Part shown: in pieces, positions 1 to 64,000 of the stretch | Layout: each line of letters opens with the position of its first letter | Numbering within the stretch: position 1 is the first letter of the stretch | Origin: an uncultured Rickettsiales bacterium | Lineage (GTDB): Bacteria; Pseudomonadota; Alphaproteobacteria; Rickettsiales; UBA1997 | Length of the DNA stretch: 64,000 bases | Reading direction: 5' to 3' | NCBI GenBank assembly: GCA_944391075.1 | Contig: CALXSG010000001.1 | Location: 6,381-70,380 of the forward strand | The notes under the pieces: generated by a model | Told to the model about the DNA's origin: nothing | What the model saw: the letters and a program-made list of their open reading frames with translations, nothing else | Database searches by the model: none | Translations under genes and position numbers: made by a program

Positions 1-8012: not shown

Positions 8013-10790
8013 ATGAAAAAATTAGTTTTAATTGATGGTTATAGTTTTTTATTTAGAGCATTTTTTGCAGTTAGAAATTTAACAAAAAGTGATGGTACTC
8101 CTGTTGGTGCATTGTATGGTTTTAGTAGAATGTTAATTAAAATTATTACAGAAATAGATTATACACACATAGCAGTTGTTTTTGATTCAGGAGAAAAAAC
8201 ATTTAGAAATGAAATATATAGTGAATATAAGGCTACAAGACCGCCATGTCCACCTGAACTTTTACCACAATTTCCATTAGTTAGAGAATTAGTCGAAGTT
8301 TTAAATATTGTTTCATTAGAAAAAGTAGGTTTTGAGGCTGATGATATAATTGCTACATATGCAAAAAAGGCTGAAAAAGAAGGTTTTGATGTTGTTATAG
8401 TTTCTTCTGATAAAGATTTAATGCAATTGGTTGATGATAAAATCTTAATGTTTGATGGACTTAAAAACGAATTTATTGATGCCGAAAAAGTTAAGGAAAA
8501 ATGGGGTGTAGAACCTAAAAAAGTTTTAGATGTATTAACTTTAATGGGTGATATTTCTGACAATGTTCCTGGTGTACAAGGAATTGGACAAAAAATAGCA
8601 TCTGAACTAGTTAATGAGTATGGTGATATTGATAATTTATTAAAAAATTTAGATAAAATAAAACAAGTTAAGAGGAGAGAAAATTTAAAAAACAGCGCTG
8701 ATAATATTATGTTGTCTAGAAAATTAATTACTCTTGATGATAATGTTGAAATAAAATATACATTAGAAGATTTAAAATTTAAACAATATGATTATAAAAA
8801 ATTCTTAGATTTTTTAACAGCGCAAGAATTCTATTCTATGGTTAGAGGCTTAAAACAAGCTTTTGCGACAGTTGAACCATCGATTGATGATAATGAAAAT
8901 ATTAAAATAGCCAATGATCTTTTTGCTTATAGCAATCAAGAAATAAAAAAAGAAATTGAAGAAAATGATAAAGATATTAAAAATATTCAAGTTAAAACTA
9001 TTGAAGAATTGCAAAATATAATAAAAAATTCACATAATGCTAATAAATTATATTTTAATATTTTCACAGAAAAAGATGAATTGTTATCGTTTTCATTTAA
9101 ATTTAATGAAGATTCTTCATATTGTGTTAAGATAGCAAATTCACAAAGTGATTTACTTGCAATTAATAAAGGAGAATTAAATTTTAAAGATATAGTGGAA
9201 AGTTTTAAAGATGTATTTGAAAATTCTTCAATTCTTAAAATTGGTTATGATGTTAAAAAACAACTTAAAATGCTATATAAATATGGCATTACAATAGAAA
9301 ATTTTGAAGATATTGATGTAATGAATTACATCTTAAATAATGGTTTATATTCTAATGCGCTTTCGTCTATTTTGAAACATAACCCAAATGAAAATCTTAA
9401 TAGCTCACAAGATAAATTAACTTTTGCGGAAAAAATTGATATATTATCAAAAATAGAAAAAGAAAATAGAACTGATAAACTAAATGAAAAAATTGAAGAA
9501 TTATCATATTTTATAATTAATAATATTCAATTTCTATATAATAAATTTAAACAAGCCCTTGAACATGATAATGAATTGAATAGTGTTTACAAAAATATTG
9601 AAAAACCTATAAGTTTAATTCTTGCAAAAATGGAAATTACAGGAATAAAAGTTGATATAAAACGATTACATGAATTATCTAATGAGTTTGAAGCATATAT
9701 TGATAATTTATCAAAAGAAATTTATGAAATGGCAGGAGAAGAATTTAATATTGCTTCACCTAAACAATTATCTAATATTTTATTTGATAAATTAAAATTA
9801 AATCCTGGTAAAAAATCATCTAAAAGCGGAAATTTTTCAACTGGTATTGAAGTATTAGAAGAATTAGCTGGACAAGGTTGCGAAATTTGCCAAAAAATAT
9901 TATTATGGAGACATTACAGTAAGCTAAAAAATACATATACTGATGTATTGCCAACAATGGTTGATAAAAATGATAGAATACATACTACATATTCAAATAC
10001 ATTTGTTGTTACGGGAAGATTAAGCTCATCTAATCCTAATTTACAAAATATTCCTATAAAAACTGATGATGGCTCTAAAATTAGATCTGCATTTATAGCA
10101 AAAGAAGGCTATAAATTAGTTTCTGCTGATTATAAACAGGCTGAACTTAGGATTGTGGCTAATTTATATAATGTTAAAAAATTAAAAGAATTCTTTTTAA
10201 GTGGTAAAGATATTCATACAACTACTGCAAGTAATGTTTTTAAAGTTGATGAAAAAGAAGTGACATCTAGTATGAGATCAATAGCAAAAGCTATTAATTT
10301 TAGTATTATTTATGGTACAAGTGCATATGGTTTAGCAAAAAGAATTAATTGTAATAACGATGATGCTAAAAAATATTTAAAAAATTATTTTGAAACATAC
10401 CCAGAAATTAAAAATTATATTGAATATATGAAGGACTATGTTAAAAAAAATAATTATGTTAAAACTATGTTTGGCAGAAAAATTAATATAGATATTGCTT
10501 CTGCAAGACCAATAATGAGAGGAAACTTAGAAAGATTAGCTATTAATGCTCCTATTCAAGGAACAGCAGCTGATATTATTAAGAAAGCAATGATTGATTT
10601 AGATAATAAATTAAAAAATTATAGATCTAAAATGATTTTACAAATACATGATGAATTGGTTTTAGAATGTCCTGATGATGAAGTTGAAGAAGTTTCAAAA
10701 ATATTGAAAGAATCTATGGAAAATGTAATTGATTGGGAAGTAAAAATGGAAGTTGATGTTGAAAGTGGTAATAACTTAGAAGAAGTATAA
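8013..10790 (+). CDS. polA: DNA polymerase I
   Basis: 925 aa. 5'-nuclease N-terminus (LIDGYSFLFRAFFA, SSDKDLMQL). Polymerase motifs DYKQAELRI, RSIAKAINFSIIYG and LQIHDELVLE. Confidence 0.95.
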   Translation: MKKLVLIDGYSFLFRAFFAVRNLTKSDGTPVGALYGFSRMLIKIITEIDYTHIAVVFDSGEKTFRNEIYSEYKATRPPCPPELLPQFPLVRELVEVLNIVSLEKVGFEADDIIATYAKKAEKEGFDVVIVSSDKDLMQLVDDKILMFDGLKNEFIDAEKVKEKWGVEPKKVLDVLTLMGDISDNVPGVQGIGQKIASELVNEYGDIDNLLKNLDKIKQVKRRENLKNSADNIMLSRKLITLDDNVEIKYTLEDLKFKQYDYKKFLDFLTAQEFYSMVRGLKQAFATVEPSIDDNENIKIANDLFAYSNQEIKKEIEENDKDIKNIQVKTIEELQNIIKNSHNANKLYFNIFTEKDELLSFSFKFNEDSSYCVKIANSQSDLLAINKGELNFKDIVESFKDVFENSSILKIGYDVKKQLKMLYKYGITIENFEDIDVMNYILNNGLYSNALSSILKHNPNENLNSSQDKLTFAEKIDILSKIEKENRTDKLNEKIEELSYFIINNIQFLYNKFKQALEHDNELNSVYKNIEKPISLILAKMEITGIKVDIKRLHELSNEFEAYIDNLSKEIYEMAGEEFNIASPKQLSNILFDKLKLNPGKKSSKSGNFSTGIEVLEELAGQGCEICQKILLWRHYSKLKNTYTDVLPTMVDKNDRIHTTYSNTFVVTGRLSSSNPNLQNIPIKTDDGSKIRSAFIAKEGYKLVSADYKQAELRIVANLYNVKKLKEFFLSGKDIHTTTASNVFKVDEKEVTSSMRSIAKAINFSIIYGTSAYGLAKRINCNNDDAKKYLKNYFETYPEIKNYIEYMKDYVKKNNYVKTMFGRKINIDIASARPIMRGNLERLAINAPIQGTAADIIKKAMIDLDNKLKNYRSKMILQIHDELVLECPDDEVEEVSKILKESMENVIDWEVKMEVDVESGNNLEEV

Positions 10791-10792
10791 AT

Positions 10793-11614
10793 ATGTTATA
10801 TGAACTCCGTGATTATTTATTTTTAAGAAAAATTATAAAGAAATTTAAAAAACCTTTAAGGAAGGTTTATTCAAGAAAAATTACAAAATATAATTTAAGA
10901 ATGGTTAAACTTATATATGCTAATTTAGCTAAAAGATATGGGGTTTCTGTTAGACAATTATATAATTATTTACCTTTAAAAGTTGAAATAGACAAAGATA
11001 TGGAAATGGCTTATGGCTTGTGTGAAGCTAGAATGGAAAAAGTAAAAAAATTATTTCATAAACCAGTTAAAATTTATCAATCAACCATATATTTAAATGG
11101 TAAAGACTTAACTACTACAACATTTATACATGAGTTTGGTCATTATGTTAGATATTTAATTGCTTATATTGCAATGTTTGCAAAAAATAAAAGAGCTTTT
11201 AAAGATTTTTTGAAAGTTGTTGATATAGTTAGAAGTAGAAGTGATGCTTATACAAAAAGATACGATCACTTTTTTACAAGAGGAACATTTACAGAAGAGG
11301 AAGAAGAAAATTTTGCTAGAAGTTGGGAACAATATTTAAGAGATGGTATTGCACCAATAAAAAAATATCAAAAATTATTTAATGATTTTAGAAAATACAT
11401 TTTTGATGATATGTATAAAAGAAATGAAAATAGAAAATATGAATATTATGAAGACTTGCGCGTTAGAATTACACCGGAAAGAAAAAAGTTTTTTGATGAG
11501 TTAATTGTTGGAAAAAGAGTAAAAAAAGAACCATTAATTCTTAGAATTTTAGAAATTTATTTATATTTACTCATTTTCTTTGCTATTTATAAATTAATTA
11601 TCGTTTACTTTTAA
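10793..11614 (+). CDS. Hypothetical HExxH (zincin-like) protein with a C-terminal TM anchor
   Basis: 273-aa ORF starting 2 nt after the polA stop. Contains TTFIHEFGHYVRY (HExxH), EENFARSWEQYLRDGIAPIKKYQKLFNDFRKYIF and the C-terminal hydrophobic LILRILEIYLYLLIFFAIYKLIIVYF. Confidence 0.6.
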   Translation: MLYELRDYLFLRKIIKKFKKPLRKVYSRKITKYNLRMVKLIYANLAKRYGVSVRQLYNYLPLKVEIDKDMEMAYGLCEARMEKVKKLFHKPVKIYQSTIYLNGKDLTTTTFIHEFGHYVRYLIAYIAMFAKNKRAFKDFLKVVDIVRSRSDAYTKRYDHFFTRGTFTEEEEENFARSWEQYLRDGIAPIKKYQKLFNDFRKYIFDDMYKRNENRKYEYYEDLRVRITPERKKFFDELIVGKRVKKEPLILRILEIYLYLLIFFAIYKLIIVYF

Positions 11615-11658
11615 AATTTTTGTTTTATTATTCATTTATCTAATAACAATGGTTAAAG

Positions 11659-12159
11659 ATGTCCAAGAAGATAGTTGTTGCAAAAATTTTGACTTCTCAT
11701 GGGGTAAAAGGTTTTGTTAAGCTAGAAAGCTATATGGAAAAACCTAAGGATATTTTTAATTATTGTAATGATTTGTTTGATAAAAATAACAAACAATTTA
11801 AAATAAAATTTATAGGAACATTAAAACCTAATATTTTTATTACACAAGTTGAAGGTATAAATTCACCAGAAGCTGCAAAAAGTTGGAGGAATACAGAATT
11901 ATATTTAGATATTAATCTACTCCCGGAAATTGATGATGAATTCTATTGTGAGGCTTTAATAGGGCTTGATGTAAAAAGTATTGATAATAAATATTATGGC
12001 AAAATTATTGCTATTGATGACTATGGAGCGGGGACAGTCGTCGAAATAAAGTGGCAAAATGAAAAAATGCCAGAAGTATTACCTTTTATTGAGGAATATT
12101 TTAAAGAAATAAACATTGAAAAAGGCTATATTATTGTTGAAAGGCCAGAATATATTTAA
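11659..12159 (+). CDS. rimM: 16S rRNA processing protein RimM
   Basis: VVAKILTSHGVKGFVKLESY N-terminal RimM signature, a PRC-barrel-like C-terminus, and 166 aa in length. Confidence 0.85.
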   Translation: MSKKIVVAKILTSHGVKGFVKLESYMEKPKDIFNYCNDLFDKNNKQFKIKFIGTLKPNIFITQVEGINSPEAAKSWRNTELYLDINLLPEIDDEFYCEALIGLDVKSIDNKYYGKIIAIDDYGAGTVVEIKWQNEKMPEVLPFIEEYFKEINIEKGYIIVERPEYI

Positions 12160-12170
12160 CAGGGGTAAAG

Positions 12171-13550
12171 ATGTCAGAAATGGAAAATAATAATTATGGA
12201 ATCACCAAGAGTTTGGTTGAGAGGTTTAAAAATGCTATTGATATGAATTTAAAAACACAAATTAAAAAGGTGTTTACAAGTTTGCATCCTGCTGATCAAG
12301 CTGAATTATTATGCAATTTAACAAAAGATGAAAGAAAAAAAATAATAGAAATATTAAAAAATAATGTCGATCCTGAATTATTAGTTGAATTAAATAGGGA
12401 CATTAGACTTGAAATTGCAAGTTATTTAAGTAAAAATACTCTTGCCAATTTAGTGTCAAACCTTGATACAGATGATGCTGTTGATATTTTAGAAGATTTT
12501 AAAGACGAATTAACACAAGACACAATTGATTCTATTAAATCAAGTGAGAAAAGAGAAGATATTGAAGAGGCCTTATCTTATCCAGAAGATAGTGTTGGAA
12601 GAATTATGGACCAGGACAAGTTTGTTGCTATTCCAAAAGATTGGGAAATTGTTGAAGTTATTAAGTATCTTAGAAAAAATAAAAATGTACCGCAAGAATT
12701 TTCAAATATTGTGGTAGTTGATGAATATTTTAGACCAGTATCTACCGCATCTATTGGTAGTGTTTTAAAAGCTGACAGTAAAACTCTTGTTTCTGATGTT
12801 ATGAGAGATCCAGAAGATTTAAAAATTATAAATGCTGATATGGATCAGTCAGAAGCTGCAAACCTATTTATTAAATATGACTTAAAATATATTCCTGTTG
12901 TTAATCATACAGGAGTTTTAGTTGGTGTTCTTAATTCTAACGATATTATGCACGTTATTAATGAAGAAACAAGAGAAGATATGATGTTAATGGCTAAGGT
13001 TAACGCTGATGATACAATACATGCAAATGTACTTGATTCTGTTAAAAGAAGATTACCTTGGCTTGTTGGTACAATTTTAACAGCTAGCGCTAGTACATTA
13101 GTTATTAATCATTTTTCAGGAACTATTCAGCAATTTGTTATTTTATCAGCTATTATGCCATTAATTGCTAATCTTTCTGGTGTTTCTGGTACTCAAACAT
13201 TAACTATTTTAGTTAGAAATATAGCAAATAATGAAACCACAAAAACAGGTGTCTTTAAGGTAATTGCAAAAGAAACTTTTGTTGGTTTTATTGATGGTGT
13301 TTTATTATCTTTAATAGCATCATTAGCATTGTATTTGTGGAAAGGTGATTTAAGACTTACTATTATATTTGCAAGTACAATTATTGCTCTGCAAACTATG
13401 TCATGTTTTATAGGAAGTGTTGTTCCATTGATTATTAATAAAATGAAGTTAGATCCAGCAGTTGGTTCAGGAACATTTATTACAGCCACTCTTGATATGT
13501 TATCTTCATTATTATTATTAGGTATGGCTACAACATTTTTAGTCGAATGA
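12171..13550 (+). CDS. mgtE: Magnesium transporter MgtE
   Basis: MgtE-N region (LHPADQAELL), two CBS-like segments, and a C-terminal 5-TM domain containing GVSGTQTLTILVRN and DPAVGSGTFITATLDM. Confidence 0.92.
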   Translation: MSEMENNNYGITKSLVERFKNAIDMNLKTQIKKVFTSLHPADQAELLCNLTKDERKKIIEILKNNVDPELLVELNRDIRLEIASYLSKNTLANLVSNLDTDDAVDILEDFKDELTQDTIDSIKSSEKREDIEEALSYPEDSVGRIMDQDKFVAIPKDWEIVEVIKYLRKNKNVPQEFSNIVVVDEYFRPVSTASIGSVLKADSKTLVSDVMRDPEDLKIINADMDQSEAANLFIKYDLKYIPVVNHTGVLVGVLNSNDIMHVINEETREDMMLMAKVNADDTIHANVLDSVKRRLPWLVGTILTASASTLVINHFSGTIQQFVILSAIMPLIANLSGVSGTQTLTILVRNIANNETTKTGVFKVIAKETFVGFIDGVLLSLIASLALYLWKGDLRLTIIFASTIIALQTMSCFIGSVVPLIINKMKLDPAVGSGTFITATLDMLSSLLLLGMATTFLVE

Positions 13551-13552
13551 CA

Positions 13553-14092
13553 TTACTTGTTATTTTTTTCTTCTTTATCTATAATATTTTCACAATTGAC
13601 AATTTTGACATCATACATAGGGTGTTCAAGTGTTGATATGCTAGGTGATGATGAAAACATCCAACCATAAAAAATTTCTTCTTGACCTTTATTAATTTTA
13701 TTTTCAACTACTTTTAATAATACTTTATTTTCAGGAATTTCAGAAGGCGAAGATTTCCAACAATACAATGGGGTAATCATTAACCTTTCAAAATTTTGTG
13801 AATCATTAATTTTAATTTTATATTCATAGCTCTTTCCTGTAATTTTATTCAAAGCTTGAATTGTTACTGTATTAGCCTTGTTTATCTCTTTTGTATCTTT
13901 AATTTTTACTTCATCTATTATTTCATTAACTTTATCTTCAATAGCTTTGCTGTCGCTTTGTGTTATATTACTACTATCTTCTGCATCAACAATATCAATA
14001 TGTTGCTCACTTGTATTATTTTCAGCATATGCAATGCCACAACACAACACTATAAAACTCAATAATATTATTTTTTTGTTAATTATTCTCAT
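13553..14092 (-). CDS. DUF2155-like periplasmic protein with a signal peptide
   Basis: Signal-like MRIINKKIILLSFIVLCCGIAYA. VTIQALNKITGKSYEYKIKINDSQNFERLMITPLYCWKSSPSEIPENKVLLKV matches my recollection of the alphaproteobacterial DUF2155 block (LDKvTGr...FG.L.i....C..rpP.e.pe..afl.v). It is adjacent to mlaD, as is usual. Confidence 0.65.
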   Translation of the reverse strand: MRIINKKIILLSFIVLCCGIAYAENNTSEQHIDIVDAEDSSNITQSDSKAIEDKVNEIIDEVKIKDTKEINKANTVTIQALNKITGKSYEYKIKINDSQNFERLMITPLYCWKSSPSEIPENKVLLKVVENKINKGQEEIFYGWMFSSSPSISTLEHPMYDVKIVNCENIIDKEEKNNK

Positions 14093-14549
14093 TTTTCTTT
14101 TCCGTATTAAAAATAAATCTTGAAATTAAATCTTCTAAATCCATTGAAGATTCAGTAAAATCAGCTTTGTCTCCATTTTTAAAATATTCTTCTTCGGCAC
14201 CAATTTTAACATTTATGAATTTACTACCAATTAAACCACTAGTTGATATTTTAAAAATACTATCTAATGGAATATTAATATTCTTAGGCATTTTAAGCGT
14301 TAACTCTGCTTTGTAATTATCATTTAATTTTATATTAGAAACTGAACCAACTTTAACGCCAGCAATCTTAATATCACTTCCAATATTAATACCATCAATA
14401 TTATCAAAAATTGCAACTATATCATAACCACCAGCAACATTTTGTTTATTATTGGTAATTTTTGATGCAAATGATAAGAATAATATTGCTATTATAATAA
14501 CTAATGTACCTATTAATGTTTCGAACTTATTATTTTTCATCAGTTTCAC
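14079..14549 (-). CDS. mlaD: Outer-membrane lipid asymmetry maintenance protein MlaD (MCE domain)
   Basis: N-terminal TM (TLIGTLVIIIAILFL) followed by YDIVAIFDNIDGINIGSDIKIAGVKVGSVSNIKL, a typical MCE domain. Confidence 0.85.
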   Translation of the reverse strand: MKLMKNNKFETLIGTLVIIIAILFLSFASKITNNKQNVAGGYDIVAIFDNIDGINIGSDIKIAGVKVGSVSNIKLNDNYKAELTLKMPKNINIPLDSIFKISTSGLIGSKFINVKIGAEEEYFKNGDKADFTESSMDLEDLISRFIFNTEKKNENN

Positions 14550-14566
14550 TATTTGTTTTATTACTT

Positions 14567-15628
14567 TTAAGATTTTAAATCATATTCTTTAATTTTTCCA
14601 CTTTTATTTTTAGTTATTGATTCAGTTTTTACTTGTGTCTTTTTCATTGGTTTTGTTGATGTTGATACTGCACTATTTACATTATTATTTGCTTTTTTAG
14701 TTAAAGTATACATTTTTGTGCTTGTTTTTGTATCTGTATTTGATATATCTTTATTTTTTATTACCATTTTTTTATTTTGTTGTGCAGGTGTTATTGCTTG
14801 CTGTTTAAATATAAATTCTTTTTTCTGTACTACTTTTTTAGTAGTTGATGTTTGAGTTTTATTTTGTTTTTTTGTTCCGGTAAATATATATTTATTTTGA
14901 GTATTTTTTGTGTTTGTTTTAATATTTAATATTTTTTTGCTATCTTCTATATTCTGCTTAGTATTAAGTTCTGCTATATAATTTTTGCTTTTATCATTAT
15001 TAATAAATAATGTACTTTCATCCACACCTGTATATGAAGATTTAATTTGAGTTGTAGCTATTTTATGATTATTTAAATTTAATACTACCATAGCCGGAGT
15101 TGAATTTTTAGGCAAGTCTAATTCTTCAACATCTAATGCATAAACTGTTATTGTGTAATCATATTTATTATTTAAAGGGGGACAAACACCACCATATTGA
15201 TTTTCACCATAATCATTCATGCCTTGTACAGCGCCCTTTGGTAATAAAGATTTGTTATTACTAGCACCTGCTAACAAAAAATTAATATTATTAGGGATAT
15301 TATATATAATCCAATGCCACCAACCACTACCACTATTAGCATCTTTTGTATACATAGTTATAGCAAAACTCTTTGTATTTTTTGGTTCATTTTTCCAAGT
15401 AATTTGAGGTGATATATTATTTCCACGACAACCATATTTATTGTAAACTTGATTATTTCTAATTTCTCTACCTTCATATATATCAGGGCTATAAGCTAAG
15501 AATTTTTGATTTTTAATATTACCTGTTCTTTTAATGAAAGCTTTATCAATCTCAGTTTTTGCCTCTAAGTTAATAGAAAATAGTAAAAAAAATATTATAA
15601 ATAATAATCTTGTCATAAAATTAAACAT
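14567..15628 (-). CDS. YbhB/YbcL-family PEBP (phosphatidylethanolamine-binding-like) periplasmic protein with a long K/T/N/Q-rich C-terminal tail
   Basis: Signal peptide. NISPQITWKNEPKNTKSFAITMYTKDANSGSGWWHWIIYNIP ... YGGVCPPLNNKYDYTITVYALD is the PEBP core. About 150 C-terminal residues are low-complexity. Confidence 0.8.
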   Translation of the reverse strand: MFNFMTRLLFIIFFLLFSINLEAKTEIDKAFIKRTGNIKNQKFLAYSPDIYEGREIRNNQVYNKYGCRGNNISPQITWKNEPKNTKSFAITMYTKDANSGSGWWHWIIYNIPNNINFLLAGASNNKSLLPKGAVQGMNDYGENQYGGVCPPLNNKYDYTITVYALDVEELDLPKNSTPAMVVLNLNNHKIATTQIKSSYTGVDESTLFINNDKSKNYIAELNTKQNIEDSKKILNIKTNTKNTQNKYIFTGTKKQNKTQTSTTKKVVQKKEFIFKQQAITPAQQNKKMVIKNKDISNTDTKTSTKMYTLTKKANNNVNSAVSTSTKPMKKTQVKTESITKNKSGKIKEYDLKS

Positions 15629-15682
15629 TTTGTCTAGAATTATGCTAAAATATAAAGTTTTTTTGTCAATAAATATTTAAAA

Positions 15683-15758
15683 TGGTGTCCTCAGCGGGAA
15701 TTGAACCCACATCTATCGCTTAGGAGGCGATTGCTCTATCCATTTGAGCTATGAGGAC
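15683..15758 (-). tRNA. tRNA-Arg (anticodon CCU)
   Basis: Hand-folded cloverleaf: acceptor gtcctca/tgaggac, D arm gctc-aaatggata-gagc, anticodon arm atcgc-ctCCTaa-gcgat, T arm gtggg-ttcaatt-cccgc, discriminator A, encoded CCA. Confidence 0.9.
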
Positions 15759-15763
15759 ATTAA

Positions 15764-17212
15764 TTAATCCAAACTATTCAATAGTTCCTCATTAATAACT
15801 ACTTTATTACTATTTAATAAATAATTTTCAAATAAATACAACATAGAACCGTCATACGATGTTGTAATAGAATTTGATATTGCCGAAAATGGAATAAATT
15901 TACCAGTATCATTTTCGGAAATATTTTTGATTTCTTTTAAATAGCCAATTGTATATACTTTATTAGTACTATCGTAAATTGGTTCTGTGAAGGTATTTAT
16001 TTCTTTCAAATTAAATAAATCACTAACAAAATCCATAGGATAATATAAATTATGCCTATAAATCATTTGATCTGCATGCAATGTCAAACCATTATTATTT
16101 GCCACTTTCTTAATATCTTTTGACTGTTGCATCTCGTCAATATATTGATTTAAAACTTTTAATGCATTTTTTTCTTTTTCTTGTTCTAATATTGAATTAA
16201 TAATTTTATCCTTTGATTCTTTTAGTGTTAAGAATTTAGAGTTGATAACCTCTTCAACATAATATACTTTATATTTGCTATCATCTTTGTAAATTAGATC
16301 AGAGAATGTTCCAGCTGTATATTCTAAAACTTCACTACTTAAATCTTCGGGAAGATTTGTTGTTGTTTGTGTATAAATAATTGTTTCTTTTTTAGTATTA
16401 AATTCTTTTGCAATTTCATCAATATTATTTGCAGATAATACTAAATCTTCTAATTGTGATAATTTATTTTTTGCCATATCACTATTATAATCACTTAAAT
16501 CTACTTCGATATAAGAAATCACCTTTTGCTCTGGAACAAAAAATTCAACTTTGTTTTTTTCATAATATTCTTTAATTTCTTCCTCTGTTGGTTTTGTTTC
16601 TTTAAATTTTATCTTATTAGGAACTATAGTAAAAATATCAACCACTAAATACTTATTTAAATTTTTTGAAAATAATTCATTAATATATGAATTATTAATA
16701 TTACCAACACTTAGCATATTAAATAAAGCATTTTTGCTATTATATGAAGATAAATATTTTACATACTCAGCCTCTGTTAAACCACTCATAGCTAACTTGC
16801 TTTTAAATAAAGCTAAACTAAAATTTCCGTTTTCGTCTTTAAATGATGGCTCATTATAAATATCATTCATAACCGCTTCATTTGTTTCATTTAGATTTAA
16901 TTTTTCAATCTCTAAATTAACTAAATTCTCTAATATAAATGTCTTTAAAGTGTTAACTTTAAAAGTATTTGAATTTAAATAATCTATTTGTGCGGTATTT
17001 AAATCAGAATTGTATAATTGAGATCTTGTATTATTTAAAAAAGTAACAAAAGCATTAACATTAATATTTGTTTTGTTAATTTTTACAATATTAGCTTGGT
17101 TCATAGTACCTGAAAAACCAATAATACCAGCTAATGCAAAACTAAAAGCTAAAAGTGCAAGTAAGCCTTTAACAAATAAATTTTTATATTTATCATTCAT
17201 AACAAAAATCAT
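15764..17212 (-). CDS. PpiD/SurA-N-like periplasmic folding chaperone, membrane-anchored
   Basis: N-terminal anchor KGLLALLAFSFALAGIIGF and an elongated helical domain. I saw no clear parvulin motif, so the call rests on topology, length and general resemblance. Confidence 0.5.
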   Translation of the reverse strand: MIFVMNDKYKNLFVKGLLALLAFSFALAGIIGFSGTMNQANIVKINKTNINVNAFVTFLNNTRSQLYNSDLNTAQIDYLNSNTFKVNTLKTFILENLVNLEIEKLNLNETNEAVMNDIYNEPSFKDENGNFSLALFKSKLAMSGLTEAEYVKYLSSYNSKNALFNMLSVGNINNSYINELFSKNLNKYLVVDIFTIVPNKIKFKETKPTEEEIKEYYEKNKVEFFVPEQKVISYIEVDLSDYNSDMAKNKLSQLEDLVLSANNIDEIAKEFNTKKETIIYTQTTTNLPEDLSSEVLEYTAGTFSDLIYKDDSKYKVYYVEEVINSKFLTLKESKDKIINSILEQEKEKNALKVLNQYIDEMQQSKDIKKVANNNGLTLHADQMIYRHNLYYPMDFVSDLFNLKEINTFTEPIYDSTNKVYTIGYLKEIKNISENDTGKFIPFSAISNSITTSYDGSMLYLFENYLLNSNKVVINEELLNSLD

Positions 17213-17322
17213 ACTTATTCTAGAAAGATAATACTTTTAAAAAAATTATTTGCAATATTTTTTATGTTGAAAAATTAATTTTTGTTGATTATCATTGTGT
17301 TTATAATGTTTTTATAGTAAAT

Positions 17323-18213
17323 ATGGAAGAAAATAATAATAAACAAAAATTTTTAACTGTGGCATTAGCTGGTGCTCCTAATGCTGGTAAATCTACTTTA
17401 ACTAATTATCTTGTTGGTGAAAAAGTATCTATTATATCTCCAAAAGTTCAAACAACAAGAGATTTAATTAGAGGTATTTTTGTGGAAGGAAATACTCAAA
17501 TAGTTTTACTTGATACACCCGGTGTTTTTATACCTCAAAAAGCTAGATTATTAGAAAGAAAAATTGTAAAAACAGCATGGAGTGGAATTAGAGATGCTGA
17601 TTTAACCTGTTTATTAATTGATTCTACTGAAAAATTTAATACAAAAAACAAAATTATAATAGATGAATTTAAGAAAAAAGATATTAATAATATATTAGTT
17701 CTAAATAAAATTGATTTAGTTAAAAAAACAAAATTATTAGAATTAACAAAACAAATTACCGACTATTATCCTGATTTCAAAGAAGTTTTTATGATTTCAG
17801 CTGAAACTGGTGAAGGAGTTGATAAACTTAAAGATTATTTATTAAAACAAGCAAAAGAAGAAGAATGGTTATTTAAAGATGACGAATTAACTGATGCTCC
17901 TTTAAAATTTTTAGCTTCCGAAATTACAAGAGAAAAATTATTTTTAAAACTAAATCAAGAATTACCTTATTCTGTTGACGTTGAAACAGAAAATTGGCAA
18001 GAATTTGATAATGGTGACATAAAAATTCAACAAGTTATTTATGTTTTAAAGGAAAATCAAAAATCTATTATTTTAGGAAAAAGAGGAAAACTTATTAAAG
18101 AAATTGGTACAGAAGCTAGAGAAGAATTACAAAAATTTTTAAATAGAAAAGTACATTTATTCTTATTTGTAAAATTGAAAGAGAATTGGATTCAAGAAAA
18201 ATTTAGGGAATAA
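17323..18213 (+). CDS. era: GTPase Era
   Basis: G1 GAPNAGKST, G3 DTPG, G4 NKID, and a C-terminal KH domain (ILGKRGKLIKEIG). Confidence 0.93.
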   Translation: MEENNNKQKFLTVALAGAPNAGKSTLTNYLVGEKVSIISPKVQTTRDLIRGIFVEGNTQIVLLDTPGVFIPQKARLLERKIVKTAWSGIRDADLTCLLIDSTEKFNTKNKIIIDEFKKKDINNILVLNKIDLVKKTKLLELTKQITDYYPDFKEVFMISAETGEGVDKLKDYLLKQAKEEEWLFKDDELTDAPLKFLASEITREKLFLKLNQELPYSVDVETENWQEFDNGDIKIQQVIYVLKENQKSIILGKRGKLIKEIGTEAREELQKFLNRKVHLFLFVKLKENWIQEKFRE

Positions 18214-18214
18214 A

Positions 18215-19255
18215 ATGAAAAAATTAATATTCTTATTTGTTGTATTTTTAATGACTACTGCGCTTAAACCCGTGCCTTATGAGTATTTTAGCAAAGAAAT
18301 TGATCATGAAGTATATACTTTTGCAATTCCTAAGGGGTTTTGTGAATATAAAAGTCCAACAGAAGAAATTTTTGAATTTGTAAAATGCTATGAAATAGAA
18401 TTAAAAAATGCTGGCGAAATTAGTTTCTTTAGCGAAATGATTTTAATCGGTTATGAAAAAGATGATGCAAAAGTTCAAAATATTACTGATGATTATTTGG
18501 CAAAAATTCAAAAAGAGACATATAATAATAAAACACAAGAAGAAAAAGATTCATATTTAATGCATAGGAGTTATAAAAATCATAATAAACAAAAATCTTT
18601 TATTAAAAATAATAAGTATATATTTTATAGAACAGGACTTGATGAGGATGGCAATAAATATATTTCATATGAGAGTAATTTATTTTTAAATAAAAGATAT
18701 TTTATGATTAATTGGACTCAATTTTTAACAAAACGAGAAAAATTAATGAAAGAAAAGAAATTTATTGAATTTTTAAATAAAAATTATGAACTTAATGATA
18801 ATAACAAAGATATTATTATAAATCACAATGAACAAAATATAACTATTAGTGTACCAAATTTCGATAATTATTCTAATTTTACAAATAAATCAATAGTTAA
18901 TAATTCTGGTTTCGATGCAATTTTTGCAAATCTTTTAGACAATGATGAACAACATAGTATGAAAATTTTTAGAGTTTCTATTATTAATGAAAAAACAGAT
19001 ATAAATAAAACTTTTAAAGAAGTTGTAGAATATGATGGTAATATTGATTCCGAAATGTTGAATTATAAAGAAGATTATTTCATAAAGAATGTTAATGAAG
19101 AGCATAATATTGTTTATATGGCTTGTTTAAATATTAATGATCATCTATCGATTTTGATTACTATGGAAGCCTTGGATGTTGACGAAACCGAAATATTAAA
19201 TGATTTGTATAAATACAAAAAACAATTATTAAAAGATAATAGAAATATCATGTAA
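18215..19255 (+). CDS. Hypothetical exported protein
   Basis: 346-aa ORF starting 1 nt after the era stop. Signal-like MKKLIFLFVVFLMTTAL. No recognisable motifs. Confidence 0.6.
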   Translation: MKKLIFLFVVFLMTTALKPVPYEYFSKEIDHEVYTFAIPKGFCEYKSPTEEIFEFVKCYEIELKNAGEISFFSEMILIGYEKDDAKVQNITDDYLAKIQKETYNNKTQEEKDSYLMHRSYKNHNKQKSFIKNNKYIFYRTGLDEDGNKYISYESNLFLNKRYFMINWTQFLTKREKLMKEKKFIEFLNKNYELNDNNKDIIINHNEQNITISVPNFDNYSNFTNKSIVNNSGFDAIFANLLDNDEQHSMKIFRVSIINEKTDINKTFKEVVEYDGNIDSEMLNYKEDYFIKNVNEEHNIVYMACLNINDHLSILITMEALDVDETEILNDLYKYKKQLLKDNRNIM

Positions 19256-19260
19256 GCGGT

Positions 19261-19944
19261 ATGGAAGGTAATTTTAATAATCTTTTTAATTATAAAATAT
19301 TATACTCAAAAAATAGAAGAAAAACAATTGGTTTTAAAATTATTAATGATACATTTGTTTTAACATCTCCTAAAAATATTTCACAAAATTTTTTATTATC
19401 TTTTATAGAAAAGAAAAAATTTTGGGTTATTGAAAGAATTAAAAAAAATAAAAATAAAAAATCCTTAATAAATAAAGATAGTATTTTATATTTAGGAAAA
19501 GATATTCCAATGAATATTGTAGAAAGTCCATTATTGGTTAATGGTGGTTATTGTGAAATTGTCAATGATAAATTTTGCGTAACCATATCAAAAGGTTATA
19601 CTGACGATACATTAAATAAAATAATAAAAGATTGGTATAAAGAACAATGTTTTAATTTATTAAAAGAAAGAGTTGCATTATATGCAAAAAAATATAATCT
19701 AAATTATTCAAAAATTACAATTAAAGAACAAAAAACTGTATGGGGTACATGTAATCAAAATAATGATTTAACATTTAATTTAAAAATTATGATGTTTCAA
19801 AAAGACATTATTGACTATTTAGTTGTGCACGAATTATCACATACAGTTTATAAAAATCACTCCAATAAATATTGGAAATTTGTTGAATCAATATTACCTA
19901 ATTATAAAGAATTAGACTATAAACTAAAAAATTATAAGTATTGA
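19261..19944 (+). CDS. YgjP-like M48/DUF45 (SprT/WLM-like) metal-dependent hydrolase
   Basis: WGTCNQNNDLTFNLKIMMFQKDIIDYLVVHELSHTVYKNHSNKYW contains the HExxH plus WGxC block typical of DUF45. Confidence 0.8.
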   Translation: MEGNFNNLFNYKILYSKNRRKTIGFKIINDTFVLTSPKNISQNFLLSFIEKKKFWVIERIKKNKNKKSLINKDSILYLGKDIPMNIVESPLLVNGGYCEIVNDKFCVTISKGYTDDTLNKIIKDWYKEQCFNLLKERVALYAKKYNLNYSKITIKEQKTVWGTCNQNNDLTFNLKIMMFQKDIIDYLVVHELSHTVYKNHSNKYWKFVESILPNYKELDYKLKNYKY

Positions 19945-19993
19945 TTGTTTTATAAAAATTAAGTTTTATATTGTTTAAAAAATTATTTGATAT

Positions 19994-20710
19994 ATGATGA
20001 CCAATAGAATAACAAAATTTAATTTAAATACACATGATATCTGGAAAATGTTAGCACTATTGCTAATGTTTATAGATCATACTGGTTTGTATGTATTTAA
20101 TAATGATCCAAATTTTAGATTGATAGGCCGTCTTTCATTTCCAATATTTGCTGTAATTTATGGTTATCATTTCAAAGGTAAGATAAATACAAAGCTATTA
20201 TTATATGGTTTGCCAATAGTTATTGTAAATTATTATTTCAAAAATGAAATTTATTTTAATATTTTATATTCTTTTGTTGTAGGAGGTTTTATTCTAAAAT
20301 TTTACAATTCCAATTTAGATAAAAAGTATGATAAAATCTTCTTTTTATTAATAATGATGATGTTTAGTATAATTATCAATCCAATTTTAGAATATGGACT
20401 TTTTGCTTTCTTCTTTATGCTATCTGCTAATACAAAAAATATCAAAGAAAAAGCTACATACTTTTCTATTACATTTTTCTTATATTATCTATTTCAAGTG
20501 GATTCATTTGTTGAAAATATTTTTTACGTAATATTTTTATTTGCAACATTATTTATTGAAGCATGGTTATTATTTAAATATAGTATTAAAGATATTAATG
20601 TTGGTAATAAATATTTAGAATTATTTATTAAAATTTTTGCTAGATATAGTCTTGAAATATATGTAATACAGGCTGTTTTATTTAGAATTTACTTTTTTTG
20701 TTTAAAATAA
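19994..20710 (+). CDS. TraX-family integral membrane protein
   Basis: DIWKMLALLLMFIDHTG matches the TraX-family N-terminal motif (K..A...M..DH). The protein is polytopic and hydrophobic, 238 aa. Confidence 0.65.
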   Translation: MMTNRITKFNLNTHDIWKMLALLLMFIDHTGLYVFNNDPNFRLIGRLSFPIFAVIYGYHFKGKINTKLLLYGLPIVIVNYYFKNEIYFNILYSFVVGGFILKFYNSNLDKKYDKIFFLLIMMMFSIIINPILEYGLFAFFFMLSANTKNIKEKATYFSITFFLYYLFQVDSFVENIFYVIFLFATLFIEAWLLFKYSIKDINVGNKYLELFIKIFARYSLEIYVIQAVLFRIYFFCLK

Positions 20711-20769
20711 TTTTTATCTTGCATTTAATGTAAATATAATTATTTTTTTAAAAAAATAATAAAAAAGTT

Positions 20770-22110
20770 ATGATAAAAGTATCTTTGATTGCAAAAACGG
20801 ACGAAATACCGTTAAATCTTGTAAGCCATGCTGCAAAAACATGTTATACTTCAAAAGTTCCTGAAATGGGAAAATTAATAGATGTTGAAAATAATTTATT
20901 TAAAACAGGACATCATACGACATTTCAACATAATTATTTTACATTTAACATAGATGGTTTGTCTATTTCATCAGCAACATTTGGTTTACATCTTACTCAT
21001 GCTTTTTATAATACAGATCAAAGATCAGGTAGATTTTCTAAAATGTATTCCAACCCTGATTATGAAGAAATTAAAAACTATATTATAAAATATTGGGGTG
21101 ATAAAAATATTGATGATGTTTTAAATTTTATTCAAAAAGGCATAACAATATATCAAGAAAATATTGAAAAAGCTACTGAAATAGCAGGAAATTTTATAAA
21201 AGAAGAAAGGCCATTTGCCAATGAAGAATATATTGCATTAAATGCACCTAAAATAGCACAAGAACAGATGAGAATGTTTATATCAACAATTTCTCCAACA
21301 GGACTTGATTATACATTAAATTTATCAGCAATTGCTGCAATGTATAGGTCTGCTTGGAATCCAGAGCTTAGAGATATAATGAATCAAATAAAAGAATTAG
21401 TTTTAGCTACTTATCCTGATTTAACTTATGTTTTTGGTGAAGATAAAGAAAGAGAAGATAATTGGACACCACAAATGCATTTTGACAAAATAGGTGTTAA
21501 AACACAACCTACTTGTGAAGTATTAGATATAGATTTAGATGAAAATATCAATTTAAATCTTAATATGAAAGATAGTGTTGATTTAAGATATTTTACGCCG
21601 GAAAATATGAATAATAATATTTCAACCATAAAAACAAGAGTTGAATTATCAATTGCTACAATGGGACAAGATCAAAGACATAGAGCTATAAAGAGAAGTA
21701 CGCCAGAACTAACAGGAAATTTTTATTTACCCCCTATTTTAGCTGAAATGGGTTTACAAGATGTTGCATTAGCATTCATGCAAGATTATACTAACCTTGC
21801 TAATAAAATTGATAAAACATTATTATTAGCAATAGCACCTTATGGAGTTATGGTAACATACAAAAAACTTAGTGATTTAAATGGTTTAATGCATGAACAA
21901 GAAAAAAGATTATGTTGGTCCGCACAAGAGGAAATTTATCATGCAAGTAAAGCATTATATGATTACTTAATTCAACATAATTATAAAGATTTAGCTGATA
22001 AGTTAACTCCTGCGTGTTATAAAAAAGGTTGTATTGAAGGAAGAAGATATTGCGGAAGAGATATTAAAAAAGTTAAAACAGACAAGAGTATACCTGAAAG
22101 AAAAATATAG
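20770..22110 (+). CDS. Divergent, unusually long ThyX-like (flavin-dependent thymidylate synthase family) protein
   Basis: FKTGHHTTFQHNYFTFNIDGLSIS resembles the ThyX H.S..EH..ftF.i.g.SR block. MGQDQRHRAIKRS contains RHR but without the canonical RHRx7S spacing. At 446 aa it is longer than typical ThyX. Confidence 0.45.
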   Translation: MIKVSLIAKTDEIPLNLVSHAAKTCYTSKVPEMGKLIDVENNLFKTGHHTTFQHNYFTFNIDGLSISSATFGLHLTHAFYNTDQRSGRFSKMYSNPDYEEIKNYIIKYWGDKNIDDVLNFIQKGITIYQENIEKATEIAGNFIKEERPFANEEYIALNAPKIAQEQMRMFISTISPTGLDYTLNLSAIAAMYRSAWNPELRDIMNQIKELVLATYPDLTYVFGEDKEREDNWTPQMHFDKIGVKTQPTCEVLDIDLDENINLNLNMKDSVDLRYFTPENMNNNISTIKTRVELSIATMGQDQRHRAIKRSTPELTGNFYLPPILAEMGLQDVALAFMQDYTNLANKIDKTLLLAIAPYGVMVTYKKLSDLNGLMHEQEKRLCWSAQEEIYHASKALYDYLIQHNYKDLADKLTPACYKKGCIEGRRYCGRDIKKVKTDKSIPERKI

Positions 22111-22134
22111 CAAATAAACATTTGCTATATTTTA
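22107..22134. terminator. Bidirectional stem-loop terminator between the thyX-like gene and rpoH
   Basis: atagcaaat-aaac-atttgctat (9-bp stem) followed by attttac. It overlaps the TAG stop of the plus-strand gene, and the neighbouring genes are convergent. Confidence 0.5.
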
Positions 22135-22166
22135 CTTATCTTATTAACTATATTTTATAGTATAAA

Positions 22167-23027
22167 TTATTTATTTTCTAAGGCATATCTTTTCATTTTC
22201 TCTATGGCCTTAGCTTCAATTTGCCTAGCTCTTTCACCTGAAATATTATATTTTTTACTAATTTCAGCTAAGGTTAATGGTTTATCTGTTAATCTTCTAA
22301 GTTTTATAATTTCTTTTTCTCTTTCATTTAATATATTTAAAGAATTCTCTAATATTTTGCTTTTCTTTTTATTTTCCCTTCTTTTATCAACTACCGAATC
22401 TTGTAAAGCTTGATTTGCTGGTATTAAATCAATAATTTCAGCATCATCATCTGTATTAGCTTTTGCATTTAAATAAAGATCGCCTTTTGTGGTTCTGCAA
22501 TCCATCTCTACAACATCTTGTTTTGATACATTTAATAAATCAGAAATAGCTGCAATATCTTGATCGGTTAAATGTTTATTACTTTGTGATTTTAAAAGTT
22601 CGTTCTTAATTTTTTTAAGATTAAAAAATAATTTCTTTTGAATAGCATTTGTTCCAATTTTTACAATTGACCAAGTCTTTAAAATATATTCTTGTATGAA
22701 TGCTTTAATCCACCACATAGAATATGTAGCTAATTTATAACCTTTTGTATAATCAAATGTTTTTACAGCTCTCATTAAACCAATATTTCCTTCGGAAATT
22801 AAGTCCATCATAGGAAGGCCATAATTTTTATATTGGCTAGCTATCTTTACAACCAATCTAAGGTGACTTGAAATAAGCATTTTAGCTGCATTAATGTTTC
22901 CGGCGTCTTTTTCTTTTGCATAGTATATTTCTTCTTCCTCTGTTAATACAGGAATTTTGTTTACTTCACTAATATATTGAAATAAGTTATTTCCAATACT
23001 AATAGGACTAATGTTTTGAGTATTCAT
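22167..23027 (-). CDS. rpoH: RNA polymerase sigma-32 factor RpoH
   Basis: Region 2 block LISEGNIGLMRAVKTFD, RpoH-box-like AIQKKLFFNLKKIK, and region 4 HTH LAEISKKYNISGERARQIE. Confidence 0.9.
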   Translation of the reverse strand: MNTQNISPISIGNNLFQYISEVNKIPVLTEEEEIYYAKEKDAGNINAAKMLISSHLRLVVKIASQYKNYGLPMMDLISEGNIGLMRAVKTFDYTKGYKLATYSMWWIKAFIQEYILKTWSIVKIGTNAIQKKLFFNLKKIKNELLKSQSNKHLTDQDIAAISDLLNVSKQDVVEMDCRTTKGDLYLNAKANTDDDAEIIDLIPANQALQDSVVDKRRENKKKSKILENSLNILNEREKEIIKLRRLTDKPLTLAEISKKYNISGERARQIEAKAIEKMKRYALENK

Positions 23028-23166
23028 ATATACTAATGGTTGTTAATAATAATAAAAACACCAATAAAAATTATATAAAAAAAATATTAAATAGTCAAGT
23101 ATTTTTTCTTGAAAATATTATTTATGTGTTTTAATATGTGTCTAGAATTAACAGGGAGACGTCCTA

Positions 23167-24471
23167 ATGATGAAAAAAATAGTTGTAAAGGGAAAGGCTA
23201 AGTTAGTCGGCAATATTAAGGTGTCCGGTGCTAAAAATGCAGCCTTACCTATAATAATTTCTAGTCTATTGTGTAAAGATACACTTAAACTTAGAAATAT
23301 TCCAAATCTTGTAGATATTACTACATTAATTCATTTGTTAAATCATCTTGGTGTAAAAGTCGCATTAGATGGCGATCAATCTAATAAAGATGAAGGAAAA
23401 GTTCTTGAATTTAATGCTAGTAAACTAAGTAGTTATGTTGCTCCTTATGAAATTGTATCTAAAATGAGAGCATCATTTATAGTTTTAGGACCTTTATTGG
23501 CACGTTTTGGAAAAGCTGAAGTTTCTTTACCTGGTGGTTGTGCTATTGGTTCTAGACCTGTTGACATACATTTGACAGCATTTGAACAAATGGGTGTTGA
23601 TATTAAAATTGAAAATGGTTATGTCAAAGCAACTACAAAAGATGGAAAGTTGCATGGTGCCGAAATCACTTTAAGAAAGGCATCGGTTGGAGCTACTCAA
23701 AACATTATGATGGGTGCTTGTTTAGCAGAAGGAACCACAATAATCCATAATGCAGCAAAAGAGCCTGAAAATGTTGATTTAGCTAAATGTTTAACTGCTA
23801 TGGGTGCTAAAATTAAAGGTGCAGGAACTGATACAATTGAAATCGAAGGTGTTGAAGAATTACATTCAGCAGATTTTAAAATTATGGGAGACAGAATTGA
23901 AGCAGCATCTTATATGATTGGTGCTATTATGACAGATGGTGATTTAACAATTACTGGTTTAGATTTTTATAATACTGTTGAAAATCTAATTGAAAAATTA
24001 GAGACAATAGGTGCTGATATTCAAAAAATAGATGATAAAACTATTAGAATAAAAAGAGGCAAAGAAAAACTAAAACCAATAGATGTTATTACCGATGTAT
24101 ATCCTGGTTTCTCTACTGATATGCAAGCACAAATAATGACTTTATTGGCTATGATTGATGGTGAATCAACTGTTGATGAAACTGTTTTTGAAAATAGATT
24201 TATGCATGTTCCTGAATTAAACAGAATGAATGCAAATATTACTATTTCCGGAAATAAAGCTATAATTAATGGTAAAGAAAATACATTTAAATGTGCACAA
24301 GTAATGGCTAGTGATTTAAGAGCTTCTGTATCATTAGTTTTAGCTGGTTTATGTGCTGATGGAGAAACAGAAGTTAGTAGAATTTATCATTTAGAAAGAG
24401 GTTATGAATTTTTAGCTGATAAATTAAATAATTGTGGTGCAAATATCAAAACCGTTTATGATTCAAAATAA
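23167..24471 (+). CDS. murA: UDP-N-acetylglucosamine 1-carboxyvinyltransferase
   Basis: VSGAKNAALPII, the active-site loop LPGGCAIGSRPVDIHL, and 434 aa in length. Confidence 0.95.
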   Translation: MMKKIVVKGKAKLVGNIKVSGAKNAALPIIISSLLCKDTLKLRNIPNLVDITTLIHLLNHLGVKVALDGDQSNKDEGKVLEFNASKLSSYVAPYEIVSKMRASFIVLGPLLARFGKAEVSLPGGCAIGSRPVDIHLTAFEQMGVDIKIENGYVKATTKDGKLHGAEITLRKASVGATQNIMMGACLAEGTTIIHNAAKEPENVDLAKCLTAMGAKIKGAGTDTIEIEGVEELHSADFKIMGDRIEAASYMIGAIMTDGDLTITGLDFYNTVENLIEKLETIGADIQKIDDKTIRIKRGKEKLKPIDVITDVYPGFSTDMQAQIMTLLAMIDGESTVDETVFENRFMHVPELNRMNANITISGNKAIINGKENTFKCAQVMASDLRASVSLVLAGLCADGETEVSRIYHLERGYEFLADKLNNCGANIKTVYDSK

Positions 24472-25057
24472 TAATAAAAATATATTATTAATTACGGAAG
24501 ATAATACAATCATTGAATATATAAAAGAAATATTTGATGATTGTATTATTGATATCTATAATAAGAATTATGACAAAAAATTAAAATATAACGTTGTTAT
24601 TGTTGATAATCTTAAAGAATACAAAAAAATAGAAAATACAATTATATCACAATCAATTATTAATATTTCTAATGAAAAAATTGATAATGATGATGTTATT
24701 AATATAAAGCAACCTTTTTATTTAAAAGATTTATTAAATAGTATTAAAAAAGCTTTATCTAATGATAAAATTTTAAAATTTAAAGACTTTAAAATTATTG
24801 ATGGTATCATATATTATAATGATAATGAAGAAATACTTGGTAATAAAGAATTTGAAGTAATAAAATATTTATATAATAATAATTCATCAAATAAAGAAGA
24901 TATTTTAAATTTTATATGGGGTTATTGTGAGGAATTAGAAACAAAAGTTTTTGAGAATACTATAAATAAAATTAGACAAAAGTTTAAAAGTGTTAGTATT
25001 GAAGACTTTATTATTGTAAATGATAAAGAATATTCTATTAACCCTATATATCTATAA
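24434..25057 (+). CDS. Compact OmpR/PhoB-type response regulator-like protein (degenerate receiver plus winged-helix domain)
   Basis: Receiver-like LLITED ... VVIVDN ... IKQPFYLKDLL. C-terminal Trans_reg_C-like LGNKEFEVIKYLYNN..SNKEDILNFIWGY....TKVFENTINKIRQKF. The likely start is the internal Met at about 24458. Confidence 0.6.
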   Translation: MVQISKPFMIQNNNKNILLITEDNTIIEYIKEIFDDCIIDIYNKNYDKKLKYNVVIVDNLKEYKKIENTIISQSIINISNEKIDNDDVINIKQPFYLKDLLNSIKKALSNDKILKFKDFKIIDGIIYYNDNEEILGNKEFEVIKYLYNNNSSNKEDILNFIWGYCEELETKVFENTINKIRQKFKSVSIEDFIIVNDKEYSINPIYL

Positions 25058-25197
25058 AAATAATTATTATATTTTTTGTAAATATATGAAAATGATACTC
25101 AAAATCATATAATTTAATTATCATTTTTAGAAAAAAACTTGATTATTTATTATTAAAATTTACAATGATATTGTTTTAATAATAAATTATAAGAAAA

Positions 25198-28100
25198 ATG
25201 CCAAACTTTAAGAAAAAGCCTATTGACGGAAATGAAGCAGTGGCAAGAATTGCTTATAAGATGAGTGATATGTTCGCAATATATCCTATCACACCTTCAT
25301 CACCAATGGGCGAATTAGCAGATCAATTTTCTGCAAGTGGAGAATTAAATATTTTTGGGTTAAAACCTAGCGTTACTGAAATGCAAAGTGAAGCTGGTGC
25401 CGCAGGTGCTTTACATGGTGCTTTACAAACAGGTAGCTTAGCTTCTACATTTACATGTTCACAAGGACTTTTATTAATGATTCCTAACATGTATAAAATT
25501 GCCGGTGAAATGACACCTTGTGTTATTCACGTTGCTGCTAGAGCATTAGCTGCACAAGGCTTATCAATTTTTGGTGATCATCAAGATGTTATGGCTGTTA
25601 GACAAACTGGCTTTGCTATGTTATCTAGTGGTTCAGTTCAAGAAGCTCATGATAGTGCTTTAATTTCTCATTTATCAACTCTTGATTCAAAAGTTCCATT
25701 TATTAATTTTTTTGATGGTTTTAGAACATCACACGAAATCAATAAAATTGAATTAATTGATGACGAAACCATTAAATCAATGCTCAATGAAGATGCAATT
25801 TTAGAATGCAGAAATAGAGCTTTAAAACCTGATGACCCAGTTATGAGAGGTACAGCTCAAAACCCTGATGTATATTTCCAAGGTAGAGAATCAACAAATA
25901 AATATTATAATAATGTACCTTCAATAGTTCAAGCTAAATTTGATGAATTTGCAAAATTAACAGGAAGACAATATCATTTATTTGACTACTATGGTCCAGC
26001 TGATGCTGAAAACATTATAGTTATGATGGGTTCAGGTGTTCAAGCTGTTAAAGAAACTATGGAAGTATTAAACAAAAATGGTGAAAAGGTTGGTGTATTA
26101 CAAGTTAGATTATTTAGACCTTTCTCAGCTAAACATTTAGTTAATGCTTTACCAAAAACAGTTAAGAAAATTGCTGTTCTTGATAGAACAAAAGAACCAG
26201 GAAGTGAAGGCGAACCATTATTCTTAGATGTTATTGCAGGATTAAAGGAAGAAGGAAAAGAAAATATTGAAGTAATTAAAGGTAGATATGGACTTTCTTC
26301 AAAAGAATTTACACCTGCAATGGCAAAAGCTGTTTATGATAATTTAAAATCATCAACACCTAAAAAAGAATTTACAGTTGGTATTAAAGATGATTTAACA
26401 AATTTAAGTTTAGACTATTCTAGTGATTTCAATATTTCATTACCGGATGTTAAAGAATCAATTTTCTTCGGTTTAGGTAGTGATGGTACAGTTGGTGCTA
26501 ACAAAAACACAATTAAAATCATTACAGATAGGGATGAATACTACGGACAAGCTTATTTCGTTTATGATTCTAAAAAATCAGGTTCTGTTACAGAATCACA
26601 TTTAAGATTTGGTCCTAAACCAATTAATTCAACATATTTAGTTCAAAAAGCTGACTTTATTGGTTGCCATCAATTCCCATTCTTATTCAAACTTGATATT
26701 TTAGGAAGAATTAAAGATGGTGGTACATTACTTTTAAATACCCACTATTCAAAAGATGAAGTATGGGATCAATTACCAAAAGTAGTTCAACAAATCATAA
26801 TTGATAAAAAGGTTAAATTCTACATAATAGATGCTTATAAAGTTGCTGACGAAGCTCATATGGGTACTAGAATTAACACAATTATGCAAACTTGTTATTT
26901 TAAACTTGCTAATGTTATTCCTTTTGAAGAAGCAGTTGCTGATATTAAAAATGCAATTGTTAAAACATATAGCAAAAAAGGACAAGAAATTGTTGATAAT
27001 AATATTAAAGCTGTTGATGGTTCTATTGCAAACTTATTTGAAGTTAATTATCCAAAAACTGTTTCAAGTAAAATTGAAATGGAAGAAAAAGTTGGAAAAG
27101 ATGCTCCTAAATTTATTCAAGAATTTACAGCTAAATTAATAGCAGGAAAAGGCGAAGAAATCACAACTTCACAAATGCCATTTGATGGAACTTTCCCAAC
27201 AGATACTACAAAATATGAAAAAAGAGATGTTGCTGATAAAATTTCAGTATGGGATGAAAGCAAATGTATTCAATGTGGTCAATGTGTATTTGCTTGTCCA
27301 CACTCTTGTTTAGAGTCAAAAGTATTTACAGCAGATCAATTAAAAAATGCTCCTTCTTGCTTTAAAGCAATTCCAGTTGTTGGAGATAAAACAGGGGAAC
27401 AAAAATTTAAAATTCAAATATCGCCAGAAGATTGCACTGGTTGTTCAATTTGTGTTTTAGCTTGCCCTGTTGGTGCTTTATCAATGAAACCAAAACAAGA
27501 AGTAATTAAAGAAGAAAAAGAATGTTTGGAATTCTTTAACACTCTTGAAGGAAAAGAAGTTGAAGATCCTAAGACAATTAAAGATTTACAATTTAAAGAT
27601 TCTTTATTCAAATATTCTGGTGCTTGTGCTGGTTGTGGTGAAACTCCACATTTATCACTATTGACAAAATTAGTTGGTGATAGAGCTGTTATTGCCAATG
27701 CAACAGGTTGTTCTTCTATTTATGGTGGAAACTTACCTACAACACCTTATGGAAAGAATAAAGAAGGTAGAGGTCCAGCTTGGTCTAACTCTTTATTTGA
27801 AGATGCAGCAGAATTTGGACTTGGTTTCAAATTAAGTCAAGAGACTCAATTAGTTGAAGCTAGTGATTTAATGGAAAAATTAAAAGATGTACTTGGTGCT
27901 GATTTAGTTAAAGCTATAATGGATAATTATGGAAATAACACTGATGCCGGAGTTAAAACTCAAATAGCTAACTTAAAGAAAGCAAAAGAAATTTTAGCTA
28001 AAAACAATTCATTCGAAGCTAAACATTTAGCATCTATTATTGATGTAATGCTTGAAAGAAGTGTATGGATAGTAGGTGGTGATGGTTGGGCTTATGATAT

Positions 28101-28707
28101 TGGCTTTGGTGGTTTAGATCATGTACTTGCTAGTGGAAAGAAAATTAGAGTATTAGTAATGGATACAGAAGTTTATTCTAACACTGGTGGTCAAGCTTCA
28201 AAAGCTACTAATTTAGGTGCAAGTGCTAAGTTTGCTGTAAATGGTAAAAATACATTTAAGAAAGACTTAGGTGCAATTATGATGAGTTATGGCAATGTTT
28301 ATGTTGCACAAGTTGCAATTAGAGCTAACCCAAATCAAGCTTTAAAAGCTTTCAAAGAAGCAGAAGCTTACGATGGTCCTTCTTTAATCATTGGTTATAG
28401 CTCTTGTATCGCTCATGGTGTTGCCCTTGAAAAGAGCTTTACACAACAAAAGAATTGTGTGGATTCTGGTATGTGGATGCTTTATAGATACAACCCAAGT
28501 TTAATTGCAGAAGGTAAAAATCCTTTACAAATAGATAGTAAAGAACCTAAATTAGACTTATTAGAGACATATTTATATGGCGAAACTAGATATAGCAATA
28601 TTAAAAAAGCTAATCCAGAACATGCAGCAGATATCGTTGAAATGTTAAAAGATCACATTACAAGACGATGGAAAAAATATAAATTGTTAGCTGATAATAA
28701 TTTATAA
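25198..28707 (+). CDS. nifJ: Pyruvate:ferredoxin (flavodoxin) oxidoreductase, single-chain NifJ/YdbK type
   Basis: 1169 aa. Contains GNEAVARIAYKMSDMFAIYPITPSS, two ferredoxin-type clusters (CIQCGQCVFACPH and CTGCSICVLACPVGA) and the TPP domain GGDGWAYDIGFGGLDHV. Confidence 0.95.
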   Translation: MPNFKKKPIDGNEAVARIAYKMSDMFAIYPITPSSPMGELADQFSASGELNIFGLKPSVTEMQSEAGAAGALHGALQTGSLASTFTCSQGLLLMIPNMYKIAGEMTPCVIHVAARALAAQGLSIFGDHQDVMAVRQTGFAMLSSGSVQEAHDSALISHLSTLDSKVPFINFFDGFRTSHEINKIELIDDETIKSMLNEDAILECRNRALKPDDPVMRGTAQNPDVYFQGRESTNKYYNNVPSIVQAKFDEFAKLTGRQYHLFDYYGPADAENIIVMMGSGVQAVKETMEVLNKNGEKVGVLQVRLFRPFSAKHLVNALPKTVKKIAVLDRTKEPGSEGEPLFLDVIAGLKEEGKENIEVIKGRYGLSSKEFTPAMAKAVYDNLKSSTPKKEFTVGIKDDLTNLSLDYSSDFNISLPDVKESIFFGLGSDGTVGANKNTIKIITDRDEYYGQAYFVYDSKKSGSVTESHLRFGPKPINSTYLVQKADFIGCHQFPFLFKLDILGRIKDGGTLLLNTHYSKDEVWDQLPKVVQQIIIDKKVKFYIIDAYKVADEAHMGTRINTIMQTCYFKLANVIPFEEAVADIKNAIVKTYSKKGQEIVDNNIKAVDGSIANLFEVNYPKTVSSKIEMEEKVGKDAPKFIQEFTAKLIAGKGEEITTSQMPFDGTFPTDTTKYEKRDVADKISVWDESKCIQCGQCVFACPHSCLESKVFTADQLKNAPSCFKAIPVVGDKTGEQKFKIQISPEDCTGCSICVLACPVGALSMKPKQEVIKEEKECLEFFNTLEGKEVEDPKTIKDLQFKDSLFKYSGACAGCGETPHLSLLTKLVGDRAVIANATGCSSIYGGNLPTTPYGKNKEGRGPAWSNSLFEDAAEFGLGFKLSQETQLVEASDLMEKLKDVLGADLVKAIMDNYGNNTDAGVKTQIANLKKAKEILAKNNSFEAKHLASIIDVMLERSVWIVGGDGWAYDIGFGGLDHVLASGKKIRVLVMDTEVYSNTGGQASKATNLGASAKFAVNGKNTFKKDLGAIMMSYGNVYVAQVAIRANPNQALKAFKEAEAYDGPSLIIGYSSCIAHGVALEKSFTQQKNCVDSGMWMLYRYNPSLIAEGKNPLQIDSKEPKLDLLETYLYGETRYSNIKKANPEHAADIVEMLKDHITRRWKKYKLLADNNL

Positions 28708-28717
28708 TATTGACAAA

Positions 28718-28748
28718 TAGAAGGAATAATTTTTCCTTCTATTTTTTT
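28718..28748 (+). terminator. Rho-independent terminator of the PFOR gene
   Basis: tagaagg-aataattttt-ccttcta followed by ttttttt. Confidence 0.6.
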
Positions 28749-28767
28749 ATACATAAAAAGTAAAATT

Positions 28768-29295
28768 ATGAAAAAATATATACATAGTTTTTTAGTGGCA
28801 AGATTTCAACCATTTCATAACGGACATAAATCATTAATTGATAAAATGTTAAATGAATCAAAATATGCTACGATTATAGTTGGTTCAGCACAAGATAGTA
28901 GGAGTAGTAAAAATATTTTTAATGCAGAAGAAAGAATGTATATGCTTAAAAATGTTTATGGCGAAAAAGAGAATATGAATATTTTTTCTCTCAGTGATAT
29001 TCCTAGCAATGATGAATGGTATGGCTATGTTATGCAAAATCTTGCAGAAAAAAGCAAAAAATTTGGGAAGGTGGAAGCTTTTTATTGTGGTGGTATAGAT
29101 GAAGGCAAATGGTTTGATAAAGGAGAATTAAAGATCGAAATACTTGATAGAAATACACAAATTGGCAATTTAAAAATATCAGGCACAGAAATTAGAAATA
29201 TGATTAAAAATAATGATAATTTATGGAAAAATTATGTACCACAACAAAATATAAATTTTATAGAAAATTATATTAAAAAGAATAAAAACAATTGA
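28768..29295 (+). CDS. Nicotinamide-nucleotide adenylyltransferase (NadM/archaeal-type cytidylyltransferase fold)
   Basis: VARFQPFHNGHKSLIDKM carries the (H/T)xGH nucleotidyltransferase motif. A late ISGTEIRN-type motif is present. Length 175 aa. Confidence 0.75.
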   Translation: MKKYIHSFLVARFQPFHNGHKSLIDKMLNESKYATIIVGSAQDSRSSKNIFNAEERMYMLKNVYGEKENMNIFSLSDIPSNDEWYGYVMQNLAEKSKKFGKVEAFYCGGIDEGKWFDKGELKIEILDRNTQIGNLKISGTEIRNMIKNNDNLWKNYVPQQNINFIENYIKKNKNN

Positions 29296-29409
29296 TATAA
29301 AATAATTGATATTTTTATAGCTTTTTATTATTATATATCAATAAAAAGTACTTGACTTTTTTTGAGTGAATAGTATTATTTCCTTAGTTTAAAGTTATAA
29401 TATTAAAGC

Positions 29410-30528
29410 ATGGATAAGAAATTTACAATAGAAGCTAAACATTTGAAAAATATAGTACTATTCAATCCAGAAGTTGGACATGATGATTTATCAAATGCAG
29501 AAAGCAGTATTTTTATTAAAGTTGCAAATGGAACTTTAAAGTTTGAAATTTTATCATTTAGATATTTATTAACTGGTATTGAAGAAGTAAAAGCTAGTGA
29601 AGATATTGAAATGATATTGCCATTAAAAAGATTACAAGATATTGTTAAAAGCTTTTCTGATAATACAAAAATTACTTTCAAAGAAGATAATGAAAAAACT
29701 GTTAGTGTTGAAGTTGATGGTATTAAATTTAAAATCAAAACCTGTGAACAAGAAGGTAGAAATCAAATAGATACTGATAAAGGTGAAGAATACAAAATTA
29801 GCAAAGAAGAAATGCTTGAAGGCATTAAAAAGGTTAGAATTGCTATGGGTGATGATGAAGTTAGATACTATTTAAATGGTATTAATATTGAAATTTATAA
29901 AAATAAAGATGGTGTTTGCTATCCTTTTATGGTTGCTACAAATGGACATATTCTTGCTACCTCTGGTACTAAAAATGAAAATGATGAGTTATTACAAAAA
30001 GCTATAATGCCTAAAAAAGTAATTCCTGAAATCATTAAAATTCTTGAGAAAGCAGAAGAAAAAGAAGTTGCTGTTTCATTTAGTAAAAGTAAAATGGATT
30101 TAAAAACAAAAAATTTAGAAATTTTACTTAAATTAATTGAAGGCGATTTCCCTGATTATAATAAAGTTATTCCATATAATAATAGCAAAGAAGTTATTAT
30201 TAATAATGATTCTTTAAAAGATTTACTTGGTAAAGTTTCTGTCGTTTCTAATGATAAAACAAAAAATGTAAAAATGTCTATTTCTGCAAATAATGTTGAC
30301 TTAGAAATCATTAGTTCTGATGGAAGTATGGCTAATGGTAATATAGCTATTGATTATTCAGGAGATAATTTAGAAATAATATTAAATGCAAAATATTTAA
30401 TTGACATATTAAGCCAAATTACAGAAAAAAATGTTGTATTTAAGTTAGAAGACGGCATTTCTCCTCTCTTAATTAAACAAGAAAGTGGCGATTCTTTATT
30501 ATTTGTTTTAATGCCAATTAGATTATAA
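29410..30528 (+). CDS. dnaN: DNA polymerase III beta sliding clamp
   Basis: 372 aa with three-domain length, RYYLNGINIE, GDFPDYNKVIP and the C-terminal LFVLMPIRL. Confidence 0.9.
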   Translation: MDKKFTIEAKHLKNIVLFNPEVGHDDLSNAESSIFIKVANGTLKFEILSFRYLLTGIEEVKASEDIEMILPLKRLQDIVKSFSDNTKITFKEDNEKTVSVEVDGIKFKIKTCEQEGRNQIDTDKGEEYKISKEEMLEGIKKVRIAMGDDEVRYYLNGINIEIYKNKDGVCYPFMVATNGHILATSGTKNENDELLQKAIMPKKVIPEIIKILEKAEEKEVAVSFSKSKMDLKTKNLEILLKLIEGDFPDYNKVIPYNNSKEVIINNDSLKDLLGKVSVVSNDKTKNVKMSISANNVDLEIISSDGSMANGNIAIDYSGDNLEIILNAKYLIDILSQITEKNVVFKLEDGISPLLIKQESGDSLLFVLMPIRL

Positions 30529-30559
30529 AAATAACAATTTTATTGATTTATTTTTTTTA

Positions 30560-30595
30560 TAGCTTAAATATATAATAATATTTAAGCTATTTTTT
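30560..30595 (+). terminator. Rho-independent terminator of dnaN
   Basis: tagcttaaata-tataataa-tatttaagcta (11-bp stem) followed by ttttttatt. Confidence 0.55.
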
Positions 30596-30598
30596 ATT

Positions 30599-31498
30599 AT
30601 GAAAATTGATAAAAATAAAATTGTAGTTATTTCAGGACCAACAGCTAGTGGAAAAACTGCTTATTCTATTGATCTAGCAAAAGAAAATAATGGTATTGTT
30701 ATAAATGCCGATTCTATACAAATATATAAAGGTTTACCAATTTTATCAAGTCAACCAACAGAAGAAGAAAAAGATAGCATAGAGCATTTATTATTTTCTT
30801 ATTTAGAGCCCGAAGATAATTGCAATGTTGGTAGATGGCTAAAATTAGCTAAGGAAAAAATAGATTATTGTTTAAATATTGGCAAAACACCAATTGTTGT
30901 TGGTGGTACAGGTATGTATATATCAAAACTTATAAATGGTATTTCGCAAATACCAGAAATTCCAGAAAATATTAGAAATGAAGTTATAAATTTATATAAT
31001 GAAATCGGCTATGAAGAATTTTATAAATTAGCTTCTCGAATAGATAAAAATTATACTAGTAAACTAAATTTAAATGATAAACAAAGATTAATGAGAATTC
31101 TAGAAGTTTATAAAACAACAGGAAAAAGTATTCAATATTTTTTAGATAAAGGAAATATTAAATTATATGATGACAATATGTTTTTTCATATAAATATCAA
31201 GCCTGATAGAGAAAAACTTTATAACAAATGTGAATTAAGATTTAAAAAATTTGTAGAAGAAAATGCTATAAAAGAGATTGAGACTTTTGCAAAAAATAAG
31301 CCTGAAATTATTGCTAATTTGTCAAAATATACAATATCAAGTACAATTGGTTTTAAAGAAGGTTTAGATTTTTTAAATAGCAAAATAACAATGGAAGAAT
31401 TTATAAATAAATCAATTCAAAATACAAAAAGATATGCTAAAAGACAATATACTTGGTTTAATAATCAATTTGATAATTTTGATTTAATTATAGAATAA
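30599..31498 (+). CDS. miaA: tRNA dimethylallyltransferase
   Basis: VISGPTASGKT P-loop, NADSIQIYKGLPILSSQPT, and YAKRQYTWF near the C-terminus. Confidence 0.92.
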   Translation: MKIDKNKIVVISGPTASGKTAYSIDLAKENNGIVINADSIQIYKGLPILSSQPTEEEKDSIEHLLFSYLEPEDNCNVGRWLKLAKEKIDYCLNIGKTPIVVGGTGMYISKLINGISQIPEIPENIRNEVINLYNEIGYEEFYKLASRIDKNYTSKLNLNDKQRLMRILEVYKTTGKSIQYFLDKGNIKLYDDNMFFHINIKPDREKLYNKCELRFKKFVEENAIKEIETFAKNKPEIIANLSKYTISSTIGFKEGLDFLNSKITMEEFINKSIQNTKRYAKRQYTWFNNQFDNFDLIIE

Positions 31499-31620
31499 AA
31501 CTAGAATTTATTATAAATTATAATAATTGAATTTATATAATATTATCACTTTATTGTAATTTAATTAATTCCTTAGTTATTTTTGATTATATATATTTAT
31601 TAGTATTTAAATTTTTATAA

Positions 31621-34600
31621 CTATTTAACACATTGTACAGAACCAGTATATTGCCACTCAGCAACATTATTAATTACCACACATTTAGCTGTTCTAGTTC
31701 CAACTGTGGTTGTAGGACTATCACAGACTACTTTCTCTATCGTTCCATGACATACTGCATTACTGTGTGTATTGTTGCATGATGTAGAATATTCTTTCTC
31801 CCATCTTGCACCTTCTAATTTCTCTAAATTATTCATACTGCAAGTAATAGGTTCAAAACCGCCTACAATATTCCATTCTCCACGCTCATTACAATAAGCA
31901 TATGTTTCCATATTATTTTTGTAATTTGTCTTAGGTAATAAAGCAACACGTGAACCAATTGCAAATTTACTTTTATCATCATTATATTTTTTATTATTTT
32001 CAAAAACAATATCAGAGAAAGAGTTATCTTGAGGTATAAATGTTAAATCAGTAACTGATAATGTTTCTTGTCTTGGAAGACAACTTCCTAATTGATTACA
32101 CTTTGAAACTAAAGCATTAAAGCTACAAGATCTTGGTTCACATCTTCCCGTAGATTCCCATATTAAATCATTAGTATTCTCATCATAAACACATGTATAT
32201 TTTACTGTACTAGTATCTTCACAATCTATACATTCAAAAAGATTAGGGCAAAATCTATTTACTGAATATCCCTTGTATGATCTATTATTTAAAGTAATTT
32301 CACCAGAATAACCAGAATTTTTTGGATAATAAAGTTCTCTACTACTATCTATATTAATAATTTCTACATTTCCAATTTTTTTATTATATGATGGACACAC
32401 TTTTAATATGCAGGAATTATTTAAGGAATTAGAATCCCATTGTTGAGTTTGTATTATACAATTTTTACTAATTGTTCCACCTTCTTCATAATATCTTTTG
32501 TCACATTCACTTGTAACTCTTACTGAATTTGTATTATTAAAAATGTCTTCAGACAAAATTGATGAACTATTTAAAGAACCAACTATTTCTCTTTTTGCAA
32601 CAGCTGATGAATACTGTGATAAATCAGCATTATAAACATTTAATGAAGGGCATGCATTATATAGTCTACAAGGATTATGTACAGGTCCCCATGTTCCGTC
32701 AGGTAAGCATTCTCTATAAGGTCGTCCAGCAATCTTAATTGTAGTACCTGGTATTACATCATTTTTAGAACCATTGGATATAAATGTTATATTTTGATTA
32801 CTATTAACCAATTGACCATTTGCATTATATACTTGCATATTTGTTTTAATTGTTGAATCGCATTCACCAATTGCATACTGACCAGCTAGTGTTCTTCCCC
32901 AACGAGCACCACCAGTATAAATATCACCAACTTTAGTATTAGCATCTATTTCCTTATAATAATCATTTCTAAGATGCGGAGTTTTATATAAACCTAATAC
33001 TGTAACCTTTAAATTATTACCACTTCCTTCATATGTAAAATTAGTTCTAAATGGATCTAGTGGTTCACAAGCTTTTTCGCATTCATTTTCTATTGCACCC
33101 CATACACCATATTTATTACATCTTCTGGTTGGATGTTGTATTAGTGTAGTATTTTCAAAAAATTTCTTTAATTCTGGTTTAATTATACTGGAAATTGAAA
33201 TATTTGTTGCTGAAAATAAATTGTTATATTGCTTTTCAAAAGAAGAATATGAAATCTTTTGATTATCCATATTTGTGAAAGAATTTTGTAAGAAAATAGC
33301 ATTATGAGGATAAAAATGTTTAGACGCATCACAAGACCCTATAACATTTCTAATATCATTATCAGAAAGAGGTCCCGGTGTTTCTTGCCATGTAGCACCA
33401 CCAGTATGTCTCCAAACGGTATATACATTAATAGTATCTTCATTAGCAAAATAACCAACATTATAATCATCATCTAAGCCTAAAAATCTAGAGAATGGAG
33501 AGGTTGGATCTGCTTCATTACCTGCTAAATTAACTTCTGTATTATGTTCATCATATAAAAATAATGGTACGTCATTAGCAGATATTGCTTTACAGAAAGA
33601 TCTCTCACAATATTTTTTTGAATAATCAACACTAACTCCATATGTATTTGTTTCAATATTTGGATAAAGCATATTTTTATATGTATCTATTTTTACATAA
33701 CCATCACTATCTAAATCATGGAATGGAGCAGAATTTAAATTATATAAATTAATTTTATATTTTGTATAAATATCATCAACAGGCATCCATTGACCAACTT
33801 GATTACAATATCTAACAGGTAAATGATCTTTTGCATTATAATTTAAATTAATAATCATATCACTTGCACTAATGTAATCTTGATTTTCAAGTAACATATT
33901 TTTTACAAATTTATCAAAATATAACACTCCATCAGAAGCTGAATTATCAATTTTAACCGGATAATATTTATTAATTATTTTTGAGAAACCAGCAGGAACA
34001 TAGCCATATATACAGCTTTCAGCTGTTCTTTGCTCTATATCATCACCATGACCATTTTCAATACCATTATTTAAAGGTATTCCATCGATACTGTATGTGC
34101 CTTTTTTATATTCAGCCCAATTAGCGTAACCGTGCGATAAACCTTTTTTATTTGCATTGGTTGAATTTATTTCATTGGTATTTAATGTATATTTTTCTTC
34201 ACTTTTTACATAATTACTATCGTTTTCATTTACTGCAGGACAGGAATATCTTTCGCAATTTGTATTATTAGCCAATATGAAATTAGCATTTAGTGTACAT
34301 GTTGCTAATGGATTAATTGTATCATATGTACCATCATTTGATAATACTGTTTTATTTTTCCAAAAACCTTTACATTCACCTTCTGTAGCATATATTTCTA
34401 CATAACCATCTTGACAACTATCAGAAGTTTCATCGAGAATATAATAATGTCCAGTATTTGGATTGTGACAATATAAACTTTCTATATTAAAACTATCTTC
34501 TATATAAGGTCTCGACATATCAAATTCTGCATGTCCCATACTATCATTCTTGATTTTATCCTCTTTTGTTTCGTTTGTTCTCCAAATATTACTTTTATAT

Positions 34601-37600
34601 TTTTCTTGAATTACACTTAATTTTTCACCAATTCCACCATCACTATAATTTTTGTTTGAGTCATAATATTTTATTGGTTGGCAAATAGGTATAGTAGTTG
34701 CTTCTGCACATAAACCCAATTCTGTTGGTGTAGCCTTTCTAATTTCTTTTCCAGTTGTAACAATGGTAGTGTCTGCAGCATATTCACAGCTACAAACTGT
34801 ATTAATTTGATTTCCATCCTTTAACAATATTTTATAGCCGTTAGTTCCTGGTAAATAACATTCTTCAGGTAAATTGGTACAACTATTTGTTGCGCCATCA
34901 ACATCAGAACATTCACAACTATTTTTTTTAACACAAACATTTCCATATGCGCAATTGCATTCAGCAGTACCATTTAAACAAATACAATTTGGATCATTAT
35001 TGTCGGTACAATAAGTATAATAATGTGTTCTTCTGCAATTTGGGTTTTTTTTGCTTTCTGTATTTAGAATACACTTTCCTAATGTAGTGCCAGTGGACTT
35101 TATGGCTATAACATTAGGGAAATATGTATCAAAACCACTTACAATACATAAATTATTCTCTGCACCAATCGTATTATAATTAACAGGTATATTATTTTCC
35201 ACATTATATATTACATGACCAGCCTTAACTTCTTGATTATAGGTATTTATAATATTTTTTAATTCATTACTACAGTTATTATTTATTAAACACATTCTTA
35301 TTTTTACATAATTACTATGATATATATGAGCAATATTAGCCCGCTTTTGGTTTCCTATATTATATATTTTATCACCATTATATCCACGTATTGTTTTTAA
35401 TGAATAAATACCAGATGTTATATTATCACAGTACGTCTTTACAGTATTTTCACATCTTGATACTTTATTTGTTAGCTGTGTTATATTAGCGGTTATTGCA
35501 TTATATTCTGTCAACGCTTCTGGCGATTCATCTTTATTAATTGTTTCTAATTTTCTCTTCTCTATTATTAGTTGTTTCTTATAATTTATACAATCATAAT
35601 GTAATTCACTACAATAGCTAGCTTCAACTGTAATAGGATAAGTATGTGCCTCAGCTTTTGAATTTGGTGGTAACTTTAATTTTTCCTCTTTATCTGTTGG
35701 TGCATTACTTGAAACATTTTTAAATTGAATAGAATTACTACCATTTAAATTAATATTTTTTGTTTTATCTATTTTATCATTATCAATAAAATATACATTT
35801 AAATAAGGTTTAAAACTATTTGTATCTTTACCCATAGAAATTAATATTGAATTTAAATCAGGTTTTTTCCTTTTTATACACATAATTACAGATTCTACAG
35901 GATTTTTGTTTGCATCAAAACCTAATGGTCTAATTAAACAAACTTTAGGTACTATTTCACTGCCTTTTTCTGTTGTTTTTCTAAGGATATATTCTATCTC
36001 ATATTTTTTCTGGCTATCAGATATAGTTCTGCTTATTTCTGTTTTATCAAAAGGTATTGTATTTGTATCTTGCACATATTCAAAAATTACTGTCATTGTT
36101 GGTTTAAAAAAATCTACTTCTAAGCTTTGGTCTTCCTGTGTGTCTGTAAGTGTTTTATTTATTAAATTATTTGTTGTTGTATCATAAACATAAGCGGAAT
36201 AAATTTTTAATAATGGCAAAAATAAATTTTGTGAATTTAATGTAGTAGCATATTTGTAAAATTTATTAGGTGAGGCAGCTAAAGGTAAAGGTATTCCCTG
36301 AGATTCTTTAAAGAAATTCCCTTGCGCATCATAATATCCTCTACAATTTTGTAAATAACCAACTCTACAATTTGGATTGTTAATTTTTTGACCATCTTCA
36401 TTTATTACATATTGTGGTTGATTATTTCCGATATATTGAACAATATCCCATACAATCCATTTATCATTTGAGGCATATTTAGAGCCTATAGACATTTCTG
36501 TACAAATTGGATTTTTTATAGCATCATTTTCCCCACATTGAAAAATATTATGTAATTCTTCACCAAATACATCTTCATCTGTTATATATTCATAATTAGT
36601 ATTTATTCCGTCTTGATTTTCATCTACCCAATTTTTTAAGTTATTATCGTCTAATAAATTTTCTCCAACAAGTTTACCTTTGTACTCAGTAATTGAATAA
36701 TTTTGATTATTAAATATATCGCCACTGGAATTTAAAGTTATTTTACTCTCAGATAAAACGCTTTTCATAAAATCAGTATCACCACCACTAGATTTTGAAG
36801 CATCTACAAATACATACAATTTACCATTAATTTTATTTATTCTAAATCTTACCTTATTATTTTTTCCATTTTCTGTTACCACTTTATAACAAGTTAACTT
36901 TTTATTAGGATCGGTTTCTGCATTATTCATGTCAGCTTCTACTGCATCCATTGTGCAGTCTGGACCTTCTCTATTCCATTTTAAAGTAACGCATTTATCA
37001 ATGCCACACACTTGTTTCATTGTATTGCAATCATTATCAGCACAGGTAATAACGCATTCTCTAGCACCACAAAGCTTTGTATCTTTATAATACGATGATA
37101 CTCTTAGACATACTTCAACTTCAACTGATTCAATTTCTGCTTTATTAGTTGACCAATTAAAAATAGGAGTTCCTTTTATATAATAACCATCTGTTCTTGG
37201 TGTTAAATTGGTATGATCTACCTCAATATTGCATAAAGCACTTCTACCAGAATTATCTTGAACACTATGACTAAGATTATTTGCATTTTCACATATTGGT
37301 ATAGAAAGAGCATTTGAGTATAAAGTTATAAAATCTTGAGCATTATTATTTCTACTAAAATAATAATCTCCTTCATTCCACCAAAATAAATCATGGACTC
37401 TATTAGAATGAGCTTGTCTAAATCCATATGTTTTAAAATCATTAACATTAGCAAAACATATATTATCTCTATTTGATGTATATATTCCATTCTTTATATA
37501 ATTAAAATAATCTTTTAAATAACTACTATTATTTGTATTATCAAATTTTAAATCAATGTATTTTGTATGAAAAAGACCTGCAGTATTTCTAGTTGCTTGT

Positions 37601-38997
37601 AATATTTGTCCGGGTTTGGCTGGTAATGGTTTAACTGGTACACCGCGCATTAATCTCTTGATTACAGTAACCAACATTAAATCTGTGTCAACATTATTAC
37701 TTGATAAATTATATATACCATAGTAGTCCTGTAAATCATACCGTGTAGAATAAATTGTATTTGCTAAATTATTACCATTAGAAATTGAATCTCTTTTTAT
37801 TGCCAATATTTCCGTTGATGTTTGTGACGGAAATGGCCTATAAAAATATGATAAAAAATTATCGGGTTCATCATTATTTGTCGCATCCTGGTTTATTGCA
37901 CCACATAAAGGATTTAAATTATTTTGTAATAAAGCACAATCCACTGTTTGTTGGCAAAAACCAGCTACACATCTCTGAGGATTTACTAAATAATTTTTTA
38001 CAATATTATTTATTGTAGCATTATTCCCTATTGTTGTATTTTCAAAATTTTTATCAATTCCCGTATATGTATCGCACATACTATTTAGTACTGTATTACA
38101 TTCTAGTTGATTGCTACGTCTATAATTTTGACAATATATAGAACTACATGTAGATGTTAATACTGAATAATTATTACTACTATTTGATGATACAAATAGT
38201 TTTTCTATATATTTTTGTTGATAATTTTCACTTCTTATTATTTTATTATTATCATTCGTATCTCTATAACCAAAAAGCCAGAAATTTGTATAACATGTTA
38301 AGCTGTCACTAGATGACGGAGGGCATTGGTGTATCATGCATTGAAAAAGATCATTGCCTGCTCGATCTTTTAAGCCACGAATATTTGGAATTAAATAATC
38401 AAGATCTTGTTCAGCAAATTCATGACAATACGTATATTCATCTGTAATTATACCTACACTCATAGAATTTCCTAATGAATTTCTAACAGATTTATTCTTA
38501 TATTTGTAGGGATTGCAAAAATTATATTTTATATTATCGATTCCATATGTTTGTAAGTATATAGTTTCCAATTCTTCATTTGTCAAGTCAAGACAACTTT
38601 TTTTATAACAATTTACAACTGGATTACCATTACTATCATAGCCTGGTGTTGGAAAATATAATTTTCTATCACCATTTTCATCGATATATGTATCGGAACA
38701 ATATCTTACTTTAAGACAAGTTGGGTACAAGCCATTAAACGCTTCTGGTAAATTATCTGATGGATAAGTAACCCAAGCTGCTCCAACCGTAGATTCACCT
38801 ATATCACCACAATATGGCAAATATATTATATTATCAACATGTTCTTCTGGTAAAAAATTTTGAGTTAGTATATACCTTGTTTGATCTCCATAAGTTGTTG
38901 GAGACTTTCCATAAGAAAAATAAGGTATAAAGAACAAAAACAAAGTTATTATTGCTAACTTCTCACGAAATAAAATAAAAACTTTATTTTTTATCAT
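31621..38997 (-). CDS. Giant (2458 aa) secreted, cysteine-rich protein with Sushi/CCP-like and EGF-like cysteine modules. Function unknown; probably a surface or host-interaction protein.
   Basis: Uninterrupted 7.4-kb ORF. GAGG sits 5 nt upstream of the ATG. Signal-like MIKNKVFILFREKLAIITLFLFFIPYFSYG. Cys occurs throughout. Repeated C..C..G.W..C-x-CP patterns, e.g. YRECLPDGTWGPVHNPCRLYNACPS. Confidence 0.9.
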   Translation of the reverse strand: MIKNKVFILFREKLAIITLFLFFIPYFSYGKSPTTYGDQTRYILTQNFLPEEHVDNIIYLPYCGDIGESTVGAAWVTYPSDNLPEAFNGLYPTCLKVRYCSDTYIDENGDRKLYFPTPGYDSNGNPVVNCYKKSCLDLTNEELETIYLQTYGIDNIKYNFCNPYKYKNKSVRNSLGNSMSVGIITDEYTYCHEFAEQDLDYLIPNIRGLKDRAGNDLFQCMIHQCPPSSSDSLTCYTNFWLFGYRDTNDNNKIIRSENYQQKYIEKLFVSSNSSNNYSVLTSTCSSIYCQNYRRSNQLECNTVLNSMCDTYTGIDKNFENTTIGNNATINNIVKNYLVNPQRCVAGFCQQTVDCALLQNNLNPLCGAINQDATNNDEPDNFLSYFYRPFPSQTSTEILAIKRDSISNGNNLANTIYSTRYDLQDYYGIYNLSSNNVDTDLMLVTVIKRLMRGVPVKPLPAKPGQILQATRNTAGLFHTKYIDLKFDNTNNSSYLKDYFNYIKNGIYTSNRDNICFANVNDFKTYGFRQAHSNRVHDLFWWNEGDYYFSRNNNAQDFITLYSNALSIPICENANNLSHSVQDNSGRSALCNIEVDHTNLTPRTDGYYIKGTPIFNWSTNKAEIESVEVEVCLRVSSYYKDTKLCGARECVITCADNDCNTMKQVCGIDKCVTLKWNREGPDCTMDAVEADMNNAETDPNKKLTCYKVVTENGKNNKVRFRINKINGKLYVFVDASKSSGGDTDFMKSVLSESKITLNSSGDIFNNQNYSITEYKGKLVGENLLDDNNLKNWVDENQDGINTNYEYITDEDVFGEELHNIFQCGENDAIKNPICTEMSIGSKYASNDKWIVWDIVQYIGNNQPQYVINEDGQKINNPNCRVGYLQNCRGYYDAQGNFFKESQGIPLPLAASPNKFYKYATTLNSQNLFLPLLKIYSAYVYDTTTNNLINKTLTDTQEDQSLEVDFFKPTMTVIFEYVQDTNTIPFDKTEISRTISDSQKKYEIEYILRKTTEKGSEIVPKVCLIRPLGFDANKNPVESVIMCIKRKKPDLNSILISMGKDTNSFKPYLNVYFIDNDKIDKTKNINLNGSNSIQFKNVSSNAPTDKEEKLKLPPNSKAEAHTYPITVEASYCSELHYDCINYKKQLIIEKRKLETINKDESPEALTEYNAITANITQLTNKVSRCENTVKTYCDNITSGIYSLKTIRGYNGDKIYNIGNQKRANIAHIYHSNYVKIRMCLINNNCSNELKNIINTYNQEVKAGHVIYNVENNIPVNYNTIGAENNLCIVSGFDTYFPNVIAIKSTGTTLGKCILNTESKKNPNCRRTHYYTYCTDNNDPNCICLNGTAECNCAYGNVCVKKNSCECSDVDGATNSCTNLPEECYLPGTNGYKILLKDGNQINTVCSCEYAADTTIVTTGKEIRKATPTELGLCAEATTIPICQPIKYYDSNKNYSDGGIGEKLSVIQEKYKSNIWRTNETKEDKIKNDSMGHAEFDMSRPYIEDSFNIESLYCHNPNTGHYYILDETSDSCQDGYVEIYATEGECKGFWKNKTVLSNDGTYDTINPLATCTLNANFILANNTNCERYSCPAVNENDSNYVKSEEKYTLNTNEINSTNANKKGLSHGYANWAEYKKGTYSIDGIPLNNGIENGHGDDIEQRTAESCIYGYVPAGFSKIINKYYPVKIDNSASDGVLYFDKFVKNMLLENQDYISASDMIINLNYNAKDHLPVRYCNQVGQWMPVDDIYTKYKINLYNLNSAPFHDLDSDGYVKIDTYKNMLYPNIETNTYGVSVDYSKKYCERSFCKAISANDVPLFLYDEHNTEVNLAGNEADPTSPFSRFLGLDDDYNVGYFANEDTINVYTVWRHTGGATWQETPGPLSDNDIRNVIGSCDASKHFYPHNAIFLQNSFTNMDNQKISYSSFEKQYNNLFSATNISISSIIKPELKKFFENTTLIQHPTRRCNKYGVWGAIENECEKACEPLDPFRTNFTYEGSGNNLKVTVLGLYKTPHLRNDYYKEIDANTKVGDIYTGGARWGRTLAGQYAIGECDSTIKTNMQVYNANGQLVNSNQNITFISNGSKNDVIPGTTIKIAGRPYRECLPDGTWGPVHNPCRLYNACPSLNVYNADLSQYSSAVAKREIVGSLNSSSILSEDIFNNTNSVRVTSECDKRYYEEGGTISKNCIIQTQQWDSNSLNNSCILKVCPSYNKKIGNVEIINIDSSRELYYPKNSGYSGEITLNNRSYKGYSVNRFCPNLFECIDCEDTSTVKYTCVYDENTNDLIWESTGRCEPRSCSFNALVSKCNQLGSCLPRQETLSVTDLTFIPQDNSFSDIVFENNKKYNDDKSKFAIGSRVALLPKTNYKNNMETYAYCNERGEWNIVGGFEPITCSMNNLEKLEGARWEKEYSTSCNNTHSNAVCHGTIEKVVCDSPTTTVGTRTAKCVVINNVAEWQYTGSVQCVK

Positions 38998-39026
38998 TTA
39001 TACCTCAAAATAATTAAAAAGAATTT

Positions 39027-39236
39027 CTATTCTTCTACAACTGGAATTGTTTTCCAAGCAATAGGTTTTCCATTGGCATCCATTATGATATTGTTGGTTT
39101 TAGCATATTTAGCGGCCATATAAATACCGTCGCCAGCATATAAACCAACATATTTAATTGGTTCAACTTCCTTTCCATCATACATTTTCTTGCCACCAGA
39201 TGCACCTTTATTTTTAGGGTTATTTTTTGTAGCCAT
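39027..39236 (-). CDS. Small basic hypothetical protein (69 aa) immediately upstream of, and probably co-transcribed with, the giant gene
   Basis: ORF MATKNNPKNKGASGGKKMYDGKEVEPIKYVGLYAGDGIYMAAKYAKTNNIIMDANGKPIAWKTIPVVEE. Its stop lies 29 nt before the giant gene's ATG on the same strand. Confidence 0.5.
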   Translation of the reverse strand: MATKNNPKNKGASGGKKMYDGKEVEPIKYVGLYAGDGIYMAAKYAKTNNIIMDANGKPIAWKTIPVVEE

Positions 39237-39371
39237 TTCTTTCCTTATATTAATAATATTAAAAATATAAGAAAATTATATATCTTAAATTTATTTTTTC
39301 AAGAAAAATTAACATTTATTATAGACTTATAAAAAAAATATTTTATATTCATAAAAATATTTAGTTTATTT

Positions 39372-40517
39372 ATGTCAATTTCAATTTATATTCATTACCC
39401 ATTTTGCAAGTCTAAATGTCCTTATTGTGATTTTAATTCTTATTGTAATTTAAAAATTGATGAAGAAGACTTAATAAAGTCATATCTTAATGAAATTGAA
39501 TACTATAAAGATATTATTAAAGATAAAATAATTAACACAATATATTTTGGTGGTGGCACCCCATCACTTATGAGCGAAAAACTTTTAAGTAATATAATGA
39601 ATAAAATTAATTCATTATACAAAATTAATCAAAATTGTGAAATAAGTTTAGAAAGCAACCCAAATAGCATCAATTATGAAAAATTAAAAAGTTTTAAAGA
39701 TATTGGTATAAATAGATTATCAATAGGAGTGCAGTCATTAATTGATGAAGATTTAAAATTTTTAGGAAGAATACATAATAAAAATGAAGCAATAGAAGCA
39801 ATAAATAATGCACAAAAAATTTTTAACGATAAATATTCAATAGACTTAATTTATGGAAGACCTAATCAAAATTTAAATGAATGGAAAGAAGAATTAAATG
39901 AAGCGATAAAATTATCACCATTTCATATTTCTTTATATCAACTTATAATAGAAAAAGGAACTCCTTTTTATAGAAATAAAATTCAAACACCAAATGAAGA
40001 TATAGCTACAAAGCTTTATGAAAAAACAAACAATATACTTGAAAAAAACAATATATTTCAATATGAGATTTCTAATTATGCTAAAAATGGTTATGAATGT
40101 AAACATAATTTAGTTTATTGGAATAATGGTGAATGGATTGGTATAGGTGCAGGAGCACATGGACGAATAAATATTAATCAAAAAAGATATAGTATTCAAA
40201 ATTTAAAAAAACCATTAAATTGGCTTGATAAGACATTAAAAAATAAAAATGGTATTAGTATTAAAAAATTATTATCAAAACAAGAAATTATAGAGGAATA
40301 TTTAATAATGGGACTAAGAATCAAAGATGGTATTAAAATAAAAAATTTACAAAAAAATATAGATTGTAATAGTTTTTATGACATTTTAGATAAAAGCAAT
40401 ATAGAATTTCTTGTTAAATTAAATTTAATTAATGCTAATGATAAAAATATTAAATTAACAAAAAATGGCTTTCTATTGCTTAATTCTATAATAGAAAAGT
40501 TAGCTCCTAATAATTAA
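39372..40517 (+). CDS. hemW: Radical SAM heme chaperone HemW (HemN-like, oxygen-independent coproporphyrinogen oxidase family)
   Basis: IYIHYPFCKSKCPYCDFNS (CxxxCxxC radical-SAM motif), YFGGGTPS, and a HemN_C-like tail. Confidence 0.88.
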   Translation: MSISIYIHYPFCKSKCPYCDFNSYCNLKIDEEDLIKSYLNEIEYYKDIIKDKIINTIYFGGGTPSLMSEKLLSNIMNKINSLYKINQNCEISLESNPNSINYEKLKSFKDIGINRLSIGVQSLIDEDLKFLGRIHNKNEAIEAINNAQKIFNDKYSIDLIYGRPNQNLNEWKEELNEAIKLSPFHISLYQLIIEKGTPFYRNKIQTPNEDIATKLYEKTNNILEKNNIFQYEISNYAKNGYECKHNLVYWNNGEWIGIGAGAHGRININQKRYSIQNLKKPLNWLDKTLKNKNGISIKKLLSKQEIIEEYLIMGLRIKDGIKIKNLQKNIDCNSFYDILDKSNIEFLVKLNLINANDKNIKLTKNGFLLLNSIIEKLAPNN

Positions 40518-40522
40518 TTTAA

Positions 40523-41188
40523 TTAATTTTCAGCGGAAATAATAAATACTAATGATAATACCGAAAATATATAAGCTTGAATTATACTACTTATAAAGGT
40601 AAGTATACTTAAAAATATTGGAAAACCAAGAGCTAAAAAAGCTATTTGAGAAACAACAGCTGTAATAATCATGCCACTCATCATATTTCCATATAACCTA
40701 ATTGCTAATGCACAATTACTAGAAATATCACTAATTATATTCATAACAAGCATAACTGGTGTTGGTTTTAAATATTTTTTTAAATAACCTAAAACACCAA
40801 CTTGTCTAATACCATATATAAGTCCCAAAGAAACTGTGACAATTACAATAGCAATATTTGTTGATAATGAAGCTGTTGGCGAATAAAAATAAGGAATTAA
40901 TTGTAATAAATTTGCACCCAATATAAATAAAAACATAGTTGCAATAAAAGGAAATACAAAATTTATATCAACTTTTCCCATCTTTTCAACTTGATCTTTT
41001 ATACCATAAATCAGTATTTCAAAAAAGTTTTGTAATTTACCAATATTTTTTTCATGAGTTAAAGCTAATCTTAAAATTATTGCAACTGTAATAACAAAAG
41101 CCATCAATATCCAAGTGAATAGAATTGTATTATTTATCTTGAAAAAGCCATTTTGCCATACAATTATTTGATCTGGTGTAATATTCAT
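40523..41188 (-). CDS. atpB: F/N-type ATP synthase subunit a
   Basis: LAIRLYGNMMSGMII contains the essential stator Arg motif. The protein is polytopic. I place the start at MNITPDQ (ATG 41188-41186), which forms an ATGA overlap with the stop of the upstream small ORF. The track ORF extends to 41275. Confidence 0.88.
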   Translation of the reverse strand: MNITPDQIIVWQNGFFKINNTILFTWILMAFVITVAIILRLALTHEKNIGKLQNFFEILIYGIKDQVEKMGKVDINFVFPFIATMFLFILGANLLQLIPYFYSPTASLSTNIAIVIVTVSLGLIYGIRQVGVLGYLKKYLKPTPVMLVMNIISDISSNCALAIRLYGNMMSGMIITAVVSQIAFLALGFPIFLSILTFISSIIQAYIFSVLSLVFIISAEN

Positions 41189-41451
41189 TTTTTTGTCCTT
41201 TGAATTTTTGCTAAAATTATAAAAAATACTTTCGCAACAGTAAAACCAATCAGCATTAAAATAGCATTTTGCCACTTTTTATCTAAAAATACATATACTA
41301 TTGTTGCAATAATGAATAATCTAATGAGTAAACTTGATATAGCAACTGCTACACTTTTTTTCTCCAATATTTTTTTAATAGTCCACTTTAATGCTAAAGA
41401 ATTTAATATTCCAATCATTAAACCAATAAAAATTAAAAAAATACTATACAT
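41185..41451 (-). CDS. Small ATP-synthase-associated membrane protein, AtpR-like (N-ATPase) or AtpI-like
   Basis: 88 aa with 3 hydrophobic helices and an Arg inside a helix (SSLLIRLFIIATIV). It is translationally coupled (ATGA) to atpB. Confidence 0.55.
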   Translation of the reverse strand: MYSIFLIFIGLMIGILNSLALKWTIKKILEKKSVAVAISSLLIRLFIIATIVYVFLDKKWQNAILMLIGFTVAKVFFIILAKIQRTKK

Positions 41452-41582
41452 TAAAAAATATTATAAATAAAAATCTACCGACATTTTAAAACATTGTTAG
41501 CTAATAGTCAAGATAAAATATTATTATTGACAAACTAAGTATTGTAAAATAAAATATTATATTATGCAAGAAATACAATATT

Positions 41583-42350
41583 ATGACTAAAATAGTTTTT
41601 TGGGATTATGATGGAACCCTTGTAGATACAGAGACTGCTTATAAAAATTCATTAATTTATTTTTTAAATGAAAAAAATTTAGCTTTAAAACCACTTGACG
41701 ATAATTTTTTTTATAAGTTTATTTCTGGAAATCATCCAGAAGGTTTTTTAAACGAAATGGAAAAACAAGGTTATATAGCTAATGCAAATGATATTAGTTC
41801 TGATGATATTAGAATATATTATGATAAATATTTTGCTAGTCTAAAAAAAGGTGATGTTAAAGTTATAGATAATGTTGACAATATTATTGGAGAAATTGCA
41901 AAACAAAAAGATATTTTTATGTGTATTACAACTTCTTCTTACCCAAAAGGTTTTGAAATCAAAAATAGTAAAGTGAATAGTCCTATTTTAGATTCTATTT
42001 TTAAATTAGATAACAATATTTACTTATGCGGAGCTATAAGTGATTGTAAATTTAAACCTAGTCCTGATATATATTTTTATGCATTTAATAATATAATAAA
42101 AAGAAATAATTTACAACCAATGGAAAATGATACATTATTTATTGTAGAAGATTCAAAAACTGGTTGCATAGCAAGTAATAATTTTAAAAATACTATTGAT
42201 AGCAAAATTAATGTTAAAATAATTGGTTATACAGCCGGCATGCAATATGAACCATATAAACAAGAATATATTAATAAACTAATTGATGCAGGTACTGATT
42301 TAATAGCGAATACATCAAAAGATTTATTAAAATTTATAATTAATCAATAG
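41583..42350 (+). CDS. HAD-superfamily hydrolase
   Basis: IVFWDYDGTLVDTE (DxDGT motif I), ITTSS (motif II) and VEDSKTG (motif IV-like). Confidence 0.8.
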   Translation: MTKIVFWDYDGTLVDTETAYKNSLIYFLNEKNLALKPLDDNFFYKFISGNHPEGFLNEMEKQGYIANANDISSDDIRIYYDKYFASLKKGDVKVIDNVDNIIGEIAKQKDIFMCITTSSYPKGFEIKNSKVNSPILDSIFKLDNNIYLCGAISDCKFKPSPDIYFYAFNNIIKRNNLQPMENDTLFIVEDSKTGCIASNNFKNTIDSKINVKIIGYTAGMQYEPYKQEYINKLIDAGTDLIANTSKDLLKFIINQ

Positions 42351-42851
42351 TTTAACAGAATGTAAATTATCTTTAAAATAATTGTGAATTTTAATTCTTT
42401 GTATGTCATATTCAAAATTTATTCTCCATTTAGGGGCTAATTCATAACTTACACCAGCACCATATAATAACATAAAATCTAATTTATCTTTTGTGTTATT
42501 TATGTTGTTGAAATTATATTTTGTAAAAGAAGCACCGATATTTCCATAAACAGCTAATTTATATGTAATATTATAGCCGATATTATAACTTGCGCCATAT
42601 CTATATTTTACATTAAGATAATTATTATTAAAATTATTTTCTATATTTAAAAAATCATAAAATATTTCCGTACCTAAAATAAATCTATTAGAATTCCATA
42701 AAATTTTATAAGAAAAATTAAAATTTAAATTATTTTCTAATTCTTTAACTTTTGATTGTCCTATTCCTAAACCAATAGAACTACCTAATGTTAAAGCATA
42801 AGTATTTTGTGTAATAAAAAACAAAAATATAAGATTTAATGACTTTTTCAT
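42327..42851 (-). CDS. Small outer-membrane beta-barrel protein
   Basis: Signal peptide MKKSLNLIFLFFITQNTYA, alternating aromatic/polar beta-strand pattern, and a C-terminal ..LLINYKF (terminal Phe). Confidence 0.7.
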   Translation of the reverse strand: MKKSLNLIFLFFITQNTYALTLGSSIGLGIGQSKVKELENNLNFNFSYKILWNSNRFILGTEIFYDFLNIENNFNNNYLNVKYRYGASYNIGYNITYKLAVYGNIGASFTKYNFNNINNTKDKLDFMLLYGAGVSYELAPKWRINFEYDIQRIKIHNYFKDNLHSVKLLINYKF

Positions 42852-42944
42852 TAAGTTTCTTATTAAAGTTTACTTATCTTTAAAATATCTTGAAAAAATA
42901 TATTGTCAATTGTATATTCTTTTTAATACATAATCAAAAACAAT

Positions 42945-43901
42945 ATGATAAATAAAAAGATATTTTTTATATGTTTACTTTTTGTAAATAATTTATTTGC
43001 TACTGTTAGAATTGCTGTGCCATATGATTTAGAGACTACTGAATTAAATAAAGAACAAAGAGATAAACTTCAAAATATTAAGAATCAAGAATCTATTAGC
43101 ATGCCTGAACAATATAAAGGCCCATTAAAATATACAGAAGGTGAAGAAGAAGTTAAATTAAGAGATGTTGCCCTATCTTTAGGTATTGGGGGTAGATATA
43201 CATTTATAAATGATATAGAATTAACATCAAATTTAGATTTAACAGGTAGTGCTACTTATTTTAACAAAATTAATAAGTGGAAAATGAAAAATAATTTTAA
43301 TTTTTTTGCTTCAGCTGGTTTATATTGGAGAAATGGTTTTAGAATTGAATTAGAATATTCAGAAATGACTATTGATACAGCAAATTATGGAGAAGATTTT
43401 GCAAGATATAATAGTGGTTTAGGTGCTGGTATTATTTTTAATCAATATTTACAACATGCAGCTATAATATCAAACTATGATGGCATAACTAGACTATCTA
43501 ATAATATGTTACCAGTAGCCGAATTGTCATTAAAAACATATATGTTAAATTTTATATTTGAAAAAACAAAAGTTAATTCTAAAGTAAGGCCATACTTAGG
43601 TTTTGGTTTTGGTATGGTTAATGGTGATTTTTCAAGTCTTGTAAATGAAGGTGGTTCAAAAGTATTTGGTGCGCAAGCTATGGTTGGTTTATCGTATGTT
43701 ATTTCTCCTGAACAAGTGGTTGCTTATTTAGGTTATAGAATATTATATATGAAAGAGATGGAACAAACTTTTACAAGACTTATTGGTGCAAATAATTTTG
43801 ATGGAAATGTATATTATGATCCTGTATTTAAACAATCTACTGAGACATATCAAGTTCCAATTTTACATAATATAGATTTAGGTTTTAAATTCTTCTTTTA
43901 A
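42945..43901 (+). CDS. Outer-membrane beta-barrel protein (porin/surface-antigen like)
   Basis: Signal peptide, beta-strand periodicity (GLYWRNGFRIELEYSEM, PYLGFGFGMVNGDF), and a C-terminal DLGFKFFF. Confidence 0.7.
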   Translation: MINKKIFFICLLFVNNLFATVRIAVPYDLETTELNKEQRDKLQNIKNQESISMPEQYKGPLKYTEGEEEVKLRDVALSLGIGGRYTFINDIELTSNLDLTGSATYFNKINKWKMKNNFNFFASAGLYWRNGFRIELEYSEMTIDTANYGEDFARYNSGLGAGIIFNQYLQHAAIISNYDGITRLSNNMLPVAELSLKTYMLNFIFEKTKVNSKVRPYLGFGFGMVNGDFSSLVNEGGSKVFGAQAMVGLSYVISPEQVVAYLGYRILYMKEMEQTFTRLIGANNFDGNVYYDPVFKQSTETYQVPILHNIDLGFKFFF

Positions 43902-44083
43902 AAAATTTAAAAATAAACTACATAGTATCATAGTCTAAAACCTCTACTTATATCAGGGGTTTAATTTTGATGTAAATATAATATAGTTGATTTTTTATAA
44001 TATAATAAATTATTGTTTAATATATTAAGTAATACATTAAAATATAAAAACATCAAATATATTATTAACCAATATTATAATAT

Positions 44084-44116
44084 AAAAACCCACTAGCTAA
44101 ACTAGTGGGTTATATT
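44084..44116. terminator. Bidirectional rho-independent terminator between convergent genes
   Basis: aaaaa-cccactag-ctaaa-ctagtggg-ttatatttt. The stem is GC-containing and is flanked by an A-run and a T-run. Confidence 0.7.
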
Positions 44117-44144
44117 TTATTTAATCTCATTATTTATAATATGA

Positions 44145-46157
44145 TCATTGGTTATTAGGAATTTGATCCATTGCTTCCAATTCATCTATAAAACCACTAA
44201 TAACATTTAAACCATTTTGCCAAAATTCTGGATCCTTAGGATCTAAATTAAATGGTTTTAATAATTCATCATATCTCTTTGTGCTTCCTGCTTGTAATAA
44301 TGTAATATATTTTTCTTCAAAACCATCTGGCTCTTGTAAATAAATAGCATATAAAGAATTTACTAAACAATCGCCAAATGCGTATGAATAAACATAGAAT
44401 GGAGAATGAATAAAGTGTGGAATATACATCCAATAATATTTATATTCATCATTAAAATTAAATACATCTTCGCCTAAACTTTCTTTTTGTGTTTCTAACC
44501 ATATTTCATTAATTCTGTCCATTGTTAGTTCACCATTTTTTCTTTCATTATGAACTTTTAATTCAAATTCAAGAAATGCTATTTGTCTAACAACAGTGTT
44601 TAGCATATCTTCAATTTTGCTAGCTAAAATAGCTTTTTTCTTTTGTTTATCTGTTTCTTGATTTAATATTTTTCTAAAAGTAAGTTGTTCTCCAAAAACA
44701 GATGCTGTTTCTGCTAATGTTAAAGGAGTTCTAGACATTAAATAACCATTTTTATCAGCAAGTGTTTGATGTATACCATGCCCTAACTCGTGAGCTAATG
44801 TTGATACATCTTCTGCTTTTCCTTGATAATTTAATAAAATATAAGGATGTACCTTAGGTGTAGTAGGCATCATATAACCGCCACTCATCTTGCCGGGTCT
44901 AGTTGGAACATCAATCCAATTATTATCAAAAAATTCTTGTGCTATTTCTGCCATTTGTGGTGAAAAATCACTATATGCTGATAAAACTAATTCTTTTGCT
45001 TCCGGCCAAGTATAAATTTTATCATCATCATATGGTAATGGAGCATTTCTATCATAATAATCCAATTTTTCCTTTCCTAATTCTTTTGCTTTCCATTTAT
45101 AATATCTATGAGCTGTATTTGCATAATTTTTCTTAACTGTTTCTCTTAATGAATCTACTACATCATCATCTATTAAATTACTCAAATTTCTAGCTGAAAT
45201 AGGTGTTTCAAATTTTCTCCATTTATCATTAATATCTTTATCTTTTGCTAATGTATTTGTAATTAAAGTAATAATTTTTCCGTGTTTAGCAAGTGTTTCA
45301 CCAAAAATTTTAGAAGTTTCAGCTCTAACTTTTTCATCTTTTCCATTCATTAATGTTAAGAATTGTGCTTGATTGTATTTCTGGCCATTATATTCGAATT
45401 TTGTATTATTCATCAATTCATCATACAATCTAACCCAAGCATCATTACCGGTTAAAGACTTATCTAATGACATTTTTTCTAAATCTTCACTTAATTGATG
45501 TAGTTTCTCGACTCTAATATCTTCTATTACTTGTTTATAAACCGATAAAGATTTGGATTCTCTATATAATTGCTTCATTCTATTATCAGAAATTTTATTC
45601 AATTCTAACGGGAAGAATAAGGTTTCTGTATATAAATTATTTAATTCTTCTTTAATTTTTTGATAAAACTTTAAATTTTCATCTAATGAAGTATCTTCTG
45701 AATATTTTAAATAAGAATAACTAGCCAATTTAGCCATTAATTCTTGTATATTTTCATATTCAATAACTGCTTCATATAATTCTTTTCCGCTTAAATCTTT
45801 AATCTTTCCTTTATATTTTTGAAAATCATTAACCATTCTATTTAATTCTTCAAGATCTAAATCTATTCTTTCATCTTCTAATGAATCATATAAATCAGTT
45901 AAATTCCATGTAGGTAAATTTTTAAATTGATCATTATACATTTTTTTAGTCTCCACTTTTTGTTCATTATTTTTTTTACTATTCTCTATATTATTTTTTA
46001 TTTGTTTAATAAAATCAGTTTTGACATTATTTTCTGCAAAACAAATAATAAGAACAACTATTACTATAACTATAGATAATAAAAGCTTTGTTTTTGAAGT
46101 TTTTTCTTTTTTAAAAAACATATTATCTTTCATATATCTTTTTATATCATTACTCAT
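44145..46157 (-). CDS. pepF: M3B-family oligoendopeptidase F-like metallopeptidase with an N-terminal membrane anchor
   Basis: TLAHELGHGIHQ (HExxH), a downstream ETASVFGE, length 670 aa, and N-terminal TM LLLSIVIVIVVLIICF. Confidence 0.85.
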   Translation of the reverse strand: MSNDIKRYMKDNMFFKKEKTSKTKLLLSIVIVIVVLIICFAENNVKTDFIKQIKNNIENSKKNNEQKVETKKMYNDQFKNLPTWNLTDLYDSLEDERIDLDLEELNRMVNDFQKYKGKIKDLSGKELYEAVIEYENIQELMAKLASYSYLKYSEDTSLDENLKFYQKIKEELNNLYTETLFFPLELNKISDNRMKQLYRESKSLSVYKQVIEDIRVEKLHQLSEDLEKMSLDKSLTGNDAWVRLYDELMNNTKFEYNGQKYNQAQFLTLMNGKDEKVRAETSKIFGETLAKHGKIITLITNTLAKDKDINDKWRKFETPISARNLSNLIDDDVVDSLRETVKKNYANTAHRYYKWKAKELGKEKLDYYDRNAPLPYDDDKIYTWPEAKELVLSAYSDFSPQMAEIAQEFFDNNWIDVPTRPGKMSGGYMMPTTPKVHPYILLNYQGKAEDVSTLAHELGHGIHQTLADKNGYLMSRTPLTLAETASVFGEQLTFRKILNQETDKQKKKAILASKIEDMLNTVVRQIAFLEFELKVHNERKNGELTMDRINEIWLETQKESLGEDVFNFNDEYKYYWMYIPHFIHSPFYVYSYAFGDCLVNSLYAIYLQEPDGFEEKYITLLQAGSTKRYDELLKPFNLDPKDPEFWQNGLNVISGFIDELEAMDQIPNNQ

Positions 46158-46271
46158 TTAAAATAATATAACAGGTATTTTCTTTATTTCAAGAAAAAAT
46201 TAAAGATAAAAACTTGTTATTTCAAATAATATATTATAGACTACTAATAGTATATAATTTTAAATATATTA

Positions 46272-48638
46272 ATGAAAAAAATATTTATTTTATTATTAGT
46301 ATTATTAAATTCAAATAATCTTTTTGCATCGTCTAAAATTAATAAAATAGCAATTGAAAGAGTCGAGGCTGTTTCAACAGTTGAAATTGATTACAATAAT
46401 TTAAATAAACAATTAAGCGAAATAGAGCAAAAATTATTAAAAAGAGATATAACAGTTGAAGATACTAACAATTATATTAAAATTTTAAATAATATAGAAA
46501 ATTTAATTAATGAAGCTAAAAAAGAAAATGAAACAAATTTAAGTTATGTACAAAAAAGAATAGAATCATTAGGCGAAAAACCAGAAGATAATGTAGTAGA
46601 AGATCAAACTGTTGTTAATCAAAGAAAAGAATTTTTAGTTGAAGAAAATTTGATAAAAACAAAAATTGCAAAAAATGATTTAATTTTAACTAAATTAAAT
46701 GAGCTAGAAGAATTAATTTTAAATTTTAGAAATCAAACATTATTAGATAATATACTTAATAGGCAAAGTGAAGTAGTTAAGCCTAAATTTATATTAGAAA
46801 ATACAAAAAATTTTGCAGGTTTTGTATTTGATATTTTAAGAATGCCTTATAAGTGGTATAGCAAGCTTGATAAAGTACAAAAAGCTGAAATGAATGGTAG
46901 TCTATTAAGTATATCGTTAATGACTTTTTTCTTCTCTATTTTAGCCTGTATAGGAAGTATATTTATCAAAAAATATTATGGTTATAAAAAAAATATATCT
47001 ACACCTGATTATATTAAAAAGATAAAAACTGCAATTATAGTATTTTTTACCAATTTACTTATATATTCAACTATAATAGGCACACTATTATTATTTATAA
47101 TCAAAAACCAATTATTAGTAGATACAAATATCAAAATAATTTTTTCAAAATTACTAATATATATATTTTATATATTTTTATTGTCTTTTACAGCAAAAGC
47201 TATTTTTGTGCCTTGTAGTGCAAAATGGAGATTAATTAATATTAGTAATGAAAAAGCAAAATCTATTACTTTTATTTCAATATTATCAATTGCAATAATT
47301 TTTATTTTTAATTTTTTTGAATATGCAACTGTTACACTTGAATATCCAATTAATGTTGCTATTTATATAAAAGTTTTATCTTGTTTAGCAAAAATTATTT
47401 GTATAATGCTAATTGCAAAAGTATTTTTCTATGAAACAGAAGAAAAAGAAGAAAATGCAGAAAATATAGAAGATAAAGGTTTAGATAATAAGGCGAAAAT
47501 AAAAATAGGTTTATTCTTATTTGCAACAGCTTTATTTTTTATATGTTTTTTTGGTTATGTAAATCTAGCTTATTATATATTAGATAAATCTATTATTTCT
47601 ATAACACTTTCTGGAATAGCTTATATTATTAGCAATTTAGTAAATGTATTATTTCATAAAATATTATTATTAAGATTCTGGGCTAGAAGTTTAAAATTAA
47701 CAAAAAGACAATTGGTAAGAATTAATATATGGTTTTCTTTAATTATTAATCCACTAATTTTAGTAATTTTAATATTTATTTTACTAGGTTTATGGGGTTT
47801 TTCAACTGATTTATTATTACAAAATATAAAAAGATTCTTAAATGGCTTTTATATTGGTAATGTTAAAATATCTATTATTTCAATTTGTTTTGCTATACTT
47901 GCATTTTTTATATCTATATCAATTTTTAGACTCATAAAATTCAAGTTATTAATTCCTACACTTTCTAAAACTGATATGGATGCAGGCGTTAGAGATTCTT
48001 TAGCATCTGGCTTTACATTCTTCGGCTTTTTAGCTTCTGTATTTTTTTCTATAGCAATAATTGGAGGAAATTTTAGTAATTTAGCTATAGTCGCCGGTGC
48101 TTTATCGTTCGGTGTAGGTTTAGGTTTACAAAATATTGTTAATAATCTTGTATCTGGTATTTTAATATTATTTGAAAGACCAATTAAAATTGGTGATGTA
48201 GTTAATATAGGTGGACAAGAAGGAACAGTAAAACAAATAAATATTAGATCTACACAATTAGAAACTTTTACTAAATCAAATATTATTATTCCTAATTCAA
48301 ATATTATTTCCGAAATAGTTTTAAATAAAACATTAAACAATAAACAAGCAAGAGTTGATTTAAACTTTGTTGTAGATTCTTCTAATGATCCAAAGGAAAT
48401 GATTGATATATTATTAAATATTGCCAAAAATAATGATAGAGTTATGACAAAACCTGCTCCTTCTGTAGCTTTTAATAGTTTCACTAGAAACAGTTTAGAC
48501 TTTACATTAAAAATATATATTAATGATTTAAATAATCAACAAGATATAGTTAATGAAGTATTAATTGCAGCATTCTATAAATTCAATGAGAAGAATATTG
48601 AATTGAAGAAAGATATAATGTATTTAGAACGCACTTAA
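46272..48638 (+). CDS. Large MscK/KefA-like mechanosensitive channel (MscS family)
   Basis: Signal peptide, a periplasmic coiled-coil region, multiple TMs, and the MscS core LAIVAGALSFGVGLGLQNIVNNLVSGILILFERPIKIGDVV. Confidence 0.88.
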   Translation: MKKIFILLLVLLNSNNLFASSKINKIAIERVEAVSTVEIDYNNLNKQLSEIEQKLLKRDITVEDTNNYIKILNNIENLINEAKKENETNLSYVQKRIESLGEKPEDNVVEDQTVVNQRKEFLVEENLIKTKIAKNDLILTKLNELEELILNFRNQTLLDNILNRQSEVVKPKFILENTKNFAGFVFDILRMPYKWYSKLDKVQKAEMNGSLLSISLMTFFFSILACIGSIFIKKYYGYKKNISTPDYIKKIKTAIIVFFTNLLIYSTIIGTLLLFIIKNQLLVDTNIKIIFSKLLIYIFYIFLLSFTAKAIFVPCSAKWRLINISNEKAKSITFISILSIAIIFIFNFFEYATVTLEYPINVAIYIKVLSCLAKIICIMLIAKVFFYETEEKEENAENIEDKGLDNKAKIKIGLFLFATALFFICFFGYVNLAYYILDKSIISITLSGIAYIISNLVNVLFHKILLLRFWARSLKLTKRQLVRINIWFSLIINPLILVILIFILLGLWGFSTDLLLQNIKRFLNGFYIGNVKISIISICFAILAFFISISIFRLIKFKLLIPTLSKTDMDAGVRDSLASGFTFFGFLASVFFSIAIIGGNFSNLAIVAGALSFGVGLGLQNIVNNLVSGILILFERPIKIGDVVNIGGQEGTVKQINIRSTQLETFTKSNIIIPNSNIISEIVLNKTLNNKQARVDLNFVVDSSNDPKEMIDILLNIAKNNDRVMTKPAPSVAFNSFTRNSLDFTLKIYINDLNNQQDIVNEVLIAAFYKFNEKNIELKKDIMYLERT

Positions 48639-48698
48639 TCTTTAAAATTCTCTACAAAAGAGAACTATAATAAAGAATTTTGTTTTAATTAGTACATA

Positions 48699-49601
48699 TT
48701 ATTTATTTTTCTTCTTTTTCTTAGCTACACTATAACCTGTAACAACATCTAACAATTCATTGGTAATTGTACTTTGTCGTTTTTGATTATATTCTAAGTT
48801 CTTAGTTCTAATTAAATCGTTAATATTATTTTCAGCATTTTGTAATGTTAATAATCTATTTTTTTGTTCACTTGCTATTGAATTTACTAATGCATCATTT
48901 AAACCAACAAATATATATTGTTTTAATAAATCAACAACTAACGTTTTTGTATCTATTTGCCAATAAGGAATATTATTTGTGGGCCATACTTTTTTTTGTG
49001 CATTCTCTAATATTTTTTTATCTATTGGTATTAATCTAGTTTTTGTAAGTGTACCATTCATCGTGTCATCATTAGCTGTATAATATAAAAATACTTTATT
49101 AATGGTTTTTTCTTCAATTTCTTTCTCTATTACAGCTAATAATTCATAAATTGTATTTGAAATATTTTCAATAGAATTAGGAACTGGTATTGTTTTAAAT
49201 ATTTTTAATTTTGTATTACTTAGCAACATACTAAGTCTCTCACCAACAACAATTACTTTATTTTCATCAGTATTTTGTATATCATCTATGGTAAAATTAG
49301 CTATTTTATCATTAAATCTTCCACATAAACCTTGATTAGAACCGAAAACAACAACTAAATTTTTAGCTTTTTTATTTTTAGATTGTCCTATAAATTCTAA
49401 TTCATTTATATTGATTTTATCGTTATGCATCATAATAGCTTGTAAAGCCAACTCCACATTACTTTTATATGTATAAAGAATCTTAACTATTTTTTCATAT
49501 TTTTTAATATTAGCACCGGACAAAGCCTTCATAGTACTAACAACTTGTTTAATACTTTTTGAGGTGTCCAGTGTCTTTTTTAAATTATCTAATGTTTCCA
49601 T
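48699..49601 (-). CDS. atpG: ATP synthase gamma subunit
   Basis: SIKQVVSTMKALSGANIKKYEK (gamma N-terminal helix) and C-terminal QKRQSTITNELLDVVTGYSV. Lies directly downstream of atpA. Confidence 0.88.
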   Translation of the reverse strand: METLDNLKKTLDTSKSIKQVVSTMKALSGANIKKYEKIVKILYTYKSNVELALQAIMMHNDKININELEFIGQSKNKKAKNLVVVFGSNQGLCGRFNDKIANFTIDDIQNTDENKVIVVGERLSMLLSNTKLKIFKTIPVPNSIENISNTIYELLAVIEKEIEEKTINKVFLYYTANDDTMNGTLTKTRLIPIDKKILENAQKKVWPTNNIPYWQIDTKTLVVDLLKQYIFVGLNDALVNSIASEQKNRLLTLQNAENNINDLIRTKNLEYNQKRQSTITNELLDVVTGYSVAKKKKKNK

Positions 49602-49606
49602 AGCTA

Positions 49607-51127
49607 TTATTCAACATTTTTATATTTTTTAACTGTTTCAGTAGCTTTTGATATAAAATTCTTTATTTGATCTTCTGATAATTTTTCATTAGATCTTATA
49701 GTTTTTACCATATCAACAAAATCTTCTTCCATTAAAGCTACAACTTCATCTTGAACTTCTTGAATTTTACTTAATTCTATTCCATCAAATATACCATTAT
49801 TTATACATATAAATAAAGCAACTTGTCCTTCCGTGGATACTGTTTGAGATTTAGGTTGTTTTAAGATTTCTCTAATTAATTTTCCTTTATCTATTGTTCT
49901 TTGTGTTTCTTCATCTAATTTAGTAGCAAATCTTGAAAACATTTCTAATTCTTCAAATTGCGAATATTCAATACCAATTTTTCCAGCAACTTGTTTAAAT
50001 GCTTTTAACTGTGCTTTGCCACCAACCCTTGATACTGATTTTCCAGCATCAATTGCAGGTAATAAACCTTTTTGAAAATTAACAGGTGATAAATATAATT
50101 GTCCATCTGTAATAGAAATAACATTGGTTGGTATATATGCAGAAATGTTTTCACCTTCTGTTTCAATAATAGGTAAACTTGTAATATTTCCACCACCTAA
50201 TTCATCTTTTAAATTTGCACTTCTTTCCAATAATCTAGAATGTAAATAGAATACATCGCCAGGGTAAGCTTCTCTACCTGGTGATTTTTCTAATAAAAGT
50301 GAAATTTCTCTGTAAGCTTTTGCATGTTTAGATAAATCATCATAAACTATTAAAACAGATTCACCTTTTTCACAAAAATATTCAGCCATTGATGTTGCAG
50401 CATATGGAGCAATATATTGCATACCAGGCATACTTGTTGCATTAGCATTAACAACTATTGTATAATCCATTGCTTCATTAACCTGTAATGTATGAATAAC
50501 ATTCATAACGGCAGAATCTCTTTGTCCAATAGCACAATAAATACAAATAACATCTTTTCCTTTTTGATGTAAAATTGTGTCAAGAGCTATTGACGTTTTA
50601 CCTGTTTGTCTATCACCAAGTATTAATTCTCTTTGTCCTCTTCCAATAGGAATTAGACAATCAACAATTTTAATACCAGTTTCAAGTGGTGTATCAACAG
50701 TTTTTCTATCTAACACACTTTTTGAAGGTCTTTCAGCTGGTAAAAAATCTTTTGTTTTTATTTGTCCTTTATTATCCAAAGGTCTTCCTAAACCATCAAC
50801 AACTCTTCCTATTAATTCTCTGCCCACAGGTATTTGTAGGTATTTATTTGTTCTTTTAACTTCATCTCCAACTTTAATATCGGTTGTTTTATCTAACAAA
50901 ACAACTTTTATAATATTATCTTCCATGCCAGCTACAAAACCAATATATTTATCATTTATAATGACACCTTCATCAAAACCAACTTTTGTTAAACCTTCTA
51001 CTTTAATAATAGAATCTTCAACACTATGAACAGTGCCAGCTTCTTTCTCAACTAATTGTGAATTAATTTCACCTAAATTACTAAGAATTTTTTCTTTAAA
51101 GTTGATAGATAAATTTTTATTTTCCAT
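49607..51127 (-). CDS. atpA: ATP synthase alpha subunit
   Basis: GDRQTGKTSIALDTI (Walker A), VLIVYDDLSKHAKAYREISLLL and GSITSLPIIET-like NITSLPIIETEG. Confidence 0.95.
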   Translation of the reverse strand: MENKNLSINFKEKILSNLGEINSQLVEKEAGTVHSVEDSIIKVEGLTKVGFDEGVIINDKYIGFVAGMEDNIIKVVLLDKTTDIKVGDEVKRTNKYLQIPVGRELIGRVVDGLGRPLDNKGQIKTKDFLPAERPSKSVLDRKTVDTPLETGIKIVDCLIPIGRGQRELILGDRQTGKTSIALDTILHQKGKDVICIYCAIGQRDSAVMNVIHTLQVNEAMDYTIVVNANATSMPGMQYIAPYAATSMAEYFCEKGESVLIVYDDLSKHAKAYREISLLLEKSPGREAYPGDVFYLHSRLLERSANLKDELGGGNITSLPIIETEGENISAYIPTNVISITDGQLYLSPVNFQKGLLPAIDAGKSVSRVGGKAQLKAFKQVAGKIGIEYSQFEELEMFSRFATKLDEETQRTIDKGKLIREILKQPKSQTVSTEGQVALFICINNGIFDGIELSKIQEVQDEVVALMEEDFVDMVKTIRSNEKLSEDQIKNFISKATETVKKYKNVE

Positions 51128-51135
51128 ATAATAAC

Positions 51136-51882
51136 CTACTTTTTATCATTGATTTTATTATCTATGTTAGATATAAAGTTTGTTGTTAATTCTTTTACGT
51201 TCCAAGATAAAATATAACTTTTTGCTTTTAACTCAATTCCTAAAATTAAATCTTTATCAATATCACATTGAATATCTTTAAATTTAAAACCTTTTTCAAC
51301 AAGAGAATCTTTAATAAAATTCTTTTGTTTTGTGGTTAATTCATCATTAGAATATATATGTATATTATCAAGATTTAATTTATTTACAGAATCTACTTTA
51401 TCAGCAGTCAATTCGTTAACTTTTTCTATGAAATTATTAACTATTTCATCTTGAAGTGTTGAATTAGCAAGAACTTGAAGAATATTATTAGAATATTCAA
51501 CAAATAAGTCTGATAAATCTTCATTGAAATTTTCTACAAGATTTTTTTGTTCTAAATCTAAATAGTCATTAAATTTATCTTTTTTTGCAGAAATATCATC
51601 TTTCGCTTTTTGTAATTCTTCTTCTTTAAATTTTTTAATATCAGCAATAGCTTTTTTTCTAAGAACAATATTTTCTTTTTCAACTTCTTGTAATTTATTA
51701 AAATATTCTTCTTTAAGTTTTTCACTTTCTTCAAGTTTTTTTTCGGTTTCTTCAATTTTATTTTTAATATCTTCTCTTCTCTTTTCCATAGTTTTTAATA
51801 CAGGTTTATATAAAAACTTATTTAAAAGAAAAATTAGGACACCAAAATTTATAAATTGGGCAATTATTGTATATAATTCCAT
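51136..51882 (-). CDS. atpF: ATP synthase subunit b with a delta/OSCP-like C-terminal extension (b-delta fusion)
   Basis: N-terminal anchor plus FLYKPVLKTMEKRREDI and a long charged helix typical of b. The C-terminal DIDKDLILGIELKAKSYILSWNVKELTTNF resembles the delta C-terminus (vD..LiGG..i..gd..iD.S....L). Length 248 aa. Confidence 0.8.
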   Translation of the reverse strand: MELYTIIAQFINFGVLIFLLNKFLYKPVLKTMEKRREDIKNKIEETEKKLEESEKLKEEYFNKLQEVEKENIVLRKKAIADIKKFKEEELQKAKDDISAKKDKFNDYLDLEQKNLVENFNEDLSDLFVEYSNNILQVLANSTLQDEIVNNFIEKVNELTADKVDSVNKLNLDNIHIYSNDELTTKQKNFIKDSLVEKGFKFKDIQCDIDKDLILGIELKAKSYILSWNVKELTTNFISNIDNKINDKK

Positions 51883-51897
51883 AATTTTACCTTAAAA

Positions 51898-52170
51898 TTA
51901 TAATTTTTCTAATAAAGTATTCCAGAAAGGATTAGCAAATAAAAGAATCATAGAAATAACAAGACAATAAATAGCTGTTGATTCAACCATAGCCATACTC
52001 ATAAACAAAAGTTTTGTAATATTGCCGGCTTCATCTGGTTGTTGAGTAATAGAATGCACAGCTTCTCTAGCTATACTAGCTTCACCAAATGAAGAACCAA
52101 GAGAACCCATACCCATTGAAAATGCAGCTGAAAAAATTGAAATTGATGCTACAATTGTTAAACTATCCAT
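51898..52170 (-). CDS. atpE: ATP synthase c subunit with a Na+-binding-type signature
   Basis: 90-aa hairpin. Loop motif QQPD. E30 in helix 1. E63-S64-T65...Y68 in helix 2 (AMVESTAIYCLV). Spacing relative to the loop Pro matches the Ilyobacter tartaricus Q32/E65/S66/T67/Y70 positions. Confidence 0.9.
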   Translation of the reverse strand: MDSLTIVASISIFSAAFSMGMGSLGSSFGEASIAREAVHSITQQPDEAGNITKLLFMSMAMVESTAIYCLVISMILLFANPFWNTLLEKL

Positions 52171-52333
52171 ATTTTTTATATTAGTTATTAAATTTAGTTT
52201 GCATTTTATATTGTGAGAAACAATAAGTCAATAAATATTTTTTATTTTATAAATTTTATATATTAAAATTTTGACTTGAAATTAATAAAAAATGTTCTAT
52301 TAGTAGTAGAGTATAATAATTTTTATTTATAAT

Positions 52334-53473
52334 ATGAAGATTAAAGATATATTATATTTTTCAATATTTTGTCTATTATCTTTGATAATACTAATAGTTA
52401 CAAACACAAAAGCTAATGCCACAGATTTATATAATAATTCTGAATATACCTATGTAAATTTTAATGATTTTATGAGTTCTTATAATGCAAATGTAACTAA
52501 TTTAGTATCAGGAACTTATGACGATAAAATTGTTGATATTACAGGTAATACAACTGCTGTTTATTTAAATCCACCTGAAAAATATGCATCTTTCGTACAA
52601 TTTAGAAATAGCAAGAGAAGTGTTGATACGTACAATAAGATGTTTTTATTAAGATGGTTTAAGTTAGCTAACACTCAAACAGACGATGCAACTGAAAATA
52701 CAGTACAAGGCATATTGGCTGATGGAAATTTCGACGCACTTTATAGATCTTATTTGTTTTCTTCAAAAGGAAAAACATTTTATATAATTACTCAAAGAGC
52801 ACTAGGTGATTTAATGGAAAAAGACATAAAAAATGGTGAATCCATTAAAATTTATTATTGGAATTTAGGTCAATATCAAGGAAATGATCCTATTTTAGTT
52901 ATTGTTGGTTATGAAAAAGGAAAGATTACAAAACAAATAGAAACAGATATATTTTTTAGAGAATATTTACCATATTTAAAAAATGACATTTTAAATGGCA
53001 AATATGATAAAGCTAAAGGTAATATCGAAATGTTATTAAAACAATATCCTAATAATATGGACTTAAAATTAAGTTTGTGTTTAATTTATAAAGAAACAAA
53101 CTTCTATGCTAAGTCAATAGCTTGTTATAGTGATTTAATTAAACAAGATTCTCAAAATTATGATGCTTATTACGGTTTAGCTTCTGCACTTTATAAAGAT
53201 CCAAGTAAAGTTTTAAAAGATAAAGCTAGAACAATAATGACTAACACAACAAAAGCATTAGATATAATTGAAGGAATGCCAGACAATAATTCTGGAAGTT
53301 TAGCATTAATTAAATATAAAAGCTATTTCCTACGAGCAATGGCTAAAATTTCATTAGGTGATAAGAGTGCTATTAATGATTTAGAAAAAATTAATCAAGA
53401 ACAACCAGTTATTATAAGTAATGAAAGTTTAAAATTATACAAACAACAATTAAATATGATTTTAAGTCGTTAA
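52334..53473 (+). CDS. Exported TPR-repeat protein
   Basis: Signal-like LYFSIFCLLSLIILIVTNTKANA. The C-terminal half has TPR-like helices (AKGNIEMLLKQYPNNMDLKLSLCLIYKETNFYAKSIACYSDLIKQDSQNYDAYYGLASALY). Confidence 0.65.
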   Translation: MKIKDILYFSIFCLLSLIILIVTNTKANATDLYNNSEYTYVNFNDFMSSYNANVTNLVSGTYDDKIVDITGNTTAVYLNPPEKYASFVQFRNSKRSVDTYNKMFLLRWFKLANTQTDDATENTVQGILADGNFDALYRSYLFSSKGKTFYIITQRALGDLMEKDIKNGESIKIYYWNLGQYQGNDPILVIVGYEKGKITKQIETDIFFREYLPYLKNDILNGKYDKAKGNIEMLLKQYPNNMDLKLSLCLIYKETNFYAKSIACYSDLIKQDSQNYDAYYGLASALYKDPSKVLKDKARTIMTNTTKALDIIEGMPDNNSGSLALIKYKSYFLRAMAKISLGDKSAINDLEKINQEQPVIISNESLKLYKQQLNMILSR

Positions 53474-53500
53474 TATACTTCCATATATTAAATATTAATA

Positions 53501-53532
53501 AAAAATGATATTATTAAAATAATATCATTTTT
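53501..53532 (+). terminator. Long AT stem-loop between the TPR gene and the DUF2460 gene
   Basis: aaaaatgatattatt / aataatatcattttt are perfect 15-nt inverted arms that nearly abut. The element ends 1 nt before the next ATG. Confidence 0.4.
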
Positions 53533-53533
53533 T

Positions 53534-54127
53534 ATGTCTTTTTTAGAAATAAGGTTTCCAGAATCAATAGCTTTTAATTCTTCTTCAATATTAGAATTCA
53601 ATACAACAATTATAAAATCTAAAAATGGTTATGAACAAAGAAATATTAATTGGAATACAAATAAAATGAAATTTAATATTATTAATGGTATTAAAACAAA
53701 AGCCGAATTAGATGAAGTAATAACATTTTTTAGAAATGTCAGGGGGGCTGGTTATGGTTTTAGATTTAAAGATTGGACTGATTATCAAATAGATAATCAA
53801 TATTTAGGTCTAGGTGATGGAGTAACAAAAGAATTTCAATTAATAAAATCTTATAGAGTCAGTGATAATATTGTTTATTATAGAAAAATCACAAAACCTG
53901 TTATATCAACTGTAAGAGTTTTTATTAATGATATAGAAAGTAAAGATTTTAATATTGATTTAACTACTGGTTTAATTACTTTAAATACAGTACCAGAAAT
54001 AGATAGTATTATAAAAGCAAATTTTGAATTTGATGTTCCTGTACGTTTTGAAAATGATATAATGGAAATTACTATGAACTCTATTAATAGTGGAAATATT
54101 AAAGATATTACTTTAATTGAAATATAA
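53534..54127 (+). CDS. DUF2460 / GTA ORFg12-like phage-derived protein
   Basis: FLEIRFPESIAFNSSSILEFNTTIIKSKNGYEQRNINWNTNKMKFNI...FFRNVRGAGYGFRFKDWTDY matches my recollection of the DUF2460 block (F.EvrFP..is.gs.GGP.f.T.iv...sG.E.Rn..w...r..ydv....r....l..l..FF.ar.Gr..gFRfkD..D). Confidence 0.75.
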   Translation: MSFLEIRFPESIAFNSSSILEFNTTIIKSKNGYEQRNINWNTNKMKFNIINGIKTKAELDEVITFFRNVRGAGYGFRFKDWTDYQIDNQYLGLGDGVTKEFQLIKSYRVSDNIVYYRKITKPVISTVRVFINDIESKDFNIDLTTGLITLNTVPEIDSIIKANFEFDVPVRFENDIMEITMNSINSGNIKDITLIEI

Positions 54128-54199
54128 ATATTTTATTTTTACATTGAAAATTATTTTTTAAGAAATATATTTCTATTAATTATTAAATTAAATAGAAAT

Positions 54200-55300
54200 A
54201 TGTCTTTAACTTGTGGAATCGTAGGTTTACCTAATGTTGGAAAATCAACTTTATTTAATGCTTTGACTCAAACAGCAAAAGCAGAAGCTCAAAATTACCC
54301 ATTTTGCACTATTGAACCTAATATAGGAAGAGTTTGTGTAAATGATGAAAGATTAGAAAAATTAGCAAAAATTGCCAATTCTAAACAAATTGTGCCAACA
54401 CAAATTGAATTTTGCGATATTGCAGGACTTGTCAGAGGTGCAAGCAAAGGTGAAGGTTTAGGAAATCAATTTTTATCACACATTAGAGAAGTTGATTGTA
54501 TTGTAAATGTTGTTAGATGTTTTGAAGATACAAATATCACACATGTTGAAAATACTATTGACCCAATTAGAGATTTAGAATTAATTGAAACAGAATTAGT
54601 TTTAGCAGATTTAGAAAGTCTTGAAAAAAGATTACCTAATTTAGAAAAAAAAGCAAAGGGTGGTGATAAAGATTTAAAAGAACAAGTTGAATTAATTAAA
54701 AAGATTTTACCTTTATTACAAGAAGGAAAACCCGCAAGAGAATATAAACCTACAAAAGACGAAGAAAAACATTATAAAATGTTACAATTATTAACATCAA
54801 AACCTGAATTTTTTGTATGTAATGTGAATGAAAATGATATAATTTCTGGAAATAATTGGACTAAACAAGTTGAAGAATATGCAAAACAAAAAGGCAGTAC
54901 TGCCACAATTATTTCTGCAAAAGTTGAAGCTGAAATTGCTGTTTTAGAAAGTCCAGAAGAAAAAAGAGAATTTTTAGAAGCATTAGGACTTAATGAAACA
55001 GGTCTTGACAAAATTATAAAAATAGCTTATAATTACTTAGGTCTACTTACTTTTTTTACAGCAGGTGAAATGGAGACAAAGGCGTGGACTGTTAAAAAAG
55101 GAAGTTATGCTCCACAATGTGCCGGTGTAATACATACAGACTTTGAAAGAGGATTTATTAGGGCAGAAACAATTGCTTATGATGATTACATCAAATATAA
55201 TGGTGAAGAAGGTTGTAAAAACGCTGGAAAACTTAGAATTGAAGGTAAAGATTATATAGCACAAGATGGAGATATTTTTCATTTTAGATTTAATGTTTAG
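54200..55300 (+). CDS. ychF: Redox-regulated ribosome-binding ATPase YchF
   Basis: GIVGLPNVGKSTLFNALT, FCDIAGLVRGASKGEGLGNQFL, and a C-terminal TGS-like domain (RAWTVKKG-like KAWTVKKGSYAPQCAGVIHTDFERGFIRAE). Confidence 0.95.
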   Translation: MSLTCGIVGLPNVGKSTLFNALTQTAKAEAQNYPFCTIEPNIGRVCVNDERLEKLAKIANSKQIVPTQIEFCDIAGLVRGASKGEGLGNQFLSHIREVDCIVNVVRCFEDTNITHVENTIDPIRDLELIETELVLADLESLEKRLPNLEKKAKGGDKDLKEQVELIKKILPLLQEGKPAREYKPTKDEEKHYKMLQLLTSKPEFFVCNVNENDIISGNNWTKQVEEYAKQKGSTATIISAKVEAEIAVLESPEEKREFLEALGLNETGLDKIIKIAYNYLGLLTFFTAGEMETKAWTVKKGSYAPQCAGVIHTDFERGFIRAETIAYDDYIKYNGEEGCKNAGKLRIEGKDYIAQDGDIFHFRFNV

Positions 55301-55497
55301 TTGGTATTTTTATGGTAGAAATGATAAAAGAATTAGCTAACTTTTTTATAAATGCCTTTTCATTATTTGTTAATTTATTTGCTGAAAATGCAATTAAATT
55401 ATTCGAAATATTTCGTATAACGGGTGGTGGTGGTCAATCATAATAAAAAACATTATTTTTCTAGACTTTTAAAAAATATGTTTTTATAATAGTTTGT

Positions 55498-55587
55498 GGA
55501 TAGATGGCTGAGCGGTCGAAAGCACTGGTCTTGAAAACCAGCGAGGGCGCAAGTCCTCCGGGGGTTCGAATCCCTCTCTATCCGCCA
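55498..55587 (+). tRNA. tRNA-Ser (anticodon UGA), class II with a long variable arm
   Basis: Hand-folded: acceptor ggataga/tctatcc, anticodon arm ctggt-ctTGAaa-accag, long variable arm cgagggcgcaagtcctccg, T arm ggggg-ttcgaat-ccctc, discriminator G, encoded CCA. Confidence 0.9.
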
Positions 55588-55736
55588 TTTATTAATCTCA
55601 TATCTTCTATAAATATTATTGTAAGTACTTTGTTAAAATTATTGTATAATGAGTTATTATAATGTATATAATCATATAAATTATTTAATTAAATAGATAA
55701 TTATAAAATATTTTTATTAATAATGCGAAAATATTA

Positions 55737-64000: not shown

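Follow-up and report, generated by a model that had tools for sequence, protein, structure and literature searches.

Surface proteins that vary between strains are well known in the Rickettsiales and include the Sca autotransporters (rOmpA/rOmpB), the Msp2/P44/OMP-1 proteins of the Anaplasmataceae and the WSP of Wolbachia; antigenic variation of the Msp2/P44 type draws on incomplete, silent copies that reside in the same genome and act as donors for the variable region. Giant adhesins of the RTX or type I class lack a Sec signal peptide and are characterized by Ca-binding nonapeptide repeats, a C-terminal secretion signal and few cysteines. In obligately host-associated Gram-negative bacteria, the chlamydial proteins OmcB and OmcA are exported by the Sec pathway and are cysteine-rich, disulfide-dependent components of the cell envelope, OmcB being also an adhesin; we know of no report of extreme allelic divergence in OmcB. 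Arrays of CCP/Sushi/SCR modules, in which the disulfides connect Cys1 with Cys3 and Cys2 with Cys4, build up CD55, CD46, factor H, C4BP, CR1/CR2, beta2-glycoprotein I and the poxvirus proteins VCP/SPICE. To our knowledge, CCP-type arrays are rare in bacterial proteins.

This article describes a giant gene of an uncultured gut bacterium that shares features with several of these systems. The window, which is the whole 64-kb stretch of DNA that was analysed, is AT-rich (20-32% GC) and contains the gene on its minus strand (31621..38997), where it starts with ATG and comprises 2458 codons and a stop codon (31621-31623). The reading frame is uninterrupted over its 7377 nt, or 11.5% of the window, and a Shine-Dalgarno sequence, GAGG (39003..39006, minus strand), lies 5 nt before the start codon, so that the original prediction of a well-initiated single ORF covering more than 11% of an AT-rich window holds. 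At the same base composition, 2458 stop-free codons would arise with a probability of about 1e-97. When the window was shuffled (n=20), stop-free runs reached at most 139 codons; chance is therefore no explanation for the frame. Long homopolymer tracts and terminators were not found in or around the gene, and self-BLASTP detected no internal repeats in the protein. Searches of Pfam and NCBIfam with the whole protein gave no match to a characterized family even at E<=1, in agreement with the predicted lack of enzymatic, RTX, autotransporter and beta-barrel signatures. The frame is intact in every relative examined, among them the sister genomes L001 and L002.

Between sister genomes, the divergence of the giant gene far outpaces that of every adjoining gene. 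In the comparison with L001 the flanks are 94% identical at the nucleotide level and the flanking proteins are 93-99% identical (dS 0.10-0.27, dN 0.007-0.035), whereas the giant protein is only about 40-45% identical (dN 0.51); a neighboring outer-membrane protein of the Surface_Ag_2 family, encoded at 42945-43901 of the window, shows 61% identity in the same comparison. The alignment with a second relative, L013, has a sharp boundary, residues 1-1600 being 56-73% identical (dN 0.18-0.35 and dS 0.45-1.2 over residues 31-1600) and residues 1601-2458 94-99% identical, with flanking proteins at 91-100%. Three deep allele classes were distinguished, and different alleles combine the N- and C-terminal parts in reshuffled fashion. 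In variants that are 92-100% identical over most of the protein, identity falls to 68-90% in residues 1-200, and the comparison with P0003 revealed a divergent C-terminal tip as well. Judged by these alignments, the alleles are mosaics of exchanged blocks. The dN/dS ratio is below 1 in every segment compared along the giant gene (0.06-0.82), and an elevated dN is accompanied by an elevated dS, so that the divergence may reflect the import of old alleles by recombination and not fast positive selection.

Divergence so far above that of the flanking genes points to a protein of the host interface, and the extracytoplasmic role toward the host that was originally proposed fits this extreme, mosaic pattern. 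We favor the reading that the giant protein is a Sec-exported, disulfide-stabilized host-interface protein, for example an adhesin or antigen, under diversifying selection, and we give this reading about an even chance of being right. It resembles the variable surface proteins of the Rickettsiales in its origin from a host-associated lineage labelled Rickettsiales, in a divergence much greater than that of housekeeping genes and in its recombinant mosaic alleles. Unlike them, it has neither an autotransporter beta-barrel nor a Surface_Ag_2 barrel, is cysteine-rich and appears to carry modules of eukaryotic type. Paralogous fragments or silent donor cassettes, as used in gene conversion of the Msp2/P44 type, were not detected by tblastn in the 56.6 kb of the window outside the gene.

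The sequence of the protein gives several signs of export. Residues 1-30 (38908..38997, minus strand) form a probable Sec signal peptide, MIKNKVFILFREKLAIITLFLFFIPYFSYG, with a putative cleavage site between SYG and KS; it is the sole hydrophobic segment of the giant protein on the Kyte-Doolittle scale. Its pattern is kept in 15 close homologues, with M1, N4, K5, L9, F10, L19, F20 and P25 invariant, and N-termini resembling signal peptides are present in most distant homologues too. By these sequence signs, export of the giant protein is probable. Known export classes were considered and set aside: a bacterial lipoprotein, because no lipobox cysteine is found at the cleavage site and the first cysteine is residue 63; an autotransporter or other type V protein, including a two-partner TpsA, because there is no Pfam match and the C-terminus is modelled as CCP modules; and an RTX or type I giant adhesin, given the signal-peptide-like N-terminus, the lack of an RTX match and the cysteine content of 3.9%. 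The C-terminus of the protein has no membrane anchor or beta-barrel, predicted CCP/Sushi-type modules running to the end, and genes for Dsb, T2SS, T1SS or T5SS components were not found within the 64-kb window. The window also contains the genes for LpxB and LptA, which indicates that an outer membrane is present.

The cysteine content amounts to 96 residues, about 3.6-fold above the average of the other ORFs of the window (1.08%, n=44); the protein can therefore be called cysteine-rich, although the "hyper-cysteine-rich" of the original prediction overstates the enrichment. Recurring spacings had been noticed as well and were verified, C-x(3-5)-C doublets occurring 21 times against 9.6 +/- 2.8 for random placement, a count reached in 2 of 5000 trials; a C..C..W..C pattern recurs across the last ~950 residues. 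Among 15 homologues, 89 of the 96 cysteines (93%) and 19 of the 23 tryptophans are invariant, the values for other residues being 3-41%. Four variable cysteines form two pairs, each cysteine being present in 8 of the 15 sequences, and are gained or lost pairwise. Since the cysteines are invariant and come and go in pairs, the giant protein is probably held by ~48 disulfide bonds, in line with the disulfide dependence that had been suggested. The strong constraint attributed to the protein applies to its scaffold of Cys, Trp, Gly, Pro and aromatic residues and not to the remainder, which is the fastest-evolving sequence of the region.

These features could also belong to a structural protein of the envelope, which would remain in the periplasm or on the inner side of the outer membrane after Sec export and act by disulfide cross-linking as do chlamydial OmcB/OmcA. 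A signal peptide unaccompanied by a recognizable module for outer-membrane translocation or anchoring would suit such a protein, as would the abundant, invariant cysteines and the lack of a secretion system within the window. By analogy, OmcB/OmcA resemble the giant protein in being Sec-exported and cysteine-rich, but no similarity in sequence or fold was detected, and they are smaller by a factor of four to five. The cysteines of the giant protein follow an even pattern of pairs, which suggests intramolecular bonds within modules and not free cysteines available for cross-linking, and an internal scaffold is not expected to be the most divergent gene of its region, with mosaic alleles 40-45% identical. 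A structural role in the envelope is for these reasons considered unlikely.

The part of the host-interface candidate that follows the signal peptide, residues 31-1600 (34198..38907, minus strand), is the fast-diverging, block-exchanged part in the comparison of strains. It comprises segments delimited by Cys doublets (residues 63-365), a knot of 10 cysteines (630-703) and a cluster of 24 cysteines (1284-1440). AF2 models of the two halves of the protein reached a mean pLDDT of 42.5 and 45.2, with ~70% of residues below 50, and most of residues 31-1600 fell below this value. The best-modelled part of the N-terminal half is a predicted all-beta domain at residues ~930-1071 (35785..36210, minus strand; pLDDT 67-88), for which Foldseek gave no significant neighbor in PDB or BFVD. 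A long helical hairpin was predicted at residues ~1129-1191 (35425..35613, minus strand), with helices 1129-1152 and 1159-1191 (pLDDT about 60-78); it is flanked by the cysteine pairs C1129/C1136 and C1182/C1190, all four of them invariant, and would be stapled by two disulfides. In the Foldseek search of the N-terminal half against PDB and BFVD no match was obtained at E<=0.001, and at the level of these models no known fold is recognized in the N-terminal ~1500 residues.

The modelling and fold search that had been recommended were more informative at the other end. Residues 2114-2458 (31624..32658, minus strand) were modelled as four to five compact modules of the CCP/Sushi type, the AF2 model of the last ~340 residues (~2118-2458), derived from a 15-sequence alignment, having a pLDDT of about 60-87, that is, moderate confidence. 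In the Foldseek search of PDB with this region, all 50 matches listed were CCP-type arrays; the best was beta2-GPI (1.5e-7), and SPICE, CD46, CD55, factor XIII B, CR1/CR2, C4BP and factor H were also found, two-module matches showing a TM of 0.55-0.64. Such arrays are the sole structural neighbors of the last ~340 residues among the matches listed, and it can be proposed with moderate confidence that this region consists of CCP/Sushi beta modules arranged as beads on a string. As in known arrays, the modules have four cysteines with a tryptophan between the third and the fourth, and they are joined by linkers of 3-5 residues, such as CILKVCP and CEPRSCS, with the spacing C-x(3-5)-C. This arrangement was recognized in modules ending at C1797, C1973, C2110, C2196, C2286 and C2386; the module-end cysteines are invariant, and the tryptophan is invariant in five modules and nearly so in the one ending at C2386. 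The modules differ from the canonical ones of about 60 residues in their length (80-100 residues, and 140-215 upstream), and the array is the tail of a bacterial protein of 2458 residues, the remainder of which has no known fold. The Pfam Sushi model (PF00084) matched neither the window protein at E<=1 nor any of the 15 members at E<=10.

Upstream of the array, residues 1508-2113 (32659..34476, minus strand) were resolved by sequence profile into a short Cys-rich unit (1508-1584) and three long modules (~1585-1800, 1801-1975 and 1976-2113); AF2 modelled this region with a pLDDT below 50. Each long module ends in R-x-C-x3-G-x-W-x(5-10)-C, and C-x(3-5)-C linkers (CERYSCP, CERSFC, CEKACEP, CRLYNACP) lie between them. 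A profile constructed exclusively from HRM/Sushi repeats that Pfam verifies in proteins outside the family was compared with the giant protein, which represents a small search space; it matched residues 2067-2111 (8e-9) and 1955-1975 (2e-5) and, more weakly, 2029-2051 (0.017), 1727-1740 (0.26) and 1579-1602 (0.16). The Pfam HRM model (PF02793) matched 2 of the 15 family members (best E=6.5e-4) and gave no match with the window protein; a full-length profile searched against PDB sequences had one weak match, the ectodomain of the GLP-2 receptor. A profile of residues 1508-2458 was also used in an exhaustive search of 1.84 billion representatives, in which the sole matches outside the family were HRM/Sushi-repeat proteins, over ~25 residues and with E values from 1e-5 to 5e-11. 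The motif R-x-C-x3-G-x-W-x(5-7)-C at ~2087-2111, 1955-1975 and 1727-1740 is shared with dozens of HRM/Sushi repeats verified by Pfam, and HRM together with the metagenomic HRM/Sushi-repeat proteins constitutes the only outside relationship of the family at the sequence level. The giant protein differs from HRM in that the similarity extends over ~25-45 residues per module and the module halves are split by long insertions. The assignment of residues ~1585-2113 to three HRM/Sushi-like modules is supported by this profile evidence. Among the eight putative modules, hhalign found only the pair 1801-1975 and 1976-2113 to be significantly related (94% probability), which suggests that the modules are not recent duplicates. 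One of the HRM/Sushi-repeat relatives carries a protein-kinase domain.

The likeness to complement proteins that had been anticipated is therefore retained for the predicted CCP fold of the C-terminal ~340 residues and not for mimicry, since in sequence the modules are closest to HRM/Sushi repeats from uncharacterized lysine-poor proteins and not to vertebrate complement regulators, and Pfam Sushi has no match. A released mimic of eukaryotic receptors, whose array would bind ligands or regulators of the host (in an animal, regulators of the complement type; in a protist, surface receptors) with the N-terminal part as a carrier, would account for a fold and a motif that are usually seen in extracellular proteins of eukaryotes and in viral mimics of complement proteins, and for the HRM/Sushi nature of the only outside matches. 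We regard it as improbable, because no close eukaryotic donor was found, the matches remaining at the level of a motif, and because the codon composition is the same as that of the genome. Indeed, GC3 is 0.126 in the giant gene and 0.124 in neighboring genes, on which ground a recent horizontal transfer from a eukaryote was rejected. In addition, the modules are very divergent from one another, which argues for an old residence.

The giant gene is accompanied by a 69-aa ORF (MATKNNPKNKG...; 39027..39236, minus strand), which ends 29 nt upstream of it and is a probable operon partner. This ORF lies directly upstream of the giant gene in 10 of the 11 loci examined, namely the window, L001-L004, L008, L009, L010, L013 and L014; it was not found upstream of the homologue in L007. 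The pairing is kept in distant loci despite differences in the outer flanking genes, and in the comparison that gives 40-45% identity for the giant protein, the small ORF retains 96%. Searches of Pfam and PDB with the 69-aa ORF gave no match. Upstream of it, TTGAAA-16-TATAAT (39275..39302, minus strand) matches the promoter consensus in 11 of 12 positions, the best site in the scan, and is a candidate promoter for both genes, although weak evidence, since promoter-like sites are not above chance in the region (78 against 68 +/- 7). After the giant gene, miaA is located on the opposite strand. This arrangement bears on whether the gene could encode a polymorphic toxin or another protein of inter-bacterial competition, its variable parts being exchangeable effector modules, as the great size of the gene, its mosaic nature and the exchange of blocks between strains might suggest. 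Such a function is very improbable: Pfam detected no toxin, immunity, Rhs/YD, RTX, TPS or PAAR signature, no immunity-like small ORF follows downstream on the same strand, and the variable part is not a swapped C-terminal cassette but 1600 Cys-scaffolded residues that are collinear in all alleles.

Full-length homologues fall into 15 clusters (2405-2647 aa), truncated forms occurring only on short contigs. About two dozen relatives were retrieved from the 1.84 billion representative proteins, the full-length ones being Cys-rich and of ~1900-4800 aa, and all those with a named source come from assemblies labelled Rickettsiales; a second, word-indexed search with a profile added no new members. 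All the data stem from metagenome assemblies, in which chimeric contigs could in principle produce mosaics, but a mis-assembly or a pseudogene open by accident can practically be dismissed given the identical 2458-aa sequence on at least 23 contigs from separate assemblies, the several independent members of each allele class, the length of the open frame, the dN/dS below 1 and the invariant cysteines. The giant gene is confirmed as real and maintained. The family is undescribed: it is unnamed and without a Pfam model, and we could find no literature on it, a survey of publications on Rickettsiales of the gut, Sushi domains in bacteria and symbionts of the termite gut having returned nothing. 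A paper on the Hepatincolaceae shows no link to the family (PMC11724238).

A host-interface protein of this kind may be produced and used as follows. The giant gene and the 69-aa ORF would be co-transcribed from a promoter that precedes the latter, and the giant product would pass through Sec by means of its N-terminal signal peptide. In the periplasm the formation of ~48 disulfides would lock it into a chain of small modules, after which it would reach the cell surface or the medium. The C-terminal third, a putative string of HRM/Sushi/CCP-type beads, may serve as a stalk or provide a constant region for binding, because it is the conserved part in some of the strain comparisons. By analogy with variable surface proteins, the variable part facing the partner would consist of the N-terminal ~1600 residues and the extreme tips, and the orientation as stalk and head follows the same analogy. 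Alleles would diversify by block exchange between lineages and would be kept apart by diversifying or balancing selection, the selective agent being inferred. A bolder version, which we consider speculative and rather unlikely, is that the HRM/Sushi/CCP modules act as a strain-specific recognition key that sets which host cell or genotype is attached to or entered and, if the host is human or animal gut epithelium and not a gut protist, that governs how the strain escapes complement-type or mucosal immunity, old allele classes being maintained by balancing selection and shuffled by recombination.

With the giant protein, a defined candidate is available for the molecule by which an uncultured lineage, apparently derived from human stool metagenomes, contacts its host. 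The large gap between its alleles and the nearly uniform flanks offers a natural means of typing strains and a case in which balancing selection and recombination can be tested. It also poses a question of cell biology, namely how a 270-kDa protein with ~48 predicted disulfides is folded and displayed in a Gram-negative cell that apparently has none of the usual machinery nearby. If the protein were a recognition key, it would correspond, in a bacterium, to the variant surface proteins rich in cysteine that eukaryotic parasites possess, and its export across the outer membrane would follow a mechanism not yet described for such disulfide-bonded cargo. If function follows fold, the giant protein would bear on the use of extracellular modules of eukaryotic type by symbionts.

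The giant gene occupies positions 38997-31621 of the minus strand (ATG, 2458 codons and a stop), with a GAGG read from the sequence 5 nt 5' of the ATG. At the base composition of the window, where the GC content ranges between 20 and 32%, the probability of 2458 codons without a stop is approximately 1e-97, and the longest such run was 139 codons when the window was shuffled 20 times. With the same GC3 as its neighbours (0.126 and 0.124), the gene is not a recent import. The encoded protein contains 96 Cys (3.9%, versus a mean of 1.08% over the 44 remaining ORFs), and its sole hydrophobic segment is located at the N-terminus (MIKNKVFILFREKLAIITLFLFFIPYFSYG, followed by KS). Consecutive Cys are spaced 4-6 positions apart in 21 cases compared to 9.6 +/- 2.8 under random placement, which reached 21 in 2 of 5000 trials, and searches of Pfam and NCBIfam at E<=1 gave zero matches. 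Since ORF, composition, spacing and database results agree, the original prediction of a single ORF with a Shine-Dalgarno sequence, a signal-peptide-like N-terminus, recurring Cys spacings and no recognised motif was an accurate description; the minus strand and the hypervariability of the gene were absent from it.

The giant gene is a real, intact and maintained member of a small family. Among 5.8 billion protein clusters 15 homologue clusters were found, all of them full-length (2405-2647 aa), 39-100% identical and devoid of Pfam domains and names, their shorter members being located on short contigs; the exact sequence of the giant protein occurs on at least 23 contigs. Homologues occur in GTDB species representatives with the title "MAG: uncultured Rickettsiales bacterium", for which the isolate names (BRZ_AG, Nepal_MoBio, E06, E20) suggest an origin from stool metagenomes. 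Across the 15 aligned proteins, 89 of the 96 Cys and 19 of the 23 Trp are invariant, compared to 3-41% for other residue types. The four Cys that vary come in two pairs (1363/1373 and 2439/2456), each Cys being present in 8 of the 15 sequences. This conservation with paired variation is the pattern expected for structural disulfides, of which approximately 48 may form. The alleles of class B (P0006, P0007, P0009 and the allele of the sister genome, L001 10001-17878) have 119-120 Cys instead of 96, an excess partly accounted for by an additional Cys-rich insertion (e.g., CYNEYTKCLSQEECEVNPEKCFTPDECKNRYEKCLQNSTC) that aligns to residues ~1528-1542 of the window protein, in the first short C-terminal unit.

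The alleles are mosaic and their divergence is far above that of the neighbouring genes. Relative to L001, the GTDB species representative, the flanks show 94% nucleotide identity over 12.8 kb and the flanking proteins are 93-99% identical (dS 0.10-0.27, dN 0.007-0.035), whereas the giant gene, intact in L001 as in the other relatives examined, is just 40-45% identical (dN 0.51, dS 0.89), its dN being 2-5 times the dS of the neighbours and the protein being more divergent than the adjacent Surface_Ag_2 outer-membrane protein (61% identical). Relative to L013, the locus carrying the homologue P0002, the flanking proteins are 91-100% identical (dS 0.07-0.27) and residues 1601-2458 of the giant protein 94-99% identical (dS 0.03-0.23), while residues 1-1600 are only 56-73% identical (dN 0.18-0.35, dS 0.45-1.2); the nucleotide identity drops from ~97% to 65-80% precisely over residues 1-1600 and recovers afterwards. 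Three deeply separated classes, 40-45% identical to one another, can be distinguished among the 15 proteins, and N- and C-terminal parts occur in changing combinations among the alleles, with N- and C-terminal identities, respectively, of 62 and 96% for P0001 and P0002, 78 and 68% for P0002 and P0004, 68 and 96% for P0010 and P0015, and 85 and 80% for P0013 and P0015. Near variants of the window protein, 92-100% identical over most of its length, differ at both ends (residues 1-200 at 68-90%, C-terminal tip at 85-90%).

The simplest reading is that old allele lineages are swapped block-wise by recombination and held distinct by selection, because dS climbs in parallel with dN, the ratio dN/dS remaining at 0.06-0.82; a recent runaway positive selection on the gene is less likely. 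Donor fragments of the gene were not found elsewhere in the window. Assembly chimeras are ruled out as the source of the mosaic, since every allele recurs on independent contigs.

The structure of the protein was modelled with AlphaFold2 from the 15-sequence alignment in two runs (residues 31-1230 and 1259-2458), both with low mean pLDDT (45.2 and 42.5). The confident portion of the C-terminal run comprises the last ~340 residues (pLDDT ~60-87), and the 50 Foldseek matches listed for this model in the PDB are exclusively CCP/Sushi arrays, including beta2-glycoprotein I (1.5e-7), SPICE, CD46, CD55, factor XIII B, CR1, CR2, C4BP and factor H. The sequence is in line with this model: module ends are recognised at C2196, C2286 and C2386, in the first two cases with an invariant Trp located 6-10 residues ahead of the final Cys, and the linkers CILKVCP and CEPRSCS connect the modules. 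The model thus points, with moderate confidence, to a CCP fold at the C-terminus.

Residues ~1585-2113, for which AlphaFold2 gave no usable model, contain three far longer modules bounded by the R-x-C-x3-G-x-W...C end-motif shared with the C-terminal modules and by linkers of a similar type (CERYSCP, CERSFC, CEKACEP and CRLYNACP). Residues 1508-2458 served as the profile in an exhaustive search of 1.84 billion representatives, which yielded 32 proteins only at E<=0.001. Of these, roughly a dozen are collinear relatives of great length (1706-4811 aa) with 3.0-4.7% Cys, most with a signal-peptide-like N-terminus, whose similarity to the family profile reaches the N-terminal half and whose named sources are other assemblies labelled Rickettsiales; the non-family matches are solely proteins built of Pfam-verified HRM/Sushi repeats. 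An independent profile of 51 outside HRM/Sushi repeats matched the giant protein at 2067-2111 (8e-9), 1955-1975 (2e-5) and 2029-2051 (0.017) and, more weakly, at 1727-1740 (0.26) and 1579-1602 (0.16). Pfam HRM matches two family members (best E=6.5e-4), and a profile search of the PDB gave a single weak match, the Sushi-like ectodomain of the GLP-2 receptor. A similarity of residues 1585-2113 to HRM/Sushi is therefore supported at the sequence level. These modules are old: among eight putative ones compared by hhalign, 1801-1975 and 1976-2113 (94%) are the sole pair still recognisable, and self-BLASTP gave no internal matches.

In the N-terminal ~1500 residues only two stretches were modelled at moderate confidence, a beta-rich domain (residues ~930-1071) and a long helical hairpin (~1129-1191) with the invariant pairs C1129/C1136 and C1182/C1190 at its ends. 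The remainder consists of segments delimited by Cys doublets without a recognised fold, including a 10-Cys knot (630-703) and a 24-Cys cluster (1284-1440). Structural comparison of the two large segments, a check put forward with the original prediction, thus recovered CCP arrays at the C-terminus and left the N-terminal half without significant neighbours in the PDB or BFVD.

Directly upstream of the giant gene in 10 of the 11 loci examined (it is missing from this position in L007) lies a 69-aa ORF (MATKNNPKNKG...; 39027-39236, minus), which ends 29 nt ahead of it, has no signal peptide and has no relative in Pfam or PDB. Copies occur at L001 9763-9972, L003 9043-9252, L008 369-578, L009 5733-5933 and L010 3124-3333, and the linkage holds in the distant loci L008, L009 and L010 with other outer flanks; the giant homologue behind it in L008 has 4154 aa. 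The small protein is 96% identical where the giant proteins share 40-45%, and 52-100% identical across loci versus 25-73%. Its family comprises 169 clusters, and the names of some point to MAGs of Rickettsiales or Pelagibacterales; on the large contigs L011 and L012 it lies between pgk and a hydrolase gene without the giant gene, and in L009 the order is pgk, 69-aa ORF, giant gene. Because this family is wider and also occurs beside pgk alone, the giant gene seems to have become established behind a small, conserved gene and to have remained linked to it despite rearrangements. Both genes are probably co-transcribed; the best promoter-like site of the region is upstream of the 69-aa ORF, although across the region such sites are no commoner than expected by chance.

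The neighbourhood (pyruvate:ferredoxin oxidoreductase, dnaN, miaA, hemW and ATP synthase genes, and in the window also the Surface_Ag_2 protein, LpxB and LptA) fits a host-associated, Gram-negative bacterium with an anaerobic way of life. Around the giant gene, all on the plus strand, are a single-chain pyruvate:ferredoxin oxidoreductase (25198-28707), a nicotinamide-nucleotide adenylyltransferase (28768-29295) that matches archaeal-type models best, though at scores under the respective cut-offs, and the radical-SAM protein HemW (39372-40517). These genes suggest an anaerobic lifestyle, which in a genome labelled Rickettsiales would be unusual. A block with an OMP beta-barrel (42327-42851, minus), Surface_Ag_2 (42945-43901, plus), and an M3 peptidase and MscS-type channel (44117-48600) is 73-79% identical to L001, compared to 94% for most flanking DNA, and the small OMP has no BLASTP match there at E<=1e-5; envelope genes that evolve fast are therefore located within 3-10 kb of the giant gene. 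The ATP synthase a-subunit (40523-41275, minus) matches best the "alternate F1F0 ATPase" TIGR03306 in NCBIfam (203 bits, cut-off 302) and an AtpR-family small ORF precedes the a-subunit in another locus (L005 7580-7813), which hints at an N-ATPase-type operon apart from the genes for the gamma, alpha and b subunits (48699-51882). A 722-aa ORF (199-2367, minus; 2.35% Cys) matches PF12810, the glycine-rich domain of ALK/LTK (E=1.7e-14), and is a second window protein with a domain known chiefly from extracellular receptors of eukaryotes. Mobile elements may have left behind a TraX-family protein (19994-20710, plus; E=5e-12) and a DUF2460 protein (53534-54127, plus; E=1.7e-59), the latter family being known from clusters of phage-tail or gene-transfer-agent genes. 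Dsb or secretion genes were not found within the 64-kb window; in L009 a DsbA/thioredoxin-family gene (2461-3264, minus) is located upstream of P0040, a distant homologue of the giant protein, at a distance of ~2.7 kb.

A literature search found no publication on the giant protein. It lacks the beta-barrel of autotransporters, the TPS domain of TpsA proteins, the repeat of RTX adhesins and the lipobox of lipoproteins, and these classes were rejected. It uses modules of the CCP/HRM superfamily yet belongs to no curated family: the Pfam Sushi profile does not match it, while the Cys/Trp pattern is present and the CCP fold is predicted for the last 340 residues. The interpretation given with the original prediction is supported in part: the sequence speaks for an extracytoplasmic, disulfide-dependent protein and the model for modules of complement type, whereas immune mimicry would be a hypothetical role. 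The protein (~270 kDa) would leave the cytoplasm by Sec, probably with cleavage of the signal peptide, fold oxidatively into a chain of modules locked by disulfides, and be displayed on the cell or released. The HRM/Sushi/CCP string may form a more constant stalk or binding region, and the N-terminal 1600 residues together with the tips the variable part facing a partner that would exert the selection. If located at the surface, the giant protein would work in the manner of the variable surface proteins known from parasites and host-associated bacteria, and under either reading of selection its gene behaves like that of an exposed molecule facing a partner.

What the first reader, a model, noticed from the sequence alone, without database searches (positions are those of the whole stretch)
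31621..34260. C-terminal ~880 aa form an array of Sushi/CCP-like modules (eukaryote-type fold signature)
The pattern C...C-x(4-9)-[G]-x-W-x(5-10)-C recurs from about 34260 to the stop, often followed within a few residues by CP or CS, which would open the next module. Examples: ERYSCPAVNEND.., VRYCNQVGQWMPV, RRCNKYGVWGAIENECEKACEP, YRECLPDGTWGPVHNPCRLYNACPS, KNCIIQTQQWDSNSLNNSCILKVCPS, YTCVYDENTNDLIWESTGRCEPRSCS, AYCNERGEWNIVGGFEPITCS and AKCVVINNVAEWQYTGSVQCVK. The C3-G-x-W-C4 half and the 'CP' module start are hallmarks of complement-control-protein (Sushi/SCR) domains. Here the C1-C2 spacing is longer than the classical ~60-aa domain, so the assignment is tentative. CCP arrays are rare in bacteria, and in a symbiont they would suggest host mimicry or horizontal acquisition.
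Basis: partly seen in the sequence, partly recalled or inferred. Interest (0 to 1): 0.75.

Follow-up and report, generated by a model that had tools for sequence, protein, structure and literature searches.

The report
Sushi-like module tail on giant protein
The tail of a 2,458-residue, cysteine-rich exported protein from an AT-rich Rickettsiales-like bacterium is predicted to fold into four animal-type "Sushi" (complement-control) modules, preceded by two enlarged relatives of the same repeat type, so a protein-binding scaffold typical of eukaryotes is built into a symbiont's largest surface-type protein.

Summary
Window 31621-34260 (-) encodes residues 1580-2458 of a 2458-aa ORF (31621-38997, -). 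The motif C-x(2-11)-W-x(4-11)-C occurs 6 times there against 0.77 expected (0 of 5000 shuffles reach 6). It is kept in all 15 full-length homologues.

- No Pfam Sushi hit appears at E<=10, for the whole protein, for single modules, or for any homologue.
- The last ~345 aa (2116-2456, modules D-G) model confidently with AlphaFold2 (pLDDT ~80-90).
- Foldseek places that model among CCP/SCR arrays. All top 50 PDB hits are CCP/SCR proteins (beta2-GPI 2.8e-7, SPICE, CD46, DAF, C4BP). In the viral library only pox/herpesvirus complement control proteins match with high probability.
- Modules B and C (1802-2110) are homologous to each other. By profile-profile comparison they relate to 55-aa eukaryote-type repeats that Pfam scores as HRM and Sushi, with 35-60-aa insertions.
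- The modelled fold of module C alone has no significant match.
- Module A (1586-1797) is undetermined.

The protein has a signal peptide and no other hydrophobic segment. It is restricted to "uncultured Rickettsiales" MAGs and always follows a conserved 69-aa ORF.

Most likely it is a disulfide-stabilised exported host-binding stalk. Complement mimicry is unsupported.

The parts
39027..39236 (-). Conserved 69-aa ORF, 30 nt upstream of the giant gene and on the same strand. Probably the first gene of a two-gene cassette.
   Evidence: Found 27-31 nt upstream of a giant homologue in five different flank contexts: window, L001, L002, L007 and L009. It is 88-96% identical where the giant proteins are about 40% identical. 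The family has only 10 clusters. No Pfam or NCBIfam hit. A promoter-like site lies at 39302-39275 (-), matching 11 of 12 positions.
38908..38997 (-). N-terminal signal-peptide-like segment (aa 1-30): basic n-region, hydrophobic core LAIITLFLFFIPYF, and an SYG|K cleavage-type site.
   Evidence: It is the only hydrophobic segment (Kyte-Doolittle, 19-aa window >=1.6) in each of the 15 family members, always at aa ~5-35. Sequence.
34486..38907 (-). N-terminal and central body of the giant protein (aa 31-1504). It holds 59 Cys in the window protein, including a dense Cys cluster at aa 1321-1404. Fold unknown.
   Evidence: No Pfam, NCBIfam or PDB-sequence hit. Most of its Cys are invariant in the family.
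34255..34485 (-). Module U (aa 1505-1581). Undetermined.
   Evidence: Read from the sequence. hhalign against the other modules and against the HRM/Sushi repeat units is not significant. Not in the modelled range.
33595..34254 (-). Module A (aa 1582-1801; C1586, C1662, C1731-x5-W1737, C1797). About 212 aa, with the invariant motif ENGHGDDIEQ. Fold undetermined.
   Evidence: pLDDT below 50. Only the ~20-aa P-x-R-x-C-x3-G-x-W stretch aligns weakly to module B (E 0.011) and to the HRM/Sushi units (10% probability). No Pfam hit.
33070..33594 (-). Module B (aa 1802-1976; C1802, C1889, C1960, W1966, C1973). An expanded 4-Cys repeat of HRM/Sushi type.
   Evidence: hhalign B versus C: 94% probability, E 9e-8, 107 columns. 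Shared invariant framework TGGA-W..T..G.C ... P.R.C...G.W......C. hhalign against eukaryote-type HRM/Sushi units: 90.5% probability.
32653..33069 (-). Module C (aa 1977-2115; C1977, C2046, C2097, W2103, C2110). An expanded 4-Cys repeat of HRM/Sushi type, with a ~35-45-aa insertion after C2.
   Evidence: Pfam HRM E 0.021-0.032, 15 bits, below the 26.2-bit cutoff. GLP-2 receptor ectodomain E 0.022. Exhaustive HMMER search hits multi-repeat proteins that Pfam scores as HRM and Sushi. hhalign against 51 such units: 97.5% probability, E 6.9e-12, 44 columns across the insertion. AlphaFold2 pLDDT 73.8, all-beta, but no significant Foldseek match.
32398..32652 (-). Module D (aa 2116-2200; C2116-P, C2165, C2180, W2187, C2196). 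CCP/Sushi-like module with exactly 4 Cys.
   Evidence: pLDDT 73-89, with one 10-residue block at 52. It is part of the ~300-column Foldseek alignments to 4-5-module CCP proteins. Cys and Trp are invariant.
32128..32397 (-). Module E (aa 2201-2290; C2201-P, C2250, C2256, C2259, C2269, W2280, C2286). CCP/Sushi-like module with 6 Cys.
   Evidence: pLDDT 80-91. Foldseek as for module D. All six Cys and W2280 are invariant.
31831..32127 (-). Module F (aa 2291-2389; C2291-S, C2300, C2306, C2369, W2375, C2386). CCP/Sushi-like by predicted fold, with a non-canonical 5-Cys pattern and an N-terminal helix.
   Evidence: pLDDT 77-89, with one block at 55. Foldseek as above. Weak hhalign to module C (19% probability, E 1.2e-3).
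31624..31830 (-). Module G (aa 2390-2458; C2407, C2416, C2425, C2439, W2448, C2456). Short terminal CCP/Sushi-like module that ends 2 aa before the stop codon at 31621-31623.
   Evidence: pLDDT 77-86, with one block at 57. Foldseek as above. In part of the family the C-terminus diverges or is extended.

Best explanation
The region is the C-terminal third of a 2458-aa cysteine-rich protein (96 Cys) with a Sec-type signal peptide. The protein is conserved in a narrow clade of very AT-rich Rickettsiales-like bacteria.

The tail is modular, with short 3-5-residue Cys-to-Cys linkers between modules:
- Four small modules (D-G, aa 2116-2456) are predicted to adopt the CCP/Sushi beta-sandwich fold.
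- Two larger paralogous modules (B and C, aa 1802-2110) precede them. They are insertion-expanded versions of the 4-Cys HRM/Sushi-type repeat.
- One ~210-aa module (A) has an unknown fold and keeps only the closing C-x3-G-x-W signature.

Inferred mechanism. The protein is exported by Sec and oxidised in the periplasm. It then acts outside the cytoplasm as an elongated, disulfide-stabilised string of protein-binding modules, either a stalk or an adhesin arm. The conserved Cys/Trp/Gly/Tyr framework is structural. The fast-diverging surfaces would contact a host or partner molecule.

Shown here: the motif, its conservation, the signal peptide, the predicted fold of D-G, and the B/C repeat relationship. 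Inferred only: export route beyond the inner membrane, disulfide pairing, ligand, and role in symbiosis.
For: - Motif enrichment and conservation.
- A single N-terminal hydrophobic segment in all 15 members.
- Gram-negative context: LpxB, a SurA-like protein and an outer-membrane beta-barrel protein.
- AlphaFold2 pLDDT of about 80-90 for aa 2115-2458.
- Foldseek against PDB: 54 hits at E<=1e-3 and all top 50 are CCP/SCR proteins. Two-module targets superpose at TMt 0.55-0.64 and rmsd 3.1-4.1 A.
- Foldseek against the viral library: only pox/herpesvirus complement control proteins have probability >=0.99.
- B is homologous to C (hhalign 94%).
- C and B relate to units that Pfam scores as HRM and Sushi: 97.5% and 90.5%. 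This agrees with Pfam HRM at E 0.02-0.03 and the GLP-2 receptor ectodomain at E 0.022.
- The family is restricted to 'uncultured Rickettsiales' MAGs and to metagenome contigs.
- The giant proteins are about 40% identical while the neighbouring 69-aa ORF is 88-96% identical. This fits a fast-evolving exposed protein.
Against: - No Pfam Sushi hit at any threshold tried. HRM stays below its gathering score.
- D-G have no sequence or profile similarity to any CCP.
- The fold assignment rests on one AlphaFold2 model built from 12 sequences. No coordinates were available, so the C1-C3/C2-C4 disulfide map could not be checked.
- F and G have 5 Cys each, which is not the canonical four.
- Module C modelled alone has no significant structural neighbour.
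- Modules A and U are uninterpretable.
- No outer-membrane anchor or dedicated secretion signal was found, so surface exposure is an assumption.
- The host organism is unknown.
Confidence: 0.6

Rival explanations
1. The whole 880-aa region is a contiguous array of bona fide CCP/Sushi domains, some with long loops.
For: The C1..C2..C3-W-C4 pattern with 3-5-residue inter-module spacing runs from C1586 to C2456. B and C share a framework with Sushi-scoring repeats.
Against: Modules A-C are 134-212 aa. A has pLDDT below 50. A modelled C has no significant CCP match, with best E 1.5 and CD46 only at probability 0.12. Pfam scores the B/C relatives better as HRM than as Sushi. There is no Sushi profile hit.
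Confidence: 0.15
2. The modules are a lineage-specific bacterial invention. They would be small disulfide-rich beta-sandwiches that converged on a CCP-like topology and on a C-x3-G-x-W-x6-C closing motif, with no common ancestry with eukaryotic CCP/HRM domains.
For: D-G show no sequence or profile similarity to CCPs. Matches of the B/C HMMs to eukaryote-type repeats are mostly a ~20-aa motif worth 2-6 bits per repeat, summed over about 20 repeats. Small Cys-rich folds converge easily; this last point is general knowledge and was not tested here.
Against: hhalign of module C against the repeat units covers both halves of the unit (A-x-W-x2-T-x-AG..G-x-C2 and P-x-R-x-C3..G-x-W..C4) across an insertion, at 97.5% probability. 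Foldseek hits to multi-module CCP proteins have probability 1.00.
Confidence: 0.25
3. The CCP tail mimics host regulators of complement activation, as poxvirus VCP/SPICE does, and protects the bacterium from complement.
For: The best structural neighbours include SPICE, CD46, DAF, C4BP, factor H and viral complement control proteins.
Against: Foldseek reports fold, not function. CCP arrays also occur in non-complement proteins among the same hits, such as beta2-GPI, selectins and factor XIII B. Sequence identity is only 10-19%. The host is unknown and may be a protist, which would have no complement system; that possibility is an inference. No RCA functional motifs were tested.
Confidence: 0.05
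4. The CCP-like assignment is an artefact. AlphaFold2 would be over-fitting a Cys/Trp pattern from a shallow alignment, and the real tail would have another fold or be partly disordered.
For: The alignment had only 12 sequences. The five models have mean pLDDT of 42-52 over the whole chain. No coordinates were available for inspection.
Against: The confident stretch begins exactly at the start of module D (A2 residue 541, full-length residue 2115) and stays at 77-91 across four modules. Two independent libraries return the same fold class. The invariant residues are the expected framework ones.
Confidence: 0.1

Closest known systems
CCP/Sushi/SCR module arrays of animal proteins (beta2-glycoprotein I, CD46, CD55/DAF, C4BP, CR1/CR2, factor H)
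   Same: Tandem small beta-sandwich modules joined by 3-5-residue linkers. There is a Trp between the third and fourth framework Cys, and modules often start with 'CP'. The predicted fold of aa 2116-2456 matches these arrays at E down to 2.8e-7.
   Different: No Pfam PF00084 match. Modules are 81-96 aa rather than about 60. E has 6 Cys, and F and G have 5 each. The setting is the end of a 2458-aa bacterial protein. Sequence identity to the matched structures is 10-19%.
Poxvirus/herpesvirus complement control proteins (VCP, SPICE)
   Same: They are a non-animal genome encoding a CCP array. They are the top high-probability hits in the viral structure library, and SPICE is a top PDB hit.
   Different: The viral proteins are recent, recognisable captures of host genes made only of canonical CCPs. 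This protein is sequence-undetectable, has long been resident in its clade, and is fused to about 2100 further residues.
HRM-type (PF02793) / Sushi-scoring 55-aa 4-Cys repeats of eukaryote-type multi-repeat receptors (P0034-P0039; some carry kinase and fn3 domains), and the class-B GPCR ectodomain
   Same: Modules B and C share the framework A-x-W-x2-T-x-[AS]-G-x4-G-x-C ... P-x-R-x-C-x3-G-x-W-x6-C. hhalign gives 97.5% and 90.5%. The GLP-2 receptor ectodomain is the only marginal PDB sequence hit.
   Different: B and C carry a 35-60-aa N-terminal extension and a 35-45-aa insertion after C2. Their Pfam HRM score is below the cutoff. They have 4 Cys, not 6. There is no 7TM or kinase. The model of C has no significant structural match.
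Giant surface or secreted proteins of Rickettsiales and other symbionts (Sca autotransporters, RTX-type adhesins); comparison from general knowledge
   Same: Very large, lineage-specific and fast-evolving. They are presumed to act in host interaction.
   Different: No autotransporter barrel, RTX repeats or T1SS-type C-terminus was detected. The protein is cysteine-rich with a Sec signal, which those classes typically are not.

Membership tests
CCP/Sushi/SCR domain (Pfam PF00084) | Match to the Sushi profile at or above the gathering score (20.7 bits) | tested here: not met
   No Sushi hit at E<=10 for the whole protein, for the 879-aa tail, for eight single modules, or for any of the 15 homologues.
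CCP/Sushi/SCR domain (Pfam PF00084) | Compact beta-sandwich fold that superposes on solved CCP modules | tested here: met
   Met for aa 2115-2458 only. pLDDT is about 80-90. There are 54 PDB hits at E<=1e-3 and all top 50 are CCP proteins. C4BP, CD46, CR1 and CD55 two-module fragments give TMt 0.55-0.64 and rmsd 3.1-4.1 A. Viral CCPs match as well. Not met for module C modelled alone. Modules A and B are not interpretable.
CCP/Sushi/SCR domain (Pfam PF00084) | Four framework cysteines per module of about 60 aa | tested here: inconclusive
   D has exactly 4 Cys in 81 aa. B and C have 4 Cys in 172 and 134 aa. E has 6, and F and G have 5 each. All are invariant or nearly so.
CCP/Sushi/SCR domain (Pfam PF00084) | Conserved Trp between the third and fourth Cys | tested here: met
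   W1966, W2103, W2187, W2280 and W2375 are invariant in the 15 homologues. W2448 is present where the C-terminus aligns.
CCP/Sushi/SCR domain (Pfam PF00084) | Disulfide topology C1-C3 and C2-C4 | not testable with these tools
   Model coordinates are not exposed. All framework Cys are invariant, so there is no co-loss signal to use.
CCP/Sushi/SCR domain (Pfam PF00084) | Tandem arrangement with short (3-8 aa) linkers between C4 and the next C1 | tested here: met
   The number of residues between paired Cys is 4, 4, 3, 5, 4 and 4 at 1581/1586, 1797/1802, 1973/1977, 2110/2116, 2196/2201 and 2286/2291.
HRM, hormone receptor domain (Pfam PF02793) | Match to the HRM profile at or above the gathering score (26.2 bits) | tested here: not met
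   15.1-15.6 bits at E 0.021-0.032, covering only profile positions 39-64. Two of 15 homologues hit, best E 6.5e-4.
HRM, hormone receptor domain (Pfam PF02793) | Profile-level relationship to repeats that Pfam scores as HRM | tested here: met
   hhalign of 51 units from P0034-P0039 (Pfam HRM E 1e-60 to 2e-22) against module C gives 97.5% and E 6.9e-12. Against module B it gives 90.5%. D-G are all below 8%.
HRM, hormone receptor domain (Pfam PF02793) | Six conserved Cys forming three disulfides (a feature recalled from general knowledge) | tested here: not met
   Modules B and C have four Cys each.
Regulators of complement activation (functional class) | Binding of C3b/C4b with cofactor or decay-accelerating activity | not testable with these tools
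   Only fold similarity is available. No functional motif analysis was possible.

The most novel reading that the evidence does not exclude
A clade of AT-rich Rickettsiales-like symbionts acquired eukaryotic HRM/Sushi-type extracellular modules long ago. It then diversified them beyond sequence recognition: some were expanded by insertions, and others were kept as compact CCP folds. They now form the tail of a giant exported protein, encoded in a dedicated two-gene cassette with a 69-aa partner. The protein would dock the bacterium to a host surface receptor, or mimic one. That would make it an unrecognised class of eukaryote-like effector or adhesin in Rickettsiales.
Probability: 0.3. Interest if true: 0.65.

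Novelty: new variant of a known kind. Interest (0 to 1): 0.5.

Why it matters
CCP/Sushi and HRM modules are typical extracellular protein-binding scaffolds of eukaryotes and of the viruses that copy them. Here a run of them, invisible to Pfam, sits in the largest exported protein of an uncultured symbiont lineage. NCBI annotates a relative of this protein only as 'hypothetical protein'.

If the fold is confirmed, three things follow:
- It gives a concrete candidate for the host-contact molecule of these bacteria.
- It shows that structure prediction can uncover eukaryote-like domains that sequence profiles miss.
- It offers a test case for whether such modules arose by ancient inter-domain transfer or by convergence.

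Tried and rejected
- Pfam and NCBIfam on the whole protein, the tail, eight single modules and all 15 homologues gave no Sushi hit and only sub-threshold HRM.
- PDB sequence searches with profiles A1, A2 and A3, and with the D-G sequence alone, gave only a marginal GLP-2 receptor hit (E 0.022) and non-significant complement C2 CCP motif matches.
- The first genome-contig scan with the single protein found nothing. The alignment-based scan found four Rickettsiales MAG loci.
- A profile search of the 5.8-billion-protein set with A2 returned only one extra fragment.
- Pooling the paralogous B and C modules to deepen the alignment raised the pLDDT of module C from about 45-55 to 73.8. The resulting fold still had no significant neighbour.
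- hhalign among modules found only B~C convincingly. C~F is weak, and D, E and G are not detectably related to one another by sequence.
- Literature searches for Sushi/CCP domains in bacterial symbionts, and for these gut-type Rickettsiales MAGs, returned nothing relevant.
- Recent horizontal transfer is judged unlikely. G+C of the gene (0.28) is close to that of its surroundings (0.23-0.27). The gene is syntenic or cassette-linked across relatives at 26-73% identity.
Full report
**1. What is at the coordinates**

Window 31621-34260 lies inside one ORF, 31621..38997 on the minus strand, of 2458 aa. Base 34260 is the first base of codon 1580, so the finding covers residues 1580-2458 plus the stop codon.

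The window is a densely coding bacterial genome with about 25% G+C. Its genes are Gram-negative housekeeping genes:
- PFOR, dnaN, miaA, HemN-like, and F-ATPase subunits;
- PolA, ThyX, LpxB and a SurA-like protein;
- a Surface_Ag_2-type outer-membrane protein.

The giant protein has 96 Cys (3.9%) and 23 Trp. It is the only Cys-rich, motif-rich ORF in the window.

**2.

- The pattern C[^C]{2,11}W[^C]{4,11}C occurs seven times.
- Six copies lie in residues 1960-2456.
- Shuffles of the C-terminal 879 aa give a mean of 0.77, and none of 5000 reaches six.
- Each closing Cys is followed 3-5 residues later by another Cys, frequently as CP, CS or CEP.
- The same copies occur at homologous positions in all 15 full-length homologues (39-73% identity).
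- Almost every framework Cys and Trp is invariant.

By Cys pattern the tail divides into seven modules:

| Module | Residues |
|---|---|
| A | 1586-1797 |
| B | 1802-1973 |
| C | 1977-2110 |
| D | 2116-2196 |
| E | 2201-2286 |
| F | 2291-2386 |
| G | 2407-2456 |

A possible further unit (U, 1510-1567) lies just upstream.

**3. Sequence-profile tests of the Sushi idea**

These tests are negative for Sushi itself.
- Pfam gives no Sushi hit at E<=10 for the whole protein, the tail, eight single modules, or any of the 15 homologues.
- The only recurrent signal is a sub-threshold HRM match on the end of module C: PF02793, 15 bits against a cutoff of 26.2, E 0.02-0.03. Two of 15 homologues hit, best E 6.5e-4.
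- The only marginal PDB sequence hit is the HRM-type ectodomain of the GLP-2 receptor (E 0.022).
- With the pooled B+C profile, the top hits are the three CCPs of complement C2. They are not significant and match only the R-x-C-x3-G-x-W-x6-C stretch.

**4. Structure-based test**

AlphaFold2 was run on residues 1575-2458 with a 12-sequence family alignment.
- Residues 1575-2114 scored pLDDT below 50.
- From residue 2115, exactly the start of module D, 10-residue blocks are mostly 77-91 through to the end. The region is all-beta with a few short helices.

Foldseek of that model against the PDB returned 54 hits at E<=1e-3.
- All of the top 50 are CCP/SCR proteins: beta2-glycoprotein I (2.8e-7), SPICE, CD46, CR2, CR1, DAF, factor H, C4BP, selectin SCRs, C2 and factor B.
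- Alignments to 4-5-module targets run to about 300-320 columns.
- Two-module fragments give TMt 0.55-0.64 at rmsd 3.1-4.1 A.

Against the viral library, the only hits with probability >=0.99 are pox- and herpesvirus complement control proteins.

So the last ~345 aa are best described as four tandem CCP-like modules. There are two caveats. This rests on one model from a shallow alignment. Only module D has the canonical four Cys.

**5. The larger upstream modules**

hhalign among module alignments shows that B and C are homologous: 94% probability, E 9e-8, 107 columns. They share the framework Y..TGGA-W..T..G.C ... S..F ... P-x-R-x-C-x3-G-x-W-x6-C.

An exhaustive HMMER search of 1.84 billion representatives with the tail found the family itself plus a few multi-repeat proteins, P0034-P0039 (E 6e-8 to 6e-4).
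- Pfam scores these strongly as HRM and above threshold as Sushi.
- Some of them also carry kinase and fn3 domains.
- Much of that score is a ~20-aa motif summed over about 20 repeats.

I then cut 51 repeat units of about 55 aa from those proteins and compared profiles.
- Module C aligns over both halves of the unit, across a 35-45-aa insertion after C2: 97.5% probability, E 6.9e-12.
- Module B scores 90.5%.
- A scores 10%, F 7%, D 2.6%, and E, G and U below 2%.

Modelling module C with a pooled B+C alignment raised pLDDT to 73.8 and pTM to 0.63. Foldseek still found nothing significant. Class-B GPCR ectodomains, CD46 and EphA4 appear only at probability 0.05-0.15.

B and C are therefore insertion-expanded relatives of the HRM/Sushi-type 4-Cys repeat, not demonstrable CCPs. 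Module A stays undetermined.

**6. The whole protein and its setting**

- Every family member has a single hydrophobic segment at residues ~5-35, with signal-peptidase-type sites, and none elsewhere.
- No Pfam, NCBIfam or PDB-sequence match exists for residues 31-1504.
- Genome-collection hits are all 'uncultured Rickettsiales bacterium' MAGs.
- A 4811-aa relative is NCBI MDR0423114.1, 'hypothetical protein [Rickettsiales bacterium]'.
- The identical protein recurs on at least 23 metagenome contigs.

A 69-aa ORF lies 27-31 nt upstream on the same strand in five different flank contexts.
- It is 88-96% identical where the giant proteins are about 40% identical.
- Its family is as narrow as that of the giant gene.
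- The two genes look like a conserved cassette.

**7. How it most likely works**

Shown:
- a Sec-type signal;
- a strictly conserved Cys/Trp framework with variable surfaces;
- a modular tail whose last four units have a predicted CCP fold.

Inferred:
- oxidation in the periplasm;
- a location outside the cytoplasm, either surface-associated or released;
- a role as an elongated, disulfide-braced binding arm that contacts a host or partner molecule.

CCP and HRM modules are generic protein-binding scaffolds, so complement mimicry is only one possibility. It is poorly supported because the host is unknown and fold similarity says nothing about C3b/C4b binding.

Recent horizontal transfer is unlikely. 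G+C matches the surroundings. The gene is old within its clade. D-G have no detectable sequence similarity to eukaryotic CCPs. Ancient transfer and convergence cannot be told apart here.

**8. Verdict**

The first condition is met; the second is not.

This is a new, highly divergent variant of a known fold class in an unusual carrier. The carrier is a giant exported protein of an uncultured Rickettsiales-like lineage. It is moderately interesting. The main open points are disulfide topology, localisation, ligand and origin.

Noticed in passing
window 39027-39236 (-); also L001 9763-9972, L002 9760-9969, L007 9001-9210, L009 9001-9210: A 69-aa ORF with a basic N-terminus (KNNPKNKGASGGKK) always sits 27-31 nt upstream of the giant gene, whatever lies further upstream. 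It is 88-96% identical where the giant proteins are about 40% identical. The family has only 10 clusters and no Pfam or NCBIfam hit. It may be an operon partner, such as a chaperone or regulator, but its function is unknown.
   Followed up: partly
window 199-2367 (-); L009 5303-7219, L010 1062-2978: A 722-aa protein matches the ALK/LTK glycine-rich domain (PF12810, E 1.7e-14). In a distant relative's genome, a 638-aa protein with this domain lies only about 2 kb upstream of the 69-aa ORF and giant gene pair.
   Followed up: no
window 25198-28707 (+): A full-length pyruvate:ferredoxin oxidoreductase (POR_N, PFOR_II, POR, EKR, 2x[4Fe-4S], TPP_C) sits in a genome whose relatives are labelled Rickettsiales. 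This suggests an anaerobic or micro-oxic lifestyle, for example inside gut-dwelling hosts.
   Followed up: no
window 34789-35037 (-), aa 1321-1403 of the giant protein: A dense cluster of 15 mostly invariant Cys (CRRTHYYTYCTDNNDPNCICLNGTAECNCAYGNVCVKKNSCECSD...CSC) looks like an EGF- or knottin-like mini-domain. It has no Pfam hit and was not modelled.
   Followed up: no
window 34021-34059 (-), aa 1647-1659 (module A): The motif ENGHGDDIEQRTA is almost entirely invariant across all 15 homologues, inside a module of unknown fold. It could be a metal- or ligand-binding site.
   Followed up: no
window 42945-43901 (+): A 318-aa protein matches Surface_Ag_2 (PF01617, E 8e-8), the outer-membrane antigen family typical of Anaplasmataceae-type Rickettsiales. 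This agrees with the taxonomic label of the related MAGs.
   Followed up: no
P0024 (4811 aa, NCBI MDR0423114.1), P0030 (1314 aa), P0032 (954 aa): More distant proteins of very different lengths carry A-, B/C- and E-type modules. The modules therefore shuffle among several large proteins of related bacteria.
   Followed up: partly

Follow-up and report, generated by a model that had tools for sequence, protein, structure and literature searches.

The question raised by this locus was whether four consecutive genes for rotary ATPase subunits c, b, alpha and gamma belong to an N-ATPase or to a broken canonical F-type operon. The window, meaning the whole 64-kb stretch of DNA that was analysed, comes from an uncultured bacterium with about 25% GC that is labelled Rickettsiales in public MAG records. 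The initial annotation had read a c-b-alpha-gamma order on the minus strand followed by a convergent gene, and the ORF coordinates and Pfam matches agreed on this layout (Table 1). The gaps between atpE, atpF, atpA and atpG were 15, 8 and 5 nt. Because the TPR gene upstream is divergent, the cluster begins at atpE, as it does at loci L008-L011 as well. The public assembly collection lists a protein identical to AtpA in 25 blocks.

Table 1. Positions of the ATPase genes, their neighbours and candidate regulatory sites in the 64-kb window
Feature	Position	Strand	Evidence or remark
atpE, N-type c subunit, 90 aa	51898..52170	minus	Pfam ATP-synt_C, E = 4e-14
atpF, long N-type b subunit, 248 aa	51136..51882	minus	Pfam ATP-synt_B, residues 5-134
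atpA, N-type alpha subunit, 506 aa, P-loop GDRQTGKT	49607..51127	minus	Pfam ATP-synt_ab(+C), E = 1e-79
atpG, N-type gamma subunit, 300 aa	48699..49601	minus	Pfam ATP-synt, E = 3e-49
MscK/MscS-family channel gene	46272..48638	plus	convergent, next gene downstream of atpG
TPR protein gene	52334..53473	plus	divergent, upstream of atpE
atpR, N-ATPase-specific small membrane subunit, 88 aa	41185..41451	minus	Pfam AtpR PF12966
atpB, N-type a subunit, 221 aa, motif AIRLYGNM	40523..41188	minus	Pfam ATP-synt_A, E = 3e-36
Promoter-like TTGACT-17 nt-TAAAAT	52203..52231	minus	ends 32 nt before atpE start; consensus match only
Promoter-like TTGACT-17 nt-TAAAAT	41483..41511	minus	ends 31 nt before atpR start; consensus match only
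Weak hairpin TTCTCT-TTTGT-AGAGAA + TTTT	48644..48664	minus	between convergent atpG and mscK; read by eye

The canonical alphaproteobacterial F-type reference was atpHAGDC plus atpIBEFF', in which atpH stands before atpA and atpD-atpC follow atpG. The cluster departs from this order at both ends, with atpF directly before atpA and the convergent mscK after atpG. No OSCP/delta gene was found in the cluster or elsewhere in the window from the ORF list and Pfam, and tblastn with alpha, beta and epsilon queries revealed no second alpha/beta paralogue, no beta and no epsilon in the 64 kb. Both atpD and atpC, whose whereabouts the initial annotation had asked for, were located outside the window as separate units, in agreement with its statement that beta and epsilon are encoded elsewhere; the lack of a separate delta in the cluster agrees with it too.

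The b subunit consists of an N-terminal transmembrane helix, a coiled coil and a delta/OSCP-like C-terminal domain of about 100 aa. Residues 112-225 gave a weak match to the delta model, and a C-terminal profile built from eight clade members matched both OSCP (6yny_G1, E = 1e-5) and the P. denitrificans delta subunit (5dn6_H, E = 1.7e-4). The lack of atpH together with an unusually long AtpF, whose C-terminus can be aligned with delta, is a hallmark of N-ATPases (PMC2881411). The delta-like domain of b would stand in for the separate delta subunit.

In profile HMM comparisons, c, b, alpha, gamma, a and beta each scored higher on the N-type model than on any other named family model. The c subunit scored 113 bits on alt_F1F0_F0_C (NCBIfam) against 46-75 on F-type c models, and b scored 123 bits on NCBIfam alt_F1F0_F0_B and 139 on PRK14474, compared with at most 60 on ordinary b models and 50 on TIGR01144, where the cut-off is 65.5. 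The corresponding scores were 675 bits (NCBIfam alt_F1F0_F1_al) against 609 (atpA, TIGR00962) for alpha, 236 (NCBIfam alt_F1F0_F1_gam) against 121 (ATPsyn_F1gamma, cut-off 194) for gamma, 204 (NCBIfam altF1_A) against 101 (TIGR01131, cut-off 102.6) for the a subunit, and 689 (N-type model) against 626 (TIGR01039) for beta. Two PRK-numbered 'F0F1' models came marginally above the N-type models for c and b. All N-type scores were under the curated NCBI cut-offs, for example 675 against 750 for alpha and 236 against 282 for gamma, and the lineage was therefore regarded as a divergent family member. Alpha and beta exceeded the generic F-type cut-offs (609 against 484 on TIGR00962; 626 against 463 on TIGR01039), with the N-type models ahead of the F-type ones by 63-66 bits. 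The closest beta homologues outside Rickettsiales also scored best on the N-type model, two of them above its curated cut-off. The N-type classification was accordingly drawn from how the models rank against each other, from gene order in relatives and from hallmark features.

One such feature is atpR (urf2), the 'tell-tale' gene of N-ATPases, which is located directly upstream of atpB (PMC2881411). The AtpR of the window scored 38.7 bits on Pfam PF12966, for which the gathering score is 26, and the same family is annotated for it on the public contig; on TIGR03165 ('Methanosarcina type subunit 2') it reached 30 bits (E = 5e-7), below the cut-off of 55. Arg44 sits in TM2, and the second conserved arginine is a lysine in the window and an arginine in L013, L014 and L016. 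The protein is 100% identical between the window and L008. The start codon of atpB overlaps the stop codon of atpR (ATGA), and to judge from this reading frame overlap the two genes are translationally coupled. The pair lies on the same strand, 7.4 kb from atpG, and it is not contiguous with atpE because five unrelated genes intervene. The AtpR-like gene that the initial annotation had mentioned before atpB was thus present, but the pair does not adjoin atpE.

Helix 1 of subunit c contributes Glu30 to the ion site and helix 2 contributes Glu63-Ser64-Thr65-x-x-Tyr68; the c subunits of relatives keep the glutamate plus E-[ST]-[ST]-x-x-Y. When c was aligned to 3zk1 and other c-rings, E30 and ESTxxY fell at corresponding positions of the F. 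nucleatum chain 3zk1 (GIGEG...AESTGIY). The F. nucleatum c-ring has been described as a two-carboxylate motif. It belongs to a Na+-coupled ATP synthase (3zk1/3zk2) of the canonical F type, whereas the window enzyme is N-type. The ion-site residues are identical in the two c subunits, but the helix-1 packing motif differs, with Pro/Gly/Ile in the G-x-G-x-G of F. nucleatum and Ser/Phe there in the window c. A glutamate in helix 1 alongside a helix-2 ESTxxY Na+ motif is likewise a hallmark of N-ATPases (PMC2881411). Since c has the E30 and E63-S64-T65-Y68 site, the coupling ion was read as Na+, and the enzyme is probably Na+-coupled and sodium-pumping. The N-type c17 ring of B. pseudomallei also has Glu30 in helix 1 and its key glutamate in helix 2, but there the motif is E61-T62-M63-x-x-Y66 (ETMxxY) and the ring proved to be H+-selective despite earlier predictions (PMC5376962). 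Because the window c has the full E-S-T-x-x-Y, Na+ is predicted here, unlike in B. pseudomallei. That ring is the only biochemically characterised N-type c-ring among those cited, and B. pseudomallei carries a regular F-type operon in addition to its N-operon, atpDC-Q-R-BEFAG (PMC5376962).

The intact order atpD-C-(Q)-R-B-E-F-A-G was found in more distant Rickettsiales/alphaproteobacterial MAGs (L012, L013, L014 and L016), the last three of which have only AtpR between atpC and atpB. In the clade of the window, the genes form four units, namely atpD, atpC with a small membrane ORF, atpR-atpB, and atpEFAG, so that of the single-operon order atpD-C-Q-R-B-E-F-A-G only E-F-A-G is contiguous in the window. 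Since the relatives have the intact order, the split arrangement was taken to be derived. The beta subunits of the species complex form a cluster of 43 members (P0037), one of which (P0129) is encoded by a stand-alone atpD on a 217,160-bp ENA scaffold (ERZ28614011 scaffold_65). For P0141, an alpha variant that falls into the same 90% cluster as the window's alpha, the longest contig likewise measures 217,160 bp. The atpD gene could thus be assigned to the window species, and it probably lies on the same 217-kb scaffold as an atpA. In sister-species MAGs, atpD stands alone (CALXSC01), as do atpC and its small ORF (CALXSB01). The epsilon candidate, P0260, occurs in 34 blocks. At its loci L035/L036 the GC content is 25.5%, and the tetranucleotide composition lies at a distance of 0.007-0.0085 from that of the window, just as for the window's own alternative assemblies. 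From abundance pattern and composition, without a shared contig, P0260 is the probable epsilon of the window species. This link is less firm than the family identity, gene completeness, purifying selection and operon fragmentation, which the data establish. In the window clade, the small ORF overlapping atpC at its end encodes 87-88 aa with two transmembrane segments and shows 56% identity between species. It had no Pfam match and no BLASTP similarity to the ORF at the AtpQ position of L012; in the N-operon, atpQ (gene 1, PF09527) lies between atpC and atpR (PMC2881411).

We conclude that the c-b-alpha-gamma cluster forms, with good confidence, one of the transcription units encoding a complete N-type rotary ATPase, the 'alternate F1F0 ATPase' of Dibrova et al. 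(2010), whose ancestral nine-gene operon, atpD-C-Q-R-B-E-F-A-G, has split in four in the window clade. The assembled enzyme would consist of alpha3beta3-gamma-epsilon on a c-ring, held by the b subunit. The N-ATPases of Methanosarcina, Burkholderia, marine cyanobacteria and others have the same set of beta, epsilon, AtpR, a, c, long b, alpha and gamma, and have in common with the window the missing delta, the delta-like b C-terminus and the c glutamate with ESTxxY (PMC2881411). They differ in that their operon is 'highly conserved' and moved as one unit, whereas the window clade has four dispersed units; in having AtpQ, whereas none is recognisable in the window clade, which has its own small membrane ORF after atpC; and in their sporadic distribution (PMC2881411), whereas N-type inheritance in the window lineage, with its reduced genome, looks vertical within a deep clade. 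The proposal of an N-ATPase gene arrangement thus stood as regards N-type identity, but the arrangement is a four-way fragmentation of the conserved N-operon and not that operon itself.

The four genes are, on sequence grounds, real and selectively maintained. Compared with L008, a strain 95-99% identical to the window, dN/dS was 0.037 for atpE, 0.09 for atpF, 0.049 for atpA, 0.065 for atpG and 0.073 for atpB, values which show that the genes are functional. The ORFs were also intact in other species, including those with a gamma identity as low as 65%, and the split units themselves were conserved among species differing by 15-35% in protein sequence. These data bear on the idea of decay, in which a reducing genome would be losing an accessory N-ATPase operon and the cluster would be a remnant that makes no working enzyme. 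The broken operon, the unlinked beta and epsilon and the unrecognisable atpQ could all be expected from decay, and Methanosarcina acetivorans can do without its N-ATPase (PMC2881411). Decay is nevertheless very improbable, given that the species complex still has intact ORFs for each of the nine expected functions, a recognisable AtpQ excepted, that the catalytic motifs of alpha and beta are intact and the atpR-atpB coupling is retained, and that dN/dS is low (0.04-0.09) with the same split units kept across species. Even less credible is a canonical alphaproteobacterial F-type ATP synthase with merely fragmented operons and with atpH, atpD and atpC elsewhere. Such an enzyme would fit the alpha and beta scores above generic F-type equivalog cut-offs, when every N-type score stays under its own, and the NCBI name 'F0F1 ATP synthase subunit beta' of related Rickettsiales MAG proteins. 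Against it, the N-type models outscore the F-type ones in each of the seven scored subunits and gamma falls short of its F-type cut-off (121 against 194), atpR is present, b is a b-delta(C) fusion, c has the helix-1 glutamate and ESTxxY, orthologues in relatives lie in textbook atpDC(Q)RBEFAG operons, and the nearest beta homologues outside the clade fit the N-type model best, two above its cut-off. The canonical enzyme with atpH elsewhere, which the initial annotation had named as the outcome that would speak against it, is contradicted by the HMM scores, atpR, b, c and the operons of relatives. The same HMM scores, atpR, delta-like b C-terminus, c motif and intact operons in relatives support the N-ATPase-type enzyme proposed there, and every comparison made supports reading the genes as a piece of an N-type ATPase and not as a broken canonical alphaproteobacterial F-operon.

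A central question is whether a canonical F- or V-type enzyme accompanies this N-type one. PFOR is encoded in the window and NrdD at sister-lineage loci, and the organism is presumably anaerobic, fermentative or host-dependent. This may be the cell's principal rotary ATPase, or its only one; no F-type or V-type genes were seen in the 64-kb window or at other loci of the species (about 125 kb inspected). Well-studied Rickettsiales have a canonical F-type ATP synthase, and this fact together with the 125 kb of sequence covered leaves an even chance for an ordinary accessory N-ATPase, in which a canonical F- (or V/A-) type enzyme is encoded elsewhere in the genome and the window enzyme is a secondary Na+ (or H+) extrusion pump. 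The literature agrees with such a pairing, as N-ATPases 'always' or 'typically' accompany an F- or A-type enzyme (PMC2881411, PMC4154653, PMC10656485, PMC11738941). Against it stand the lack of F- and V-type genes in the 125 kb inspected and the seemingly vertical inheritance and strong constraint of the N-type genes throughout a deep clade whose genomes are small and AT-rich, a pattern unusual for a dispensable accessory system. There is also a precedent in the genus T78 (Chloroflexota), whose genomes have no rotary ATPase other than the N-type one according to the ProAD database paper (PMC11738941). We tentatively consider it possible, at somewhat below even chance, that this gut- or host-associated, apparently anaerobic Rickettsiales lineage lost its F-type enzyme and that its sole rotary ATPase is a Na+-coupled N-ATPase, inherited vertically and with a shattered operon. 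N-ATPases have been proposed to act as ATP-driven Na+ (or H+) pumps and not as ATP synthases (PMC2881411), and the window enzyme would putatively run mainly as an ATP-driven cation pump energising the membrane. T78 was the only published N-ATPase without an F/A partner in the literature searched; its enzyme is from another phylum and is predicted to be H+-coupled (PMC11738941), whereas that of the window is from Rickettsiales and is predicted to use Na+.

The window enzyme is a divergent addition to the known N-ATPase family with an unusual, dispersed organisation, and no description of an N-ATPase for Rickettsiales was found in the literature searched. N-ATPases have been described as horizontally mobile, single-operon and accessory, with a debated physiological role (PMC2881411); the window lineage differs in seemingly vertical inheritance, strong purifying selection and survival of a four-way operon dispersal. 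Since the enzyme survives this dispersal, its assembly does not require an intact operon, and the cell evidently depends on it. Scores under the N-type cut-offs and a broken gene order mean that automated annotation and gene-order databases are likely to call such an enzyme an ordinary F0F1 ATP synthase, so the distribution of N-ATPases may be under-counted. ProAD, for example, identifies N-type enzymes by single-cluster gene order (PMC11738941), and a dispersed set as in the window could therefore be labelled F-type. If the cell has no other rotary ATPase, its lineage would join T78 as the second known to be N-only and would be a tractable case for what N-ATPases do. Such a cell would break the rule that an N-ATPase is 'always the second enzyme', and an N-ATPase could be the primary membrane energiser, or even an ATP synthase.

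Candidate regulatory sites flank the units. The hairpin between atpG and mscK, which went unreported by the terminator scan because it has only 2 G-C pairs, is a possible terminator, proposed with low confidence. All four atp units have a TTGAC-type promoter-like site upstream, as consensus matches in an AT-rich genome, and the relaxed promoter pattern showed no enrichment over shuffles. In its exact form, TTGACT-N16-18-TAAAAT, the site lies at only two places in the 64 kb, before atpE and before atpR.

The four ORFs of the atpE-atpF-atpA-atpG cluster were recognized as ATP-synt_C, ATP-synt_B, ATP-synt_ab with its C-terminal domain, and the gamma family (Pfam, E = 4e-14 to 1e-79), and they are separated by gaps of 15, 8 and 5 nt. 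The ORF listing and the Pfam matches agreed with the initial annotation in coordinates, gene order and lengths. It had also reported that a separate delta was missing and that neither beta nor epsilon followed downstream. This was borne out, as atpG is followed by the convergent mscK gene, no delta/OSCP gene was found in the window, and tblastn with alpha, beta and epsilon queries revealed no second alpha/beta paralogue or epsilon across the 64 kb. The AtpR-like gene that had been placed before atpB exists, though the atpR-atpB pair lies 7.4 kb from atpG with five unrelated genes in between (mscK, pepF, a Surface_Ag_2 outer membrane protein [OMP], another OMP and a HAD hydrolase). Exact-protein look-ups found no atp genes within ~10 kb past the 3′ end or ~6 kb past the 5′ end of the window.

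Features of the window and of related loci (L027, atpD locus of the window species; L035, putative atpC locus of the window species; L030, atpC locus of E06__bin57)
Feature	Coordinates	Strand	Length	Remarks
Glycine-rich protein	199-2367	minus	722 aa	ALK_LTK_GRD-type domain; homologue at 12377-14827 of related contig L005
MscS-family channel	2935-4104	minus		
ThyX (Thy1) homologue	20770-22110	plus	446 aa	Pfam domain at residues 6-216 only, then long C-terminal extension
Pyruvate:ferredoxin oxidoreductase	25198-28707	plus	1169 aa	Identified by reading the translation, not by HMM
Large ORF	31621-38997	minus	2458 aa	No Pfam match at E <= 0.001
atpB	40523-41188	minus		After atpR
atpR	41185-41451	minus		AtpR-like gene
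Surface_Ag_2 and OMP genes	41583-43901			Flank atpR-atpB
mscK, MscK/MscS-type channel gene	46272-48638	plus	788 aa	MscK-like; downstream of atpG, convergent
atpE-atpF-atpA-atpG	52170-48699	minus	90, 248, 506, 300 aa	Four closely spaced ORFs
TPR protein gene	52334-53473	plus		Upstream of atpE, divergent
Gene-transfer-agent (GTA)/phage distal tail homologue	53534-54127	plus		DUF2460; TIGR02217 'Rcc01695 family', E = 1e-55
NMO/FabK-like gene	58331-59797	plus	488 aa	
NuoF/RnfC-like protein	60044-61069	plus	341 aa	Stand-alone; Complex1_51K FMN domain and 4Fe-4S region
Formate-THF ligase	L027 18679-20343			At window-species atpD locus
Two-TM ORF	L035 10393-10659; L030 10390-10653		87-88 aa	Overlaps atpC stop; no Pfam family

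The N-ATPase reading of the initial annotation was supported by several features. Relative HMM scores on the NCBIfam models, where the N-type scores all fell under NCBI's curated cut-offs, were higher for the N-type than for the F-type in each subunit: 113 vs at most 75 bits for c, 123 (PRK14474: 139) vs at most 60 for b, 675 vs 609 for alpha, and 236 vs 121 for gamma, the latter value falling short of the 194 required by the F-type gamma model. For a, altF1_A gave 204 bits and the generic model 101, and the beta of the window species reached 689 bits with the N-type model vs 626 with the atpD model. That all N-type scores were below the curated cut-offs indicated a divergent lineage, and the plain name 'F0F1 ATP synthase', under which related MAG proteins appeared among the hits, is consistent with this. 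Among the closest beta homologues beyond the Rickettsiales radiation (Atribacterota, Desulfobulbaceae and others), the N-type model gave the top score, in two cases above the curated cut-off. AtpR reached 38.7 bits in Pfam (gathering score 26), and atpR and atpB are translationally coupled by an ATGA overlap. A profile of the last ~120 residues of b from eight clade members, searched against PDB sequences, matched the C-terminal domains of OSCP (6yny_G1, E = 1e-5) and of the Paracoccus delta (5dn6_H, E = 1.7e-4). The predicted ion site of c combines Glu30 of helix 1 with a helix-2 motif, Glu63-Ser64-Thr65-x-x-Tyr68, and these residues match the aligned F. nucleatum c-ring (chain 3zk1) position by position. 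Together with the operons of relatives, the scores, AtpR, the long delta-like b and this ion site support the assignment of the window enzyme as a new, divergent member of the known N-ATPase family, the hallmark features of which have been defined (PMC2881411).

The textbook order atpD-atpC-(atpQ)-atpR-atpB-atpE-atpF-atpA-atpG was found in four loci of more distant relatives (L012, L013, L014 and L016), whereas in the window's own clade (L008-L011) the cluster starts at atpE. The initial annotation had proposed that beta and epsilon are encoded elsewhere, and a beta and a probable epsilon were located. To find beta, the N-type beta of L012 was used as query and cluster members were inspected. 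A 43-member beta cluster matched the window's 52-member AtpA cluster in source and contig statistics, and one of the beta variants, P0129, lies on a 217,160-bp ENA scaffold (ERZ28614011 scaffold_65). Since P0141, an alpha variant from the window's own cluster, shares the largest-contig size of P0129, both are most probably on this scaffold. Four candidates chosen on cluster size (P0038, P0037, P0057 and P0046) came from other lineages, and the amino-acid composition of the beta matches did not discriminate between species. On scaffold_65, atpD stands alone, with a divergent nitroreductase gene on one side, an opposite-strand 81-aa ORF on the other, and no atpC after it. In the sister species E20__bin249, atpD is also alone, beside HAD, Surface_Ag_2 and OMP genes. 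The Surface_Ag_2 and OMP genes flanking atpR-atpB in the window have homologues (53% and 37% identical) near the sister-lineage atpD (L020 12262-14718 and L024 3950-5648). A HAD-family hydrolase is present at both places, but the two HAD genes do not match each other. The shared Surface_Ag_2/OMP neighbors suggest in situ breakage of the ancestral operon followed by rearrangement, and these flanking genes may be a trace of how it broke.

A first epsilon profile, built from relatives with intact operons, found only two divergent sequences from the window clade (P0196 and P0198) and none from the window species. A second, clade-specific profile was thus built from these two. In E06__bin57, epsilon is a lone 130-aa gene whose 3′ end is overlapped by an 87-aa ORF with two transmembrane segments (TM). 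The same pair, atpC with an 88-aa ORF, was seen in an abundant epsilon cluster with variants on 28-32 contigs each (NCBI, Logan and ENA). Two loci of this cluster, L035 and L036, had a GC content of 25.5% and lay at a tetranucleotide distance of 0.007-0.0085 from the window. This distance equals that of the window's own alternative assemblies and is clearly smaller than that of the sister-species loci. Based on its abundance and this window-like composition, the cluster was taken, with moderate confidence, to encode epsilon in the window species, which would place atpC at a locus separate from the stand-alone atpD. F-type-looking epsilon matches (PF00401) were Firmicutes-like sequences on short contigs and were uninformative on an F-type enzyme in the window organism. 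The operon is fragmented four ways, which is unusual, in a reduced Rickettsiales-type genome.

The two-TM ORF is 56% identical between species, and neither Pfam nor BLASTP linked it to AtpQ. It may have taken the place of AtpQ in this clade specifically, or be an AtpQ that has diverged extremely. In L013, L014 and L016, with N-ATPase operons that are otherwise intact, AtpR is the single small ORF between atpC and atpB, so AtpQ appears absent there. Evidently, members of this radiation can do without AtpQ or replace it.

The atp genes bear signs of function. Compared with L008, a strain at 95-99% identity, dN/dS was 0.037 for atpE, 0.091 for atpF, 0.049 for atpA, 0.065 for atpG and 0.073 for atpB, and atpR was identical. 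The atp ORFs were unbroken across species whose gamma identity fell as low as 65%. Alpha and beta both retain their P-loops, beta has its catalytic GERSREG, and subunit a has its essential Arg (AIRLYGNM). At the level of the genes, the analysis showed what appears to be a complete and selectively maintained N-type rotary ATPase set spread over four loci. The 64 kb contain just two exact matches to the pattern TTGACT-N16-18-TAAAAT, one ahead of atpE and one ahead of atpR, each ~30 nt from the start codon, and promoter-like sites precede atpD (TTGACT-17-TATTAT) and atpC (TTGACA-17-AAAAAT). These TTGAC-type sites are consensus matches only, a relaxed pattern showing no enrichment over shuffles, and they are consistent with four independent transcription units. 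A terminator scan found no terminator after atpG, where visual inspection alone shows a weak hairpin.

In the public assembly collection, an identical AtpA protein appears in 25 blocks (contigs of 20-200 kb), and the window has a GC content of ~25%. Relatives, given here with their gamma identity, were the GTDB species representative 'uncultured Rickettsiales bacterium BRZ_AG__bin83' (CALXVQ01, 95%) and the sister species E20__bin249 (CALXSC01, 78%), E06__bin57 (CALXSB01, 69%) and STC_2 (JAQTXT01, 65%). Farther MAGs labelled Rickettsiales or Alphaproteobacteria, one of them from mouse gut, were at 38-47%. Pyruvate:ferredoxin oxidoreductase in the window, the anaerobic ribonucleotide reductase NrdD and formate-THF ligase in sister-lineage loci (L021/L024), and formate-THF ligase also at the window-species atpD locus suggest an anaerobic lifestyle. 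These anaerobe-type markers are unusual for a Rickettsiales-labelled bacterium.

By analogy with established F- and N-type enzymes, alpha3beta3 with gamma-epsilon would turn the c-ring against subunit a, and the delta-like C-terminus of b would anchor the stator to alpha. The N-type ring of B. pseudomallei has ETMxxY and is H+-selective (PMC5376962), whereas c in the window has the full E/ESTxxY set, from which we infer Na+ as the coupling ion. An anaerobe that obtains ATP otherwise, by synthesis or import, would most likely use the enzyme hydrolytically, to set up a sodium-motive force that drives transport.

N-ATPases are described as 'always' or 'typically' second enzymes (PMC2881411, PMC4154653, PMC10656485, PMC11738941), and the sole case of N-only genomes found was the Chloroflexota genus T78 (PMC11738941). 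No F- or V-type genes were seen in ~125 kb of the window species, a minor part of the genome. The ProAD database identifies N-type enzymes via single-cluster gene order (PMC11738941), so dispersed sets could be filed as F-type. The literature searched contained no description of an N-ATPase in Rickettsiales, and nothing on the window lineage was found under the sample and assembly accessions, in the termite and rumen protist symbiont literature or in the ProAD supplement.

Several other features of the window were recorded. The length of the glycine-rich protein varies by strain (722 or 816 aa), and the public collection has no record of the exact 722-aa form, the first ORF. Besides the 2458-aa ORF, a 3118-aa ORF without Pfam matches lies just past the 5′ end of the window (related contig L005). 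The DUF2460 gene is isolated between the TPR protein gene and ychF, with no other phage or GTA genes nearby. The NuoF/RnfC-like gene adjoins the NMO/FabK-like gene, outside any nuo or rnf operon. Two MscS-family mechanosensitive channels in 64 kb represent a high density for a small genome.

Follow-up and report, generated by a model that had tools for sequence, protein, structure and literature searches.

A predicted N-ATPase, the sole rotary ATPase detected in a reduced gut lineage labelled Rickettsiales

The analysis of the window (the whole stretch of 64,000 nucleotides examined here) and of the genome to which it belongs reveals a rotary ATPase whose c subunit carries all side-chain ligands of a Na+ site at structurally defined positions and whose genes, judged from their sequences, are those of an N-ATPase. 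We found no second rotary ATPase in the 95%-complete assembly, and we consider it probable, on balance, that the enzyme works as an ATP-driven Na+ pump in a fermenting cell, a reading in which both the preference for Na+ over H+ and that for pumping over synthesis are predictions. The E...ESTxxY motif is an already published N-ATPase signature and is not itself new. The motif alone is ordinary, and it is the setting, an N-ATPase without a main ATP synthase, that gives it weight in a field that still disputes whether N-ATPases act as pumps or as synthases and whether they couple to Na+ or to H+. By the definition of Dibrova et al. 2010, the N-ATPase is “always the second” beside a typical F- or A-type ATPase (PMC2881411), and the passages of a 2026 preprint that bear on this point describe N-ATPases as “almost always” accompanied by a main ATPase, with exceptions that those passages leave unnamed. 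In the literature searched, we found no paper linking an N-ATPase to Rickettsiales or gut MAGs, no description of an N-ATPase as the sole rotary ATPase of a genome, and no description of a break-up of the otherwise strictly conserved N-ATPase operon.

The c subunit and its ion-binding site

The c-subunit gene and the codons of its ion site, which were read directly and placed by alignment, are as follows, with the corresponding residues of Ilyobacter tartaricus given in brackets unless another species is named.

51898..52170, minus strand: atpE, N-ATPase c subunit of 90 aa, a two-helix hairpin with the ion site (open reading frame and profile matches)
52081-52083, minus strand: E30, the helix-1 carboxylate (Q32; E32 in Fusobacterium nucleatum)
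52036-52044, minus strand: loop residues Q43-Q44-P45 (RQP)
51976-51984, minus strand: E63-S64-T65 (E65, S66 and T67)
51967-51969, minus strand: Y68 (Y70, hydrogen-bond donor to the Glu)
Further correspondence: M61 (V63, a backbone carbonyl ligand)
Further correspondence: V62 (A64)

The 90-aa protein encoded by 51898..52170 (minus strand) reads MDSLTIVASISIFSAAFSMGMGSLGSSFGEASIAREAVHSITQQPDEAGNITKLLFMSMAMVESTAIYCLVISMILLFANPFWNTLLEKL. It scores 52.9 bits against Pfam ATP-synt_C (cut-off 24), and its best NCBIfam matches are NF009998 at 113.8 bits and TIGR03322 alt_F1F0_F0_C at 113.2 bits (cut-off 130.85). A HMMER search of all PDB chains aligned the protein end-to-end with the Na+ rings of Acetobacterium woodii (4BEM), F. 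nucleatum (3ZK1), and I. tartaricus (1YCE), and the same search also aligned it with H+ rings from cyanobacteria and chloroplasts. The pairing with 3ZK1 sets E30 against E32 and MVESTAIY against VAESTGIY. A MAFFT alignment of the window’s c subunit with those of I. tartaricus (the sequence used being 89/89 identical to 1YCE_A), F. nucleatum, A. woodii (c1), Spirulina, spinach, and three N-type relatives ran free of gaps from helix 1 to the C-terminus, and the E, E+1, and E+2 positions of the two H+ rings read E-A-L.

The original prediction had placed E30 at the position of I. tartaricus Q32, and E63-S64-T65 and Y68 at those of E65-S66-T67 and Y70, and had read these residues as a full Na+ ligand set; it proposed an alignment with characterised Na+- and H+-binding c subunits as the check. 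Both the placement and the ligand set hold in that alignment, in which the five side chains fall, without gaps, on the ligand positions of the rings solved from I. tartaricus and from F. nucleatum. In the F. nucleatum crystal, the ligands are Glu32, Glu65, Ser66, the backbone oxygen of Val63, and a water that Thr67 and the backbone oxygen of Ala64 keep in place, while Tyr70 and Ser66 form hydrogen bonds to Glu65 (PMC3692424). Dibrova et al. 2010 (PMC2881411) put the share of Pfam c subunits that combine a helix-1 Glu with ESTxxY at about 1%, and this rarity marks the combination as a family signature and not a chance match. The helix-1 Glu had also been put forward as a feature of N-ATPase and Fusobacterium-type c subunits, which agrees with E32 of F. 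nucleatum and with the N-ATPase signature of Dibrova et al.

Two solved rings lie close to the protein described here and differ from it in their setting. The F. nucleatum F1Fo c11 ring (3ZK1/3ZK2; PMC3692424) has identical ion-site residues and aligns without gaps at 42% identity; its gene belongs to a canonical F-type operon with delta, neither of which is present here, and the enzyme makes ATP from the Na+ gradient that a Na+-pumping decarboxylase supplies, whereas no such pump was found in this genome. The c11 ring of I. tartaricus and Propionigenium modestum (1YCE, 2WGM) shares the ligand positions and ESTxxY at 40% identity but carries Gln in helix 1, where this protein has Glu, and it belongs to a canonical F-type enzyme that acts as a synthase.

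The remaining subunits and the identity of the enzyme

The other ATPase genes lie partly in the window and partly on other contigs of the same genome (G000).

51136..51882, minus strand: atpF, long N-type b subunit of 248 aa with a delta-like C-terminal part (TIGR03321 alt_F1F0_F0_B, E=1.8e-35, residues 4-233)
49607..51127, minus strand: atpA, N-type alpha subunit of 506 aa (TIGR03324, 674.7 bits, top match; alpha tree)
48699..49601, minus strand: atpG, N-type gamma subunit of 300 aa (TIGR03323, E=4.8e-70, versus 1.1e-34 for the canonical gamma model)
41185..41451, minus strand: atpR, N-ATPase-specific small membrane subunit of 88 aa (PF12966 AtpR, 38.7 bits, cut-off 26; TIGR03165, E=4.6e-7)
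40523..41188, minus strand: atpB, a subunit of 221 aa from the ATG at 41188 (TIGR03306 altF1_A, top match, E=2.2e-60)
G000:C18:3356-4714 (L004): atpD (beta), alone between unrelated genes (genome search; TIGR03305 best)
G000 contig C2 (L006 1085-1743): atpC (epsilon) and an 88-aa membrane ORF (genome search)

The c gene heads a tight minus-strand cluster, c-b-alpha-gamma, with gaps of 15, 8, and 5 nt, after which comes a convergent MscK-like gene, and the start of atpB overlaps the stop of atpR. Where the published N-ATPase trait is a single operon, atpDCQRBEFAG, the genes of this genome occupy four loci (beta; epsilon with the possible Q; R-a; c-b-alpha-gamma) in which the sub-orders of that operon are kept. 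In the sister genus represented by G011, of the same GTDB family, the nine genes are contiguous in the order beta-epsilon-Q-R-a-c-b-alpha-gamma, and the ancestor of the clade would have carried all nine in one atpDCQRBEFAG operon, later scattered here. The fragmentation seems specific to the window’s genus and, in part, to G018 and G020, while in G011 and G013 the beta gene adjoins c. A TTGACT-17-TAAAAT site stands 33 nt upstream of atpE, and since the counts of promoters and terminators equal chance expectation in such AT-rich DNA, we do not treat it as evidence.

All nine reading frames are intact in this genome. Beta keeps its P-loop (GGAGVGKT) and catalytic Glu (GVGERSREG), the alpha P-loop is likewise kept, and the a subunit retains the stator Arg within AIRLYGNMMSG. 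AtpR has its intramembrane Arg in SSLLIRLFII, with one clear Arg here versus two in the family description. The candidate for AtpQ is the 88-aa membrane ORF directly after epsilon (L006 1085-1351), for which we found neither a family match nor BLASTP similarity to the ORF in the Q position of G011.

Against NCBIfam, subunits c, b, alpha, and gamma match the alternate F1F0 models best or tied-best (TIGR03322, 03321, 03324, and 03323, respectively), beta and a match best with TIGR03305 and TIGR03306, and the top match of epsilon is the generic NF004871, with TIGR03166 scoring nearly as well. All scores against the alternate models (TIGR03305/03166/03306/03322/03321/03324/03323/03165) fall below the curated cut-offs, as with alpha (674.7 versus 750.5), beta (689.2 versus 752), and b (122.9 versus 224.7), and such low scores are to be expected from the 25% GC and fast evolution of this genome. 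AtpR has been called a tell-tale sign of N-ATPase operons (Dibrova et al., PMC2881411). No match to OSCP/delta (PF00213) was found in the genome, and residues 112-225 of the b subunit give a weak match to the delta model (E=0.0048). In a maximum-likelihood tree of 81 alpha subunits, which was a quick search over rows of odd amino-acid composition, the ten alphas from the gut lineage group together as a single clade with an SH-aLRT support of 100. A long branch, itself fully supported, divides the tree: the clade falls on its N-ATPase side, away from the canonical alphas that belong to the same family and order. Within that side, it stands as the sister group of every N-type alpha sampled, on a branch that is long and compositionally odd, so that no donor of the operon can be named.

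AtpR, the missing delta, the alpha tree, the synteny, and the best scores against alternate models together identify the enzyme, at the level of sequence, as an N-ATPase. Of the two types, N-ATPase and Fusobacterium, that the original prediction had named for the helix-1 Glu, the first is borne out by AtpR, the absence of delta, the alpha tree, and synteny; a Fusobacterium-type canonical F-ATPase is ruled out by the absent delta, the presence of AtpR, and the place of alpha in the N-type clade. Counts of the motif at 75 distant loci, all of them EST, were dropped, as MVESTAIY had been a search pattern and the choice of loci was biased.

The comparison with the published N-ATPase (Dibrova, Galperin & Mulkidjanian 2010, PMC2881411) thus brings out a close likeness in the two helix Glu residues with ESTxxY, AtpR, the lack of delta, the long b, the alpha clade, the gene order (kept whole in the sister genus and as sub-orders here), and the predicted function as an ATP-driven Na+ pump. 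The differences concern copy number, the published enzyme being defined as “always the second” while the one described here is the only rotary ATPase found; gene organisation, with four loci in place of one operon, scores below the TIGRFAM cut-offs, and an AtpQ candidate unrecognisable by sequence; and host, this one being from a reduced, anaerobic gut lineage labelled Rickettsiales and not a marine or halotolerant organism.

Ion transport in the genome and distribution among relatives

The assembly is a 1.16 Mb MAG of 35 contigs with ~25% GC, 95% complete and 0.07% contaminated, of a lineage labelled Rickettsiales. A genome search returned a single copy each of beta, alpha, a, c, and epsilon. 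The atpD model found only beta, alpha, and a weak third match on contig C8, which is the transcription terminator Rho and not a V-type ATPase. Direct searches of this genome found no Rnf or Nqr, no beta subunit of a Na+-decarboxylase (OAD), no membrane pyrophosphatase (H+/Na+-PPase), and no NuoD or hydrogenase large subunit, and a scan against Pfam of ~58 predicted polytopic membrane proteins, selected with a crude transmembrane filter, found no respiratory subunit among them. These absences refer to a 35-contig, ~95%-complete MAG, and a second ATPase or pump could sit in the missing 5%. Energy parasitism as a source of ATP is unsupported, the TLC ATP/ADP translocase not being found in the genome.

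The genome encodes an AgcS-family Na+:alanine symporter (312 bits, cut-off 272.65), a CPA-type cation/H+ exchanger, one MFS carrier, one EamA protein, AcrB, SecDF, and MgtE, as well as pyruvate kinase. The search for Na+-cycle genes suggested in the original prediction had a mixed yet coherent outcome, Nqr and Rnf not being found while the AgcS-family symporter, the CPA exchanger, and an MrpD-like protein were. The last of these belongs to a four-gene membrane cluster at G000:C13:13249-17970 (L064, L065, L032, and L033; 195, 312, 486, and 487 aa), in which one protein is MrpD/NuoN-like (PRK12662, E=1.9e-29, far below the cut-off) and the 13-TM neighbour and two small proteins match no family. 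The cluster is possibly a pared-down antiporter of the Mrp type, or else a system not yet described.

We searched 40 related genomes for N-type c, OSCP, NuoD, COX1, and cytochrome bd. A strong N-type c match (E <= 1e-26) occurs in five genera, namely the window’s own and those of G011, G013, G018, and G020; within the window’s genus it is present in 7/8 species, the eighth genome being 69% complete and without a c match. A strong N-type c and OSCP never occur together across the 40 relatives. Across the five N-type genera (12 genomes), OSCP was not found except for a weak match in G013 that sits next to the c gene and probably represents the end of b, and neither COX1 nor cytochrome bd was found. 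NuoD gave one weak match in these 12 genomes (G003:C55:5494-6189, E=4e-37), in a frame of 552 aa that may encode the large subunit of a [NiFe]-hydrogenase; no other respiratory match came from that genome. All other genomes of the family and order carry OSCP, NuoD, and COX1, except G015 and G023; the latter (89% complete) has COX1 and cytochrome bd, with OSCP and NuoD not found. Read from the other side, the OSCP-bearing genomes have NuoD and COX1 in all cases but G013, itself an N-type c carrier. In G015, which belongs to the same family (~0.7 Mb, 94% complete), we found no c subunit, OSCP, NuoD, COX1, or cytochrome bd, and the rotary ATPase may have been lost altogether.

Each of the five N-type genomes tested (G008, G011, G013, G018, and G020) has a single beta, and where N-ATPases are by definition “always the second”, this genome has one gene set only. 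In the family, the N-type enzyme stands in place of the F-type synthase, and only where a respiratory chain was not found. The genomes being kin, this replacement may reflect a single event, and we make no statistical claim from it. Such a distribution is the pattern expected if N-ATPases are pumps, unable to replace a synthase and sufficient once none is needed.

It is conceivable, though we place it somewhat short of an even chance, that this gut clade labelled Rickettsiales has lost both oxidative phosphorylation and the canonical F1Fo enzyme and that it now relies on the N-ATPase alone, as rotary ATPase and as primary Na+ pump. Were this so, the membrane would be energised chiefly by sodium, at the expense of fermentative ATP, and the clade would be a natural demonstration of N-ATPases as housekeeping ion pumps and not synthases, and this in an order mostly known for an aerobic energy metabolism like that of mitochondria.

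The ion site itself shows both constancy and change within the clade. Across 11 species of the five genera, E30, E63, and Y68 do not change and E+1 always carries a hydroxyl, while the residue at E+2 is Thr in this genome and G005, Ser in G001, G007, G008, G011, G018, and G013 (the last with the motif ETS), and Cys in G003, G004, G006, and G020 (L073-L076). The Cys of these four related species suggests that a hydroxyl at E+2 is not strictly required in the clade. This series of Thr, Ser, and Cys in close relatives offers a natural test of the role of the hydroxyl in ion selectivity, and the enzyme is a compact nine-gene system for testing Na+ versus H+ selectivity.

Predicted direction, coupling ion, and further genes

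As an ATP-driven Na+ pump, the enzyme would offer in each c subunit a two-carboxylate Na+ site of the kind seen in the F. nucleatum c11 ring, from which the geometry is taken. E30 would be held protonated and donate one oxygen to the Na+, which would be bound by E30, the backbone oxygen of M61, E63, S64, and a water held by T65, with Y68 locking E63. Driven by the alpha3beta3-gamma-epsilon head, the c ring would turn against the a subunit and its stator Arg, and the long b would stand in for b and delta. The enzyme would hydrolyse ATP from glycolysis and fermentation, expel Na+, and set up a membrane potential. The resulting sodium gradient would be used by the symporter of the Na+:alanine family, and the CPA exchanger and the MrpD-like module would turn it into a proton gradient on which AcrB, SecDF, and the MFS carrier could draw. 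A large ring, if like the c17 ring of Burkholderia pseudomallei with its 5.7 ions per ATP (PMC5376962), would carry many ions for each ATP, against a gradient of modest size, which would suit a fermenter. A role as ATP-driven Na+ pumps was predicted for N-ATPases by Dibrova et al. (PMC2881411). We infer the direction of hydrolysis from substrate-level ATP together with the lack of any other rotary ATPase, respiratory chain, or recognisable primary Na+ pump among the genes found. The earlier proposal of a sodium-coupled enzyme, possibly a Na+ pump, accordingly finds backing in the ligand set for its first part, and for its second the absence of a detected respiratory chain or other primary Na+ pump favours, on present sequence data, the direction of pumping.

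The coupling ion is the point on which the closest challenge arises. Na+ coupling is likely in our estimation, and we regard as unlikely, if still a serious contender, an N-ATPase coupled to H+, in which E30 is protonated and E63 carries a proton under the conditions of the cell. The only N-type c-ring tested biochemically, the c17 ring of B. pseudomallei, is H+-specific (PMC5376962): it belongs to the same family and has two carboxylates (E30/E61) and Tyr at E+5, and Na+ gave no specific protection from NCD-4 labelling. That ring, however, reads E30/E61-T62-M63/Y66, with Met and no hydroxyl at E+2, and operates beside a normal F-ATPase, whereas the site described here has the full E/E-S-T/Y set and matches the F. 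nucleatum ring crystallised with bound Na+ at both pH 5.3 and pH 8.7 (PMC3692424), and the H+ rings aligned show E-A-L instead. The replacement of Thr or Ser by Cys at E+2 in four species of the clade leans towards protons, as does the report, in a 2026 preprint, that a Synechocystis ring with every ligand but that at E+2 switches between H+ and Na+ with pH. A proton gradient is what AcrB, SecDF, and an MFS carrier as a rule depend on, but the genome also holds a Na+-coupled symporter family and cation/H+ exchangers, which count against coupling to H+.

Two further readings keep the same genes and change what they do. A Na+-coupled enzyme acting mainly as an ATP synthase would require an unrecognised source of the gradient, for example the MrpD-like cluster or an electrogenic exchange of substrate and product, and seems to us rather improbable. 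Synthesis of ATP in vesicles has been described for the N-ATPases of Acaryochloris/Aphanothece and Methanosarcina (M. mazei) in the part of the 2026 preprint that cites Takabe and colleagues, and the four-gene membrane cluster at the coordinates given above and the NuoD/hydrogenase-like gene of the congener G003 might be taken as traces of such a source. This genome itself, however, yielded no NuoD or hydrogenase large subunit, and Rnf, Nqr, an OAD-type decarboxylase, a membrane PPase, complex I, a haem-copper oxidase, and cytochrome bd were not found in it; the canonical synthase is replaced by the N-type enzyme only in genomes without a respiratory chain, and Dibrova et al. argued that N-ATPases cannot act as substitute synthases (PMC2881411). 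The scattered genes could also be decaying remnants that form no functional complex, a view that the break-up of an otherwise highly conserved operon into four loci and the HMM scores below all curated cut-offs might invite. We give it very little credence, since the nine frames are intact with their P-loops, catalytic Glu, stator Arg, and ion-site residues, the genes are retained in at least 11 species of five genera with invariant site residues, and low HMM scores are what the base composition and rate of evolution of this genome lead one to expect. The ATP-driven Na+ pump therefore remains the reading that we prefer.

Some other genes of the window and the genome were recorded alongside the ATPase. 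An ORF of 341 aa at 60044-61069 (plus strand of the window) has a GKGGAAYPT motif and appears to resemble the NuoF/RnfC nucleotide-binding family; neither Rnf nor complex I was found in the genome. Five P-type ATPases are encoded at G000:C4:48518-51196, C4:74492-77179, C5:7313-9958, C21:11912-14563, and C1:12154-13998, comprising one PMCA-type Ca2+ ATPase, two MgtA-type Mg2+ ATPases, one P2-type below every cut-off, and one ZntA-like protein, and five such primary pumps in a 1.16 Mb genome are many compared with its very few secondary carriers. A 197-aa ORF at 53534-54127 (plus strand of the window) appears to resemble the DUF2460 / gene-transfer-agent family, which is typical of Alphaproteobacteria.
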